Source: an uncultured Bacillota bacterium
GTDB lineage: Bacteria; Bacillota; Clostridia; Christensenellales; UBA1242
Direction of reading: 5' to 3'
Length of the DNA stretch: 47,740 bases
Assembly: GCA_949298925.1 (NCBI GenBank)
Contig: CASFYE010000044.1
Span: 1 to 47,740 of the forward strand
Shown: positions 1 through 47,740 of the stretch, one piece after another
How positions within the stretch are numbered: the first letter of the stretch is position 1
Layout: the number at the start of each line of letters is the position of its first letter
Notes under the pieces: generated by a model
Databases searched by the model: none
The model's input: only the letters and a program-made list of their open reading frames with translations
Told to the model about the DNA's origin: nothing
Made by a program: the position numbers and the translations under genes

Positions 1-83
1 ATGCTCAATTAACATTTAATAATTTAAAGATTAATATAAACAAATTAAAAAATATAGAAAAAAATAATAAATTAATCAATGAA

Positions 84-527
84 ATGTTAAATTCAAAAAC
101 AAAAAAAGAGTTTTTGTCTTTTGCAAAAGAGTTGAGTGAGGATTGTGAATTTTATCAATTTAAAGATGAATTAAAGATAAAAAATGAAGAAGAAAAAATA
201 CTATATATTTTTGGATTAAAAAAAACAAAATTGGATTTTGAAATGCAAAAATATTTTGGTTCTCAATATTTTTTCTTTCATGATGATAAATATTTTTTTC
301 TCTATAATTTAATGGCTTATATAATAGATGAAAAAAATATATTTGAAAGTAAAATTATTCCTTATAAATTAATTATTAAAGAAGATAATGATAAAAATAA
401 AGAAAAAAGCGATGTTTTTGAGTTAATTATTCAAGAATTAAATATTGATATAAAAATTCAAGTTCCCCAAAATGACGTAAAAAAATATTTAAAAAAAACA
501 ATAAAACAAAATGAAAAAACATTATGA
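84..527 (+). CDS. hypothetical Lys/Asn/Phe-rich protein (147 aa), no recognisable domain
   Basis: From the ORF track only. It lies in the extremely AT-rich left edge (hand count about 12-15% GC in the first 120 nt), so a composition-driven ORF cannot be excluded. Confidence 0.3.
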   Translation: MLNSKTKKEFLSFAKELSEDCEFYQFKDELKIKNEEEKILYIFGLKKTKLDFEMQKYFGSQYFFFHDDKYFFLYNLMAYIIDEKNIFESKIIPYKLIIKEDNDKNKEKSDVFELIIQELNIDIKIQVPQNDVKKYLKKTIKQNEKTL

Positions 528-556
528 TATAACTATAAATCAGTATGTTTCAATAT

Positions 557-594
557 GAAAAAAAAGATAACAATTAATGCTATCTTTTTTTTTT
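557..594. terminator. bidirectional intrinsic terminator between convergent ORFs
   Basis: The stem AAAAAGATA (561-569) pairs with TATCTTTTT (581-589) around an 11-nt loop. An A-run lies on the left and a T-run on the right. Confidence 0.5.
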
Positions 595-613
595 AAATTT
601 TAAAACAAAAATA

Positions 614-838
614 TTAATCTATCCAAAGGACGCGATTGTAAACAAGCAGAGTAATTATGTCAACTAGCCATAAAAAAGGAATGCCAAATATTAGCAGGAC
701 ACAAGCAAGAACGATACCCAAATAGTTGTTTTTTTTAATACTTTTGCAAAGTCTGTAAACAACCCATAAAATATTAAGCAAAGGTAGAGATAAGATTACT
801 TTCGCCCATAAAGGCAAGTTGTCAAAAGTTTTAACCAT
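614..838 (-). CDS. small integral membrane protein (74 aa, two hydrophobic helices)
   Basis: The ORF has two clear hydrophobic segments (LPLWAKVILSLPLLNILWVV and LGIVLACVLLIFGIPFLWLVDIITLLV). GGAGG lies upstream of the ATG (revcomp of cctcc at 844-848). Confidence 0.5.
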   Translation of the reverse strand: MVKTFDNLPLWAKVILSLPLLNILWVVYRLCKSIKKNNYLGIVLACVLLIFGIPFLWLVDIITLLVYNRVLWID

Positions 839-956
839 GATTAACCTCCTAAAATCAATTAATTATATGAAAAGATTAGGCAGATTATGATTAAAAACAC
901 ATAAAAAACGTCAATTTGCAAAACTTAGTTAAAAAGAAGATTGCAGGTAAGAAAAA

Positions 957-1514
957 ATGAAAAAATTGATAAATTTGTTTAAAAATAAAACAAAGTTTGC
1001 AAAAAAAGAAACAAAAAAGAAAAAAAATAACAAATCTAGCATTGTCGTAGAGGTTGGAGACAAAAGTGAAGTCATAACTCCTTATTTAGTTGACGGGAAA
1101 TCATCAATAAACTTAGAATTTGCAAATTTGTTAAACAATATTGGTAAAACTATAAAGCCTAAGCAAAATTTTACTTTCAACATAAAGGCAAACAAGTGGA
1201 AAGATGAGGATAAATTTGATGTGGCTTCGGCAATAAAAAATTATTATCATAACTCACTCGTTCAAATGGACAGAAAGTTAAAATACAATTTAAAATTGTT
1301 TTGGATAATGGTTTTTCTATCACTATTATCAGTCAGCATTCTCTTTATAGCTGATTATTTTGGTGCTCCTTTTATTTTAAAAGAGGTAATAGACATAGTT
1401 GTTTGGGGCTTTGTTTGGGAGTCTGTTGACTTGGCGACTTTTCAAAGAAGTTTTTATCAACATGAATACGATTTTAATAAAGCCGTTTATAACACAAAAA
1501 TTATTTTTGAGTAA
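957..1514 (+). CDS. hypothetical membrane protein (185 aa) with a Lys-rich N-terminus and two C-terminal TM helices
   Basis: From the ORF track. Hydrophobic segments are LFWIMVFLSLLSVSILFIADYF and VIDIVVWGFVW. I recognise no family. Confidence 0.5.
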   Translation: MKKLINLFKNKTKFAKKETKKKKNNKSSIVVEVGDKSEVITPYLVDGKSSINLEFANLLNNIGKTIKPKQNFTFNIKANKWKDEDKFDVASAIKNYYHNSLVQMDRKLKYNLKLFWIMVFLSLLSVSILFIADYFGAPFILKEVIDIVVWGFVWESVDLATFQRSFYQHEYDFNKAVYNTKIIFE

Positions 1515-1541
1515 GGTGGACTTATTTTTTCAATTTAATTG

Positions 1542-1570
1542 TTGACATACTTTAACATATGTTGTAAAAT
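1542..1570 (+). promoter_or_regulatory. sigma-A type promoter (TTGACA-17-TAAAAT)
   Basis: TTGACA sits at 1542-1547, followed by a 17-nt spacer and TAAAAT at 1565-1570. This is about 17 nt upstream of the ATG at 1587. Confidence 0.6.
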
Positions 1571-1586
1571 TAAACGGAGGGAAGAA

Positions 1587-1799
1587 ATGACAGAAGAAAA
1601 AATTAAGAAAGGTATTTACAGAGTCGTGTATGATTCTGAAAACCGAAAATGGTTGATTAAAAAAGACGGAGCGCAAAGAATTATTGACAGCAAAGCCACA
1701 AAAGACGAGGCGCTAAATAGAGTAAAGTCGCTCAGTGAGAAAAATGACGTTGGCTTTATTATTCATAAAAAAGACGGAAAATTTCAAAAAAAAAGATAA
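1587..1799 (+). CDS. DUF2188-like small protein (70 aa)
   Basis: The pattern YRVVYDSENRKWLIKKDGAQR...KDEALNRVKSL...IHKKDGKFQ matches the DUF2188 pattern (W.V...G......T..EA...A...A......IH..DG.I). The start was moved to the ATG at 1587, which follows the GGAGGG RBS (1576-1581). The ORF-track start at 1539 overlaps the promoter. Confidence 0.6.
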   Translation: MTEEKIKKGIYRVVYDSENRKWLIKKDGAQRIIDSKATKDEALNRVKSLSEKNDVGFIIHKKDGKFQKKR

Positions 1800-1945
1800 A
1801 ATTATTTATAAATTTAAAAATTTTTAATTATTTTTTAAAAAAATTGCATTTTTGCGATTTTTTTTGTTTATGTTAAAAATTGGAAAAAAAACTTTTTTTT
1901 TACCTTTGGAATAATATGAAAGTGACCGATAAGGAGAAAAATTAA

Positions 1946-2845
1946 ATGGCATTTATAAAAAGATTTTCCGAAATAAAAAAAGGGGGAAATTGTTTTTACA
2001 GGAAATACACTTGGTTTAAGCAAACTTAGCAATGCAAATAGAGCGGGGTTGCAGGGTTCAATAGGTGCTTTCACGTCGCTGAATACAAGTTTAAAAGTCA
2101 ATGATTTTCCTTCTGGTACCACGTTAGATTATACACAAAATGGATCTTCGTCCATATTGTTGTTGCCAGCAGGCAGTGAAGTCCTTTATGCAGAATTGGT
2201 GTGGGGTGGATTGTTTAGGTCTACAGCAAACAATATATCTTCACAACTTAACAACGCGGTTGTTTTTACTTCGCCACTGCAAACACAAACAATAAGTCCA
2301 GATTTGTCAACCGCGCAAACATACAACATTAATGTAAGCGGGATAACACTTGGATTTTATTCAAGAAGCCAAAACGTGACAAATATGGTTCGATCAGCCG
2401 GGGCGGGAACGTATTCGGTGCAGGGAGTTCCAGCGTTGATAGAAGCCCTAGACAATAGAACAAATGACACGAATCACGCTGGATGGACTCTTGCGGTTGT
2501 GTATTCTAATCAACTTGAAAACTTCCGAAGCTTAAACTTGTGGGTCGGAGGAGAGGTTGTTTCGCTTGCTGTTGGAGCTACAACTGTTGTTGAATTTGAC
2601 GTAACGGTTTTGTAATCATGCAAGTTATTAATAATATGTCTTATATCACTGACAGCGCAGGGGATCCTCCTATTAGATATAACAGTAATGAGGTTAGTAC
2701 TTTCGTTCGGCAGAACATTAAACCAATAGAACAAAAAGATCCACCAGCCAAATGTTTTACATTGCCATGGCAATGGAGATGCTGTAAAAAAAATAATGCA
2801 AGCTGTGTTTGTTGTTTGATTGCGATATTTTTTCGCTACTTGTAA
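1946..2845 (+). pseudogene. frameshifted and internally deleted surface-protein gene (N-terminal domain of the clostridial/Bacillus DUF11-associated family)
   Basis: An AAGGAG RBS (1931-1936) precedes the ATG at 1946, which opens MAFIKRFSEIKKGG and stops after 27 codons. Removing 1 nt from the A7G5 run (1975-1986) joins it to the 2049..2615 frame, giving MAFIKRFSEIKKGEIVFTGNTLGLSK...HAGWTLAVVYSN...LNLWVGG. That frame stops early at 2615. A third frame (2618..2845) carries a DUF11-repeat-like tail (SNEVSTFV). Confidence 0.45.
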
Positions 2846-2853
2846 AAATTAAC

Positions 2854-2876
2854 AGGTCCTATGAGGGACCTTTTTG
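2854..2876 (+). terminator. intrinsic terminator
   Basis: AGGTCC(T) at 2854-2860 pairs with (A)GGACCT at 2865-2871 and is followed by TTTTT. Confidence 0.6.
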
Positions 2877-2985
2877 TTAAAAAAGGAGTCGAAAATTGTT
2901 GCATGAGATGTTAAGGTAACAAAAAGTTTTACAAATGCTTGTTAAAAAATGCCAAATGGTTTAAAATTAACTATGGAGGAAGCTT

Positions 2986-5802
2986 ATGTCAGCACAAACC
3001 ATTGTTATTATTTTGGATATCTTATTTTTTGTTTTGCTAGGGGTCGGATTTTTAATAGGTTTTTGGCGTGGTGTTAAAAGGTCTGCGTTGAACATTGCGT
3101 TGACGATAGTATGCATAGTTGTAGCAGGCTTCTTAACTCCGGTTGTGACGAATGCAATTTTAAACATTTCCGTAGAAGAAGGCAGAACATTAAATCAATA
3201 TGTAATTGATTTGGTGATGGAAGAACCAAACATTGCTACACTTGTGAACAGTTCACCTAGCTTTGCTAAACTTTTTGAGGCGCTACCACAATTTGTCTTG
3301 TGCGCTGTCGTGTTTTTGATATTAAATTTGGCGGTTGGGCTTGTTGGTTATGTAATATATAAAATTATTTCAGCTATTGCGTTTAAAAGCAGAAAGAAAG
3401 AAAAAGAGCTTGGTTTAAAAAGAAATCGTTGGGTTGGTGGTGCCGTTGGCGTTTTAAAAACTTTCATTTTTATACTTGTCATTTTTATGCCTTTGACGAG
3501 CCTAGTAAAATTGGCTGATGAGAGCATAGACACTTTGCCTGTGGCACAAGCATCAGAAACCGTTGAAAGTGGAGATGGGCAAAACACGTTGGCAATTCCT
3601 AAGCAACTGACAGACGCGGTTTCAGGGATAAATTCTAGTTTTTTTGGTGTGCTAAATGGAGCTGTCGGGCTTGATGATTTTATTTTTGACGACATATCAA
3701 AATTTGAGGTAGTTGGCGAAAATGTTTATCTTAGAAAAGATTTGAAAACAGGAGTTGAAATTTACAATTCAATTTCAAGCATGGGTATTTCAGACATAAC
3801 CAAATTTTCACAATTAGATTGGAATGAAATGGACAAGATTTATGAAAAAACTACAAGTATGACGATTTACAATTCGATTGTGTTAAATTCGGTGGCAGAA
3901 CTCGTTGAAAATTATGAAAACATTTTTTCGATCTTTCCTGAGCTAGCTGAGTACTCGTCTGTTTTAAATGACGTGCGTGACGCGTTGAAATTAAGTGAAG
4001 ATAAAGCAAAATATTTTGGTGAAGACATTGACAAAATTTATTCAATCTTTTCAAGTCTTGCGAGAGAGGGTTTTATCGATGATTTATTAAGCGCGGGTGA
4101 TACTGAACAAGTTGTTTCATCTTTTGTAAGTCAACACCAACAGTTGACGTCGCAAATTTTAAAAGATTTTACGAATGTTAATATTGTCAAAGATGGCTTT
4201 TCGTCTGCAATTGAAATTGTTATATCAAAAATTGACGGGGGAGAATTCGACAATGTGTTGTCGCAAATTAACACGGACGTTAAAGATTGGGAAAAATTAG
4301 GGCAACAAATAAACAGCGTGTTAGTGAGTTTTAGCGAGCTTTCCGAAAATTTAAAAAATCAAGGAACGTCGATTGGCGAAGTCGTTGGTGATTTGACAGA
4401 AATCTTTGCTTTGAGCGATGTCAACATCGATAGCGTCTTTGAAAGCTTTGGCAAGCTTTTGGATTCGATAGACAATATGGAATTAGCTAAAACCACCGCA
4501 GGAGAAAAACTTCTGCCTCAGGTTTTAGAAACTGTTGGAGTTAAAGATGGAGACCTCTTGGACGTCAAAGAAGAGAATATAAAAACATATCAAGAATTTT
4601 TCAGTTTTATATCAGTGCCAATAAAAAAGATTGTTGAATTAGATGTTAATTCAGCGATTAAAGATGAAGTTGACTTAAATTCTATTTTAACAATTGTTGC
4701 AAATGCAATTTCAGTTGACGAAACTAGTGGGGAGAGAGTTTACTCGTCAACGCTTTCTGATATTATTTTGCCACTATATAAGATTGCCGGTGTGCACGAT
4801 TTAATTTTTAATGGATTGATAGATAAAAGTGCTTCGACTGGGGTGGTAGATTTGTCAATTTTAGAAGAGTCTGGTTATGAAGCCAACTTTGATTTGTGTT
4901 ATCAAAAGTGGAGTTACGACTTGCCTCTTATAAGCCAAGTTTTGTTTGAACTGAATGCTCGCGATTACAATGAAAATCAAACTATGTTGCAATATATTTT
5001 AAGTGGTGGCGACATCAATGAAGTTGTAAAATCACTTGATGACGAGGCGATAGATTTGATTGTTCCACCTATCATGCAGGCCAAGGCGCTTAAACCTCTT
5101 AGAGACAAATTGTCGCAGAGCATACTGGATAAAATAAAAGATGTCGTCGATGAGGGCACGACAGTTTCTTTAAATTTGAATAATGCAACTTACAATTCAA
5201 ACAGCCCCGAAGACCAATCGCAAGAGATTGCGGAGATCGTAAAAGCACTCGTGACAATTTTGAAGCAGGGAGATTTGACTTCGCTTAAAGACATGGACCA
5301 AACTTTGCTTGGAAATTTAATGGAAAAAATAAAAATCAATGCTTATCGTGAAGAAATATATGGCAAGACGGAAGAGGGTGTGTTTAGATCGGTGTTTGAC
5401 GCGTTGATAGGTCAAGCCGAACAAGAATTTGAGGTTTCATTTACGAACGTGTTTAACGTAAAAAAGATTTACGAAGTGGATTTCACCGAAGTGTTTACAC
5501 TCATTCAACTTGCAAGTGAAACCGAAAACGCGTTCGCTGAAGCTTTTAAGGACTTGGCGATATCTGGAAATACAACTGCTGGTGACAGCATTGACACAAT
5601 TGTTGAAGCGATCAAAGTCGAAAGCAATCAAGAACTCGCCGGTCAGATTTTGGAGATCACGTGCAAGTATGACATTCAAGTTGAAGTTGGTGAAGATGAC
5701 AAATTGATTATTCAAGGAAAACTTAATGAATTAGAGGGAAGTGTTGACCAAAGTTTGATTGAGGGCTTAAAGAAATTGTTTGGGGTTTCGACAAATGGCT
5801 GA
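2986..5802 (+). CDS. large membrane protein (938 aa): N-terminal CvpA-like (colicin V production) multi-TM domain fused to a ~750-aa acidic soluble region
   Basis: The N-terminus DILFFVLLGVGFLIGFWRGVKRSALNIALTIVCIVVAGFL resembles the CvpA family, and two further TM segments follow. The rest is Asp/Glu/Leu-rich with no domain I recognise. A GGAGGA RBS precedes the ATG. The stop overlaps the rsmH start. Confidence 0.6.
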   Translation: MSAQTIVIILDILFFVLLGVGFLIGFWRGVKRSALNIALTIVCIVVAGFLTPVVTNAILNISVEEGRTLNQYVIDLVMEEPNIATLVNSSPSFAKLFEALPQFVLCAVVFLILNLAVGLVGYVIYKIISAIAFKSRKKEKELGLKRNRWVGGAVGVLKTFIFILVIFMPLTSLVKLADESIDTLPVAQASETVESGDGQNTLAIPKQLTDAVSGINSSFFGVLNGAVGLDDFIFDDISKFEVVGENVYLRKDLKTGVEIYNSISSMGISDITKFSQLDWNEMDKIYEKTTSMTIYNSIVLNSVAELVENYENIFSIFPELAEYSSVLNDVRDALKLSEDKAKYFGEDIDKIYSIFSSLAREGFIDDLLSAGDTEQVVSSFVSQHQQLTSQILKDFTNVNIVKDGFSSAIEIVISKIDGGEFDNVLSQINTDVKDWEKLGQQINSVLVSFSELSENLKNQGTSIGEVVGDLTEIFALSDVNIDSVFESFGKLLDSIDNMELAKTTAGEKLLPQVLETVGVKDGDLLDVKEENIKTYQEFFSFISVPIKKIVELDVNSAIKDEVDLNSILTIVANAISVDETSGERVYSSTLSDIILPLYKIAGVHDLIFNGLIDKSASTGVVDLSILEESGYEANFDLCYQKWSYDLPLISQVLFELNARDYNENQTMLQYILSGGDINEVVKSLDDEAIDLIVPPIMQAKALKPLRDKLSQSILDKIKDVVDEGTTVSLNLNNATYNSNSPEDQSQEIAEIVKALVTILKQGDLTSLKDMDQTLLGNLMEKIKINAYREEIYGKTEEGVFRSVFDALIGQAEQEFEVSFTNVFNVKKIYEVDFTEVFTLIQLASETENAFAEAFKDLAISGNTTAGDSIDTIVEAIKVESNQELAGQILEITCKYDIQVEVGEDDKLIIQGKLNELEGSVDQSLIEGLKKLFGVSTNG

Positions 5803-6730
5803 GTTTTTACATATACCGGTGCTTTTAAATGAATCAATAGATATGCTGAGAATAAATCCAGGTGGCATTTACGTCGATGCGACTTGCGGTGGAGGAGGGC
5901 ACAGCATAAAGATAGCTGAAAGTCTGTCACAACGTGGCAGGCTTGTTTGCTTTGATCAAGATGAAGAAGCAATCAAAGCGAGCAAGGAAAGGTTGAAGAA
6001 ATTTGAAAACGTTTCGTTTGTCCACTCAAATTTTAAAGATTTAAAAACTGAACTCGCAAAGATAGGCATAACAAAAGTGGACGGTGTTTTGGCCGATCTT
6101 GGAGTTAGCAGTTATCAAATCGACACAGCAGAAAGGGGATTTTCGTTTTTGCATGACGGACCTCTTGATATGAGAATGGATAGACAGCAAGTGTTGAGCG
6201 CTTTCGACGTTGTAAACAATTACAGCGAAGAAAAATTAAAAAGAATTTTGTGGCAGTATGGCGAAGAAGCAAATGCGAGCAATATTGTCAAAGCAATAGT
6301 AAAGGCAAGAAAAATTAAACCTATTGAAACCACTTTTCAATTAAAGGGAATCGTTGAGTCCGCTTTCCCTAAAAAAGTCGTTTTTGGCAAGGGCGGAGTT
6401 ACAAAAAAAACTTTTCAGGCTGTTAGAATAGAGGTGAATGGTGAACTTGAAATTTTAAAATGTTCGGTTGAAAGCTTTGTTGATTTGTTAAAGCCCACAG
6501 GCCGTGTAGCTGTGATAACCTTTCACAGTTTGGAAGATAGAATAGTAAAAAATGTTTTTAAGGAAAAATCGACAGATTGCATTTGCCCTCCTAAAACACC
6601 CGTGTGCATTTGTGGACATAAGGCGGAGGGAAAACTTGTGAACAAAAAACCAATTGTTCCAACAGCGCAAGAAATTGCAACAAATGAACGGAGCAGGTCT
6701 GCAAAACTGAGAGGTTTTGAAAAGTTTTAG
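5795..6730 (+). CDS. rsmH: 16S rRNA (cytosine1402-N4)-methyltransferase RsmH/MraW
   Basis: HIPVLLNESIDML..., the SAM motif DATCGGGGHS, ADLGVSSYQID, PLDMRMD and a C-terminal CICPP..CICG motif are all present. The start was set to the ATG at 5795 (MAEFLHIPVL), which overlaps the upstream TGA (ATGGCTGA). Confidence 0.92.
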   Translation: MAEFLHIPVLLNESIDMLRINPGGIYVDATCGGGGHSIKIAESLSQRGRLVCFDQDEEAIKASKERLKKFENVSFVHSNFKDLKTELAKIGITKVDGVLADLGVSSYQIDTAERGFSFLHDGPLDMRMDRQQVLSAFDVVNNYSEEKLKRILWQYGEEANASNIVKAIVKARKIKPIETTFQLKGIVESAFPKKVVFGKGGVTKKTFQAVRIEVNGELEILKCSVESFVDLLKPTGRVAVITFHSLEDRIVKNVFKEKSTDCICPPKTPVCICGHKAEGKLVNKKPIVPTAQEIATNERSRSAKLRGFEKF

Positions 6731-6804
6731 CGTCGAAAAAGTGACAACAATTGAGTTTTTAAAAATGTCGAAAAATGTCTATTGACCAAGTTTTAAAAAA
6801 AGTG

Positions 6805-6833
6805 TTGAAAAATGCAAAAAAATGTGCTAAAAT
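6805..6833 (+). promoter_or_regulatory. near-consensus extended -10 promoter (TTGAAA-17-TGcTAAAAT)
   Basis: TTGAAA is at 6805-6810, followed by a 17-nt spacer ending in TGC, then TAAAAT at 6828-6833. The predicted +1 falls at about 6840-6842, which is the first base of the structured element at 6841. Confidence 0.6.
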
Positions 6834-6840
6834 AAAAATG

Positions 6841-6919
6841 GCCGAAGCCACTTTCACTGCCGTGAAAGTTGCAAAAACCCTTGCGGGTTTTTGCCCTCGC
6901 AAACGCGAGAGGCTTCGGT
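6841..6919 (+). ncRNA. structured element E1: 79-nt four-way junction (closing stem plus three hairpins), unknown family
   Basis: Hand-folded.
- P1: 6841-6849 pairs with 6911-6919 (8 WC pairs plus a terminal G-U).
- H1: 6850-6857/6862-6869, 8 bp, loop TGCC.
- H2: 6871-6880/6885-6894, 10 bp, loop TTGC.
- H3: 6896-6900/6905-6909, 5 bp, loop AAAC.
The junction linkers are 0-1 nt. Confidence 0.45.
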
Positions 6920-7006
6920 CCATTGACTGCGATCGATTTTGGTCGCAACAAAAAATTTAGGCAAAACGCAAGTAGAAAAAATAAAAATTAATAGGCGGAG
7001 GGAAAT

Positions 7007-8878
7007 ATGTCTGTAAAAGAAAGAATTGCCGAGTTGTTTAAAAGTTCTAAACAAACAGCAATGTCAACACTTAAAAAAGTGGGCATGATCTTTTCGGCAG
7101 TTACGGTCACAACAGCATTAGCTTTTTCTATTGGAGCATGCATACCAGACTCAAATCTAACTGCTGATGATCCTCACACCCCAGGTATTGAAAATCCTGG
7201 AGAGGACGTCCCTGGAATTGACGTTCCTGGGGTTGAAAAGCCAGGGGTTGAAGAGCCAGGAATGGAGGAGCCGAGTCAAGAAATCGTAGTTGGCGATTTT
7301 GTCAATCAAGTGCTTTCAGAAGAAAAACTTCAAAATTACTGCAAGGAAGCTTTTAATGCTAGCCAAATGGAATTTTTAAAGAAAAAATTTCCAGACCTTG
7401 AAAATCCTCAAGCAAGCGGTGAGATAGCACCTTGGAGTAACGTCGGCGAAGAGATGACGCAAGGTGTTGTTTTGGTTAAGAGTGATGCAACAAATGTTTT
7501 GGCATATATGTCGGCAGATTCAGATGTCATCAAAAATTATATGAGCGAAATTGAAGCTTTAATGGGCGGAGATTTAGTGCAAAAAATCCTTGACATTGCT
7601 GGCATTGATGAAAATGCCACAATTAAAGAAAGCGAAAAGGGAGATTTAATCAACAAGCTCGACAGCGCCACTGCACAATACTTGCAGAGTGTTGACAGTT
7701 TGGCGAGCGAACTGACAAATTTGGCAGATTTGATTGAACTTAAACAAATCGCAAACTTTTCTGCAATAGCGGACGCCACAAATAAGTTAAGCACTCTGTT
7801 TGGTGGCGCTGAAAAGATTTGCGTTGGCGAGTTTACTCAGCCAATGCCTTATACGGCTGGTGGGAACATAACAACTGCAAATTGTCAAATGGCAAACGTC
7901 TTCACAGTTGAAAGCGATGGAAGTGTGAAAGCATATGCAGTCACAGTTGAAGAGGGCAAAACCGATTTGAGTGGAAACGTCGATGTCGCCGAAGTGGGCA
8001 GTTTTGCCCATGGTGCAACTGTTGAAAACTTGCCAGCACTTTCTCAGCCAGAAACATCCCAAGAGGTTTCATTCGACTCGCTTTACAACGAGGTGTTTGG
8101 TGAGGGCTACGATCTCGTGCCTTTTGAAACATACTTTGACGAAATGGCTTCAATGGCTTTTGCAGGGACGGCAGAGTATAATATCATGTTCTATGAGTTA
8201 AATGAGCAATCTTTTGTAATGTACGCGGATGCTATATCAACAACAGGTCGAAATGCTTTTGTGGAGGCAACATACAAAGGTGCAAGCTTGCCTGCAATAC
8301 TTGATTATTCCGTTCTTTCGGAAGAAATGAAAGGGTCGGCAAATCTAAAAGATTACTTACAAAGCATTTTTTCAACGAATGGGAAAGTAAGTGCAAATGA
8401 TGTAGAGAGAGTAAAAACAGAATTAAATGTTTACAAAACTAGAACGTCTGCTATAGATCGTATGAAAAAATTTACAAACAGCAAATCGTTTACAGCTCTT
8501 ACACCAATCTCAAACACCACAGCGGACATAAACTTTGACGATTATGCAAAGGAATACACGCCAGAGGGCGCAACACCTATCGCTTGTTATGTGGGAGAGA
8601 TGGGCACCGAAACACTAAATAATACCTTTGGAACAGGCTATGTCCAACGTCTTGCTTACTTAGTTGCCTATCTCGATAGTGAAAGCAAGTTGCATATTAA
8701 AAAAGGAGCGGTAATTGTGCCGTGGTATACAAATTCTACCGATGACTATTCGTATTCATTAGCACTTGGTGAAGACGGCAAAGATTATGTAACTATAGAA
8801 GAAGAAGAAATCTCAACATTAGAAGATCCGATAATATCACCAGAATTATTGCCAAATGAAACAAGTAGAGAATTTTAA
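7007..8878 (+). CDS. acidic lipoprotein (623 aa), unknown function
   Basis: A GGCGGAGGG RBS precedes the start. The signal peptide carries the lipobox SIGAC (Cys45), followed by a PG-rich linker. No domain is recognised. Confidence 0.65.
   Translation: MSVKERIAELFKSSKQTAMSTLKKVGMIFSAVTVTTALAFSIGACIPDSNLTADDPHTPGIENPGEDVPGIDVPGVEKPGVEEPGMEEPSQEIVVGDFVNQVLSEEKLQNYCKEAFNASQMEFLKKKFPDLENPQASGEIAPWSNVGEEMTQGVVLVKSDATNVLAYMSADSDVIKNYMSEIEALMGGDLVQKILDIAGIDENATIKESEKGDLINKLDSATAQYLQSVDSLASELTNLADLIELKQIANFSAIADATNKLSTLFGGAEKICVGEFTQPMPYTAGGNITTANCQMANVFTVESDGSVKAYAVTVEEGKTDLSGNVDVAEVGSFAHGATVENLPALSQPETSQEVSFDSLYNEVFGEGYDLVPFETYFDEMASMAFAGTAEYNIMFYELNEQSFVMYADAISTTGRNAFVEATYKGASLPAILDYSVLSEEMKGSANLKDYLQSIFSTNGKVSANDVERVKTELNVYKTRTSAIDRMKKFTNSKSFTALTPISNTTADINFDDYAKEYTPEGATPIACYVGEMGTETLNNTFGTGYVQRLAYLVAYLDSESKLHIKKGAVIVPWYTNSTDDYSYSLALGEDGKDYVTIEEEEISTLEDPIISPELLPNETSREF
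7181..7273 (+). repeat. six tandem 15-nt (pentapeptide PG[IVEM][ED]x) repeats forming a linker
   Basis: The translation reads PGIEN PGEDV PGIDV PGVEK PGVEE PGMEE P, directly after the lipobox. Confidence 0.7.
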
Positions 8879-8881
8879 AAA

Positions 8882-8903
8882 AGCAGGCAAAAGCCTGCTT
8901 TTT
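8882..8903 (+). terminator. intrinsic terminator
   Basis: AGCAGGC (8882-8888), loop AAAA, GCCTGCT (8893-8899), then TTTTT. Confidence 0.8.
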
Positions 8904-8964
8904 GACTATTAAATTAAAACAAAAAAAGTTTGATTTTTTTGAGAGGATAAGTTATACTAATCAT

Positions 8965-11109
8965 ATGAAAAAGAAATGGATTTCAGTTTTAAGTTTGATT
9001 TTTGTGTTTGTTTTTGCAATCATGTTTTCTGGTTGCATGGGCGTTGACCCGGACAGACTTGACGAGCTTGAAGATCAACTCGAAAATGGTGAGATCACCG
9101 AAGACGAATTCAATGACGCTTTGCAAGAGGAGTCCGACGGCGTAAAGTTGGACGGCGTGCTTGTGCTTCGAAAGCCTCTTAGTTATGATTTTGACAACAA
9201 CGTTGTTGAAAGTGATTATTACAATTCCTTTGCAAGAGATGTGTTAAGAGGACTTTTCGCGACTTATGGTGTAACAAACAATGCAGACATAATATTAGAG
9301 AAACCAGACATTTTTGATTTGTTATTAACCGAAAACGAAGGGAATGAAGAACTAGAAGATTTAAAAGGTAGATATGACTCGAATAAAGACGACTTCGTAG
9401 GCTTTTATGACGCTATTCGTTATCAAATCACAAATGTTGAACCTGTAAAAATAACAATCACGGGTGTTAGTAGTGAAGTAGTGGATAATCCTGATGGCAA
9501 AATCTATAATGGATCAATCACCATTGACGGAATTTACTATTTTTATTCTTACAATGGAAATGTTTTGTCGTTAGAAGACGAGACTGGAACTCTTTACTCA
9601 AGCAGTGGAAATAGTATTAAAGTAAAAGATATTGAATATACCTTTTTGTTCAACACAGAAACGCTTGTGCTTACATTACAATCAGTCGAAAACATAGGCA
9701 CAAAAGTAACTACGGACGATAGTTATGCTTGGAATTGGAGTCTGCCGTATGACCAGGCAAGTTATGAAGCATGGATTTATGCGTATGGAAGTAAGACTTT
9801 AGATGGAAAGGTAGAAGCAACTTTTAACAACAAAGACGCAAATTTTAAATATAATTTTGAAACTTTAGAAAAGTATTATACAGGAATATTTGATAACATT
9901 GATACACCATATCCCTTTAATTCTGCGTTCTATCTCAACGATTTTGTCAATGAGGAGTATGTTACAGCGCTGGAATATGCGATCTATCGAATTGCAATCG
10001 GGTTGACACCAGCAGAGATGACGGTGAGTTATAATGAAACGGGGCTACCTATGCTTTCCGTTGATGGTTTTTCGTCTCAAACCGCACCAGAAGTAAAGAG
10101 CAGTGTTCAAGTTGCCCTTGAAAGCGCAAAGGAAGATTTTTACAAGCTCGGCACATATGTTGGGCTCACGTCAACAGACAAGCAGTTTATTGTGGACTTC
10201 ATTTTGGAAGAGATTATTGGCGAAACTGCATATTCAACCGAGCTTGCGCAAAACACCTTAAACTATGAGGTCATGGTCGAGGCGATAGTAAACTATGCAG
10301 GCACATTGACGACGACGGGCATGACGAGTTATGACGTCGACGAAGAGGGGGGAACGACTTCTGGTGAAGAGCAACAAGACGACGAACCGACATATGTTGG
10401 TGACGCGTTTACTGCGTCGGAGGTGGCACTTTTCCCTTACACAACATTCTTCTCGTCAGCGACATCAGACGATCCATTCGTAAACGTTGGAGGACCATTT
10501 GAATATCAAAGCTTTGTTTTGTTGCCATCGGACGAGCAAGTTGAGATTGGCGACATTTGGCTTGATATGAAATATGATGCTGGCAATGATGGAGACAGCA
10601 TAGTGACTGACGAAACACTTACGATGACGGTAATTTTAAGGTATGTCAAAGTGCAGACCGACGCGACAGGCAATGTGCTTAACAGGGAGTTAAAGGAGAT
10701 AAGGCAAAACATCACCTTAAAGGACGGACCTCACGGAGCAGGAGAGGAAGGATCGTATTTTGAATTTGAACTTGACGCGAAAGAATATTTCGGTGAAACT
10801 GTCAAGATAGGTAAGTTTGCCGTGCCAGATGTTCTTCAACCTGACAAAACGGAAGACAAGACAAACAACGTGGTTACCATTACGGGTGAAACGGATGCCA
10901 GAAAATATTATGAAGTTTTGGAGAGTGGCTTTAACAATGCAGGATCATTTGCAGTGCTAGACAGCGAGAGATTTAACTTTTCATATTTTGAAGTTGCGTT
11001 TGATGTTGAGAAAGAGCCAGGAAATAGGGATAAGAATTATGCGTTCTATTGTTCAATCTTAAACTTGATAGAACCACCAGAATATCCTAACGATCCTGTT
11101 TGGCAATAA
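8965..11109 (+). CDS. acidic lipoprotein (714 aa), unknown function
   Basis: The start was moved to the ATG at 8965 (MKKKWISVLSLIFVFVFAIMFSGC, lipobox FSGC). The ORF-track start at 8902 lies inside the upstream terminator. It contains a module (ITIDGIYYFYSYNG...TLVLTL) resembling repeats in the giant protein. Confidence 0.6.
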   Translation: MKKKWISVLSLIFVFVFAIMFSGCMGVDPDRLDELEDQLENGEITEDEFNDALQEESDGVKLDGVLVLRKPLSYDFDNNVVESDYYNSFARDVLRGLFATYGVTNNADIILEKPDIFDLLLTENEGNEELEDLKGRYDSNKDDFVGFYDAIRYQITNVEPVKITITGVSSEVVDNPDGKIYNGSITIDGIYYFYSYNGNVLSLEDETGTLYSSSGNSIKVKDIEYTFLFNTETLVLTLQSVENIGTKVTTDDSYAWNWSLPYDQASYEAWIYAYGSKTLDGKVEATFNNKDANFKYNFETLEKYYTGIFDNIDTPYPFNSAFYLNDFVNEEYVTALEYAIYRIAIGLTPAEMTVSYNETGLPMLSVDGFSSQTAPEVKSSVQVALESAKEDFYKLGTYVGLTSTDKQFIVDFILEEIIGETAYSTELAQNTLNYEVMVEAIVNYAGTLTTTGMTSYDVDEEGGTTSGEEQQDDEPTYVGDAFTASEVALFPYTTFFSSATSDDPFVNVGGPFEYQSFVLLPSDEQVEIGDIWLDMKYDAGNDGDSIVTDETLTMTVILRYVKVQTDATGNVLNRELKEIRQNITLKDGPHGAGEEGSYFEFELDAKEYFGETVKIGKFAVPDVLQPDKTEDKTNNVVTITGETDARKYYEVLESGFNNAGSFAVLDSERFNFSYFEVAFDVEKEPGNRDKNYAFYCSILNLIEPPEYPNDPVWQ

Positions 11110-11136
11110 GAATAGTTTTTAACGGGGGTGAGTATA

Positions 11137-11664
11137 ATGAAGCGAGAGCAAAAAACTCTCTTGCTTGAAAAAGAGGTCGAAACTAAAACTCAAATTGAAG
11201 TCAAAACAGACAAGCAAGTTGAAGCTGAAAAAACTTTTTTAAAGCAACAAAATATTGTTGTTGAAACCCCTAACTATGACCTTATACCAGAAATAACACC
11301 ACAAAAAAAGAAGAGAGTGTTAAAACTTGAAAAACTCGTTGAAAAAGAAACTCCAAAGAAGAAGAGAATGTCTTGGTTAAAACGAGTGGCACTTGCGCTA
11401 GGAATTGGTGTTACGATTGCCCTTAGCATTTTCACAGCAGTTGAGCTTTCCAACACGATCTCGGCTTACAATGTGGCGCAGAGTGAATATTCGGTCAATG
11501 TTGCAACGCTTATGCAAAAAATCGCCTCTGTCGATTCGGGAAACAAGATGGCCGAGCTTGTGGAGACCTTTCCTGATGAGGTGATGCGTCCAAGCGATTT
11601 TGAGGAGCAATCAAACTGGTTTGACAGATTATGCAATTTTTTATCGGGGGTAATTGGAGGTTGA
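11137..11664 (+). CDS. bitopic membrane protein, positional FtsL analogue (cell-division protein candidate)
   Basis: It has a Lys/Glu-rich cytoplasmic N-terminus, a single TM (VALALGIGVTIALSIFTAVEL) and a ~70-aa outside domain. It sits immediately upstream of the class B PBP, with its stop 3 nt before the PBP start, as ftsL does in dcw clusters. The call is positional only. Confidence 0.4.
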   Translation: MKREQKTLLLEKEVETKTQIEVKTDKQVEAEKTFLKQQNIVVETPNYDLIPEITPQKKKRVLKLEKLVEKETPKKKRMSWLKRVALALGIGVTIALSIFTAVELSNTISAYNVAQSEYSVNVATLMQKIASVDSGNKMAELVETFPDEVMRPSDFEEQSNWFDRLCNFLSGVIGG

Positions 11665-11667
11665 TTT

Positions 11668-13566
11668 TTGCAGAGCCTTTTCACCCTACACTCGTTTCGA
11701 AAAAGGATACTTGCTTTAATCACGCTGGTATCCTTTCTTTTTTGTGCACTTATTGTCAGGCTGTTTGTCATTCAAATCATAAATGGCAAAGATTTACAGT
11801 TGCGCGCAACTGACCAGTGGACAAGAGATCTCGCCATTGTCGCACCACGCGGTGATATATATGATGCGACAGGCTCTCGACTCGCAGTAAGTTACACAAC
11901 CTACAACGTCTATGTGCGAGCGCGTGAAGTCAAAGATTCCAAAGAAGTGGCTCAGTATCTTTCCAACCTGTTAGGGCTAAACTATCTTAACGTCTATGAA
12001 AAAACGATAAAGAAAAATGTGTCCGAAGTGTTAATAAAACTGCAAGTTTCACCAGAGATAGCAGAAAACATATATCAAAAAAATCTTGATGGGGTTTATT
12101 TGGCAGAGAGTGTTGGCAGGTATTACACATATGGCAACTTGCTTTCGCAAGTGCTGGGGTTTGTCAGTGTTGACAACGTTGGGCAAAGTGGCATTGAATC
12201 GCAGTTTGAAAGTTATTTAAAAGGTGAGGACGGCTATTCATTTACGCAAAGCGATTTGCAAGGCAAAGAAATTGGTGGAACATTGAGATATTATGTTCCT
12301 GCTACAAAAGGCGCAGACATCACGATCACTGTTGATTCTAAAATTCAACTCATATTGGAACAGGCGCTTGAAAAGGCTATGCTTGAACAGCAGGCAAAGT
12401 CGGTTACGGGAATGGTTTTAAACGCAAAAACTAGCGAAGTTTTAGCGATGTCCTCAAAGCCGAGTTTCGATTTGAATGACATTCCGCGTGAAAATTTAGA
12501 AAAGCTTTTTGAAGAGTCAAGGATAAAAGCGATCACAGATGTTTATGAACCAGGATCGACATTCAAAATTTTAACGCTTGCAGCGGCACTTGAAGCAGGC
12601 GTGGTTGACGAGTCGGACACCTTTTATTGTAGTGGGTCGCGCGTGGTAGATGGGGTAAAAATCAAATGTTGGAGAAGCCAGGGGCATGGCTCACAAACAC
12701 TAGAAGAAGGTCTTATGAATTCATGCAACTGCGTTTTCATGGAACTTGCTTTGCGTCTTGGAGTTGACAGATTTTATGAATATATGCAAAAGTTTGGCTT
12801 GGGGCAAAAAACAGGCATAGAGCTTGCCGGCGAAGCAAGTGGCATATTGATGGACAAATCGCTAGTCAAAAATGTCGATCTTGCTAGAATGGGTTTTGGG
12901 CATGCTGTGGCAGTCACACCTATTCAGTTGTTGACTATCGTCTGCGGAATTTTAAACGATGGAAATTTGATGCAACCGTCAATCATTGAAAATGTCACTG
13001 ATTGTTTTGGAAATGTTTTAATACAAAGCCAAAACACCAGCAAGGGACAAATCGTTAGTGAAGAAACTTCACAAATTATTCGAAGTATGCTTTCGTCGGT
13101 GACAAACAAAGATGTGCCATATTCCTTTGTTGAAGGGTATGATGTTGGCGGTAAAACTGGAACAGCCCAAAAGTATGATGAAAGTGGGCATATAGCACAA
13201 GGAAAATATATTTCAAGTTTTATTGGAACCTACCCTGCAAGCAACCCTGAATATGTTGTTATGATTATGGTCGACGAGCCAGGCGCTGGCGCATATTATG
13301 GAAGCGTGGTCGCTTCACCTTATGGCAAAGAGGTGATCTCGGGTATTTTAAAATACAAAAATATTCCTAAAGATGATCAAACTGTTGTAGTTGAAACTGT
13401 TGAAATGCCAGATATAACGAGCATGACCGTTTCTGCCGCCGAAATTGTTTTGAAAAAACTCGGCATTTATTTTGAAACTGACGGTGACGGCGATCGTGTG
13501 ATAAAGCAACTTCCTCCGCCTGGCACTACTATTGCAAAAGGAGACACTATTTTGCTCATCACGTGA
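11668..13566 (+). CDS. class B penicillin-binding protein (FtsI/PBP2B/SpoVD-like) with one C-terminal PASTA domain
   Basis: The three transpeptidase motifs are present: SxxK (STFK), SxN (SCN) and KTG (GGKTGTA). An N-terminal TM anchor and a PASTA-like C-terminus (PDITSMTVSAAEIVLKKLG...VIKQLPPPGTTIAKGDTILL) are also present. The start is a TTG at 11668, 7 nt after GGAGG. Confidence 0.9.
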   Translation: MQSLFTLHSFRKRILALITLVSFLFCALIVRLFVIQIINGKDLQLRATDQWTRDLAIVAPRGDIYDATGSRLAVSYTTYNVYVRAREVKDSKEVAQYLSNLLGLNYLNVYEKTIKKNVSEVLIKLQVSPEIAENIYQKNLDGVYLAESVGRYYTYGNLLSQVLGFVSVDNVGQSGIESQFESYLKGEDGYSFTQSDLQGKEIGGTLRYYVPATKGADITITVDSKIQLILEQALEKAMLEQQAKSVTGMVLNAKTSEVLAMSSKPSFDLNDIPRENLEKLFEESRIKAITDVYEPGSTFKILTLAAALEAGVVDESDTFYCSGSRVVDGVKIKCWRSQGHGSQTLEEGLMNSCNCVFMELALRLGVDRFYEYMQKFGLGQKTGIELAGEASGILMDKSLVKNVDLARMGFGHAVAVTPIQLLTIVCGILNDGNLMQPSIIENVTDCFGNVLIQSQNTSKGQIVSEETSQIIRSMLSSVTNKDVPYSFVEGYDVGGKTGTAQKYDESGHIAQGKYISSFIGTYPASNPEYVVMIMVDEPGAGAYYGSVVASPYGKEVISGILKYKNIPKDDQTVVVETVEMPDITSMTVSAAEIVLKKLGIYFETDGDGDRVIKQLPPPGTTIAKGDTILLIT

Positions 13567-13606
13567 TTTGCTTGATAATATTGACAAAATGTTGTAATAT
13601 TAAATT

Positions 13607-14323
13607 ATGGAAATTTGGTGGATATTATTAATTGTGCTTGGTGTTGTGGTGCTCATCAGTGCCATGCTTTCAATTGCAAATTACTCGCACGACAAACTTT
13701 TTTCTCTGCACGAAGAGATGAAAATAAAACCTGCTGACACGTCTATTACTGTTTTAGAATTTATTTCGAGTGTTAATAATTTAAAACTAGATGGCAAGCT
13801 TAAAGTTTCGAGAACAAAACAATATATTGGAGACGGCTATGCAAGAAAAAGCAAAACTCTCATTTTGTCTGATGACACCTTGAACGGAGGTTCTATATCC
13901 TCTTTCGCTATCTCAGCGCATGAGCTTGGCCATGCTTTACAAGACAAAGAAGGAAATATTTTAAAGGTTAAGCATTTCCTTAAAAAACTCGTGTGGATTT
14001 TAGGCAAACTTTTTTTGCCTTGTTTGGTGGTTGGATTAATACTTCTTTTCTTTCCTGAATATTTTACAATAGCAATAGCATTGATGTCCACTTCGGCGGG
14101 AATATTTTTACTAACTGGTTTTTTAAGGCTTTTCATAGTTTACATTGAAAAAGATGCCAGCAAAAGAGCGATTGTTTTGTTGAAAGAATTTTTACCTCCT
14201 TCAGACCTAAGGCTTACAAAGAAATATCTAAATACCGCGAGGTTAACATATTGGAGCGATTTTATGACTTTGCTTTTTGGTTGGACAGGCCTCACAAGAA
14301 AGAAAAAAATATTTGGAGATTGA
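13607..14323 (+). CDS. YugP-like putative neutral zinc metallopeptidase (membrane), divergent paralogue
   Basis: It has an HExxH motif (HELGHALQD), an N-terminal TM and C-terminal TM helices. The architecture matches the downstream paralogue. Confidence 0.65.
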   Translation: MEIWWILLIVLGVVVLISAMLSIANYSHDKLFSLHEEMKIKPADTSITVLEFISSVNNLKLDGKLKVSRTKQYIGDGYARKSKTLILSDDTLNGGSISSFAISAHELGHALQDKEGNILKVKHFLKKLVWILGKLFLPCLVVGLILLFFPEYFTIAIALMSTSAGIFLLTGFLRLFIVYIEKDASKRAIVLLKEFLPPSDLRLTKKYLNTARLTYWSDFMTLLFGWTGLTRKKKIFGD

Positions 14324-14324
14324 T

Positions 14325-15044
14325 ATGAATTTGATAGATTTATGGTACGTTATTCCTTCTTTGTTGCTTTTAGTGGCAATGGGGTTTGTTTTATATGCTC
14401 ATTTTAAAGTCAAAGAGACATTTAATAAGTATTCAAAAGTCCAGGCGAGTTGTAATTTGACGGCGAGCGAAGTCGCAAAAAGGATATTAGAAAAAAACAA
14501 CGTTAAGGTAGACATATCTCTTACGGAGGGGGAGCTTTCGGATAATTACAACCCACAGGCTAAGATGATTCAGCTTTCAACTCCCGTCTATAATTCTTCA
14601 TCAGTTGCTGCGATAGGGGTCGCGTCGCATGAAACAGGACACGCAATTCAAGACGATAAAAATTATTTTCCTATGAAAATCAGGACGTTTGCTGTTAAAG
14701 CCAGCAACTTTGCTTCTTCACTACTTTTTCCATTTTTGGCTATTGGCACGATGTTTTGGTTTGTCTTTGCAGGGACAAACTTAGGGCTTATTTTTATTGT
14801 GTGCACAATAGCGGTCTTTTTTCTAGGATTTGTGGTAAATTTGGCAACCTTGCCTGTCGAAATAAATGCTTCGCGTAGGGCGCTTAATTCTTTGGGGGAT
14901 ATGAACATATTGACTGAGGAAGAAAAATCTCAGGTAAAAAAAGTTTTAAGTGCGGCCGCCTTAACCTATGTTGCCTCGCTTGCTGTAAGCCTCATAGCTC
15001 TTTTTAGATTGCTAGTCATATTTTTTTCTTTTCGAAGAGACTAA
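14325..15044 (+). CDS. YugP-like putative neutral zinc metallopeptidase (membrane)
   Basis: YAHFKVKETFNKYSKV...LTASEVAKRIL...LSDNYNPQAKMIQLS...ASHETGHAIQD is typical of the PF04298/YugP family. The start was set to the ATG at 14325, 1 nt after the upstream TGA. Confidence 0.8.
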   Translation: MNLIDLWYVIPSLLLLVAMGFVLYAHFKVKETFNKYSKVQASCNLTASEVAKRILEKNNVKVDISLTEGELSDNYNPQAKMIQLSTPVYNSSSVAAIGVASHETGHAIQDDKNYFPMKIRTFAVKASNFASSLLFPFLAIGTMFWFVFAGTNLGLIFIVCTIAVFFLGFVVNLATLPVEINASRRALNSLGDMNILTEEEKSQVKKVLSAAALTYVASLAVSLIALFRLLVIFFSFRRD

Positions 15045-15185
15045 ATTTAGCAAAATCAATTCAGTTTTTAAAAGGTATACTGAAAAAGCACATACATCAA
15101 AAATGATGTTGTAAAAATATTTGCAAATAATTTAATATTGTAAAAATAAAGATAAAATTAGAATATTATTAAGTCGGTCATATAA

Positions 15186-16559
15186 TTAAAATTTTATTTT
15201 GTTTGATAGATAGCTAGCCAAGCTGTCAATTTTAATTCGTTCTTGCTTCATGGTGTCTCTATCTCTTATGGTGACGCTGTCGTCTTGCAAAGTGTCAAAA
15301 TCGATTGTAACGCAAAAAGGCGTTCCAATTTCATCTTGTCTTCTGTATCTTTTTCCTATTGAACCGGATTCGTCATAATCGCACATAAATGAAGAGGACA
15401 AGCTGTTGTAAACCTCTTTGGCTTTTTCAGAAAGATTTTTTTGTAAGGGTAAAACTGCAACTTTAAATGGTGCAATCGCAGGATGAAAGTGCATAACGAC
15501 CCTGGTTTCTCCATTTTCCAATTGCTCCTCGTCATAGGCATCACACAAAATGACGAGAGTCAATCTATCTGCGCCTATTGAATATTCTATCACGTGTGGT
15601 ATATATTTTTCATTGGTAAATGGATCGGTGTATTCCATAGATTTGCCTGAAAATTCTTGGTGACGAGAAAGGTCGTAGTTTGATCTGTTGTGGATTCCGT
15701 TTAACTCGTCCCAACCCATTGGATAGTTGTATTGAATGTCACACGCAGCTTTTGCATAATGTGCAAGTTTGTCGTGATCTTTAAATCGTAAGTTTTCTTT
15801 TTTAATTCCTAGGTCGAGCAAAAAGTCAAAAGCTTTTTGTTTGAACTGCTTGTAAAATTCTTGATCTTCACCGTCTTTGCAGAATTGTTGATGCTCCATC
15901 TGTTCAAATTCTATTGTTCTAAAAATAAAATTTCCAGGTGTTATTTCATTTCTAAAAGCCTTTCCGATTTGGGCGATACCAAAAGGCACCTTTGCACGCA
16001 TTGAACGTTGCACGTTTGCAAAGTTGACAAATTCACCCTGAGCTGTTTCTGGACGCAAATAGATTTTGTTTGATGATTCGTCCACGACACCGCGTGAAGT
16101 TTCAAACATCAAGTTGAATTGTCTGATAGGTGTCCAATCAAATTTTCCACAAATAGGACAAGCAACGTGATGAGTTTTTATATAATCTTCCATCTCTTCA
16201 TTTGCCATTGTGTCTGGATTGACTGTCGATTTTGAATGAGCAGAAATCAAATTGTCTGCACGACAACGTGATTTGCAGTTTTTGCAGTCCATCTTTGGAT
16301 CAGAAAAGGAAGAAGTGTGGCCACTTGCGTCCCAAACTCTTGGATTCATCAAAATGGCGGCATCAACGCCATATGAAGTTGGACATTCTTGAACAAATCT
16401 TTTCCACCAAGCTTTTTTAATATTGTTTTTTAATTCAACACCAACAGGTCCATAATCCCAAGTATTTCCCATGCCACCATATATTTCACTGCCAGGGAAG
16501 ATGATGCCACGTGTTTTGCACAAATTCACTATTTTGTCTAAGTTTTTTAATTTTTCCAT
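15186..16559 (-). CDS. glyQS: glycine--tRNA ligase (alpha2 dimeric type)
   Basis: MEKLKNLDKIVNLCKTRGIIFPGSEIYGG...RPETAQG...GIGADR shows strong class II GlyRS similarity. The start was set to the ATG at 16559 after an AGGAGA RBS. The 56 extra N-terminal codons in the ORF track read through the T-box leader. Confidence 0.92.
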   Translation of the reverse strand: MEKLKNLDKIVNLCKTRGIIFPGSEIYGGMGNTWDYGPVGVELKNNIKKAWWKRFVQECPTSYGVDAAILMNPRVWDASGHTSSFSDPKMDCKNCKSRCRADNLISAHSKSTVNPDTMANEEMEDYIKTHHVACPICGKFDWTPIRQFNLMFETSRGVVDESSNKIYLRPETAQGEFVNFANVQRSMRAKVPFGIAQIGKAFRNEITPGNFIFRTIEFEQMEHQQFCKDGEDQEFYKQFKQKAFDFLLDLGIKKENLRFKDHDKLAHYAKAACDIQYNYPMGWDELNGIHNRSNYDLSRHQEFSGKSMEYTDPFTNEKYIPHVIEYSIGADRLTLVILCDAYDEEQLENGETRVVMHFHPAIAPFKVAVLPLQKNLSEKAKEVYNSLSSSFMCDYDESGSIGKRYRRQDEIGTPFCVTIDFDTLQDDSVTIRDRDTMKQERIKIDSLASYLSNKIKF

Positions 16560-16574
16560 AAGTTTCTCCTTTAA

Positions 16575-16710
16575 AAACAAAAGCCCTATGCCAAAATAAG
16601 CATAGGGGCGAGTTGTTAGTTCGCTGTTCCACCCTAATTCGCAAAAAGCCTCATTAATTGTCTTTACGCCGACAAGCGTTAGCTCAGGAGTTGCCAAGTC
16701 CTTCACAGCT
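16575..16710 (-). promoter_or_regulatory. glycine T-box riboswitch leader (transcription attenuation type) with a very short Stem I
   Basis: Read on the minus strand.
- T-box sequence: AAUUAGGGUGGAACAGCG.
- Antiterminator: UAGGG-UGGAACA-GCGA...UCGC-CCCUA. Its UGGA bulge is complementary to the UCCA end of tRNA-Gly.
- Competing terminator: GCCCUAUGC/GCAUAGGGC followed by a U-run (plus 16583-16608).
- A GGC codon sits in the loop of a 30-nt 5' hairpin (plus 16681-16710). Confidence 0.85.
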
Positions 16711-16716
16711 AAGATT

Positions 16717-16745
16717 ATTTTATTCATTTGAAATTAATTTGTCAA
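16717..16745 (-). promoter_or_regulatory. sigma-A promoter of the glyQS leader (TTGACA-17-TAAAAT)
   Basis: On the minus strand, TTGACA corresponds to plus 16740-16745, followed by a 17-nt spacer, and TAAAAT to plus 16717-16722. Confidence 0.7.
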
Positions 16746-16783
16746 CATTTTTATCCTAAAATCAAACAATATTTTTATATGTT

Positions 16784-18361
16784 TTAATTAAATTTTTCGT
16801 TGTATTCTTCAAAAGTCATTGCCCTGTCTATAACATGGTTTTCATCACGAATGTCTATAATGCGGTTTGCAACGGTTTCAACAATTTCTTGGTCGTGTGA
16901 AGAAAAGAGAAGTATGCCTTTAAAATTTTTCATTCCGTTGTTTAATGACGTTATGCTTTCGAGATCTAAGTGGTTTGTAGGTTCATCCATAATAATGAGG
17001 TTTGAGCTTTCTAGCATCGTCTTTGCAAACATACATCTGACGCGCTCGCCACCAGAGAGCACATTTACGGGTTTTAAGTTTTCTTCACCAGTAAAAAGCA
17101 TGCGCCCTAGCCAGCTTCTAATAAAGGTTTCATTTTGGTCCTTTGAATATTGGCGAAGCCAGTCGACAAGTGAAAGCGAGCAGTTTTCGAAGTATTCTCT
17201 ATTATCCTGTGGAAGATAGCTAATTGAAATGGTTTTTCCAAAATGGATTGTGCCACTGTCCGCATGTTCCTTGCCCATCAATATGTTGAAAAGAGTCGTT
17301 ATCACTTGACTATTTTGTGCGAAGAAAGCAATTTTTTGATCTTTTTCAACGTTGAAAGAAAGATTGTTGAAAAAGCCTTTTTTTGTCAGCCCTTCGACTT
17401 TTAAAATCTCTTTTCCAATTTCCTGTTCAAACTTAAAATCTACGTAAGGATATTTTCTAGAAGAAGGTTTGATATCTTCAATTGTGAGTTTTTCAAGTTC
17501 GCGCTTTCTGCTTGTCGCTTGTCGAGATTTTGAAGCGTTGGCAGAAAACCTCGCGATAAATTCTTTTAGTTCTTTTGCCCGTTGTTCAGCTTTTTTGTTT
17601 TGGTCCTTCAACTGCCTCGCAATCAACTGGCTGGATTGATACCAAAAATCATAGTTTCCAATAAACATGTTGATTTGACCAAAATCCACATCGCAAATGT
17701 GAGTGCAAACTTTGTTTAAAAAGTGACGGTTGTGAGATACGATGATGACTGTGTTTTCAAAATCAAGCAAAAAGTTTTCTAGCCAAACGACCGTTTTAAA
17801 ATCAAGGTTGTTTGTCGGCTCATCCAATATTAATATGTCAGGATTTCCAAAGAGGGCTTGCGCAAGCAAAACTTTAACTTTAATTTTTGGGTCCGTGTCT
17901 CGCATAAGATCGAGATGCTGGGATTCTTTAATGCCAAGATTTTGTAAAAGTGTTTTGGCTTGACCTTCTGCTTCCCAGCCTCCAAGTTCGGCAAATTCTG
18001 TTTCTAAATCCCCAGCGTGCAATCCATCTTCTTCCGAAAAATCAGGTTTTGCGTAAAGCGCGTCCTTTTCTTGTTGAATTTCCATGAGTCTCTTGTGGCC
18101 CAACAAAACTGTGTTTAATATGGTTTTGTCGTCATATGAGTTTTGATTTTGTTGCAAAACACTCATTCTTTCGCCTGGCGATATAAAAATCTCACCGGTG
18201 TTTGGTTCGAGTTCACCAGTCAGTATCTTTAAAAAAGTGCTTTTGCCTGCTCCGTTTGCTCCGATAATTCCGTAGCAATTTCCTTTTGTGAATTTTAAAT
18301 TGACATCTTTGTAAAGCGTTCTGCCACCAAATGCCAAAGAAATGTTGCTTGCCTGTATCAT
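16784..18361 (-). CDS. ABC-F family ATPase (YbiT/YfmM-like; two ABC domains, no TM domain)
   Basis: It has two Walker A motifs (GANGAGKST and a second NBD), two ABC signatures (LSGGE-type) and an inter-domain linker rich in K/R/E. The N-terminus closely resembles YbiT/YfmM. Confidence 0.85.
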   Translation of the reverse strand: MIQASNISLAFGGRTLYKDVNLKFTKGNCYGIIGANGAGKSTFLKILTGELEPNTGEIFISPGERMSVLQQNQNSYDDKTILNTVLLGHKRLMEIQQEKDALYAKPDFSEEDGLHAGDLETEFAELGGWEAEGQAKTLLQNLGIKESQHLDLMRDTDPKIKVKVLLAQALFGNPDILILDEPTNNLDFKTVVWLENFLLDFENTVIIVSHNRHFLNKVCTHICDVDFGQINMFIGNYDFWYQSSQLIARQLKDQNKKAEQRAKELKEFIARFSANASKSRQATSRKRELEKLTIEDIKPSSRKYPYVDFKFEQEIGKEILKVEGLTKKGFFNNLSFNVEKDQKIAFFAQNSQVITTLFNILMGKEHADSGTIHFGKTISISYLPQDNREYFENCSLSLVDWLRQYSKDQNETFIRSWLGRMLFTGEENLKPVNVLSGGERVRCMFAKTMLESSNLIIMDEPTNHLDLESITSLNNGMKNFKGILLFSSHDQEIVETVANRIIDIRDENHVIDRAMTFEEYNEKFN

Positions 18362-18686
18362 AAAACATAGTTCCTTTTAACGAAAAGATTATATCTAATT
18401 AAAAATCAAAAGTCAAATATTATGCTTATTAAAAATATTTTTCAAATTTGAAAAAAATTAATTTTAAGAAAAATTTGCAATAAATTAATAAAAAAAATTA
18501 AAAAAATCAAAAAAATGTTAATTTAATAATAAAAAATTAAAAAAATATAAAAATTGTCGATTTGTTTTTATTTTAATAAGACAGAAAAAAATGTTTCTGT
18601 AGAGAATATGGTTAAAGATTTTTAAACATAAAATTTTATGTTTTTATTTTTTTTATTATTTAAATAATAAAACAACCGTCGTTTGT

Positions 18687-18715
18687 TTGGTGTTTTTTGT
18701 CAAAAAAAGTATAAT
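18687..18715 (+). promoter_or_regulatory. candidate promoter of the giant gene (TTGGTG-17-TATAAT)
   Basis: TTGGTG is at 18687-18692 and TATAAT at 18710-18715. It is followed by a small hairpin (ATCCTT/AAGGAT) and a TAAGGAGG RBS. Confidence 0.5.
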
Positions 18716-18764
18716 TAAAATGTAAATATATGCAAAGAATATCCTTGAAGGATTAAGGAGGAGT

Positions 18765-21700
18765 ATGAAACTAAAAGCACCAAAAACATGGCAAATGGTT
18801 TTGATATTCGTGACCATAATTTTTTTGGCAGTGGGCGGAGGCGTTTTGTACGTCTATTTAAATGATGGCTTCAAGCCAAAAGTTATTTATCCAGAAACTA
18901 TTGATGTGCAAGACTTAGACAATGTCTTAAATTCAACTAGGGCTCAATATGAAGCGACTGAGGATTTTCAATTGACGTTTACTTCTCAAACGGAAGGCGT
19001 CAACAGAAAGGGAATTACTCTTTCGTTTCCTTCGGGCATAGCGGTTACTAGAGATGCAGAAAACGGAACGATTTCCGACGGAGTAATTACAGTTCCAGAA
19101 AAAGTCACGCTTGGGCAAAGCTTTACCGTTTCACTAGTTAAACAAGCGTATGACAAAAACAACAATTTGATTGAAGATTTAAACGATTACAATGCGGAAG
19201 AAGACGGAGCCATTACTTACATAAACAAAGGTGGTGTTTCCAACCTTATCATAACTCCTGAAAGCAACACTGACTATAACAAACAAATCACAATTGCAGT
19301 TGACGTGCCTGTGCTTGAAGTAGAATTAAAATTTGTCGACATCACAACAGGTTTTGAATATGCTCAAGAAGATGGCGCAACCATAATACCAGAAGGCACA
19401 AATTTTGTTGCTAAGCCGATTTTTGTTCCACAGCAAAGCGCTTACATGTTCAGCGATGAAAAAAATTCCAACGTGAGCGCGCAGGACGTGCGTGAAAAAA
19501 GTGTTTACTACACTTTGGGGACAGGCGTCACAGGCATACAGTTAAATCAATCTGATGACGGTGTTTATTTCACTGCATTAGAAGAGGTTTCGCAAGGCAA
19601 CATCGTAAATGCGTTTGCTTTTTCTAGTTCAAAAGATGAACTGGACTTTTTGGCCCAAAACTCGACGTTAGATGGAGTTGCGCTTTACAATCAAGCAATC
19701 AGCTTTTTATCAGCCAGTGATTCGGCAATAAAAAGCGAGGGAAATTTGTCGGTTGTCGAGGCAAATGTTGGGTTGTTTAGCATACTGCAAAACTCTGTCA
19801 GCAACCCTTACGAAATGAGTGTTGACAAGCTGTTTACTATCTTAGCGGGCGGTGACAGTTCGAAAGGCGGTGCTTTGAGCGCCACTATTCAAGACGTTCA
19901 CGGTGCAGATCTTTCCGGCATGATCAGAAACATTGGAATGAGAGTTGTTTCAGCGACAGGAGCAAATGGAGAAAATCTCATTGGCAACATTGTCTTGCGT
20001 GGTGGAAGTGAAAGAGAGGCAAGCAATGGGAATACATATGTTTTGATAAATTCAAACGTTCGTGACTTAAATTTGGCATATTTTGAGTTGTCTTCAAACG
20101 TCGAGTGTGAGCTTCAGCTGGCAATAGCGCTCATCGTTCAGGACGAGGAAGGCTCTTACAATATTTTTGAAGAGGAAAAGACTTTATACGCAAAGGTTTC
20201 GACGCATCAAGAAGATGTCGTTTCATGGGATGCAAGTTGGCAGGACGTTGACGGCATCAACTTGAAGATCATCTACGAAAATGGCCAGCCAGTCCCAGCA
20301 CAATATGGGCAAAACCTGTTTGATGTTGCAAACGTCCCTTCATCAAACGTTTACCAAAGAAAGGTGGTTTTCGCATATGGTGAAAACATCGATGGCAAAA
20401 TAGAATATGACACTGTTGGCAAAGGGACTTATTCTGTAAACGGAAGTTCCACCGAGCTTTATCCTTTGGCGAGTGGCGAACTTATTGCAAATAAAGCCAC
20501 AACATTTTACATAGTGTTTGCCACTGTCAAAACAGACGCTTACAATCAGCCTGTGTTTAATGATGATGGCACGTATAAACTGATTCAAGTTTCGTCAGCT
20601 GTTGCGGTCAATGTTGAAAACAGTTTGCGTGGGATAAAAAATGTTGACATCGAAGTTGGAAACGGAGAAAAGTGGCTTAAATATAATGAAACAACACTTT
20701 CCGCTTACGCGATTCCATCTGGTTCAAACATAGTTGGCAACGTCATTGGCAATGACATTGTCATGACAATTCAAGTAGAAAATGGTGACGAAGAGCTGTT
20801 TATAGAAGAATTTAACAACGGCAACATCACCTTCTTCGCTTCCAAAGACGCAGGTGGCGATGGCGAAAAAATGACAAACATATTTAGGTTTTCATCGCCG
20901 ACTTCAAATGGGGCAGGGACTGGCGAAGTTTCGGTAAACATCGGCATTGAACCAAATTTAAAATTTGCTATTGAAACAGGTGAAAATTATTACATTTTTA
21001 TTGAATACGACAACTCAATTTCTACAGAAAGAAAGATTGCAAATATTGGCGGAGAGGAAATTCAAGATTATATAACGATTTATGATCAACAAACTAAAAC
21101 GATAGAAAGTGAATTAAAGGATAAAGTCCTCAACGTTACTCAAACATTACAGTCAGACGGCACAAGTGAGATAAGCATAACAGGATTGACTGGAACGGAA
21201 AGTTTAGACGAGTTAAATGCTTATTTTCAAGAATATAATGAGACTTATTATCCAAACGGAATAAAAACACTCGACCAATATGGCAGAGAGTTTGAAGGGG
21301 ATTACACAATTTCCTCATCAAACTCAACACTTGTTATGGCAAACAATCTTGACAAATCTTTAAGCTTTGGCAACGGAAGTGGAAATGCAACAGTTACAAT
21401 TAAGTCTGGCAGTGCCACTGTCCGCCTAACTCTTAATGTTACAAGCACAGGCGTTTCAAAAATTTGTGTGTTGGATCAAGGATACGCAGGCACCTCGTCA
21501 GTTTCTTATGTTTATACACCGACATCGGTAGGCGAAGGAAGTGCGGAGGTAGGCGAAGGTAGTGCGGAAATTAAGTTAAAAAACGAAGGCCCAACGAATC
21601 CAAGCACATTAGTAACTGACGGCATATTGACTGTTTATGTTGGGGACAAAATTTATAACTACGATAAATATAAAATAACTCTTGCACCAACATTTTTGTC

Positions 21701-24700
21701 AGAAGTTAATGACGATTTGTGGGACATGATTAGTTATAAAACCTCGTCTTCAATTGGTTGGTCTGCTGCAGGTGCAAAACCAGACAGTAGCACGGAAATT
21801 TATTCATTGCGTGTAAACAATCATTTTGGGAAAGACGTAACTTTGCTTTTCAATGCGCGTAACGACAACAACACATTAAATTTCACCTTTTCGTTTACCA
21901 TTAAAAAGACCGCTGAACTAGAAAGAAACAGTTTAAACGAAGTAAATTATGGTGGAGAAATCACGGGGGTAGAAGGTCACACAGACTCAAACTCAATAGG
22001 TGTTTATGCAGGGTTTGGAATCAACTTAAATGATGAGAATGTAGAAGTTACCAACTATCTTAAAGTGAAAAATGTTAATTGGGGTGCAGTTTTTGAAGAG
22101 GAATATTACATACATAGTGGCGGGGATATAAACAAAACTGAGGCCAATGCAATTGCTACAATAAAAAAAGGCGTGCTCACCTTTAATGATGTCACACAAC
22201 CGACCAATTACAATTTTACGTTGTATGCTGTTAATAAACCAAAAGATGGAACACGGGTTGGAAATTATTACGGCTATTTAATCGAACTTTCATTCACAGT
22301 TTATCCAAACTTAAAAATCAATCCTCAAAACGATTCCGAAATTAGCTTAGCAAGTATTGCTTCTGCTACCAATGGATATAGTTATAGCAATGTTTTTACA
22401 ATTGGAAGAATAACCACCTTAGCGCAAGAGACTGATTCATCTATTGGAACTGTGCCTTTAGATCCAAACAAAAACATAACCGCAGGTGGTTTGATAAGCA
22501 ATTATAAATTTGTTGATGAAAATGCAGGTGGGTTACAATATTTATCTTTAGATGGTAATAATATTGTTAGAACGGAAACCTATTTGTATTACGATAAAAA
22601 CACAACAGGGAAAGAAATCGTTTTATATGCGTATGACGCAAATGGTAATGTGGTCGCTTCAGAAACCTTCAACTTGACCCTTGGTTTAGAAATTAACGAT
22701 TTAAACGAGCTTTTAAAAACAACTGACAATAACAAGGCGATAGTTCGTGCTCAAAAATATGATGGCACACAAATGGCATTAATCACTCAAAACTCAATTG
22801 ATGTTGTGAGAGGTTGGGCAGATTCCGGTCTTACAGCGGAACTGATGGTGGGCGCAAACGGAAGCTTTTATCAACTTACAGGGACAACAGAGAAGAAGTA
22901 CACCATAAGCTTGAATCCAAACGGCCAAGCCATCCGTTGTGACAAAAACACTTATTTAAAATTTAACTTTTCTTCCGGTGAGCTTGATTATGCGACATGG
23001 GACGTTCCAGTCATATTGTCGCAGATAGGAAGCGATTTTCCTGGGGAAGACACAGAGAATAATTTTGATTTGTTTGACGTAATAAACAATGGCATTAAAA
23101 CATCTGTCATAGCTGGCGGAGCATATTCGCTGTTTGATTTAGCAGACATAACAGGTTCAAATATTTCTTTTACTTATTTGGTTGATGGAGAAATTTGCAC
23201 AGACTATGAAACTTCGGTGATAAGTTCGCTGGAAAACGGAATGCTAGTTTTGAAAAATCTTTCAAACAATTGTAAGGATTTGATCAATGGCACGTTGCCT
23301 TTAGAAATTCAAATAACGATGCAAAATGGCGTTTATTCTCAAACATTTGTTTTACATGTTTTGGTTAGCCCAAATGCGACACTTGACAAAGTAAACTATC
23401 CATATGATGGAGCGACGGCAGAATTTTTAACGGTTAAAGGGTCAAAACCAATCGTCTTAAGCGATCCGCACGATAATGGTGAAAAGCGTTTCCCAGACAC
23501 TGCCACTCCAACAGTAGAAGAAAATATAACAAGCACGTTGACACTTTCAGAGTCAAATTACGTAGGTAGCATAACAATAAATTCAAAAGACTACGACGTG
23601 CAATACAATGCCGAAGATGGCGGTTTAACACTGACAAAAGACGGAGAAAACATAAACGGCACCAATGGAAAAATTGTCGTAGAAGGGAAGCAATACACCT
23701 ATTCCTTCGCTGAAAGCACGTTAACTTTGAGTTTGATTGGATTAGGTGATTCAATCTACAGCATAAAACAATTCACAATCAATGGAAATTCATCAGCATA
23801 CGAGGGATTTATTTCTCTTGAAGGGGAAACTTTGACGATAGACGACCAAAGTGGAACCTTGCAAAATGCTACACTTGTTATAGAAAAAAGGTATTCAAAT
23901 TTCTTTGGAGAGTCGCTGGAATACACTTTCATAATCAACAGCACCGATGTTGAATATTTCTTGAATATTGCAAGTGAAACAAGTGGTGACACGGCTTCTG
24001 AGGAAGGCAACGATTGGGTTATAACTCTGGATCGCAACGAAACCAATCACCTATTCTCAATTACAACAAAACAACGAAGTGAGGATGGTGGCGAGAGCAA
24101 CGTTTTGCCAAACGAAGTCACAACAAAATTGGTTGAAGAAAGCAAAGAAGGCTATACATTTGATTTTGAAGATGTCATTGAAAATCCTAAGACTTTGACA
24201 ATTACAACGCCAGTCTTTGTCGAGGCAGACACGGTTATCGACTTGACTTTTGTTGTCAATGACGGACAAGCAGAAATAAAAGTGCGAGTCATCGTTCCAG
24301 CGACCGTGGAAATGGAATGGATCGCTGACACCTCATTACCAGGTGGCAGTGAGTATAGTGTGGCTAATTATTTGATTAAAAACTTGAATAAAGATGGGAC
24401 ATTTAATGATAAGGCATATGTAACTATAAATGACGTTACTTTTACATATGATGATTCTACAAATGCGAAGAAAGGCTACTTAGAATATGATATGAGCAAC
24501 CAAAAAGTTAAAGTTCAACCTATATATCAAAATATTGAACGAGCGACAATAAAAGTTGCATATGCTTATGTTGAAAACATTACTGTTGAAGGTAAAAGCT
24601 ATTTTGTAGTTTATGATATAACAAGCAATTCGTTGATCTTAAAACAGGTGATTAAAAGTAGTGAAGGTTCGATAACGATTGATGACAAAACTTACACAGT

Positions 24701-27700
24701 GGGCACAACGGAAAGCGGTGAGACAACATTGACATATTTAATTGATGGCACACCATCAGGAGAAGAAACATCAAAGACAGGGACAATCATCATAGGCGGT
24801 GCAACATACACCTACACTTACACTGAAACAAATAAAATTACTTTAAGTAAAACTGACGACGAAACTTTTACACGTGAGATTGATCTTTCTATCGCCTCAC
24901 CAATCGTAGAAATAGATAGTAAAACATACAACGTTGAATACATCTCTGACAGCAATTCGTTGACCTTAAAACTCGTGTTTACAAGCAGTCGTGGTTCAAT
25001 AATAATTGATGACAAAACTTACACAGTGGGCATGACGGAAAGCGGTGAGACAACCTTGACATATTCAATTGATGGCACATCATCAGATGGCGCAAATGCA
25101 AAAACAGGGACTATCACCATAGGCGATGAAAATTACACCTACAATTACGAGTCGTCTAAGTTGACATTAACTAAAGAAGGATCAGAACCAATTATCACAT
25201 ATATTCGGACAGGTTACACCGAAAAGACTTTTGACTTTGAACCAAACTTAACTACGGTGTCACAGGGTATAGGGGACGTTTTATCACGCGAAACTGAAAC
25301 AGTGTCTTTAAGAAATCTTTTGGAAAGTTCTGGGACGTCAATAAATTTGGGTGGGGTATATAGCCTTATTGCAGTCAATATTGATGGAAACTTATTTGAT
25401 ATTAGTGCTCCTGATAAAGGCGTGTACGTTCAAGATGACGATTTAAAGATCACTCCAGAATATGTTGGGCAAAACACTCCTACTAGCATAAAGTTTAAAC
25501 TTACTTATACAAAAGGTGATTACACATTTACTACAAACGAAATCGAATTGACGTTTACTATTGTTGCTGCCGCAACATACGAAGTGTCTTATCCAAATCC
25601 TTTTGGCACAACCAAGGATTTGGGTTATGAAAGTTATTCTAAGGAAATCATAGAAGATGATGGTGGTGGAATAAACCTAAACAATCATTTTGGTGGGACA
25701 GCCGATTTTGCACAAGCGGAAAGAATAAAATTTAGCGATGTAAGTCTTGGCGACACCATAACAGAAACTTCTAAGAAATTTTCTGAAATTGCGAACGGCG
25801 TAACCTATACAATCATATCGTTCAGCGGATTTACAAATGATGGGCAACAAATCACAAGTGCAGAAGGCATTCGTGATTCAGGTAAATGGGCAAGCGGAAT
25901 ATTTAAAGTTGCAGGAGGTGTCGAAGTCGCAGAGGGGGCGTCAGTCACTTTTGGTATAACTTATAAAGGAGTTACGGCGCAATACACAGTTTATTTCTTT
26001 AGCACTGTCATTTCCGCAAGCACCAACAACACAATAAACCATGTCACAATTGCTACAGAAAATTATGAAAACATCTATGCTGACAAAGGGGATATTTACG
26101 GCGACGAAGGGAAAACAAACATCTTCGCGAAAAACAGGCTTGTCGAACTTGGCATATTAAAAGACGGAGCCGAGGCGGGGTCTTTGCAAAAAATCTATGC
26201 AAGACCAGAGGGTAAAGATGACACAACAATGTATGAACAACTCGCATCGTTCGTCTTAACTCAAAGCATGATTGACAGAGGAGCCAACATCTTTGTAGAT
26301 ATTGGAATTTTAAATGGCAAGACAATCGGTGGCAAGCCAATTTCAACAGTAGTAGACAATTTACTTGGTGAAGGCTATGAGTTTGTTGTTGGCTCTATAA
26401 ATCAAAATGGCGAATTTGTTGGCTCTACTTCAATTCAATTCATTAGGCAGGCAAGCCGTGTTGAATACAAATACAGACTGTCAAATGGAAGCACACAGTT
26501 GATTAACAGCGAAACCTTAATTGTTTGTGAAGAAGAAAAACTGGCTGTAAATGAACCAAGCAAATTTGAAAATAATGAAACAGCGACCTTTAATGTCACT
26601 TACAAAATTACAGAGGGTGGTATAGAAAAAGGAACGATAACTTACAAACTTAAAAAAGTGCTTGACATCGAGGCACAATACGCTTGGTCATCGGCCAATA
26701 AAACAGTTATTGAAATCGAAACCAACAAAATCAACACCTACACAATCGTAAAAGAAATGGGAATTCGCCACCCATCGACTGGCGAAATGCTGTCGGCTGA
26801 CAATATTGGAAACGCCGAAATAGATTTAACTGTTGTAAACACTAAAGACAATACATTTGATTGGAACGATATTGATGGGGGGTGGCCAGATGGCGTTACG
26901 GAAAACGATTTTGTTTATCAAACGGAAGCTGGTGATGACTATTTAAGCTTTACACCTATCAAAAACAGCGAAGAAAAAATCTATGACTACTACTTGTTCG
27001 GTGAAGGAGCCGACAATGATGGAAGTTACGTCCTTTTAAAACTGAATTATATTGCAGGAGGCACAGACCAAACTTTCTATTTCGTAGTCAAGTTGATTCC
27101 TGATTACAACGTTACGATTGGAGGAGTGCAAGTGGCTGTTCCTGGGGTGGTTACTGACGGAGTGGCTACAAATGAGGAGAGCCCTTACAATTTCGTGCCA
27201 GACGGTGAAAGTAATTTCAATATTGCAACAAACAGTGATTCAATCGTATCCTTTGTTAGATCAAACTGGGACAGCAGTAACATTGCAAAAAGCTTGACTT
27301 ATAAGTTGACAGTGAAAGATGCAGGGAATGGCTACAATGAAGCAAGTAATATCGCAAAATTGAATATAGGTTCTACATGGAAAAAACAAGAAAATGCTCA
27401 GTCTGGTTCTGTTGCAGTCGGTTCAGGCGATGTCGCCGCTGTCGGCAACATTTACACATGGAAAAACGCTAGTGGATCAACGAGTGAACTAAAATTGGTG
27501 CCTTCATTAATCGCGTTTGGACAGAAGATGTATATGCTTGAAATAACCAACTCATGGGGATTTAAAATAGAGTTTTACTTCACGCTTTCCTCTCCAACAG
27601 CTCAAAATCCTGTCATCAGCACGGCTTATTCTGATGCAACATTTACTGAAGGTGAAAATTTTGACGTTGGCGTAATTTATGATAAGATTGTTGCAACACC

Positions 27701-29525
27701 AGTCATAGATGAAGAAGGCACAGCAACTGGAGAATATGACTTGACAATACAGAGAGACATCCTGCCGGAAGACAATAGTGGAGCAGTGAAGATGATCGTT
27801 GTTGACAATATTGCAACATGGGGCATAAACGCAGAGGCGCAAAATGTTGTCGGTGGAGAAGACAACAACATCAATAGCGGAGAAGATATTTATAACAATT
27901 ATATGGCTAGTACAGCCAACATGATTTATCAATACGTTACGATTGAAAGTGTTGGATTTAAATATCTTGATGAAAATTCAGAAAATGCTGAACCTGACGA
28001 AGCAGATTACGAATTAATTACAAGTTCTGATTTGAAATCATCGTGGCAAGGCATAACTTATACAGGAATAGGTAAGGGGGAAAACCCAGGGCGATTTACT
28101 GTTCCTAATTTGCCAGGTTGGTACTATGGAACAAATAGTAGCGTTCAAGTTGAAGTGCATGTAACGTTGCAGTATTCTAAGAACGGTGACACAGAAACTT
28201 GTGACATCAGCTTCCCAGCAACAGTAAGCAAACAATACAGCATTAGCACCGCGCAAAATGTTGTAATCGATGGGGAAGAATTTGCTTTAAGTGATTACAT
28301 AGTAGTGGTTAACGGAAACGGAACTAGCGGAAATGACATTATAACCCCAAGCTATTATGATGACACACTAGAGGTTACATTGCCAGCTGGTGGTCAGGCG
28401 ACAGTGAACGTTGAGATGACACGTAGCGGTGATGAAACATTTGAAGGTTCGAAAACGCTCAATAACACGTTACAATACAGGCCAGAAACCACCTACAACA
28501 GTTTGTCTGAAATATTAGGTATGACATTGCAACCTGACACCGATACTGTAAAAATAAAGATTACTGCTTCTGAAGGCACGTCAGATGATGAAGATTTCCG
28601 TGTGAGATATGGTGGCAGTGATATAAAAACAGATTGCTTAGGAGACGGAGGTTATCGAATCAGTTGGTCGGTTATTACACACGACACATTGTATATCGAA
28701 GATTCAGGAAGGTTTACAAACAATTATGCTACTGTGAATAAATCATATATCGTTAAAGTAAATGGCTTCTATTATCGCTACAATCAAGTTTACTGGTTGA
28801 CACGTTACTTCTATTCTCTCGACACTGGCCTCGGCGACACAACAATAAGACAAATTGTTGCAGATGCAGAAGGCTCAGGCATTCAATATAAAAACGGTGA
28901 CAACTGGTCCGATTATGACGGAACTTTAAAAGGCAACTTCAAAATACCTATAAGCGCATGGGCGAAAGACGTAAAAATCTATCAAGCAACTCAAAGCTCG
29001 GGGCAAGTGACAAATGGAACACTTGCAAGCTTGTCAGGTTTGTTTGAAGAAGAGTTTGATGTTACTTACACTTACAACGCTGGAAGTGAAGGAGTGTCAG
29101 CAAGTTGTGTTTTTAGTGGCGGAGATGGAATTAGTTTTGGAACTGTTAAGTATGAAAATGGAGTTGGAACGGTTACTATGACACTTGGAGATGAAACAAC
29201 CACCTACGATTTTAAAACAGATTCAAGCGGAAAGCTTATTTCAATAAATAGTCATGCCGTAGATGTTGCAAGTGGAGAAACATTCAGTTCGATTTTGCTT
29301 ACAAGTTCAATTTACTTCGAAGTAACTGCTGGCGTAGGAGATGTTTCAACAGCATATTTTGATGGAACAGATCTTTACACTGGTGATAATTACACCATTA
29401 ACAAGCAACAATATATTTTGGTTAACATCTATGTTAAAGCATCAGGCGGGCCAGACAAAACATTTGAAAGAAATGAAAAAGGCTATGACTATCGTTTGGG
29501 TTGGTTTAGAATTATCTTAGTTTAA
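18765..29525 (+). CDS. giant membrane-anchored surface protein (3586 aa), orphan
   Basis: This is an uninterrupted 10.8-kb ORF with a strong AAGGAGG RBS and an N-terminal signal-anchor (WQMVLIFVTIIFLAVGGGVLYVYL). The composition is Thr/Ser/Asn/Gly/Val-rich and beta-type with very few Cys. Internal repeats are present. I see no LPXTG or other known anchor. Confidence 0.8.
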   Translation: MKLKAPKTWQMVLIFVTIIFLAVGGGVLYVYLNDGFKPKVIYPETIDVQDLDNVLNSTRAQYEATEDFQLTFTSQTEGVNRKGITLSFPSGIAVTRDAENGTISDGVITVPEKVTLGQSFTVSLVKQAYDKNNNLIEDLNDYNAEEDGAITYINKGGVSNLIITPESNTDYNKQITIAVDVPVLEVELKFVDITTGFEYAQEDGATIIPEGTNFVAKPIFVPQQSAYMFSDEKNSNVSAQDVREKSVYYTLGTGVTGIQLNQSDDGVYFTALEEVSQGNIVNAFAFSSSKDELDFLAQNSTLDGVALYNQAISFLSASDSAIKSEGNLSVVEANVGLFSILQNSVSNPYEMSVDKLFTILAGGDSSKGGALSATIQDVHGADLSGMIRNIGMRVVSATGANGENLIGNIVLRGGSEREASNGNTYVLINSNVRDLNLAYFELSSNVECELQLAIALIVQDEEGSYNIFEEEKTLYAKVSTHQEDVVSWDASWQDVDGINLKIIYENGQPVPAQYGQNLFDVANVPSSNVYQRKVVFAYGENIDGKIEYDTVGKGTYSVNGSSTELYPLASGELIANKATTFYIVFATVKTDAYNQPVFNDDGTYKLIQVSSAVAVNVENSLRGIKNVDIEVGNGEKWLKYNETTLSAYAIPSGSNIVGNVIGNDIVMTIQVENGDEELFIEEFNNGNITFFASKDAGGDGEKMTNIFRFSSPTSNGAGTGEVSVNIGIEPNLKFAIETGENYYIFIEYDNSISTERKIANIGGEEIQDYITIYDQQTKTIESELKDKVLNVTQTLQSDGTSEISITGLTGTESLDELNAYFQEYNETYYPNGIKTLDQYGREFEGDYTISSSNSTLVMANNLDKSLSFGNGSGNATVTIKSGSATVRLTLNVTSTGVSKICVLDQGYAGTSSVSYVYTPTSVGEGSAEVGEGSAEIKLKNEGPTNPSTLVTDGILTVYVGDKIYNYDKYKITLAPTFLSEVNDDLWDMISYKTSSSIGWSAAGAKPDSSTEIYSLRVNNHFGKDVTLLFNARNDNNTLNFTFSFTIKKTAELERNSLNEVNYGGEITGVEGHTDSNSIGVYAGFGINLNDENVEVTNYLKVKNVNWGAVFEEEYYIHSGGDINKTEANAIATIKKGVLTFNDVTQPTNYNFTLYAVNKPKDGTRVGNYYGYLIELSFTVYPNLKINPQNDSEISLASIASATNGYSYSNVFTIGRITTLAQETDSSIGTVPLDPNKNITAGGLISNYKFVDENAGGLQYLSLDGNNIVRTETYLYYDKNTTGKEIVLYAYDANGNVVASETFNLTLGLEINDLNELLKTTDNNKAIVRAQKYDGTQMALITQNSIDVVRGWADSGLTAELMVGANGSFYQLTGTTEKKYTISLNPNGQAIRCDKNTYLKFNFSSGELDYATWDVPVILSQIGSDFPGEDTENNFDLFDVINNGIKTSVIAGGAYSLFDLADITGSNISFTYLVDGEICTDYETSVISSLENGMLVLKNLSNNCKDLINGTLPLEIQITMQNGVYSQTFVLHVLVSPNATLDKVNYPYDGATAEFLTVKGSKPIVLSDPHDNGEKRFPDTATPTVEENITSTLTLSESNYVGSITINSKDYDVQYNAEDGGLTLTKDGENINGTNGKIVVEGKQYTYSFAESTLTLSLIGLGDSIYSIKQFTINGNSSAYEGFISLEGETLTIDDQSGTLQNATLVIEKRYSNFFGESLEYTFIINSTDVEYFLNIASETSGDTASEEGNDWVITLDRNETNHLFSITTKQRSEDGGESNVLPNEVTTKLVEESKEGYTFDFEDVIENPKTLTITTPVFVEADTVIDLTFVVNDGQAEIKVRVIVPATVEMEWIADTSLPGGSEYSVANYLIKNLNKDGTFNDKAYVTINDVTFTYDDSTNAKKGYLEYDMSNQKVKVQPIYQNIERATIKVAYAYVENITVEGKSYFVVYDITSNSLILKQVIKSSEGSITIDDKTYTVGTTESGETTLTYLIDGTPSGEETSKTGTIIIGGATYTYTYTETNKITLSKTDDETFTREIDLSIASPIVEIDSKTYNVEYISDSNSLTLKLVFTSSRGSIIIDDKTYTVGMTESGETTLTYSIDGTSSDGANAKTGTITIGDENYTYNYESSKLTLTKEGSEPIITYIRTGYTEKTFDFEPNLTTVSQGIGDVLSRETETVSLRNLLESSGTSINLGGVYSLIAVNIDGNLFDISAPDKGVYVQDDDLKITPEYVGQNTPTSIKFKLTYTKGDYTFTTNEIELTFTIVAAATYEVSYPNPFGTTKDLGYESYSKEIIEDDGGGINLNNHFGGTADFAQAERIKFSDVSLGDTITETSKKFSEIANGVTYTIISFSGFTNDGQQITSAEGIRDSGKWASGIFKVAGGVEVAEGASVTFGITYKGVTAQYTVYFFSTVISASTNNTINHVTIATENYENIYADKGDIYGDEGKTNIFAKNRLVELGILKDGAEAGSLQKIYARPEGKDDTTMYEQLASFVLTQSMIDRGANIFVDIGILNGKTIGGKPISTVVDNLLGEGYEFVVGSINQNGEFVGSTSIQFIRQASRVEYKYRLSNGSTQLINSETLIVCEEEKLAVNEPSKFENNETATFNVTYKITEGGIEKGTITYKLKKVLDIEAQYAWSSANKTVIEIETNKINTYTIVKEMGIRHPSTGEMLSADNIGNAEIDLTVVNTKDNTFDWNDIDGGWPDGVTENDFVYQTEAGDDYLSFTPIKNSEEKIYDYYLFGEGADNDGSYVLLKLNYIAGGTDQTFYFVVKLIPDYNVTIGGVQVAVPGVVTDGVATNEESPYNFVPDGESNFNIATNSDSIVSFVRSNWDSSNIAKSLTYKLTVKDAGNGYNEASNIAKLNIGSTWKKQENAQSGSVAVGSGDVAAVGNIYTWKNASGSTSELKLVPSLIAFGQKMYMLEITNSWGFKIEFYFTLSSPTAQNPVISTAYSDATFTEGENFDVGVIYDKIVATPVIDEEGTATGEYDLTIQRDILPEDNSGAVKMIVVDNIATWGINAEAQNVVGGEDNNINSGEDIYNNYMASTANMIYQYVTIESVGFKYLDENSENAEPDEADYELITSSDLKSSWQGITYTGIGKGENPGRFTVPNLPGWYYGTNSSVQVEVHVTLQYSKNGDTETCDISFPATVSKQYSISTAQNVVIDGEEFALSDYIVVVNGNGTSGNDIITPSYYDDTLEVTLPAGGQATVNVEMTRSGDETFEGSKTLNNTLQYRPETTYNSLSEILGMTLQPDTDTVKIKITASEGTSDDEDFRVRYGGSDIKTDCLGDGGYRISWSVITHDTLYIEDSGRFTNNYATVNKSYIVKVNGFYYRYNQVYWLTRYFYSLDTGLGDTTIRQIVADAEGSGIQYKNGDNWSDYDGTLKGNFKIPISAWAKDVKIYQATQSSGQVTNGTLASLSGLFEEEFDVTYTYNAGSEGVSASCVFSGGDGISFGTVKYENGVGTVTMTLGDETTTYDFKTDSSGKLISINSHAVDVASGETFSSILLTSSIYFEVTAGVGDVSTAYFDGTDLYTGDNYTINKQQYILVNIYVKASGGPDKTFERNEKGYDYRLGWFRIILV
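21528..21569 (+). repeat. 21-nt tandem duplication (VGEGSAE x2)
   Basis: gtaggcgaaggaagtgcggag is followed directly by gtaggcgaaggtagtgcggaa, with 2 mismatches. Confidence 0.85.
24585..25238 (+). repeat. tandem duplication inside the giant gene, 327-nt (109-aa) period
   Basis: VEGKSYFVVYDITSNSLILK...ITIDDKTYTVGTTESGETTLTYLIDG... aligns with IDSKTYNVEYISDSNSLTLK...IIIDDKTYTVGMTESGETTLTYSIDG.... The near-identical nt cores start at 24678 and 25005, an offset of 327. Confidence 0.85.
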
Positions 29526-29528
29526 GCC

Positions 29529-29610
29529 ATGACAAAAGTGCCCGCATTACGCGGGCGCTTCGCCGAAAGGCAAAGCAAAACTTTTCGTTAGAAAAGGTTA
29601 CTTTTGTCAT
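29529..29610 (+). ncRNA. structured element E2: 82-nt four-way junction, same architecture as E1
   Basis: Hand-folded.
- P1: 29529-29539 pairs with 29600-29610, 11 bp.
- H1: 29540-29545/29551-29556, 6 bp, loop ATTAC.
- H2: 29557-29564/29569-29576, 8 positions with one C/A mismatch, loop GAAA.
- H3: 29581-29586/29591-29596, 6 bp, loop GTTA.
It starts 3 nt after the giant-gene stop and ends 21 nt before the cls start. Confidence 0.45.
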
Positions 29611-29631
29611 AGGGCGGAAAGGAGGAAAACA

Positions 29632-31089
29632 TTGCATTGGGCATTTTGGGTTTTGACAGCATTTGGTATATTGGGAGTTGTTAACCTATTTTTACTTGTA
29701 GGTATGGTTTTTCTCGAAAAAAAGAAACCTCAAACTATTATTGCGTGGCTCTCCATTTTGACCTTTTTTCCAGGAATTGGATTTATATTTTACGTGTTGC
29801 TGGGGAGTGGATTAAGCTATCGAACACGTAGAATGCTTAAAAAGAAATCAATTTCTGAAAAAGACGTTTTGAACAACATTAGGGGTTTACAAACATTTTC
29901 AGAAGTAAGTGGAACAAAAAACTTTGGTCAAAATGCCGAACTTGTCAAGCTTTGTTTTGACATGGGGGGCTATCCATGTTTGTTTAATGATGTGAAATAT
30001 TTTTGTTTTGGATTTGAAAAGATGGCAATTTTAAAGCAAGATCTTTTGTCTGCAAAAAAATCTATCAATTTGGAATATTACATTTTTGCCAATGACAGAG
30101 TTGGCAAGGAAATTATGGACATTCTTGTGAAAAAAGCCAAAGAGGGCGTTAAGGTAAAACTTATTTACGATTCAGTTGGAAGCAAAAAAACAAGAAAACG
30201 ATTTTTCAGAAAGCTAGAAAAAGCAGGTGGTGAGGTGGCGGAATTTTTTCCTCCATTCATGCATATAAGGATGATCAATTTAAAAATCAATTATCGCAAT
30301 CACAGAAAGATAGTTGTAATTGACGGCAAGATTGCATATACCGGTGGAATAAACATTCGTGAAGATCACATGGGAATGAAAAAGAAGCTTTCGCCATGGC
30401 GTGATGCGAGTGTTAGGATAGAGGGCAGTGGGGCTTTCCCATTACAAAACATTTTTCTTGATGACTGGCGTTATGCGAAAAAGGACAACACACCAGTTGA
30501 AAATTATATAGAGGAGTATTTCCCTTTGCCACAGCAAAAAGGAGACGTAGGCTTGCAAATTTTGACCTCTGGGCCAGATTCGAAACTGCAAAAAATAAAA
30601 GAGGCTTATGTAAAAATGATAACCTCTGCTAAAAAAAGGGTTTGGTTACAAACACCATATTTCGTGCCTGATGATGTGTTTATATCAGCTTTAACGATCG
30701 CGCAAAAAAGTGGCGTTGATGTGAGGATAATGTTGCCGGCAAAACCTGACAGGTGGACCGTGTTTTTTCCAACACTTTCATATGCTCGAGAAATGGCACA
30801 AATAGGAGTTAAAACTTATTTTTATAATGGTTTTATGCATGCTAAGACATTGCTTGTTGATGACAACCTGTTATCGATTGGAAGTTGTAATTTGGACAAC
30901 AGATCGTTTGGACTTAATTTTGAATCGACTGCAATTATGTATTCAGAAAAGCTTAACAATCAATATGCCTTAGAAATGAAAAAAGATATGGACAATTCAA
31001 ATCTAGCAGATGAGTCTTATTTTAAAAAAGCGCCAGCTTTAAGCAAAATTGCTCAATCGGTTTTCAGACTTTTCGCGCCATTGTTATAA
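29632..31089 (+). CDS. cls: cardiolipin synthase
   Basis: It has two N-terminal TM helices and two HKD motifs (HRKIVVIDGKIAYTGGIN and HAKTLLVDDNLLSIGSCNLDNRS). The start is a TTG preceded by AAAGGAGG. Confidence 0.9.
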   Translation: MHWAFWVLTAFGILGVVNLFLLVGMVFLEKKKPQTIIAWLSILTFFPGIGFIFYVLLGSGLSYRTRRMLKKKSISEKDVLNNIRGLQTFSEVSGTKNFGQNAELVKLCFDMGGYPCLFNDVKYFCFGFEKMAILKQDLLSAKKSINLEYYIFANDRVGKEIMDILVKKAKEGVKVKLIYDSVGSKKTRKRFFRKLEKAGGEVAEFFPPFMHIRMINLKINYRNHRKIVVIDGKIAYTGGINIREDHMGMKKKLSPWRDASVRIEGSGAFPLQNIFLDDWRYAKKDNTPVENYIEEYFPLPQQKGDVGLQILTSGPDSKLQKIKEAYVKMITSAKKRVWLQTPYFVPDDVFISALTIAQKSGVDVRIMLPAKPDRWTVFFPTLSYAREMAQIGVKTYFYNGFMHAKTLLVDDNLLSIGSCNLDNRSFGLNFESTAIMYSEKLNNQYALEMKKDMDNSNLADESYFKKAPALSKIAQSVFRLFAPLL

Positions 31090-31100
31090 AGGAATATAAT

Positions 31101-31134
31101 AAAAAAAACTTTGCCATTTGGCAAAGTTTTATTT
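31101..31134. terminator. bidirectional intrinsic terminator between convergent cls and the nucleoside hydrolase gene
   Basis: ACTTTGCCA (31108-31116), loop TT, TGGCAAAGT (31119-31127). It is flanked by an A-run on the left and a T-run on the right. Confidence 0.8.
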
Positions 31135-32049
31135 TGCTTTTTTTAATAACTTATCAAAACAGTCAACGATCTTATTTTGGTCTGCTTCCCAAACGAGAGT
31201 ATGCTTTGACTTTGGATCATCTGTGAAAATAGTCTGGCCTCTTTTTTTGGTAAAAGTCGTGTTGATTTTTACATCAACGTTTTTAAAAACAAAAAAGTCA
31301 GGGTGAGTTATTGTCATTATGGCACACAAGTCATGCGTTGCAAACTTGTCGGTCGGCATAAGCAAATCTCGATAGCCTGTATAGAGTTTTTTAACCATGC
31401 TTCCATACTTTCCATATTTTTCCCACTTATCCAGCTCTCGTTGGGTTAGAAAGACAGAGAGTCCAACTTCAGATGGACTAAATCTCACATATTCAATGTT
31501 ATTTAAGACTATTTGTGTGGCTTCGGGATCACAGTAAATATTGAAACTTGCATAAGGAGTTATGCTTCCTATTCCGCTATAGGTTCCGCCCATAATCAAA
31601 ACTTTTTTTAAGTAGTTTTTAATGTCAGGATATTTTTGCAAAGCTTTTGCAAGGCTCGATGATGGGCCGTTACAAACGTATATGATGTCTTTATGCTTTT
31701 TTACGCAATCAAATATAGCTTCTTCAAAGCCATAATTTTTTGAATTTATAGTTTTGCTTGAAACGTTTGTTACATTTATCAAATTGCCCAAACCACTTTT
31801 GCCGTGAACATTTAGGTTTGGTATATTGTTTTCTTTCAAGGGCGATTTTGCACCTTGAACAACTTGAATCGGCTTTTTTGAAAAGTTTTCGGTTATAAAG
31901 AGTGCATTTAGTGTTGTCTGTTCAATGTCTTTGTTGCCTTTTGTCACGCAAATGAGTTTTACATCAAGCTTGTCGGTCAAGAAACTGTAAAGCATTGAAA
32001 TTGAGTCGTCAACTCCTGGGTCGACGTCTAAAATTATTTTTTGTTTCAT
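31129..32049 (-). CDS. inosine/uridine-preferring nucleoside hydrolase family protein
   Basis: The N-terminal ILDVDPGVDDSISMLY matches the DxDxxxDD signature of the IUNH family. Length is 306 aa. A GAGGAA RBS precedes the start. Confidence 0.8.
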   Translation of the reverse strand: MKQKIILDVDPGVDDSISMLYSFLTDKLDVKLICVTKGNKDIEQTTLNALFITENFSKKPIQVVQGAKSPLKENNIPNLNVHGKSGLGNLINVTNVSSKTINSKNYGFEEAIFDCVKKHKDIIYVCNGPSSSLAKALQKYPDIKNYLKKVLIMGGTYSGIGSITPYASFNIYCDPEATQIVLNNIEYVRFSPSEVGLSVFLTQRELDKWEKYGKYGSMVKKLYTGYRDLLMPTDKFATHDLCAIMTITHPDFFVFKNVDVKINTTFTKKRGQTIFTDDPKSKHTLVWEADQNKIVDCFDKLLKKAK

Positions 32050-32060
32050 TTCTTCCTCTA

Positions 32061-33275
32061 TTATATTTCTACAAGCGCAAAGTTTGATTTTGATGTTTCA
32101 AGTGTTACAGAATGTGCGCCATCACCATTCACCCAAGTGATTTCCACAACATTGCCTGGGAAGACTGTTAGTAAAAAGTCATCAAGTTCATATGCTCTTG
32201 AAAGTTCTAAATTACGATCTCCAACTTTTATCGAAGTTATTTTGTCACCTACTGAAATACCACTGTTGTAAAGGAGAGTGCTTTTGTCGTTTGAAACTGA
32301 AGAAACGAGCACGTCCTCTTTTATAAAAGTAAGGCCTGTTTGTTCTTCAAATATTGAGTAAGAATTGCTCACTTCGTAGCTAATGCCAAGGTCAACTAGG
32401 TAAACGCCGTTAAGCCCATATAAATTTTTTGAATTAATTATATTCTCAGTTACTCCGACAGCCACGCTCACAGGTATAGCGCTACTAAAATCGTCCAAAT
32501 CTTCTGCCGCAGCGCTGGCAATACCAATCAATTGCCCTTTTTCGTTAAACAAACCGCCACCGCTGTTTCCGCTGTTGATTGCTGCGTCGAATCTTATTGC
32601 GCGGTAGGATATTATTTCGTCAGTGTCAGTCGGCATTATTGCTTCTTGACCAACGTAAACGTCAATAGTCTCCGACTCAACACTAATGATTCCACGTGTT
32701 GCGCTCAGCCCTTGAAAATTAGGGTTGCCGATTGCAATAACTGTGGAACCAAGTTTTGCAGATGTGGTTGATATGGTGGCTTGTTTTATATCAAGTTCCG
32801 ACAGCAAATCACTTTTAATGTATAAAACAGCTATGTCATATGCTTGTGAGCCTCCGACATACTCGCAAGTAAGCAAATTGTTGCCTGTCACAAGTTGCGA
32901 TTGTCCCATAAAATTTTCGGCAATGCTACAATATTGTGAGCCATAAGGCTGAGCATAAATCTTAGAGGCTATTGTATTGCCAAAATAACTGTCGCCACAT
33001 ATCACATGATAGTTGGTTATAACATAAGCTTCTCCGGCGTCTTTGTCCAAAGAGTATATAACTCCAGCTCCTGCACCGTAGCCGTTTTTAGTCTCTGTGA
33101 AGATTGCAAGAGTCGATGTCATGGCAAGATTTGTTGCTTGCGTCAAATCGGAAGTTATTACAACTTCTTCGGTAACTGCGGGTGCTACATATTCTGTTTT
33201 TACTGTGCAAGCACTGAGCAAAACTGAGCAAGGCAACAACATTAAGCACAATAAAAAGTATTTTAATTTTTTCAT
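32061..33275 (-). CDS. trypsin-like (S1C/HtrA-like) serine protease lipoprotein with a C-terminal PDZ-like region
   Basis: The catalytic triad context is present: ITNYHVI (His), DIAVL (Asp) and GNSGGGLF (Ser). The start was set to Met9 (MKKLKYFLLCLMLLPCSVLLSAC, lipobox LSAC) after a GGAG RBS. Confidence 0.8.
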   Translation of the reverse strand: MKKLKYFLLCLMLLPCSVLLSACTVKTEYVAPAVTEEVVITSDLTQATNLAMTSTLAIFTETKNGYGAGAGVIYSLDKDAGEAYVITNYHVICGDSYFGNTIASKIYAQPYGSQYCSIAENFMGQSQLVTGNNLLTCEYVGGSQAYDIAVLYIKSDLLSELDIKQATISTTSAKLGSTVIAIGNPNFQGLSATRGIISVESETIDVYVGQEAIMPTDTDEIISYRAIRFDAAINSGNSGGGLFNEKGQLIGIASAAAEDLDDFSSAIPVSVAVGVTENIINSKNLYGLNGVYLVDLGISYEVSNSYSIFEEQTGLTFIKEDVLVSSVSNDKSTLLYNSGISVGDKITSIKVGDRNLELSRAYELDDFLLTVFPGNVVEITWVNGDGAHSVTLETSKSNFALVEI

Positions 33276-33337
33276 AACAACTCCTTTGCTATAAATCAAA
33301 TTATATACTTTTTTTATTTTTTATGCAAACAAAAAAA

Positions 33338-33817
33338 TTATATGCGTGTGCCTAAGATGTGCAAGCCGACAGCCTCTTCAAACTCATAACTAGACAAAGG
33401 ACGGTCGAGTGATGCAACAGAATGCGCGCAAACATAAATTTTTTTATCCTCAATTTTTGAGACGATTAAAGAATGATTAAAATCCAGCACGTTTTGTCGC
33501 AACTGAACAATATCACCAATTTCCAACTTTTCGACAGCTTTTATCTCGGCGAGCGGACCTTTTAAAGTTTTATCTAACAAAAATCTTCTCAAATAATTCA
33601 CGCTTGCCCAACTTGGCGATCTTACTGCTTGGTTGACATAAAACCAACCATAATATTTGTCGAAGTTCATAACTCCACCGCCGGCTAACAAACACTGACT
33701 GACAAAATTTGTGCAGTCTCCACCTATGCCGTCGAAATAAAAATAATTTGGATTGTGCGACAATGCCCATTTTTTTGCATAATCGACTGCAAGAGTTCTA
33801 TTATATTTTTTTATCAT
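33338..33817 (-). CDS. putative amidase-domain protein (PF12671-like)
   Basis: YNRTLAVDYAKKWA...NP.Y..F...GGDCTNFVSQCLLAGG...GWFY...SPSWASVNYLRRFLL...GDIVQL...HSLIVS matches my memory of the 'putative amidase domain' family. Confidence 0.65.
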   Translation of the reverse strand: MIKKYNRTLAVDYAKKWALSHNPNYFYFDGIGGDCTNFVSQCLLAGGGVMNFDKYYGWFYVNQAVRSPSWASVNYLRRFLLDKTLKGPLAEIKAVEKLEIGDIVQLRQNVLDFNHSLIVSKIEDKKIYVCAHSVASLDRPLSSYEFEEAVGLHILGTRI

Positions 33818-33821
33818 ATCT

Positions 33822-34982
33822 TTATCTTTGGTCGCTTATATTTGCCATACTGTTGTTTCTTTGCAAATCTGAAACAGAATCATAAGGAGCTGACGTTGTG
33901 GTTCCAGCTAAGAGCGCGATGTCCACAGCATTTGCAGGGCTTCCCCATGAGTTGCCAGAAAACTGCATGAGCGCTTGGTCAACAACCCAACCTCGTGTGT
34001 TAAAAACGACATTGTGAGTTATATATCCTGTTGAGTTTGGATTTAAATAACCTGCTTGTCGTAATGAGTAAAAAATGTTGCCATCTATCCAGCTGTTTTG
34101 TGTTGCTCCCTGTGTTACGACACCTCTATTCGTTACCCATGTGTCAGAGCTACCAGATTGTTCCGGTCCAAACAAGATGTTGTTTCTTATAATGTTGTTG
34201 TTGCCTCCAATTTGTATAAATTCAGTTGGGTAAGGGTTGTTGCTCGTAAACGTTAATCCATAAACTTCATTGCTATCACCACTTACTAGCATACCAACAA
34301 CATTTGATTGAAGCATTATTATAGAATTTGGTTTTCCTATAAGCGAAATTCCACTTTTGTTCAAATTTAAAGTTGTAGAAATGTCATATACTCCCTCTTC
34401 TACTATAATATATCCATTATCTTCAACTTGATTTATTGCATCTGAAATCGTGGGCAGAGGATTTGCTTGAGTACCATCTCCTCCAACATTGCCACTTCTT
34501 ACAAAAAGCAAAGAATTGTTGACCCCCAAAGTTCCAGTTGGCCCGGTTGGGCCTATCTCTCCAGTAGCACCTGTCGGTCCAGTCGGTCCCGTTGGACCGG
34601 TTGCACCAGTATCACCCGCAATACCGGCTGGTCCTGTTGCTCCTGTAGCTCCAGTAGCACCAGTAACACCGGTAGCGCCTGTCGGTCCAGTTGCTCCGAT
34701 TAAACCTTGCAAACCTCTCTCGCCAGTTGCACCAGTCGCACCTGTTGGACCTGGCAAACCGTTTTCTCCACTAGCTCCGGTAGGACCTGTTGCTCCAGTA
34801 GGACCAGTTGGTCCGGTCGGTCCCGTTGGACCGGTTGCACCAGCAAAACCTTGCAAACCTCTCTCGCCGGTTGCTCCGGTAGGACCTGTTGCTCCTGGTG
34901 GGCCTTGAATGCTTAATCCAGGGATAGTCTTTACTATTATTCTAGTTTGTGGGTATTTATAAAAATGGTTGCAAAAAAACAT
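33822..34982 (-). CDS. collagen-like triple-helix repeat protein with a C-terminal right-handed beta-helix (pectin-lyase-fold-like) domain
   Basis: It has a short N-terminus, 42 uninterrupted G-X-Y triplets (GPT/GAT rich), then [11 protein letters not shown]...WIDGNIFYS...[15 protein letters not shown], which is a parallel beta-helix repeat signature. An AGGAGG RBS precedes the start. Confidence 0.8.
34527..34904 (-). repeat. collagen G-X-Y coding repeat (42 triplets)
   Basis: A 9-nt periodic GGNCCNACN-type repeat with an internal duplication ([10 protein letters not shown] appears twice). It generates spurious long antisense ORFs. Confidence 0.9.
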
Positions 34983-35179
34983 TAAGACCTCCTAACTCAT
35001 TTTATTCTTTGAATACGAAATTGTTAAAAGGTTAGGAGAGGTTAAATACAAAAAAGAGTTAAAAAAATAAAAAATTTATCATTTATGATCAAACAAAATA
35101 TTTTAAATAGTCGTGAAAAGCCTTATTTATAAACATGAAGGGTGATAATAAATTTATTATGTAAAAAAAGTGATAATTC

Positions 35180-35205
35180 TGGTGCGCCGTAAGAGATTCG
35201 AACTC
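35180..35205 (-). repeat. orphan copy of the 3' 26 nt of tRNA-Arg (att-like direct repeat)
   Basis: tggtgcgccgtaagagattcgaactc at 35180-35205 is identical to 35278-35303, which covers the CCA, the acceptor 3' strand and most of the T-arm of the intact tRNA. No matching 5' acceptor strand, D-arm or anticodon arm is present. Confidence 0.8.
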
Positions 35206-35277
35206 TGTATGACCACTCGCTTGCGCTCGTAGAAGGTCATGAGTTCTCACTCTTTTTTAAGTTAATCAAAACAACTC

Positions 35278-35354
35278 TGGTGCGCCGTAAGAGATTCGAA
35301 CTCCTGACCTTTGGTTCCGTAGACCAACGCTCTATCCAGCTGAGCTAACGGCGC
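35278..35354 (-). tRNA. tRNA-Arg (anticodon ACG), CCA encoded
   Basis: Hand-folded cloverleaf. Acceptor GCGCCGU/ACGGCGC, D-arm GCUC-AGCUGGAUA-GAGC, anticodon arm UUGGU-CUACGGA-ACCAA, T-arm AGGAG-UUCGAAU-CUCUU, then ACCA. Confidence 0.9.
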
Positions 35355-35562
35355 ATTAATTTTTATGTATAAATTTTTCTGTAAACGGTATTTGGCATTT
35401 CAGTAAAACCCAATCTTTTACTTGCCTTATAAGTATAGCAAAAAAAAATAAAAAAGTAAACATCTTTGCAAAACAATTTGTTGAATTTTATTGTTTTATT
35501 AAATTTATAATATTTTTTTATTAATTGCACATGCTAAATGTAGTTCTAAAAGGAGGAATAAA

Positions 35563-36036
35563 ATGTTTAAAAACTTTATGTATAAAGGGTTAATCGGTGC
35601 TACTTGCGCTCTTGCAATGACAGGTATGGTTGGTTGTGGAGAAATGGATAACCATTCGGCTTATGCTTTCGTAGTTGACGCACCAGCACAAATCACAGTC
35701 AACAAAACTGCTGAAGTTGACGTCACACTAAAAGCCGATGAGGTTCGTGAGCTAGGTTATGAAAAAGTTTTGATCAAAGTTAATGTCACAGACAAAGACA
35801 ACCTCACTTTAAAGGCAACAGACACACAAGGGCAAGAGTGGGATGTTGCCCAAATTGGCTTCTGGGGGCCACAAGAGGGATTTGAGGTAACAAACGATTA
35901 CGACGTAACTACCACGTTTAAAGCGACTGCAAAAAAAGAAGGTACTTATACTGTAACGTTAAGCCTTGTAGATTTAAACAGTGAAGAAGCTGTTTTAACT
36001 ACAAAAACTATAAGTGTAAAAGCCGTCAACGCATAA
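35563..36036 (+). CDS. small secreted lipoprotein (157 aa), unknown function
   Basis: An AAAGGAGG RBS precedes the start. The signal peptide carries the lipobox MVGC. The mature part is beta-rich (Ig-like pattern) and I recognise no family. Confidence 0.6.
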   Translation: MFKNFMYKGLIGATCALAMTGMVGCGEMDNHSAYAFVVDAPAQITVNKTAEVDVTLKADEVRELGYEKVLIKVNVTDKDNLTLKATDTQGQEWDVAQIGFWGPQEGFEVTNDYDVTTTFKATAKKEGTYTVTLSLVDLNSEEAVLTTKTISVKAVNA

Positions 36037-36084
36037 AAAAAGAGAGATTAAGGACAAACCATTTTGAAACTAGCACAAAAAAAC

Positions 36085-36120
36085 AAAAGGAACTCTACAG
36101 ATAAAGTAAAGTTCCTTTTT
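36085..36120 (+). terminator. intrinsic terminator of the lipoprotein gene, nested in a longer inverted repeat (36037-36163)
   Basis: AAAAGGAACT (36085-36094) pairs with AGTTCCTTTT (36110-36119) around a 15-nt loop, followed by a T-run. The outer pairings are TTTTGAAACT (36062-36071)/AGTTTCAAAA (36126-36135) and AAAAAGAGAGA/TCTCTCTCTTTTT. Confidence 0.6.
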
Positions 36121-36166
36121 ATATTAGTTTCAAAACTAACAGAGCAACCTCTCTCTCTTTTTTATT

Positions 36167-36240
36167 TGGAGCAGGTAGCGGGAATCGGACCCGCGAATTG
36201 TGCTTGGGAAGCACACATTTTACCACTAAATTATACCTGC
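36167..36240 (-). tRNA. tRNA-Gly (anticodon CCC), CCA encoded, atypical T-loop
   Basis: Hand-folded. Acceptor GCAGGUA/UACCUGC, anticodon arm UGUGC-UUCCCAA-GCACA, T-arm GCGGG-UCCGAUU-CCCGC, discriminator U, CCA. The T-loop has C where the near-universal U55 is expected. Confidence 0.85.
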
Positions 36241-36258
36241 ATGGTTATGATTGTGCTT

Positions 36259-36287
36259 ATTATATCATGTTTTTTAATATTTTGCAA
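36259..36287 (-). promoter_or_regulatory. promoter of tRNA-Gly (TTGCAA-17-TATAAT)
   Basis: On the minus strand, TTGCAA corresponds to plus 36282-36287, followed by a 17-nt spacer, and TATAAT to plus 36259-36264. This is about 18 nt upstream of the tRNA 5' end. Confidence 0.6.
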
Positions 36288-36300
36288 GAAAAATAAGAGG

Positions 36301-36379
36301 GAGGACGGCGCTGTGCAGAACATGCACAGCACGCGCAAAAGCGCGTTGCAAATTTTTTTAAAATTTGCTTGCCGTCCTC
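36301..36379 (-). ncRNA. structured element E3: 79-nt four-way junction, same architecture as E1/E2 (strand uncertain)
   Basis: Hand-folded.
- P1: 36301-36309 pairs with 36371-36379, 9 bp.
- H1: 36310-36317/36323-36330, 8 bp, loop GAACA.
- H2: 36331-36336/36341-36346, 6 bp, loop AAAA.
- H3: 36348-36355/36361-36368, 8 bp, loop TTTTA.
All pairs are Watson-Crick. It lies 24 nt downstream of the uvrC stop (minus strand) and upstream of the tRNA-Gly promoter. Confidence 0.45.
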
Positions 36380-36403
36380 AGTTTAGTGTTATAATAAAAT
36401 TTA

Positions 36404-38218
36404 TCATAAATTATCCTTCTTAAAATGTTCAATGATTTGGTGAGCAAGAGCTTCGTGTATTCCTGGTAAAATACAAAGTTCTTCTATGCTGGCTTTTTTG
36501 ATTTGTTCAATAGAACCAAATGCATTTAACAATGTTTCAATTTTCTTTTTACCTAGTCCGCTTATCTCTTCTAACTCGCTGTGCGTTTGTGCTTTTGTTC
36601 TTACCTGCCTGTGAAAAGTAATTGCGAACCTATGTGCTTCATCTCTAATGCGCTGTAAAAGCTTTAATTCTGCACTTCCTGGTTTTAATAATATAGGATT
36701 TTCATGATGGGGCATATATACCTCTTCAATACGTTTAGCAAGTGCAATCATCGGTAAATTCATGTTGAACTCTTTTAAAACTTCTTGACAGGAAGACAAT
36801 TGACCTTTTCCACCATCGATGATAATTAAGTCCGGGGTGACTTTAAAGCTTTCACTTAATCCTTCTTTTAACCTTGCAAGTCTTCGCCCAAGTGCTTCTT
36901 TGAGTGAAGCAAAATCATTTGAGCCTTTTACATGTTTAATTTTAAATTTTCTATACTGATTCTTTGCTGGTTCTCCGTTAACAAAAACAACCATAGATGC
37001 GACTTTGTTTGTTCCGCTAATATGAGAGATGTCGTAACATTCCATTCTAATAGGAAGGGTCGGTAGATTTAGTGATGTTTTAAGTCTTTCCAGTGCTCCA
37101 ATCGTAGAAGCATACTTAATCTTGTTTTTTTCGATATGTTTTTCTAAAAATTCCTTAGCATTTTCATTTGCCATCTTTAACAAAGTCGAATTGATGCCAT
37201 GAGGATTGACAATCAATTTTGTCGTCTTTTTCCAAAAGGACAACAAAAGATCTTTGTCGTCTAAGTCGTGGCTTAAAATTATCTCTTCTGGCACGATCAT
37301 GTTTTCGTAATATTGTGTCAAAAAGTTAAACAAGGTTTGGTTTTCTTCTAGGCTGGCGTCATTTATTGTGTAATTCAACACTCCCAAAATTTTTCCCCCT
37401 CGCAATACCATGGAGGTAATGACACCATTCAGGCCATCGTTAACGTAAGCGAATACATCTTTGTTGACATTTTTAGGTAGATTTGCGACTACGCGCTGTT
37501 TTAACTTGTTTACCATTTTTAAACGCTCTCGATAGACTATTGCACTTTCAAAGTTTTCGTTATCTGATGCGATTTGCATTTTTTTATTTAAAATTTCTTC
37601 AATTTCTTCGTCATTTCCGCTTAAAAAATTGATAACCTTTTTAATTTTGTTTTGATATTCTAAATAATCAATTTTTTTTGTGCAAGGGGCAGAGCATAAC
37701 CCAAGTGAATAATTCAAACATTCGCGTTTTGCTTTTGACGTCTCGCTTATTTTTAAATTACAGGTTCGCAAGCCAAAAGCTGAATTTGCTGTTTTAACGA
37801 TTTCGCCGGCATTTAATCCAGCAAAATATGGCCCGAAATATTTCCAGCCAGGTTTGCCTACTTTCCTAACTACTTGAAGTTTAGGAAAGGGATCGTTCAT
37901 GTTGATAGCTATATAAGGGAAGGTCTTGCTGTCTTTTAATAAAATGTTGTAATGAGGTTGATATTTTTTAATAAGATTGTTTTCAAGTGCGAGCGCGTCC
38001 CTTTCTGAAATTGTGATAAAATATTCAAAATCATCTATGTTTTCTACCATAGCTTGAACCTTGCTCGGTTTAGGAGATGATCTAAAATATTGTGAAACTC
38101 TATTTTTTAAATTTTTTGCTTTTCCAACATAAATGACAATGCCATCTTTGTTTTTCATTACATAGACGCCACTTTTTGTTGGGAGAGCAGTTAGTTTACT
38201 TTTTATTCTGTCGTTCAT
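36404..38218 (-). CDS. uvrC: excinuclease ABC subunit C
   Basis: It has an N-terminal GIY-YIG domain (GVYVMKNKDGIVIYVGKAKNLKNRVSQY), a UVR domain, an RNase H-like endonuclease domain and a C-terminal HhH2. Length is 604 aa. Confidence 0.92.
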   Translation of the reverse strand: MNDRIKSKLTALPTKSGVYVMKNKDGIVIYVGKAKNLKNRVSQYFRSSPKPSKVQAMVENIDDFEYFITISERDALALENNLIKKYQPHYNILLKDSKTFPYIAINMNDPFPKLQVVRKVGKPGWKYFGPYFAGLNAGEIVKTANSAFGLRTCNLKISETSKAKRECLNYSLGLCSAPCTKKIDYLEYQNKIKKVINFLSGNDEEIEEILNKKMQIASDNENFESAIVYRERLKMVNKLKQRVVANLPKNVNKDVFAYVNDGLNGVITSMVLRGGKILGVLNYTINDASLEENQTLFNFLTQYYENMIVPEEIILSHDLDDKDLLLSFWKKTTKLIVNPHGINSTLLKMANENAKEFLEKHIEKNKIKYASTIGALERLKTSLNLPTLPIRMECYDISHISGTNKVASMVVFVNGEPAKNQYRKFKIKHVKGSNDFASLKEALGRRLARLKEGLSESFKVTPDLIIIDGGKGQLSSCQEVLKEFNMNLPMIALAKRIEEVYMPHHENPILLKPGSAELKLLQRIRDEAHRFAITFHRQVRTKAQTHSELEEISGLGKKKIETLLNAFGSIEQIKKASIEELCILPGIHEALAHQIIEHFKKDNL

Positions 38219-38870
38219 ATTTTTCTATTATTGCTAAAATTTTCTCAGATATTTCTTCTTTTGACAGCAATTTTCCGTCTTTTTCACAAATTATTTTCTT
38301 AAAATCAAATTTTTTGCAAAGTTCTAAATATGTTTGTTCAGCCTTCTTTAAGTAGTTTTGGTCGCTTTCGTGCGCATCTTGTTTTTCTTCGCGTTTAGAG
38401 AGTAAGTCGTTGATGCACGGAATTGAAAGATATAGAAAAATTACTAGATTAGGTTTGGGAAGTTTTAATAATTCAAATTCAAGAGTATTTATAAACTCAA
38501 AAAATTCAGTGCGTGCTTTTCTAGGCAATTTGCAACCCTGGTGTGCCATATTTGAATACACATATCTATCAATAATAACGTAATCATATTTTTTAATTGC
38601 ATTTTTGATAGGTCCAATGTTATAGGCTCTGTCAGCGACAAAATATAATGAAGCAACTTTTGGGTCCAAGGTTGATGGAGATTTGAAAAATGGCGCTCCT
38701 TTCTTTCCTAGGTAGGGTCCTGCAATTATTTCTCCTGTTGGAGAATCGTAACACGGGAAAGAAAACTTTTTTACTGTTTTTCCTTTTTTTATTAAAGATT
38801 CCATTAACAAATTGCTTTGAGTTTCCTTTCCAGAGCAGTCTGTTCCTTCAAATGTGATTAACATATTCAC
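38196..38870 (-). CDS. tmk: thymidylate kinase (dTMP kinase)
   Basis: The P-loop ITFEGTDCSGKETQ and a DRY-type motif (DRYVYSNMAHQG) are present. Its 3' end overlaps the uvrC start by 23 nt. Confidence 0.8.
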   Translation of the reverse strand: MNMLITFEGTDCSGKETQSNLLMESLIKKGKTVKKFSFPCYDSPTGEIIAGPYLGKKGAPFFKSPSTLDPKVASLYFVADRAYNIGPIKNAIKKYDYVIIDRYVYSNMAHQGCKLPRKARTEFFEFINTLEFELLKLPKPNLVIFLYLSIPCINDLLSKREEKQDAHESDQNYLKKAEQTYLELCKKFDFKKIICEKDGKLLSKEEISEKILAIIEKYERQNKK

Positions 38871-40168
38871 CTCAACAAATTTAAGACTTTTTCGTATGTG
38901 AGTTTAAATTGCTCACCAGTTTGCATATTTTTAACTGTATAAGTTTTTGTTAAAACTTCGTCATCACCAACAATTATAATGAACGGAACATTCGACCTGT
39001 TTGCATCTTTGAGTTTCGATTTAAAACTTTTTTCTTCAAACAAAACTTCACAGGCAACCGAATCAGCTCTAAGTTTTGAGCATAAATTCAAGCAATTGTC
39101 TAGATTGTCTCCAAGAGGTATGATAGACGCTTTGCTTTTTTTGTTTAAGTCCACAGTTATAAGGTTGTTCTGCATTAAAATGTCAAACAATCTGCTTATA
39201 CCGATGCTCATGCCAACGCCTGGCAATTTTTTGTCTGAAAAATATTCGGCAAGATTGTCATACCTTCCGCCACCTCCCATGGCACCTAAATTTCTCATAC
39301 CTTCTAAAAAGACTTCAAACACACATGATGTATAATAATTGTGTCCACGAATTATCGCCATATTGTAGGTATGGTTTTTTATGTTCATATTGCACAAGTG
39401 TTTGTCAATCTGTTCTAATTCATCAATTCCTTGCAAAAACATCTCGTTTTTTGATAATTTTTCTAATTTTGCTTTAATAATTGAAAAATTTCCGTTAATT
39501 TTTATATAATCTAGCAAAATATTTCTTTCTTTTTCAGTTAGCTCAATTTCCTTTAACAACTCATCGGTGGCTATCTCACCAATCTTCTCGAACTTGTCGA
39601 GCGCACTTGCGATTGAGTTGAATTTGTCTTCTTTTTTTAGATCTTGGATTAAACCAAACAAGATTTTTCTGCTTGATATTTCAACGTTGCATTTTAATCC
39701 AAGTGTCGCAAATATGTCGTCATACAAAGATATGCACTCCGCATCGGCGACCAAAGACAGTTTTTCAAATCCAATTATGTCTGCGTCACATTGATAAAAC
39801 TCTCGGTATCTGCCCTTTTGTGGCCTTTCACCTCTGTAAACTTTTCCAATTTGAAAACGTTTAAATGGAAAAGTTAATTCACCTTCCTTCATTGCTACAT
39901 ATCTTGCGAGAGGGACGGTGAAATCGTATCTTAGACATGCATCGGTTGAGCCTTTTTCAAATCTATAAATTTCTTTGTCTAAATCTCCTCCTGATTTTGC
40001 TAACAATATGTCAGACAATTCCATTACAGGTGTGTCAAGCGGCAAAAAGGCATGCTTGTAAAAAACATCTCTTATTTTATCTAAAATATATTCAAATACA
40101 TATTCTTTTTCAGGATCAAGTTCCCAAAATCCAGCAAGTTTTCTTGGGGCGATTTTCTTTTCTTTCAT
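38867..40168 (-). CDS. hisS: histidine--tRNA ligase
   Basis: Class II motifs are present, including YRGERPQKGRYREFYQCDADIIG and GGGRYDNL, plus a C-terminal anticodon-binding domain. There is a 4-nt ATGA overlap with tmk. Confidence 0.85.
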   Translation of the reverse strand: MKEKKIAPRKLAGFWELDPEKEYVFEYILDKIRDVFYKHAFLPLDTPVMELSDILLAKSGGDLDKEIYRFEKGSTDACLRYDFTVPLARYVAMKEGELTFPFKRFQIGKVYRGERPQKGRYREFYQCDADIIGFEKLSLVADAECISLYDDIFATLGLKCNVEISSRKILFGLIQDLKKEDKFNSIASALDKFEKIGEIATDELLKEIELTEKERNILLDYIKINGNFSIIKAKLEKLSKNEMFLQGIDELEQIDKHLCNMNIKNHTYNMAIIRGHNYYTSCVFEVFLEGMRNLGAMGGGGRYDNLAEYFSDKKLPGVGMSIGISRLFDILMQNNLITVDLNKKSKASIIPLGDNLDNCLNLCSKLRADSVACEVLFEEKSFKSKLKDANRSNVPFIIIVGDDEVLTKTYTVKNMQTGEQFKLTYEKVLNLLR

Positions 40169-40188
40169 GATTAACCTCTTATAAAAAG

Positions 40189-40217
40189 ATAGTAAACTAT
40201 CAAAAAAAAATTGTCAA
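40189..40217 (-). promoter_or_regulatory. promoter of the hisS-tmk-uvrC operon (TTGACA-17-TACTAT)
   Basis: On the minus strand, TTGACA corresponds to plus 40212-40217, followed by a 17-nt spacer, and TACTAT to plus 40189-40194. A GAGG RBS precedes the ATG at 40168. Confidence 0.6.
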
Positions 40218-40305
40218 GTAAACAAAAGAATTGAAATAAAAATTGGTCATTTTGAGTTTAAAAGCACAAAAAAAAGATGGCATTTTGTCAAGCAAAAGTG
40301 CCAAC

Positions 40306-40432
40306 TTTTCCACACAAAAGTTATCCACAATTCCACACGCAAATATTTATGCAAAAGCGCTTATTTTTATACATAATGCCGACTTTTGATACAAGCAACG
40401 CCCTTTTTGGGCAAGTTATCCACATTTCCACA
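40306..40432 (+). promoter_or_regulatory. cluster of five co-oriented DnaA-box-like 9-mers (two perfect TTATCCACA)
   Basis: The five boxes are:
- TTTTCCACA at 40306-40314
- TTATCCACA at 40321-40329
- AATTCCACA at 40329-40337
- TTATCCACA at 40416-40424
- ATTTCCACA at 40424-40432
All lie on the plus strand within a 402-bp AT-rich intergenic region. Confidence 0.65.
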
Positions 40433-40572
40433 GTAAAAATATGACATTTTTGTTTTTTTTATTAATTTAGAGCGGTTGCTTATCTGAATTAAGATAAGAT
40501 TATTCGTTATGAAATTTTTATATGACTTTTTCGACTATCGTATATTTAAAAATTTTCGCGATTTTTGCATAA

Positions 40573-42618
40573 TCATACTTTTTTTAAAAATTTAGATTTG
40601 TGTCCTTCGTAAATGAATTCGAGTTGGTGAAGAGCTCTGGTGGTTGCAACGTAAAGCATATTTTTATCTAATTCTGAGTGATAATTATTTTTATCAACAA
40701 AAGGTATAATTACATGATCAAACTCTATGCCTTTACTTGTCGCTGAAGTGGTTATGATAAGAGGGAAGTCGAAAGAATAGTCTGAGCCTAAGATGATTTC
40801 AAAGTTTTCTTTTCCTTCAAGCATTTGAGCAACTTTTTTTACTTCTTCCGACGTTTTGCAAACTATTGCAGTATGTTGATATTTTTCTTTGTTTTCATGA
40901 ATAAGTTTTAACAATGTTTTTTGAGTGTCGTCTGTTTTTATAATCGATGGGGTTTCACCATCTCTATTCATATTTATAACACCTTTTAGGCCAATTATTT
41001 TTTGACTTAAAAGTGAAATTTGTCGTGTTGAGCGATAGGTTTTGTTCAAAACAATCAATTTAGCTTTTAAAAAGCGCGATAGTTGAAGTAAATATTTTTT
41101 AGAAAGCGTTTTTTCGATGCATTGATTGATGTCGCCAAGAATAATTTTAGGGCAATCCCAAATCTTATTAAAAAGATAAAAATGTGTTGGTGAAAAGTCT
41201 TGCATTTCATCTATGATAACATATTTTGTTGAAAAATTACGGTTTAGTCCAAAAACAAATTGCTTAATGGTCATCAAAGTTGCAACATCTTCGTATGCAA
41301 TTTTTTCGAAGCCTGGCACAGTAAGTCCCTGTCGGCTGTAAAATATTTCGCAGATTTTGTAAATGTCTGAAATAGGGAAGAATCTATAAAGCATCGAGGT
41401 AAAGCGAGGTTTTATTAATTCTGTTTCTTTTGGAGACAGTCCAAATTTTTCTATAAGTATTTCGCTCATATATTCTATTCGCTTGTTTATAGGTAATGAT
41501 GCAAAAGACTCAAAATACAATTTGTTTATTTCTTCTTTTGAAAAACTAAACGCATTGTAAGAATCTTCTTTCGCGTCAGCAGGCTTAAACACCATGTCTC
41601 TTGCGGTAAAGATCGCGGCAAAGGTTTCGTTTAAAAATTTAATCAATGCTTCTAGATAATCAAATGAAGATTTGTAAGCTATTTCATTCAATTTCTTTTG
41701 ATCTTTTGAGTTGTAAATTTCATCCATAAGTTCTTCGCGAGATTGAATTGGACGTTTTAGTTCGGTTCGAGCGATGTGAGAAAAGGTCATCTCTATAACG
41801 TTGTCCTCTCCAAGTTCTGGCAACACGTCACTAACATAATCTGAAAAAAGATTTGAAGGCGACAAAATCAAAACGTCACTGCTCGTGAAATCATTGCGGT
41901 GGTTGTACAAAAGATAACCTGCTCTGTGTAGGGCAATGCTGGTTTTTCCTGAGCCAGCAACCCCCTGAACAAGAATCGTGTGAAAATTTTCTTCACGTAT
42001 TATAGCATTTTGTTCTTTTTGAATGGTTGAAACAATTTGGCGCATTTTAGGTGAGGCATGCTTGCTTAAAACTTCTTGTAAAATTTCATCGTTGATTGTT
42101 TCTTTCGTGTTTATATAATATTTTAGTTCGCCGTTTTCTATGCTATACTGACGCTTTAATGTGATTTCGCCCTCGACTTTGCCATCTGGTGATTCATATT
42201 CGCCTGTTCCTTCATCAAAGTTGTAGTAAAGACTGCTTATAGGGGCGCGCCAGTCATAAACGTAAGAACAATCTTTGTCTGCTATGTAATGTAGCCCAAT
42301 GTAAAACTTGTTGGATTTATCTAAATTTTTTTCTTTAAAGTCTATTCGCGCAAAATATGGCCGTGTTTTGATCTTATTAAAAAGATCTATTTTTTTGGTC
42401 ATAATTTCTGCCATGGCGTCCGCATCGTCGATTTTATTTATGTAATATGCTGATTCTGAGGTAGAAGATTCGTTGTCAATCATATAAAAATTTTCAGCTC
42501 TTTCATTTAATAGGGTTGTGCTAAGTCTTTTGGCATCTTCACGATTTTTTTCAAAGTCTTTTATGTTTTCATCAATAACTTCTTTTACTTTTTCAAGATA
42601 TTTTTTTTCTTCTTTCAT
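40573..42618 (-). CDS. helD: HelD-type UvrD-like helicase (RNA polymerase recycling ATPase)
   Basis: RPYFARIDF...FYIGLHYI...VYDWRAPISSLYYNF is an N-terminal HelD signature. Also present are Walker A VQGVAGSGKTSIALHRAGYLLY, IIDEMQD and the C-terminal helicase motif ATTRALHQL. The start was set to Met22 (MKEEKKY) after a GGGGGA RBS. Confidence 0.8.
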   Translation of the reverse strand: MKEEKKYLEKVKEVIDENIKDFEKNREDAKRLSTTLLNERAENFYMIDNESSTSESAYYINKIDDADAMAEIMTKKIDLFNKIKTRPYFARIDFKEKNLDKSNKFYIGLHYIADKDCSYVYDWRAPISSLYYNFDEGTGEYESPDGKVEGEITLKRQYSIENGELKYYINTKETINDEILQEVLSKHASPKMRQIVSTIQKEQNAIIREENFHTILVQGVAGSGKTSIALHRAGYLLYNHRNDFTSSDVLILSPSNLFSDYVSDVLPELGEDNVIEMTFSHIARTELKRPIQSREELMDEIYNSKDQKKLNEIAYKSSFDYLEALIKFLNETFAAIFTARDMVFKPADAKEDSYNAFSFSKEEINKLYFESFASLPINKRIEYMSEILIEKFGLSPKETELIKPRFTSMLYRFFPISDIYKICEIFYSRQGLTVPGFEKIAYEDVATLMTIKQFVFGLNRNFSTKYVIIDEMQDFSPTHFYLFNKIWDCPKIILGDINQCIEKTLSKKYLLQLSRFLKAKLIVLNKTYRSTRQISLLSQKIIGLKGVINMNRDGETPSIIKTDDTQKTLLKLIHENKEKYQHTAIVCKTSEEVKKVAQMLEGKENFEIILGSDYSFDFPLIITTSATSKGIEFDHVIIPFVDKNNYHSELDKNMLYVATTRALHQLEFIYEGHKSKFLKKV

Positions 42619-42715
42619 AAGCCAAAATCCCCCAAAAAAAATTTTGTGATTTATTATATCACAAGCTTTTATTAAAATCAATAGTTATAAAAAACAAAAA
42701 TGACATTCTGTGTAA

Positions 42716-42742
42716 CAAAAAAAGCATCTAATATAGATGCTT
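42716..42742 (-). terminator. intrinsic terminator
   Basis: On the minus strand, AAGCAUCUA-UAU-UAGAUGCUU is followed by a U-run. The plus-strand stem is 42722-42730/42734-42742. It overlaps the stop codon of the 129-aa ORF. Confidence 0.75.
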
Positions 42743-43130
42743 AAGCTTGAACTGCTGGCGCAGTAACCATAGGCCCAATAGCAGAATTTACCGTCATGTT
42801 AGCGATCAATGTTGAGATATGCAAAACAAGTGCCCTGCAAATTGGTGTGTTTTTAAAATAATCTTCCGGTTTAGCAAGCTCGTCATAATATTTTTTTTCA
42901 ATTGCTACATCCGCACTCATTTGAACAAAGATTTTAAACAGACACTCTGGTTCTGGCACAACACTTCTAGCCACTGTAACTCTTGCAATGTTGTCATTTA
43001 TAAGTTTGACTTCCACTTCATCGCCGACCCTTATATTTACCATGGTTCCTTCTTTTGGGGGATCCAACCTTTCAAATTCTGCTCTGTCCAACAAAGGTTT
43101 AAAATTCATGTTTTTAATTACTTTTTCCAT
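42741..43130 (-). CDS. hypothetical cytoplasmic protein (129 aa)
   Basis: The ORF has an AAGGAG RBS and its own terminator. I cannot confidently name a family. It might be a small DUF-type protein common in Bacilli. Confidence 0.6.
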   Translation of the reverse strand: MEKVIKNMNFKPLLDRAEFERLDPPKEGTMVNIRVGDEVEVKLINDNIARVTVARSVVPEPECLFKIFVQMSADVAIEKKYYDELAKPEDYFKNTPICRALVLHISTLIANMTVNSAIGPMVTAPAVQA

Positions 43131-43209
43131 TTTTGCTCCTTTTTAATTTTCTTTTGTTTTTAAATATTAACATTTTTTTTATAATAATTCAATGTTTGTG
43201 AAATGAAAG

Positions 43210-45711
43210 TTAATTCAGTTGTTCCGACGCGTCATTCGCTTCGTCAGAAGCGGAGTCTTCTTCTTTTTCAGCCAACGCAACTGCGACAATTTTTGCATCA
43301 CCTTTTAATTTCATGACTTTCACACCTTGGCTAACTCTTGATATATGGCTTATAGCATCTGTTGGGGTGCGGATGATAACGCCATTGTCAGTTGTTATGA
43401 GCAGGTCTTCATCACCCTCAACTTGTTTTAAAGCTACAAGTTTGCCTGTTTTTTCGTTGAATATTCCAGCTTTGATGCCCATTCCTCCGCGACCTTGTAG
43501 GCGGTAGTCGTTTATGCTCGATCGTTTTCCAAATCCCAACTCGGAGATGGTTACTATTTGTGTGTTTGGTTTTACTAGTGTCATGTCAATAGCACGCTCG
43601 CCATCATTAAATGTCATTGATTTTACGCCTTGTGAACCTCTTCCAGTTGCACGCACGTCTTTTTCACTAAATCTGATGCATTTGCCATCACTCGCTGCGA
43701 TGAGAATTTCATCGGTGCCACAAGAAAGTTCAACACCTATCAAGCAATCCTCTGGCATAAGTGAAATTGCAATTTTTCCATTTTTATTAATCTTTTCAAA
43801 TTCTATTAAATTGGTTTTTTTGATAAGGCCTCGTTGTGTAGCCATAATCAAAAAGCCTTGTGCATTCTCTTTTCTAGGAATAATAGCGGATATTTTTTCG
43901 TCGGCATCTAACATGATAAGGTTTACTATGCTTCGACCTTTAGCAGTTCGTTGCGCTTCTGGTATTTCATAAGCTTTTAGGCAATACACTTTTCCTTTTG
44001 TTGAGAAGAACAAAAGATCGTCATGAGATGATGTTGTAAACATCTTTTCAACATAGTCTTCGTCTTTCGTTTTGTGTGAAGTAACTCCAACACCGCCACG
44101 TTTTTGTGAATGATATTCTGTTGTGGACATGCGTTTTATATATCCAAGATGGGTCATAGAAATTACAACTTCTTCTTTTGGTATCAAATCGGCGATGTCA
44201 ATACCACCAACATCGAGGCTAATTTCTGTCCTACGTGCTTCGCCAAACTCTTGTTTAATTTCTTCCAGCTTGTCTATTATAATCTTCTTGACGCGCTCTG
44301 GTTTGGCAAGTATATCTTCTAAATCCGCTATCTTAGCATCAAGAGCTCTTAATTCCTCATTAAGCTTTTCAACTTCAAGACTTGTTAAGCGAGATAACTG
44401 CATTTCCAAAATCGCGTTTGCTTGAATTTTGTCTAGTTCAAAATTTTCAATAAGTCTTTCCATGGCTTCTTGCTTGTCATCTGATGATTTAATAATTTTT
44501 ATTACTTCATCAATGTTTGCAAGTGCTATCACTAAACCTTTTACAATATGTTCTCTTTCTTTTGCTTTCCCTAGATCAAACTGTGTGCTTCGTCTTACAA
44601 CATCGATTTGATGGTCGATATAACATTGTAAAAGCTCTTTCAAATTTAAAATTTTAGGTTGACCTTCAACTAGCGCTAACATGATGATGCCTTCGCCTTG
44701 TTGAAGTTGGGTGTGTTTGTAAAGCAAGTTTAAAACCACCTGAGCATTGGCGTCTTTTTTGATTTCTACAACGATGCGCATTCCGCTTCTGTCTGATTCT
44801 TCTTTGATGTCTGCAATGCCGTCAATTTTTTTGCTTTTTACTAAGTCGGCTACTTGCATAATGAACTTTGCTTTATTGACTTGATAAGGCAGTTCGGAGA
44901 TGATGATTCTTTGTCTGCCTGTAGAAGATTCTTCGATCTCGGCTTTTCCACGCAAAACAATTCCACCGCGTCCCGTTCGGTAGGCGTGTTTAATTGCACT
45001 TCTTCCCATGATAACGCCACCTGTTGGATAATCGGGGGCAGGAATATATGAAATAAGCTCGTCAATGTCGATGTCAGGATTGGCAATCAAAGCTTGCGTG
45101 CCCGTAATAACTTCTGTTAAATTGTGGGGAGGTATGTTGGTTGCCATACCAACGGCAATACCATCGGAGCCATTGACTAGCAAGTTTGGGAATTTTGCAG
45201 GCAAAACTGTTGGTTGCATAAGTGTGTCATCGAAGTTAGGGTAAAAAGCGACTGTCTCTTTGTCTATGTCTTCAAGCATCAATGATGCAATTTTTGACAA
45301 TCTTGCCTCAGTGTAACGCATAGCAGCAGGAGGGTCACCATCGACTGAACCGAAGTTGCCGTGTCCGTCGATTAATGGACATCTAATTGAGAAGTCTTGT
45401 GCAAGCCTTACCATAGCATCGTAAACAGAGCTGTCACCGTGTGGGTGAAATTTACCCATTACTTCACCAACGATTCTGGCGCATTTTTTAAATGGTTTGT
45501 CATAAAAATTGTTCAGTTCGCCCATTGAAAACAAGATTCTTCTGTGGACTGGTTTCAAACCGTCTCTAACATCAGGAATTGCCCTAGAAACGTTGACTGC
45601 CATTGCGTAAGATATGAAGGAGCGTTTCAATTCACCTACGGCATCGACTTTTTCAATTTTTGTGTTTGCTAGAAGTTCGGGTAGAGATTTCTTTTCATTT
45701 TCTTCTTTCAT
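43210..45711 (-). CDS. gyrA: DNA gyrase subunit A
   Basis: SYAMAVNVSRAIPDVRDGLKPVHRRIL, the active-site region AAMRYTEARL and a C-terminal beta-pinwheel with an acidic tail are present. Length is 833 aa. Confidence 0.95.
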   Translation of the reverse strand: MKEENEKKSLPELLANTKIEKVDAVGELKRSFISYAMAVNVSRAIPDVRDGLKPVHRRILFSMGELNNFYDKPFKKCARIVGEVMGKFHPHGDSSVYDAMVRLAQDFSIRCPLIDGHGNFGSVDGDPPAAMRYTEARLSKIASLMLEDIDKETVAFYPNFDDTLMQPTVLPAKFPNLLVNGSDGIAVGMATNIPPHNLTEVITGTQALIANPDIDIDELISYIPAPDYPTGGVIMGRSAIKHAYRTGRGGIVLRGKAEIEESSTGRQRIIISELPYQVNKAKFIMQVADLVKSKKIDGIADIKEESDRSGMRIVVEIKKDANAQVVLNLLYKHTQLQQGEGIIMLALVEGQPKILNLKELLQCYIDHQIDVVRRSTQFDLGKAKEREHIVKGLVIALANIDEVIKIIKSSDDKQEAMERLIENFELDKIQANAILEMQLSRLTSLEVEKLNEELRALDAKIADLEDILAKPERVKKIIIDKLEEIKQEFGEARRTEISLDVGGIDIADLIPKEEVVISMTHLGYIKRMSTTEYHSQKRGGVGVTSHKTKDEDYVEKMFTTSSHDDLLFFSTKGKVYCLKAYEIPEAQRTAKGRSIVNLIMLDADEKISAIIPRKENAQGFLIMATQRGLIKKTNLIEFEKINKNGKIAISLMPEDCLIGVELSCGTDEILIAASDGKCIRFSEKDVRATGRGSQGVKSMTFNDGERAIDMTLVKPNTQIVTISELGFGKRSSINDYRLQGRGGMGIKAGIFNEKTGKLVALKQVEGDEDLLITTDNGVIIRTPTDAISHISRVSQGVKVMKLKGDAKIVAVALAEKEEDSASDEANDASEQLN

Positions 45712-45753
45712 TTTTCCCTCTAAAAATTTTATATATTTTTTTAATAATCAAAA

Positions 45754-47715
<1,962 letters not shown>

Positions 47716-47740
47716 TTATATAAATATAATATATTATATA

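Follow-up and report, generated by a model that had tools for sequence, protein, structure and literature searches.

Branched four-way junctions at gene boundaries in a lineage of uncultured gut Clostridia

Structure and setting of three four-way junctions

The intergenic region between rsmH and a lipoprotein-like gene of an uncultured gut Clostridia bacterium holds a short, almost fully paired segment (E1) directly behind a promoter. What kind of element is it, and why do two other intergenic sites (E2 and E3) of the same stretch of DNA show the same layout? The window, i.e. the whole stretch that was analysed, is 47,740 nucleotides long (47.7 kb, 37% GC). A preliminary description had derived the E1 pairings by hand, and RNAfold reproduced them exactly: a closing stem of 9 bp encloses hairpins of 8, 10 and 5 bp. 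The closing stem counts 10 bp if the pair G6840-C6920 is included. All three loops are 4 nt long and the linkers 0-1 nt. The term "perfect" used for E1 does not strictly apply, because a G.U pair is present at 6841/6919; likewise, E2 contains a C/A mismatch in its second hairpin. The features of the E1 region are as follows.

5780 to 6730, forward strand: rsmH (MraW methylase), ending with its stop codon 109 nt before E1
6805 to 6833, forward strand: predicted sigma-70-type promoter (promoter scan), TTGAAA-17 nt-TAAAAT with a TG extension (TTGAAA-17-TGcTAAAAT)
6840 to 6920, forward strand: E1 four-way junction (RNAfold)
6840 to 6849 paired with 6911 to 6920: E1 closing stem, 10 bp, one G.U
6850 to 6869: E1 hairpin 1, 8 bp, loop TGCC
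6871 to 6894: E1 hairpin 2, 10 bp, loop TTGC
6896 to 6909: E1 hairpin 3, 5 bp, loop AAAC
6928 to 6947, forward strand: second leader hairpin (leader fold), simple, 8 bp, no U-tract after it
6994 to 7009, forward strand: Shine-Dalgarno sequence (GGCGGAGGG) and start codon ATG of the lipoprotein-like ORF, both staying free of pairing when E1 folds
7007 to 8878, forward strand: lipoprotein-like ORF of 623 aa without a Pfam match; the gene is a mosaic, with a 5' block that does not differ between species

The E1 fold has a free energy of -46.5 kcal/mol, and this structure makes up 67% of the RNAfold ensemble. Not one of 200 dinucleotide shuffles was equally stable (z = -6.97), as had been anticipated for a genuine structure. 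The fold is unchanged on the opposite strand, as single-stranded DNA and within the full 191-nt leader. The near-consensus extended -10 promoter proposed at 6805-6833 was found again: it scores 10/12, plus the TG extension, and is the sole promoter-like site in 6600-7100. Its predicted +1 is G6840/G6841, which are the first paired bases of the closing stem. No canonical terminator was detected in the 109-nt gap between rsmH and E1, and a terminator scan revealed neither a terminator-like site nor a U-tract downstream of E1. The 166-nt leader continues unbroken from E1 into the Shine-Dalgarno sequence and the lipoprotein-like ORF.

Several roles for E1 were rejected. A riboswitch or attenuator is contradicted by the 67% ensemble share, the stability of the fold in the full leader, the untouched Shine-Dalgarno sequence and the lack of an alternative fold. 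An invertible promoter switch was dismissed because the 10-bp inverted repeats do not enclose the promoter, just 61 bp lie between them and no invertase is encoded nearby. A phage or plasmid origin was discarded after blastn gave no match to E1 in phage or plasmid collections.

When all 90-nt windows across the 47.7 kb are ranked by folding energy, E1, E2 and E3 take the first three places, well ahead of the rest. As the preliminary description had stated, they have an identical topology (closing stem plus three hairpins; z between -7 and -9.7) and no alignable sequence in common. The idea of one architecture on unrelated sequences gains strength from additional junctions with three hairpins in relatives and from the stem-specific conservation between E3 and its ortholog in L084, both described below. 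The relevant features are given here.

29529 to 29610, forward strand: E2 four-way junction, topology as E1, z = -7.4
36301 to 36379, reverse strand: E3 four-way junction, topology as E1, z = -9.7, 24 nt past the uvrC stop codon and on the uvrC strand
36259 to 36287, reverse strand: predicted tRNA-Gly promoter, TTGCAA-17-TGaTATAAT, between E3 and the tRNA

E2 starts 3 nt past the TAA stop codon of a 3586-aa ORF, and its end is followed after 10 nt by a GGAGG Shine-Dalgarno sequence and after 21 nt by the TTG start codon (29632) of a cardiolipin-synthase-like (cls-like) gene. E3 is followed by CCUCUUAUUUUUCUU and then by the separate tRNA-Gly promoter.

Copies in related genomes, origin and selection on pairing

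Loci of relatives (L numbers) were fetched from sister lineages using RsmH, UvrC, GyrB and the lipoprotein as anchors. An RNAfold-plus-topology filter was applied over ~1.9 Mb of loci; it asked for a closing stem of 5 bp or more around two or more hairpins, 70% or more of the bases paired, and -0.40 kcal/mol per nt or lower. Per-element shuffles and ~1.3 Mb of other Clostridia loci served as controls. Junctions were observed at nine loci in six lineages. They comprise seven unrelated sequences and their orthologs, and every one has exactly three hairpins. The set consists of the three elements of the window, the E1 orthologs L001 and L106, the E3 ortholog L084, and the junctions of L091, L011, L095 and L103 (two copies). 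The elements span 79-135 nt, 42-78% GC and -40 to -86 kcal/mol, with closing stems of 9-32 bp. Under relaxed settings, a census of 470 kb of clade DNA brought up nothing beyond loose folds in coding regions and one genuine tRNA, and the ~1.3 Mb of more distant Clostridia loci contained essentially no junctions at low GC. A metagenome scan with UvrC returned 7 loci only.

Five loci carry the junction on the strand of the preceding gene, shortly past its stop codon (E2 3 nt, L091 8 nt, L011 9 nt, L084 10 nt, E3 24 nt); for L091, L084 and E3 this gene is uvrC. Counted as independent elements with a known upstream gene, four of five begin 3-25 nt past the stop codon. E1 (109 nt) and L095, located in the uvrD-hisS spacer 341 nt from a stop codon, are not stop-proximal. 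Promoter-proximal placement, by which E1 had been introduced, is thus not general, since most copies lie just past stop codons and E2 goes back to a terminator hairpin. The L091 junction (11815-11914), found in a species with 75% UvrC identity, is 100 nt long, has 78% GC, an unrelated sequence and a folding energy of -77.8 kcal/mol; it is followed by an extra AT-rich hairpin and T7. The L011 junction is located between a 1254-aa ORF and rsmH, 90 nt before the latter. In L103, two junctions lie 170 nt apart, one of them with a closing stem of ~32 bp. Both copies use common hairpin modules, arranged differently, and hairpin 2 is identical in 20 of 22 nt, which indicates that hairpin units were duplicated locally and reshuffled. 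TTTTGC/GCAAAA was present in seven of eight elements. We treated it as compositional and not as a shared motif, because its structural position varies and it matches the A-run/GC-core hairpin style of the clade. The orthologous sites after uvrC in L087, L089 and L094 have no junction, and the junction therefore is dispensable.

The origin of E2 can be traced in relatives. In L091 and L094, the space between the giant ORF and cls holds a canonical terminator, e.g. GAAAATGTCAAAGC-AAAT-GCTTTGGCATTTTT, which the scan flagged on the sense strand; L095 has a homologous sequence at the E2 position, where the scan flagged only the opposite strand. In all three loci the 3' arm of the terminator, TTGGCA, doubles as the -35 element of a cls promoter (TTGGCA-16/17-TATAAT). 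The E2 closing stem (ATGACAAAAG/CTTTTGTCAT) aligns with the terminator stem of the relatives (ATGTCAAAG/CTTTGGCAT) at an equal distance from the same stop codon, and the alignment includes a two-sided change from U.G to A-U. The 4-7-nt terminator loop of the relatives is replaced in E2 by ~60 nt that form the three hairpins. Because the stem aligns and the loop has been exchanged in this way, E2 is, by this comparison, an ordinary terminator hairpin in which the loop has grown into a junction. E2 lacks the ancestral T-tract and a usable -10 element, and a Shine-Dalgarno sequence follows 10 nt later. The giant-ORF and cls transcription units have probably been fused in the window. E2 provides a concrete evolutionary route, in which a terminator loop is turned into three hairpins, the U-tract and the downstream promoter are lost and two transcription units probably become one.

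The sole homologous pair of elements that has diverged is E3 and its ortholog in L084 (11829-11911), from a species with ~90% UvrC identity. Substitutions affect 1 of 64 stem bases and 10 of 15 unpaired bases (Fisher p = 2e-8). The only stem substitution converts A-U to G.U on the uvrC-sense strand, and the loops changed from TTTT to GCTT and from TGTTC to AAATAA. The L084 closing stem has gained 1 bp by a two-sided indel, with an A inserted in the 5' arm and a T in the 3' arm, and hairpin 1 of L084 is two A-T pairs longer than that of E3. A U-rich stretch follows both elements. This stem-specific conservation indicates selection on pairing.

E1 behaves differently. Between L001 and the window, rsmH and most flanking genes are 75-85% identical, whereas identity is ~100% over a 340-nt block from 6830 to 7170. 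This block spans the promoter-proximal leader, the unstructured UTR and the region coding for the signal peptide, and the conservation of E1 can therefore not be credited to its structure. The lipoprotein-like gene alternates between blocks of ~100% and ~55% identity between species, a pattern that is, in the alignment, the signature of recombination in a surface-protein gene. The promoter hexamers are kept in L001 and L106. The differences among the three nearly identical E1 orthologs are a G.U/A-U exchange, a single base in a loop and a G-to-A that is not compensated; no compensatory changes were found among them. The uncompensated change, in L106, opens the top of hairpin 2 (-39.3 kcal/mol). 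In distant homologs of the lipoprotein gene (~45% identity), the leader is a different one and contains no junction. Two other samples of the species are 100% identical to the window, and hence no strain-level covariation was obtainable.

The expectation of additional copies with compensatory change therefore held in part: further junctions exist and E3/L084 shows the two-sided indel, but the E1 orthologs show no compensation and one disruption. In the same way, the idea of a functional structure family stands as far as a common architecture without shared sequence is concerned, but the elements appear to be analogous and not homologous. They resemble recurrently arising terminator or stabiliser hairpins rather than an RNA gene family with a ligand-binding or catalytic core.

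Comparison with known classes

Rfam at gathering thresholds yielded just two tRNAs across the window. A permissive search (E ≤ 10) of each element assigned no family and nothing within 70 bits of threshold; the best sub-threshold match (RefA1) reached 21.8 bits, where the gathering score is 94, and all others were at most 21 bits. The absence of a known Rfam family thus holds even at E ≤ 10. A tRNA or pseudo-tRNA, already doubted on first inspection, was rejected, as ARAGORN and Rfam find only tRNA-Arg and tRNA-Gly and no element has a tRNA match at E ≤ 10. The junctions share with tRNAs a closing stem, three hairpins and a length of ~80 nt, and the topology filter also caught a real tRNA. Unlike tRNAs, they have arms of 5-13 bp, loops of 3-6 nt and no features of D, anticodon or T-loops.

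Repeats of the REP/BIME or MITE type were also rejected, in agreement with the preliminary description. Every element and its single hairpins were compared by blastn-short with ~1.7 Mb of related loci, and matches occurred at orthologous positions only, the exception being the partial module sharing between the adjacent L103 copies. No element has flanking direct repeats or target-site duplications. On their own, the closing stems might be taken for the terminal inverted repeats of a MITE. Similar to REP/BIME, BOX, RUP and Correia elements, the junctions are intergenic, often 3' of genes, and consist of stable hairpins that would be able to stabilise upstream mRNA; BIMEs are moreover mosaics put together from hairpin modules, and the two L103 copies seem to be built likewise. 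These repeats differ in being multi-copy with a shared sequence per genome, whereas the junctions have no sequence in common and none of them recurs across 1.9 Mb of related DNA.

Integron attC sites resemble the junctions in that their structure is conserved without sequence, they follow directly after the stop codon of the preceding ORF and their tips are possibly branched. The core sites R''/R' (RYYYAAC/GTTRRRY) are absent from the closing-stem ends (GGCCGAAGCC/GGCTTCGGTC, ATGACAAAAGT/ACTTTTGTCAT, GAGGACGGC/GCCGTCCTC), and, unlike in attC, extrahelical bases, an unpaired central spacer and a nearby integrase are lacking. Since no integrase is present among the annotated neighbours either, attC was rejected. 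Indeed, the neighbours of the window's elements include no recombinase, transposase, integrase or reverse transcriptase.

An intrinsic terminator (U-tract with at least 5 U in 8, starting within 0-2 nt of the hairpin) was not found on the sense strand of E1, E2 or E3. Downstream of the stems, E1 has CATTGACT, E2 AGGGCGG and E3 CCTCTTATTTTT, in which the U-run starts 6 nt past the stem. The ordinary single-hairpin terminators that had been noticed elsewhere in the window were located at four sites (2854-2871, 31105-31130, 36119-36085, 42742-42722). Because the organism uses such hairpins with U-tracts elsewhere, the junctions are distinct from its normal terminator. They share with intrinsic terminators and 3'-end stem-loops the dependence on structure, the unrelated sequences, the position after stop codons, local birth and turnover and GC-clamped stems with A/T runs at the flanks, and the closing stem of E2 is homologous to the terminator stem of a relative. 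They differ in being branched, in having no adjacent U-tract and, for E1, in the predicted position at the 5' end of a transcript. In this last respect E1 resembles 5'-terminal stabilisers (E. coli ompA and papA leaders, B. subtilis), as its first pairs coincide with the predicted +1 and 0-1 nucleotides would stay unpaired at the 5' end, a trait by which RppH and 5'-end-dependent decay are blocked; the known stabilisers are single hairpins, whereas E1 is an 81-nt four-way junction with sister elements at 3' ends. Finally, the ribosome termination structure (RTS; PMC7518266) is likewise a stable structure right after stop codons with a proposed role in insulation against re-initiation. RTS is a statistical tendency of modest local structure, while the junctions are discrete, 80-135 nt long with -40 to -86 kcal/mol, and E1 and L095 are not stop-proximal. 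By mode of action, the junctions would be nearest to terminator or 3'-stabiliser hairpins and to 5'-terminal stabilisers, and are set apart from these by a branched, near-perfect four-way junction, the missing U-tract and the restriction to one lineage.

Proposed role and rival explanations

We tentatively propose, with a probability of about 0.45, that E1, E2 and E3 are lineage-restricted cis elements defined by structure and not by sequence, which form RNA four-way junctions at transcript or cistron boundaries and act there as barriers to nucleases or ribosomes. The analysis shows the structure, position and promoter geometry, the conservation of the stems and the origin of E2 from a terminator; we infer transcription through the elements, the acting strand and the barrier function. 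In this model the junction would be a compact, fully paired block that is hard to enter for exonucleases and non-translating ribosomes. E2, E3 and the copies of the relatives would define and protect the 3' end of the upstream mRNA and insulate the next gene; at such 3' or intercistronic sites they would keep non-translating ribosomes or read-through effects away from it. Stable structures just past stop codons have been described to insulate translation (PMC7518266), and 3' stem-loops are found at both Rho-independent and Rho-dependent transcript ends (PMC13613805). At the 5' end of the lipoprotein-operon mRNA, the 0-1 unpaired 5' nucleotides of E1 would deny entry to RppH and RNase J-type decay; B. 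subtilis RppH requires at least 2 unpaired 5' nucleotides (PMC3997798). E1 may also be the 3' boundary of rsmH read-through transcripts. Such elements would arise locally, at least once (E2) by expansion of a terminator loop, and would then be held by selection on pairing.

Some observations count against the barrier model. To stop a nuclease, a simple hairpin would be enough, and the constant number of three hairpins is unexplained by the model. Further counter-evidence is the lack of compensatory variation in E1, the disruption in L106, the position of E1 in a block that is identical between species and also takes in unstructured UTR and coding sequence, the distance of E1 and L095 from stop codons, the sites without a junction in L087, L089 and L094 and the near-equal folding of both strands and of DNA.

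A different, rather unlikely explanation is that the elements constitute an undescribed, shape-specific class, in which a perfect RNA or DNA four-way junction is read by a dedicated factor of the clade, such as a junction-binding protein or a nuclease. This factor would set transcript boundaries or mRNA fate, and new elements would be born by terminator-loop expansion and shuffling of hairpin modules. Recognition of the shape would explain why there are exactly three hairpins regardless of sequence, length (79-135 nt) and GC content (42-78%).

The elements might also be unconventional terminators, with the closing stem as the terminator hairpin and the inner hairpins holding its arms, so that upstream transcription ends there, possibly with the help of a factor. 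We consider this improbable. The five loci directly past stop codons, the replacement of a canonical terminator by E2, which inherits its stem, and the U-rich stretch after E3 and L084 fit such a role. However, no stem is followed by a U-tract within 0-2 nt and none was called on the sense strand. Termination at E2, which lost the T-tract and the downstream promoter, would silence cls, and termination at E1, directly past its own promoter, would abort every transcript. The additional AT-rich hairpin and T7 behind the L091 junction and the ordinary terminators elsewhere in the genome also speak against it.

A phenomenon of the DNA alone, with no function as RNA, appears equally improbable to us. 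The elements would then be nested palindromes that arise and stay perfect through template switching within a strand (quasipalindrome correction), or single-stranded or cruciform sites for a protein that binds or recombines DNA. Nearly all pairs are Watson-Crick, and E1, E2 and E3 fold about equally well on both strands, E1 also as single-stranded DNA, so that folding alone is silent on strand and nucleic acid. The paired indel of E3/L084 could be a single template-switch event, the shuffled modules of the L103 copies suggest local DNA duplication, and E1 is located at the border of a mosaic gene block that has been inserted. Against this, single-arm mismatches on the gene-sense strand across all elements were G.U in 8 cases and A.C in 2 (one-sided p = 0.055), and the L011 copy, which has three G.U pairs, folds with -48.2 kcal/mol on the sense and -38.3 kcal/mol on the antisense strand, i.e. 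10 kcal/mol better on the sense strand. The mismatch asymmetry and the L011 energies weakly favour a role at the RNA level on the transcribed strand. Placement after stop codons on the gene strand and the constant three hairpins would be unexpected for a mutational by-product, and the copies in the window have no recombinase, transposase or integrase nearby, no target-site duplications and no repeated copies.

It is very unlikely that the junctions are processing signals, in which coaxial helices (closing stem plus one hairpin, ~17-40 bp) would act as sites for a double-strand-specific endonuclease of the RNase III type that cuts polycistronic transcripts at gene boundaries, by analogy with phage T7 early mRNA. 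E2 is intercistronic with its Shine-Dalgarno sequence 10 nt past the closing stem, and closing stems of 9-32 bp in perfect junctions permit coaxial stacks of about two helical turns; yet cleavage gives E1 at a 5' end no obvious gain, and the junctions do not appear to have any of the internal loops or sequence boxes of known RNase III sites. An independent small RNA gene at E1, as considered initially, or a scaffold for a junction-specific protein, is just as doubtful: a strong promoter of its own precedes E1 and sets the predicted +1 on the first base that pairs, and the fixed three-hairpin architecture across unrelated sequences suggests shape recognition, but a discrete small RNA finds no support, as no terminator or U-tract follows E1 and its 166-nt leader runs on into the ORF, the other copies lie in operon contexts without promoters, and no loop nucleotides are conserved.

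Hairpins at gene ends are usually regarded as simple stem-loops. The junctions look like elaborated versions of the hairpins that mark and protect mRNA ends, and not like a riboswitch, a tRNA, a repeat or a known RNA family. Terminator predictors and homology-based RNA annotation would miss them. If functional, they could make compact, sequence-independent insulator or stabiliser parts possible, and they would become considerably more interesting if specific recognition of the three-hairpin shape were demonstrated. The repeated occurrence of branched four-way junctions at gene boundaries suggests an unrecognised constraint on transcript-end protection or insulation in uncultured gut Clostridia, or a factor that reads their shape.

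A frequent word and shared hairpin modules in the junctions

The word TTTTGC/GCAAAA was found in seven of eight independent junction elements (uncorrected p about 3e-6), but its structural position differs from element to element. We judged it to be compositional, though it may, with lower probability, represent a weak recognition word common to the junctions. In L103, a locus from a related genome, two junctions lie 170 nt apart:

L103:80-211, first junction (a)
L103:385-484, second junction (b)

Both contain common hairpin modules in a different order: hairpin 2 matches hairpin 2 at 20 of 22 nt, and hairpin 1 of copy a matches hairpin 3 of copy b. This pattern suggests that hairpin units were locally duplicated and reshuffled. 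One of the two junctions has a perfect closing stem of about 32 bp. The contig start (L103:1-45) is a Nextera adapter remnant (TCGTCGGCAGCGTCAGATGTGTATAAGAGACAG), an assembly artefact.

Surroundings of the first junction

Direct repeats occupy window positions 6732-6825, upstream of the promoter of E1 (the junction at 6840-6920) and overlapping that promoter. GTCGAAAAA occurs twice and AGTTTTTAAAAATGT-like units occur three times; a 33-nt indel relative to the sister-species locus L001 removes one unit. These repeats could be operator or UP-like elements. The two lipoprotein-like genes downstream (7007-11109) are mosaics, in which blocks of ~100% identity to the sister species (L001:11190-15400) alternate with blocks of ~50-60% identity. 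They belong to a small family of 42 proteins with a lineage-restricted distribution. In comparison with L004-L009, the two genes represent an insertion separating rsmH from the PBP gene. A distant homolog in L107-L111 (around 4000-8500) has an RVT_1 reverse-transcriptase gene and one of GmrSD type as neighbours; in L111 an rve integrase fragment is inserted upstream.

Other folds and the neighbouring island

33822-34982, minus strand, collagen triple-helix repeat protein (386 aa)
L096:2076-9847, island encoding a large serine recombinase together with a T5orf172 protein, on the source contig past the window's right end

Among the window's local folds, those of the GC-rich repeats in the collagen-repeat gene are second in strength only to the three junctions. 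Adjoining gyrB in L096 are a KwaA-like gene, an Apyc1-like metallo-beta-lactamase and an NT5C/nucleoside hydrolase fusion. The region is probably either mobile or involved in defence.

The giant ORF terminator and the cls promoter

18765-29525, 3586-aa ORF, no Pfam domain on record
L091:1774-1828, terminator/cls-promoter overlap
L094:1182-1231, terminator/cls-promoter overlap
L095:1746-1790, terminator/cls-promoter overlap

The giant ORF is kept in relatives as an ORF of 3155-3651 aa, always adjoined by the cardiolipin-synthase-like gene cls. In these relatives the cls promoter reads TTGGCA-16/17-TATAAT, and its -35 hexamer TTGGCA is also the 3' arm of the terminator following the giant ORF. 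The terminator stem is conserved across lineages because this arm doubles as the cls -35.

Follow-up and report, generated by a model that had tools for sequence, protein, structure and literature searches.

An 82-nt element, E2, lying between a 10.8-kb gene for a giant protein and cls at positions 29529–29610 of the window (the whole stretch of 47,740 nt analysed here, from an uncultured, gut-type member of the Clostridia), forms a four-way junction in which an 11-bp closing stem encloses hairpins of 6, 8 and 6 bp. It is tentatively proposed, as a reading with somewhat less than an even chance of being right, that E2 derives from an ancestral terminator and represents a branched form of the stem-loops of selective RNA processing and stabilisation (SRPS) known from Clostridia; we infer both the strand on which it folds and its mechanism. 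The structure, its coordinates and its tight placement between a stop codon and a ribosome-binding site had been reported in a first-pass annotation of this DNA and match the sequence and the folding exactly (Table 1).

Table 1 Position and character of the elements E1, E2 and E3 and of the genes and signals around them
Feature	Position	Strand	Remarks
E2 four-way junction	29529..29610	+ (flanking genes' strand)	sequence, folding; layout ATGACAAAAGT / GCCCGC ATTAC GCGGGC / GCTTCGCC GAAA GGCAAAGC / AAAA / CTTTTC GTTA GAAAAG / GTT / ACTTTTGTCAT
E2 closing stem, 5' arm ATGACAAAAGT	29529..29539	+	pairs with 29600-29610
E2 hairpin H1, GCCCGC-ATTAC-GCGGGC	29540..29556	+	
E2 hairpin H2, GCTTCGCC-GAAA-GGCAAAGC	29557..29576	+	GNRA-type loop on + strand
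E2 hairpin H3, CTTTTC-GTTA-GAAAAG	29581..29596	+	linkers AAAA (29577-29580) and GTT (29597-29599)
E2 closing stem, 3' arm ACTTTTGTCAT	29600..29610	+	followed by AGGGCGGAAAGGAGG, no U-tract
Giant ORF, 3586 aa	18765..29525	+	TAA stop 29523-29525, 3 nt before E2
cls ribosome-binding site AAGGAGG	29619..29625	+	8 nt after E2, 6 nt before TTG start
cls, cardiolipin synthase-type PLD protein, 485 aa	29632..31089	+	TTG start 29632, 21 nt past E2
Canonical bidirectional terminator	31105-31130		3' of cls
Promoter-like TTGAAA-17 nt-TGcTAAAAT (extended -10)	6805..6833	+	6 nt before E1, conserved in L019-L024
E1 four-way junction	6840..6920	+	predicted 5' end, leader of 7007-8878 gene
Conserved hairpin TGCGATC-GATTTT-GGTCGCA	6928..6947	+	directly after E1, leader of 7007-8878 gene
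E3 four-way junction	36301..36379	-	24 nt after uvrC stop

The four-way junction is both the minimum-energy and the centroid structure given by RNAfold on both strands, with -45.0 kcal/mol for 101 nt (z -6.40) on the + strand and -46.5 kcal/mol (z -7.74) on the - strand, the folding energy being given overall as -40 to -45 kcal/mol, and none of 200 dinucleotide shuffles folded as well. The junction is kept when E2 is folded in a 381-nt context and is also obtained with DNA parameters (-27 kcal/mol, z -7.5). Its helices contain no internal loops, and in the window the closing stem can be extended by pairing of GCC (29526-29528) with GGC (29613-29615) across a 2-nt bulge. E2 was found only in the species of the window and one sister species: it is identical in two further independent assemblies (L012 and L013), so it is not an assembly artefact, and shows small differences in L029 and L001. 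The loop of H1 tolerates variation, reading ATTAC in the window and ATGTT in L001, and the GAAA loop of H2 is kept in the window, L029 and L001. The C/A mismatch noted earlier in H2 is real (C at 29561) but specific to the window strain, as L029 and L001 carry T and thus a perfect helix.

When the window is compared with L001, one of the 58 stem bases of E2 differs, as against 38 of 72 four-fold sites in the 100 codons on either side of the element and 94 of 163 four-fold sites in cls (Fisher p = 5e-16 for cls versus the stems). The contrast between stems and adjacent four-fold sites indicates that E2 is under strong purifying selection within its lineage. Loop 1 has changed at three of its five positions and the spacer directly after E2 is unalignable; the unpaired positions outside loop 1 have changed at 3 of 20, a degree of conservation which would be compatible with a sequence-specific partner or with a recent transfer of the element. 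The covariation test on three sequences of E2, with invariant stems, returned no covarying pairs. Homologous recombination is frequent among these bacteria, and the resulting mosaics, with boundaries close to E1 and within cls, complicate arguments from conservation.

At the orthologous site in relatives a graded series is found. L006–L009 possess a hairpin, a T-run and a TATAAT promoter; L003–L005 have no structure there, and in these three genomes and L027 the giant gene leads into cls through a spacer of about 30–40 nt with neither promoter nor terminator; L002 and L028 carry two hairpins, the second of which is homologous to H2, and lack H3; the four-way junction is present in L001, L029 and the window. 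E2 shares the 11-mer CAAAGCAAAAC with the terminator that L006 has at this position; in about 1 Mb, both strands included, the 11-mer turns up only twice more, by chance. Several relatives have neither the element nor a compensating structure, an outcome that the first-pass annotation had named as speaking against it. E2 is thus a lineage-specific addition which the giant-gene/cls junction does not generally require, although within its lineage it is under strong purifying selection. The ancestral terminator hairpin of this intergenic region seems to have been the starting point from which E2 arose step by step.

With no U-tail and no room for a cls promoter, E2 is probably transcribed inside a giant-gene–cls mRNA. 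That cls is read through E2 was one of two routes named before, and this is supported by the 21 nt left to its start codon and by L003–L005 and L027, in which the giant gene leads directly to the cls ribosome-binding site; the AAGGAGG itself is conserved in L001–L005. No promoter-like site was detected between E2 and cls by promoter scan or in the sequence. The weak internal promoter that had been offered as another route, ATGACT-16-TAGAAT at 29485-29512, does exist, but it is a 9/12 consensus match within coding sequence which is weaker in L001 (ATGATT...TAGAGT) and thus not conserved, and it was rejected as the main route of cls expression. Readthrough of the stop codon, extending the giant ORF into E2, was likewise rejected, the frame not being conserved in L001. 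The giant ORF has no Pfam match, and an exact-protein lookup of the window cls found no record.

It had also been suggested that E2 is a partial terminator. As an intrinsic terminator or attenuator it would stop some of the polymerases, giving high giant-gene and low cls expression at the level of transcription. The site is indeed orthologous to the canonical, true terminator of L006–L009, with which E2 has the 11-mer and G+C-rich helices in common; E3 and a further element in L024 look like branched terminators, resembling the Rho-independent type in that the junction carries a U-rich tail and a promoter lies beyond it; there is a UUUU in the 3' closing arm, directly after H3, and the terminator-like scan accepts H1 together with ACTTTTGTCA on the - strand. 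On the + strand, however, the terminator scan did not call E2. The intrinsic-terminator test found no U-rich tract 0-2 nt after the stem, the sequence past the closing stem being AGGGCGGA in the window (no T in 8 positions) and GTTGATGT in L001, and no downstream gene with a promoter of its own, cls lying 21 nt off with its ribosome-binding site included. Unlike Rho-independent terminators E2 is branched, its H3 is weak (6 bp with two G-C pairs), efficient termination would silence the promoterless cls, and L003–L005 are structureless at this site. Partial termination is for these reasons considered unlikely.

A role in stabilisation and processing has well-known precedents, since intercistronic stabilisers of the REP/BIME type and the 5' stabilising hairpins of ompA, aprE and ermC block exonucleases. 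The REP/BIME elements of E. coli, for instance between malE and malF, form stable mRNA structures that shape differential expression within an operon, as is proposed for E2, and E1 lies at a predicted transcript 5' end as the hairpins of the ompA, aprE and ermC leaders do. REPs occur in hundreds of copies of shared sequence and are simple imperfect palindromes, unlike E1, E2 and E3, which are single-copy in the loci compared and unrelated in sequence. Closer to E2 are the SRPS stem-loops. In two reports on Clostridium (Ruminiclostridium) cellulolyticum, these intergenic stem-loops are described as mostly devoid of a U-run and non-terminating, as stabilising processed transcripts in proportion to their folding energy, as acting as cleavage signals and as evolving by gain and compaction (PMC4423207; PMC10311766). 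E2 is like them in being intergenic, inside an operon, just 3' of a gene and from Clostridia, and in being G+C-rich, stable and free of a terminator tail; the operon is predicted from gene spacing and from the relatives. The gain, loss and compaction described for SRPS (PMC4423207; PMC10311766) match the series from no structure through two hairpins to a junction at the E2 site, and their protection of processed ends and signalling of cleavage is the role proposed for E2. The known SRPS stem-loops are single, with energies of -6.6 to -31.8 kcal/mol, whereas E2 closes into a four-way junction and reaches about -40 kcal/mol; its flanking genes are not known to encode subunits of one complex.

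On this basis RNA polymerase would read through the element, whose 82 nt would fold up compactly, at about -40 kcal/mol, into the four-way junction, with the 11-bp stem locking the three short hairpins. The junction would block 3'-to-5' exonucleases and so protect the 10.8-kb upstream message after endonucleolytic cleavage, and it may also, or instead, shield the cls segment by giving it a structured 5' end. Overall, the ratio of giant-gene to cls product would be set without termination of transcription. We infer the exonuclease blocking or processing, the folded strand and the effect on the expression ratio. Against the SRPS reading it counts that close relatives manage without E2, that E2 shows no covariation and that both strands are equally stable.

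The position of E2 would also suit a control of cls translation, in which the fold leaves a distance in space of about 24 nt from the stop codon to the ribosome-binding site and thereby keeps the two genes coupled, or else serves as a standby or insulating platform that would keep the upstream coding sequence from pairing with the cls ribosome-binding site. A closed E2 takes 82 nt off the effective spacer, so that 3 nt on the side of the stop and 8 nt on that of the ribosome-binding site are left; the latter is unpaired in the minimum-energy folds, and the spacer of L003–L005 is about 30–40 nt. Such a role accounts, however, for the tolerance of the insertion and not for its retention, coupling is irrelevant where E1 and E3 sit, and a terminating ribosome would need to melt the closing stem, so this explanation is held to be very unlikely.

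Two further elements of the window bear on E2. A local-fold scan of its 47.7 kb (energy <= -22 kcal/mol and energy density <= -0.40 kcal/mol per nt) gave E1, E2 and E3 as the sole intergenic structures passing the thresholds, and the structure scan, which places E1 at 6842-6918 and E3 at 36301-36379 with an E2-like topology, confirms the earlier report that both are real. The same report had E1 near a 5' end, in agreement with the conserved promoter that ends just before it. Besides the orthologues of E1–E3 and the L024 element, the local-fold scan of about 430 kb (window and loci) found nothing more, and the structure scan of the first 11 loci (179 kb) no further junctions of equal quality. 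The stems of E3 have changed at 2 of 64 positions, both changes making up one compensatory replacement of a G-C by an A-U pair, while its unpaired positions have changed at 10 of 17 and the four-fold sites of uvrC at 93 of 170; one compensatory pair and one G-U pair were counted in the covariation test. As judged from these comparisons, E3 shows what appears to be the textbook signature of structural constraint. The fold of E1 is retained across indels in L019 and, by manual alignment only, with two compensatory pairs in L024, a relative with a 74% MraW match.

The presence of a U-rich tail follows the position of the element. The two junctions that close transcription units, E3 and the L024 element, have such tails followed by a promoter (in the sense direction E3 is followed by CCTCTTATTTTTCTT and then by the tRNA-Gly promoter), and the internal E1 and E2 do not. 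On the reading favoured here E2 would form, with E1 and E3, a lineage-specific set of junctions at transcript boundaries, in which E1 would mark a 5' end and E3 a 3' end, where the added U-tail would make it a branched terminator. The claim that the three share one topology holds only in a loose sense: on the sense strand E3 has its linkers arranged as a mirror image of those of E2, which makes it unlikely that the two have one common oriented three-dimensional fold. Three such structures of unrelated sequence in one window are unusual, not revolutionary.

As to the strand, which had been called unsettled, that caution was fair, E2 being equally stable on both. The sole internal mismatch of E2 in the window is C/A on the sense strand and would be G-U on the antisense strand; E3 in L016 has a G-U on the sense strand; E1 shows a change from G-U to A-U on the sense strand and, in L022, a C/A on the sense strand. 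The mismatches give contradictory strand signals for E1–E3, and the tetraloops conflict as well: GAAA and UUCG favour sense, and TTGC of E1 reads GCAA on the antisense strand. GC skew was discarded as an indicator of replication direction, since it just follows gene orientation.

A DNA-level explanation would make E2 a single-stranded DNA structure or an extruded cruciform with a part in protein binding, recombination or replication. Neither the choice of strand nor the use of DNA parameters (z -6.6 to -9.4) makes the fold any poorer, and on the + strand of the window the linker asymmetry of E1, E2 and E3 is identical whatever the gene orientation. The recombination mosaics end near E1 and within cls, and an 11-nt tandem duplication adjoins E2 in L029. 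Extrusion of a branched structure from duplex DNA is nevertheless energetically costly, three polarities out of three would agree by chance about once in four cases, the elements lie exactly at transcript boundaries, where the presence of a U-tail tracks the expected end of transcription in keeping with an RNA logic, and the stable RNA tetraloops on the sense strand, GNRA (GAAA of H2) and cUUCGg (the L024 element), also point to RNA, so a DNA-level function seems improbable.

The cloverleaf-like, four-armed outline between two coding regions recalls t-elements and operon RNase P sites. RNase P cleaves inside operon mRNAs, and tRNA-like t-elements end plant mitochondrial mRNAs, so that there is a precedent for E2 as a tRNA-like processing signal (an RNase P or RNase Z substrate), to which a platform for a specific RNA-binding protein may be added; read on the - strand, E2 has its last arm stacked straight onto the closing stem in the manner of tRNA, and the conserved unpaired positions outside loop 1 would fit a platform. 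ARAGORN, however, gave only the two true tRNAs (tRNA-Arg and tRNA-Gly) and none at E2, RF00005 had no match at E2 even at E <= 10, and the search of all Rfam families (gathering threshold and E <= 10) returned no match at E1, E2 or E3. In contrast to tRNA-like elements, E2 has long, perfect helices with arms of 11, 6, 8 and 6 bp, tetraloops and junction linkers of 0-4 nt, without T-loop, D-loop or CCA, and the loops of E3 vary freely. Mimicry of tRNA was rejected on the missing ARAGORN and Rfam matches, and the processing signal or protein platform is regarded as a very doubtful candidate. Curated RNA families including riboswitches and the twister-sister and hairpin ribozymes also gave no match for E2, which lacks internal loops.

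E2 could finally be a non-adaptive by-product without a function of its own: either the ancestral terminator survives in it as a relic that inverted duplication or template switching has elaborated, or a small mobile palindromic element has left it as a footprint. This would agree with its lineage-specific distribution and absence from several relatives, with the stepwise series from terminator through two hairpins to junction, and with its conservation, better than that of its immediate flanks, as expected of a mobile insert; template switching is able to make perfect stems in a single event (PMC8794818). The stems, though, have changed far less than the neutral sites next to them (p about 1e-15), the loops of E3 have diverged at the neutral rate with its stems intact and one compensatory pair, and target-site duplications are absent. 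In the test for repeats of the REP, BIME, BOX, ERIC or MITE-like kinds, blastn-short with E1–E3 against the window and 29 related loci (about 0.5 Mb of related sequence) found orthologous copies only, and the E2 core had no match in JGI metagenomes scanned for its exact pattern. The pattern of the E1 closing stem, GGCCGAAGC-N50-80-GCTTCGGCC, gave 120 matches in the JGI metagenomes, all of them chance hits in high-G+C DNA and none a clean junction. An origin of E1–E3 as repeats or mobile elements was rejected for want of extra copies in the related loci, and retrons, integron attC sites and IS200/IS605 ends because genes for a reverse transcriptase, an integrase or a transposase are missing from the neighbourhood. 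A non-adaptive origin is accordingly thought to have little likelihood.

A bolder idea, which we think unlikely to be correct, is that E1–E3 represent a structure-defined class of four-way-junction RNAs, about 80 nt long and perfectly paired, which evolved repeatedly de novo in one uncultured lineage of Clostridia, for example from terminator hairpins by inverted duplication, as orientation-independent, nuclease-proof 'knots' marking 5', internal and 3' transcript boundaries; such a class might be read by a lineage-specific junction-binding factor. On this idea the branched design might itself have been selected: -40 to -48 kcal/mol would be packed into helices that RNase III finds too short, and the inner hairpins might outlast the melting of the closing stem by a ribosome terminating 3 nt before it.

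Even if E2 has little effect, it would still be a clean case of strong purifying selection on an intergenic structure. Compact, non-terminating structures of -40 kcal/mol without sequence repeats would be useful as insulators or stability parts in synthetic operons of Firmicutes. The series from terminator and promoter to nothing, two hairpins and a closed junction offers a rare and directly testable picture of the stepwise assembly of a complex RNA fold. If E2 is indeed a stabiliser, such modules can arise fast from an existing terminator when transcription units fuse, and bacteria would tune the output of genes within an operon by branched four-way junctions, beyond the simple hairpins.

The window stems from the chromosome of an uncultured member of the Clostridia, and its nearest relatives are MAGs deposited under the label 'uncultured Clostridia bacterium'. 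E2, the four-way junction located between the giant ORF and cls, reads ATGACAAAAGT-GCCCGC-ATTAC-GCGGGC-GCTTCGCC-GAAA-GGCAAAGC-AAAA-CTTTTC-GTTA-GAAAAG-GTT-ACTTTTGTCAT, with an 11-bp closing stem around three hairpins (H1, H2 and H3). It lies 3 nt downstream of the TAA stop codon of the giant ORF and is separated from the TTG start of cls by 21 nt, within which the ribosome-binding site is found. RNAfold predicts the junction as the minimum-energy structure and also as the centroid, whichever strand is folded, with energies of -45.0 kcal/mol (z -6.4) for the + strand and -46.5 kcal/mol (z -7.7) for the - strand of a 101-nt segment, 0 of 200 shuffled sequences being as good in both cases; it is kept in a 381-nt context fold and is also obtained with DNA parameters. 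Every detail of the first-pass annotation of E2, namely its sequence, coordinates and fold, was thereby borne out. Two further independent assemblies of the organism (L012 and L013) carry E2 without a single difference, so it is no assembly artefact.

Features of the window with their coordinates
Feature	Coordinates	Strand	Remarks
rsmH/mraW	5780-6730		
Promoter TTGAAA-17 nt-TGcTAAAAT	6805-6833		strong
E1	6840-6920 (6842-6918 in the stem-seeded scan)		four-way junction, -44.5 kcal/mol
Leader hairpin	6928-6947		leader of the 7007-8878 gene
Gene of dcw-cluster position	7007-8878		623 aa; no Pfam match
dcw-type cluster with PBP			after mraW
Class II aminoacyl-tRNA synthetase gene	15186-16727		
T-box leader match	16601-16754	-	sub-threshold: 40 bits versus gathering score 93, E = 1.5e-5
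ABC-F protein gene			
Intergenic region	18400-18700		upstream of the giant gene; extremely A+T-rich
Giant ORF	18765-29525		3586 aa; no Pfam match at E <= 0.01
E2	29529-29610		four-way junction
Ribosome-binding site AAGGAGG	29619-29625		
cls	29632-31089		
Bidirectional terminator	31105-31130		after cls
Nucleoside hydrolase gene			
31-nt direct repeat	35175-35205 / 35273-35303		copies the 3' end of tRNA-Arg(ACG)
E3	36301-36379		four-way junction, -47.9 kcal/mol
uvrC	36404-38218	-	
hisS			
UvrD-family helicase gene			
gyrA, gyrB			

Several further observations concern the gene environment. The sub-threshold T-box match precedes the gene for the class II aminoacyl-tRNA synthetase, and the A+T-rich region contains several long imperfect A/T inverted repeats. 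The extra partial copy of tRNA-Arg(ACG) is followed by a small hairpin, and about 3 kb of additional DNA is present at this position in L011; the repeat resembles what an element integrating into the tRNA gene would leave as its scar or use as its attachment site. In the upstream flanks of L020 and L022, gidA-gidB-parA-parB occupy the DNA beyond the window's left end and are directed towards the window, gyrB-gyrA at the right end are also inward-pointing, and the sign of the GC skew switches near 32 kb; either this is an origin-proximal order unusual for a Firmicute or the skew just tracks gene strand.

A stem-seeded scan revealed that E1 and E3 have the same build as E2, and in a local-fold scan with cut-offs of <= -22 kcal/mol for energy and <= -0.40 kcal/mol per nt for energy density these three were the sole intergenic structures in the window passing both. 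They have no sequence in common. Canonical hairpin-plus-T-run terminators, such as the one after cls, are usual in this genome, so the junctions constitute a distinct class and not a local terminator style. With perfect helices, mostly tetraloops as loops and junction linkers of 0-4 nt, they have no space for a ligand pocket or catalytic core. The topology common to all three, as proposed earlier, holds in outline, but the sense-strand linker patterns of E2 (0, 0, 4, 3) and E3 (2, 1, 0, 0) are mirror images, and therefore one oriented tertiary fold shared by the two is unlikely. Rfam searches gave no match to any of the three, either at the gathering threshold or with E <= 10, and ARAGORN detected no tRNA in the window besides the two real ones. 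A search of the window and of some 0.5 Mb of related loci yielded no second copy of any junction, the E2 core was not found in the JGI metagenome collection, and the hits to the closing-stem pattern of E1 were all chance matches in high-G+C DNA. E2 is thus a member of no described family; that it serves as a tRNA-like or protein-binding signal is considered very improbable.

The giant-gene/cls junction was compared in 11 loci recovered through cls and three more obtained via exact-protein look-ups; the C-terminal region of the giant ORF is conserved among the relatives recovered via cls. E2 is present in L029 and L001 (cls identity 97.5% and 96%, respectively), both with a perfect H2, so the C/A mismatch of the window's H2 is derived and specific to this strain. 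At 91% cls identity (L002 and L028) there are two tandem hairpins, the second of which (TTTGCC-GCAAA-GGCAAA) is a clear homologue of H2, while H3 and the closing stem are absent. No structure at all is present at 87-88% (L003, L004 and L005), where the stop codon and the ribosome-binding site lie within about 30-40 nt, and the same state is seen in L027 (78% UvrC identity). At 78-80% (L006-L009) an ordinary hairpin with a T-run is followed by a TATAAT promoter and an ATG. The 11-mer CAAAGCAAAAC, which forms the 3' arm of H2 plus the linker in E2, recurs as the 5' arm plus loop of the L006 terminator at the orthologous spot and has only two other occurrences in about 1 Mb on both strands, a relationship suggesting that E2 descends, in rebuilt form, from the ancestral terminator of this site. 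Such ancestry agrees with the previously suggested partial terminator, but the missing U-tract and the lack of a cls promoter do not agree with this role, making a partial terminator rather unlikely; the suggested weak internal promoter for cls is weakened as well.

Between the window and L001, 94 of the 163 four-fold sites of the whole cls are changed, as are 38/72 within 100 codons on each side of E2, versus only one of 58 paired E2 bases (Fisher p = 5e-16 for stems against cls four-fold sites) and three of 20 unpaired ones, all in loop 1. The spacer directly 3' of E2 is unalignable. No covariation was found within E2, and the contrast between stems and four-fold sites beside an unalignable spacer points to strong purifying selection on the element. 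This signal speaks against E2 being a non-adaptive relic or template-switch product (PMC8794818), an improbable origin with which the lineage-specific distribution would agree. L029 is not an independent witness for this conservation, as only 4/81 flanking four-fold sites differ from the window around E2, with a mosaic boundary inside cls; the remaining cls shows 61/127 four-fold differences despite near-identity around E2. Just 5' of its E2 (L029:2876-2897), the 11-nt GTTTAAGCCAT, which includes the giant-gene stop codon, is tandemly duplicated directly adjoining the closing stem, which suggests replication slippage beside the structure.

E3 occurs in the sister clade L015-L018 (about 90% UvrC identity) and is missing from relatives with 81% and 78% UvrC identity (L025-L027) and from L005, with a simple terminator at its site in L007 and L008. 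Compared with L015, two of its 64 paired bases differ, constituting one compensatory G-C to A-U pair, versus 10/17 unpaired bases (p = 6e-7) and 93/170 uvrC four-fold sites, and L016 has an additional G-U pair on the uvrC-sense strand; this pattern is what selection on base pairing classically leaves behind. Read in - strand sense, E3 lies 24 nt past the uvrC stop codon, with a U-rich tail and then the tRNA-Gly(CCC) promoter (TTGCAA-17-TATAAT) behind it, and is probably a branched intrinsic terminator.

E1 is conserved in L019-L023 within the approximately 170-nt leader of the gene following mraW. A gap of 6 nt separates the end of the strong promoter from the first paired G of E1, which is therefore predicted to be the extreme 5' end of the transcript. 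The leader up to the ATG is near-identical in L020-L023, the mraW four-fold sites being 42-49% different, and GTTGC (6868-6872) is predicted to pair alternatively with GCAAC (6945-6949). In mraW the window resembles L019 (6/114 four-fold differences), in the leader and the following gene L020. The window is of mosaic ancestry, with frequent recombination and breakpoints near junction elements. In L024 (74% MraW identity) a 94-nt four-way junction (L024:10939-11032, -64.6 kcal/mol) shares with E1 a similar closing stem (GGCCGAAGC) and third hairpin, shows two compensatory pairs in the first hairpin by manual alignment, and carries a cUUCGg tetraloop. It starts 5 nt past the mraW stop codon, upstream of the homologous promoter, whereas E1 is downstream of it.

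The junctions at transcription-unit ends, E3 and the L024 element, thus carry a U-rich tail (CCTCTTATTTTTCTT and TTGCTTGTTTT, respectively) followed by a promoter, and those within units, namely E1 as part of a 5' leader and E2 as an intercistronic element, have none. As the tail tracks the unit end, the junction itself is not what stops transcription; it would be a stability module that with a tail is also a branched terminator and without one is read through. E2 is of the read-through kind. This rule, together with the GNRA and UUCG loops seen on the sense strand, favours RNA over a DNA-level element, which is as improbable as a relic, notwithstanding the equal stability of E2 on both strands, the identical linker polarity of E1, E2 and E3 on the + strand, the recombination mosaics near E1 and E2, and the duplication abutting E2 in L029. 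On the question of strand raised earlier, the mismatch evidence is divided two against two and the tetraloop evidence is mixed.

Because E2 must lie in the mRNA carrying cls, and RNA with a folding energy of -40 kcal/mol is bound to fold, consequences at the RNA level are unavoidable. Its best-documented parallel is the selective RNA processing and stabilisation of Clostridium cellulolyticum, for which 28 of 33 intergenic stem-loops are described as lacking a U-run and non-terminating, shielding the 3' ends of upstream segments to a degree correlated with folding energy, stabilising both ends of processed transcripts and serving as cleavage signals; with the growth of intergenic regions they 'emerged' and became 'increasingly compact' (PMC4423207; PMC10311766). 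By this analogy it is tentatively proposed, at somewhat less than even chance, that E2 would halt 3'-to-5' exonucleases where the 10.8-kb message ends and/or cap the processed cls message at its 5' end, and so set the ratio of the two products. The branched form may divide its high overall folding energy among helices of 6-11 bp, whose coaxial stacks would reach about 17 bp, possibly below the length needed by RNase III, and a ribosome terminating 3 nt upstream would open the closing stem and leave the three hairpins intact. A translation-coupling or insulation role at this position seems quite improbable. Of the options listed in the first-pass annotation, the best fits are read-through and a determinant of stability or processing.

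The four-way junction E2 is real, of exceptional stability, maintained by selection and lineage-specific. It most plausibly acts like a known kind of element, an intercistronic stabiliser or processing signal that does not terminate transcription, here with an unusual branched form. That 48 kb hold three such junctions of unrelated sequence, and that an evolutionary series can be seen, is noteworthy.

Follow-up and report, generated by a model that had tools for sequence, protein, structure and literature searches.

In an intrinsic terminator, about 7-9 U in a row follow a GC-rich stem within 0-2 nt. Protection of the upstream mRNA from 3' exonucleases is generally attributed to REP elements, and structures located at the first nucleotide of a transcript block RNase J1. 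The attC sites of integrons carry their R''/R' core sites in a single imperfect hairpin with extrahelical bases. Bacterial mRNAs are shielded from 3' exonucleases by structured 3' ends, and in B. subtilis such ends are especially resistant (PMC3997798). Perfect stems can be both created and repaired by template switching (PMC8794818). The element analysed here, E3, is located between uvrC and a tRNA-Gly gene in a stretch of 47,740 nucleotides from an uncultured Bacillota bacterium (contig CASFYE010000044.1), hereafter called the window. Its closing stem surrounds 61 nt folded into three hairpins, and this branched 'loop' is far outside the range of canonical terminators.

Structure and surroundings of E3

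E3 is a GC-rich block of 79 bases (51% GC vs 37% GC for the window) lying in AT-rich spacer DNA. A four-way junction was both the minimum free energy and the centroid structure predicted by RNAfold, and it forms on both strands, with -49.7 kcal/mol (z -8.0) for the RNA of the plus strand and -49.2 kcal/mol (z -8.7) for that of the minus strand. None of 200 dinucleotide shuffles folded equally well. With DNA parameters the values were -35.3 kcal/mol and z -8.8. The 9-bp closing stem and the hairpins of 8, 6 and 9 bp comprise 32 pairs, all of them Watson-Crick, and the junction linkers on the uvrC-sense strand measure 2, 1, 0 and 0 nt (Table 1). The first-pass annotation, made from the sequence alone, had already described the GC-rich block, the four-way junction, the 9-bp stem, the hairpins of 8 and 6 bp and the exclusive Watson-Crick pairing; its last hairpin, given as 8 bp, has 9 bp and a 3-nt loop.

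Table 1. Position and layout of the junction elements of the window and of the features surrounding E3.
Feature	Position	Strand	Description
E1	6838..6923	+	closing stem 10 bp, hairpins 8, 10 and 5 bp; between rsmH and a 623-aa ORF
E2	29529..29610	+	closing stem 11 bp, hairpins 6, 8 and 9 bp with two mismatches
tRNA-Gly (CCC)	36167..36240	-	next gene downstream of E3
Predicted tRNA-Gly promoter	36259..36287	-	TTGCAA-17-TGnTATAAT, 10/12 matches (promoter scan), rated strong
T-rich tail after E3	36286..36300	-	CCTCTTATTTTTCTT; uvrC-sense; reaches into the tRNA-Gly -35 box
E3	36301..36379		layout on the + strand: GAGGACGGC / GCTGTGCA-gaaca-TGCACAGC / ACGCGC-aaaa-GCGCGT / t / GCAAATTTT-ttt-AAAATTTGC / tt / GCCGTCCTC
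E3 closing stem, arm proximal to the tRNA-Gly promoter	36301..36309	-	3' arm on the uvrC-sense strand, GCCGTCCTC; on the + strand GAGGACGGC; pairs with 36371-36379
E3 hairpin, 8 bp, 5-nt loop	36310..36330	-	GCTGTGCA / TGCACAGC
E3 hairpin, 6 bp, 4-nt loop	36331..36346	-	ACGCGC / GCGCGT
E3 hairpin, 9 bp, 3-nt loop	36348..36368	-	GCAAATTTT / AAAATTTGC
E3 closing stem, uvrC-proximal arm	36371..36379	-	5' arm on the - strand, GAGGACGGC
uvrC	36404..38218	-	Pfam UvrC domains; stop 24 nt before E3

The sequence and the Pfam domains bear out the order that had been read on the minus strand, namely uvrC, E3 and a T-rich tract, and the -35 box of the tRNA-Gly promoter follows 13 nt downstream of E3. The proposal that E3 could serve as a 3'-end structure therefore stands as the best-supported reading, given the nearby uvrC stop, the T-tract kept in the sister species and the tRNA-Gly promoter. 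Canonical termination at E3, on the other hand, is uncertain, because C-rich bases part the T-tract from the stem. The closing stem is followed by CCUCUUAUUUUUCUU, of which the 8 nt opening 1 nt past the stem hold 5 T, the proximal part being interrupted by C, and the U-run begins 5-8 nt past the stem, after the C-rich bases. E3 was not called in a terminator scan of the window. Ordinary terminators, each a hairpin and a T-run, are found downstream of uvrC in several relatives. At window 36085-36119, between a 157-aa ORF (plus strand) and tRNA-Gly (minus strand), a hairpin flanked by A and T runs also resembles an ordinary terminator, which indicates that canonical terminators are used by the host organism as well. 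The 119-aa ORF covering the region (36064-36423), called spurious in the first-pass annotation, gave no match to Pfam and overlaps the tRNA-Gly gene, which is on the other strand. E3 matches no Rfam family either; the first-pass annotation expected an automated annotation to miss it.

Excess of junctions over chance

Four-way junctions were searched with a descriptor in which three hairpins, none shorter than 5 bp, are enclosed by a closing stem of 6 bp or more and no linker exceeds 4 nt. E1, E2 and E3 were the sole GC-rich, non-tRNA matches in the window, and no match was obtained in 20 Markov shuffles of it, so that the three same-shaped elements at gene boundaries reported by the first-pass annotation were recovered, in excess over shuffled sequence. 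A fourth match, at 1787-1865, was discarded as an A/T low-complexity artefact that folds no better than its shuffles (z -0.5 and +0.3). When two or four enclosed hairpins were required instead of three, no strong match was found. A sliding RNAfold scan similarly gave E1, E2 and E3 as the strongest three local folds across the whole window. Strong folds that lie in a coding region are produced by the GC-rich repeats of a collagen-triple-helix-repeat protein (window 33822-34982, minus strand).

The census was extended with uniform thresholds to two further sequence sets. There are 3 junctions in the 48 kb of the window, 4 (3 of them independent) in 212 kb of uvrC loci from relatives, and 2 in 864 kb of rsmH loci from more distant Clostridia. 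The last set derives from a metagenome scan with RsmH, which gave only relatives at 65% identity or less and was used as a negative-control census, not as a source of orthologues. Junction elements are thus abundant in the window lineage and rare in distant Clostridia.

E3 is absent from all catalogues searched, that is Rfam 15 and plasmid, phage and viral collections. Only two tRNAs of the whole window pass the Rfam 15 gathering threshold, and relaxed searches with the E1, E2 and E3 regions returned only chance-level matches. There was no match to E3 in the plasmid and phage collections. In viral contigs, scanned for exact 18-mers, there were three matches that lack the junction structure and were judged to be due to chance.

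No sequence is common to E1, E2 and E3. A hexamer, GCAAAA/TTTTGC, seemed to be shared by all elements; it ranks in the window's top 25 hexamers and was dropped as compositional. R1, a covariance model built for E1 and searched against 1.04 Mb of related loci, retrieved only E1 orthologues, none of them beyond 74% identity. Of the genome-wide family that had been suggested, the common shape is therefore retained and a common sequence is not, and this 'family' is a convergence of shape rather than a product of common ancestry.

Conservation of E3 and of related junctions

The UvrC relatives are all metagenome-assembled genomes of uncultured gut Clostridia, some labelled Christensenellaceae or Candidatus Scatosoma, the closest by UvrC being CALVOH010000015 (89% identity). 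E3 was found at the same site in every contig of the sister species (~90% UvrC identity; loci L001/L114-117, L030, L031 and L118-120), where the tRNA-Gly promoter is also conserved and the T-rich tail is kept as CCCCTCTATTTTTCTT or CCCATCTATTTTTCTT. In an alignment of the 5 distinct orthologue sequences, 29 of the 32 pairs are invariant and one pair changes from G-C to A-T. Eight of the nine closing-stem pairs do not vary, the outermost one being G-C, A.C or A-T, and the stem of the 9-bp hairpin is identical in all orthologues. The 8-bp hairpin conserves its stem and has the loop TGTTC in the window vs AAAAAA or AAAATAA in the sister species; the loop of the 6-bp hairpin is TTTT in the window vs GCTT or GCCT there. 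Over these 5 sequences, variable columns amount to 4/64 in stems vs 12/17 in internal loops and linkers (Fisher p = 1e-7) and 16/23 in the flanks (Fisher p = 7e-9). With nearly fixed stems and variable loops, the pairing of E3 is under purifying selection while the loops are left free, and E3 is selected in the two closest species that carry it. Free loops argue against an aptamer or a loop-mediated trans-acting RNA.

E3 is absent from the species at 81% UvrC identity (L032/L033), in which tRNA-Gly starts 32 nt after the uvrC stop, and the element is dispensable there. Among the 29 uvrC loci of the genome scan, it was present only in L001, which belongs to the sister species.

E1 opens where transcription from a strong, conserved promoter (TTGAAA-17-TGnTAAAAT, window 6805-6833, plus strand) is predicted to start, and it is kept, with loop changes, in relatives at 98, 87 and 85% RsmH identity. 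At one of its closing-stem pairs, L122 and L124 have A-T, the window has G.T and L121 has G-C. In L126 (74% RsmH identity) the closing stem (GGCCGAAGC) and hairpin 3 persist, and hairpins 1 and 2 have been replaced with the four-way shape kept, giving an element of 73% GC. This correspondence was taken from the match of the covariance model R1 to L126 (29.5 bits, E = 7e-5), a MAFFT alignment having been set aside as not structure-aware. The L126 junction is located 2 nt after the rsmH stop and upstream of the promoter, and is followed by TTGCTTGTTTT. In the window lineage the promoter directly precedes E1, and in L126 it lies ~190 nt downstream of the homologous junction; element and promoter have therefore swapped their order within one intergenic region. 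The promoter-like site itself (GTTGAAAAA ... TGTG[A/C]TAAAAT) is conserved at window 6805-6833 (plus strand), L122 ~10975-11008 and L126 ~11165-11200. A small hairpin, TGCGATCGATTTTGGTCGCA, follows E1 (window 6925-6950, plus strand) and is conserved in the relatives at 85-98% identity.

E2 extends from 3 nt past the stop of a 3586-aa ORF to 21 nt before the cls start, and its junction is confined to the window species. The same site contains two tandem hairpins without a closing stem in a relative at 91% Cls identity, a 29-nt unstructured spacer at 87% and a small canonical terminator at 79%. The 3586-aa ORF occupies window 18765-29525 (plus strand), and no Pfam match is on record for its counterpart in L128.

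Further independent junctions were found in L013/L014, L002, L054 and L111. The junctions of L013 and L014 are orthologous and are distinguished by a single compensatory change from C-G to A-T and by loop and linker changes. The L013 junction (2625-2775), located between a divergently transcribed gene and uvrC, is nested in an outer stem and followed by a 10-bp hairpin, and the region of 201 nt folds with -107 kcal/mol (z -11.7). The L054 junction starts on the stop codon of the ORF preceding rsmH, and the L002 junction adjoins DnaA-box-like repeats. Most junction elements begin 0-24 nt past a stop codon, between transcription units. T-rich tails on the sense strand were seen for E3 and L126, whereas E2, L013, L002 and L054 lack a T-tail on both strands and that of E1 in the window is on the antisense strand only; termination cannot therefore be the shared function.

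In L002 the conserved pair of DnaA-box-like motifs is found at 650-760, and the four-way junction starts right after the second box. The window contains a cluster of DnaA-box-like 9-mers at 40290-40440 (minus strand), including two perfect TGTGGATAA, between a UvrD/PcrA-like helicase gene and hisS, with gyrA/gyrB nearby. An Rfam search upstream of hisS revealed no T-box. The right end of the window carries gyrA and gyrB in opposite orientation, and in L122, L124 and L126 (1-3000) gidA-gidB-parA-parB lie just upstream of the region matching the left end of the window, so that two origin-proximal gene sets, in opposite orientation, face each other within ~60 kb. A link to a replication origin was considered and rejected, since GC skew tracks gene orientation and no origin signal was found inside the window. 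In relatives, a KwaA (Kiwa defence) gene adjoins gyrB (L030/L031/L118 1-400; L032 4467-5039).

Candidate functions and comparison with known systems

We tentatively prefer, at somewhat less than even confidence, to regard the junction elements as sense-strand 3'-UTR or intercistronic RNA structures, E3 being a branched cap that acts like a terminator or blocks exonucleases and insulates the tRNA-Gly promoter. A sense-strand RNA role is favoured because of the positions after stop codons, the T-rich tails of E3 and L126, the terminators present in relatives at the E3 and E2 sites, and the resistance of structured 3' ends (PMC3997798). If uvrC is transcribed through E3, the three GC-clamped hairpins would fold first and the GC-rich closing stem would then shut just ahead of the U-rich stretch, resulting in a very stable, fully stacked four-way junction that would end the uvrC message. 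Such a branched, terminator-like structure could stop or slow the RNA polymerase, might block 3'-to-5' exonucleases and thereby shield the end of the uvrC mRNA, and could keep read-through out of the nearby tRNA-Gly promoter. E3 would then belong among lineage-specific, same-shaped but non-homologous elements at transcription-unit boundaries, of which E1 may be a 5'-terminal cap in the window lineage. The all-Watson-Crick stems of E3 probably arose by inverted duplication (template switching) and selection on pairing would subsequently have maintained them; the perfection of the stems and the gradual assembly seen at the E2 site agree with such an origin. However, a simple hairpin would do the proposed job, and the recurring three-hairpin shape is unexplained by this RNA-boundary role. 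The absence of E3 from the species at 81% UvrC identity also speaks against it.

The non-Watson-Crick pairs of the junction elements, tallied by hand in six cases plus one L002 case, bear on the strand at which the constraint acts. By gene sense, 2 of the 7 are G.U and 5 are A.C on the sense strand, a split that is not significant in so small a sample and is not as a sense-strand RNA constraint predicts; by absolute window strand, the six cases on window-oriented loci divide about 3 vs 3. G.U pairs are almost absent from the junction elements, which fits a both-strand or DNA constraint as well as an RNA one. The attempt to assign a strand from G.T vs A.C mismatches was thus given up, as 2 vs 5 by gene sense identifies none, and because of this missing polarity a role at the DNA level stays in play, somewhat unlikely though we consider it. 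The nested palindromes would in that case form hairpins or a junction on single-stranded DNA, or cruciforms under supercoiling, and would bind a junction or bend protein, absorb supercoils or simply be tolerated products of template switching, which is an established source of perfect inverted repeats (PMC8794818). The exclusively Watson-Crick pairing of E3 and its equal folding on both strands and as DNA are in line with this proposal, as are the short loops (3-5 nt, GAA-type in L054 and L013), the mixed contexts of the elements (after stops, after a promoter, between divergent genes and beside the DnaA-box-like repeats of L002) and the apparent assembly of E2 from simpler hairpins of a close relative. 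Neutral by-products, however, would not give stems varying ten times less than loops and flanks, and a closing stem with arms 60 nt apart extrudes poorly from duplex DNA. The preference for sites just after stops is more natural for an RNA role, and no candidate binding protein was identified.

Clearly unlikely is the use by this clade of uncultured gut Clostridia of perfect four-way junctions as shape-defined, sequence-independent punctuation, read by a junction-specific factor on RNA or on single-stranded or supercoiled DNA. Such a factor would explain the recurrence of three hairpins at six or more unrelated loci, the perfect complementarity on both strands and the free loops.

It is quite improbable that E3 is an independent small RNA gene, on either strand, expressed from its own promoter as a stable RNA of ~80-115 nt. 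Two promoter-like sites precede it on the minus strand, TTGAAC-18-TATGAT, which ends at 36403 and was reported by the promoter scan, and the TATAAC hexamer noticed in the first-pass annotation, which does lie 8 nt upstream of E3 but lacks a -35 partner and went unreported in the scan. As judged by eye, both are weak and not kept in the sister species. The T-rich tail could end such a transcript, and the start of E1 exactly at the predicted start site of its promoter would suit a small RNA, but the L126 homologue of E1 lies upstream of that promoter and not after it. Furthermore, the loops, through which a trans-acting RNA makes its contacts, are the least conserved parts of E3, and no Rfam match was found.

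Punctuation by a cloverleaf-shaped RNA cut by RNase P or RNase Z between uvrC and its neighbour gene is highly improbable. The junction elements are tRNA-sized (77-92 nt) with a four-helix layout, the sense-strand linkers of E3 loosely recall those of a tRNA, and E3 adjoins a real tRNA gene; however, ARAGORN reported only the two true tRNAs of the window, the Rfam tRNA model did not detect the element even at E <= 10, and the stems of 6-13 bp and loops of 3-5 nt lack D or T loop motifs, with linker patterns that vary among elements. Hardly credible either is the relic of a small MITE- or REP-like mobile element with the closing stem as terminal inverted repeats: the GC-rich block in AT-rich DNA, the inverted termini, the presence or absence between close species and the position of the E1 homologue across the conserved promoter in L126 would suit it, but neither the window nor the 1.04 Mb of related loci holds a second copy of any element's sequence, no target-site duplication or flanking direct repeat was seen by eye at E1, E2 or E3, plasmids, phages and viral contigs gave no match, and the stems are under purifying selection at a fixed orthologous site.

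If the junctions do end or protect messages, some bacteria would build transcript boundaries from branched structures that would escape terminator predictors relying on hairpins as well as RNA searches relying on families, and operon maps would be wrong at these places for many uncultured gut Clostridia. Non-homologous elements converging on one shape, together with the build-up at the E2 site, could offer a tractable case of complex structures arising from inverted duplication and being fixed by selection. Should a junction-reading factor exist, the junctions would represent a new kind of genomic signal, an element class defined by shape alone.

Two known systems were rejected as models of the junction elements. 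The closing stems GAGGACGGC, GGCCGAAGCC and ATGACAAAAGT lack the core sites of an integron attC (RYYYAAC ... GTTRRRY), the structure has branches and perfect pairing, and the elements are flanked by housekeeping genes. A riboswitch or aptamer, which has conserved unpaired nucleotides in its junctions or loops, does not agree with junction linkers of 0-2 nt and with loops and linkers as the most variable parts. Like a tRNA or a tRNA-like cloverleaf, E3 has four helices meeting at a junction in ~80 nt; unlike them it has stems that are long and perfect, loops that are not conserved and hardly any nucleotides in the junction. The GC clusters and double-hairpin elements of fungal mitochondria are likewise GC-rich palindromes in AT-rich intergenic DNA whose presence varies among close relatives (PMC4478555), but they are mobile, repeated families of shared sequence, and neither repetition nor mobility was detected for the junction elements.

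Among the boundary structures, the 5'-terminal stabilisers of Firmicutes resemble E1, with whose first nucleotide a promoter-driven transcript is predicted to start; the known ones are single hairpins, however, and the likeness applies to E1 only, E3 being at a 3' end. REP and BIME sequences, such as the malE-malF intercistronic stabiliser, are stable extragenic palindromes between co-directional genes as well. They differ in being imperfect single hairpins of ~35 bp that form repeated families of hundreds of copies with an associated transposase, whereas the junction elements, within the only 48 kb of this genome that are covered, are single-copy, unrelated in sequence, perfectly paired and four-armed. 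Intrinsic terminators are matched by the GC-rich stem of E3 just before a T-rich tract and by its position soon past a stop codon and ahead of the next promoter, and several relatives carry ordinary terminators at the E3 site. In contrast to the short loop of 3-8 nt of such terminators, the 'loop' of E3 is an insert of three hairpins, its T-run is offset by C-rich bases, and most of the sister elements have no T-tail. E3 thus resembles the terminators or stabilisers known from such boundaries, and there is a modest chance that it is something categorically new.
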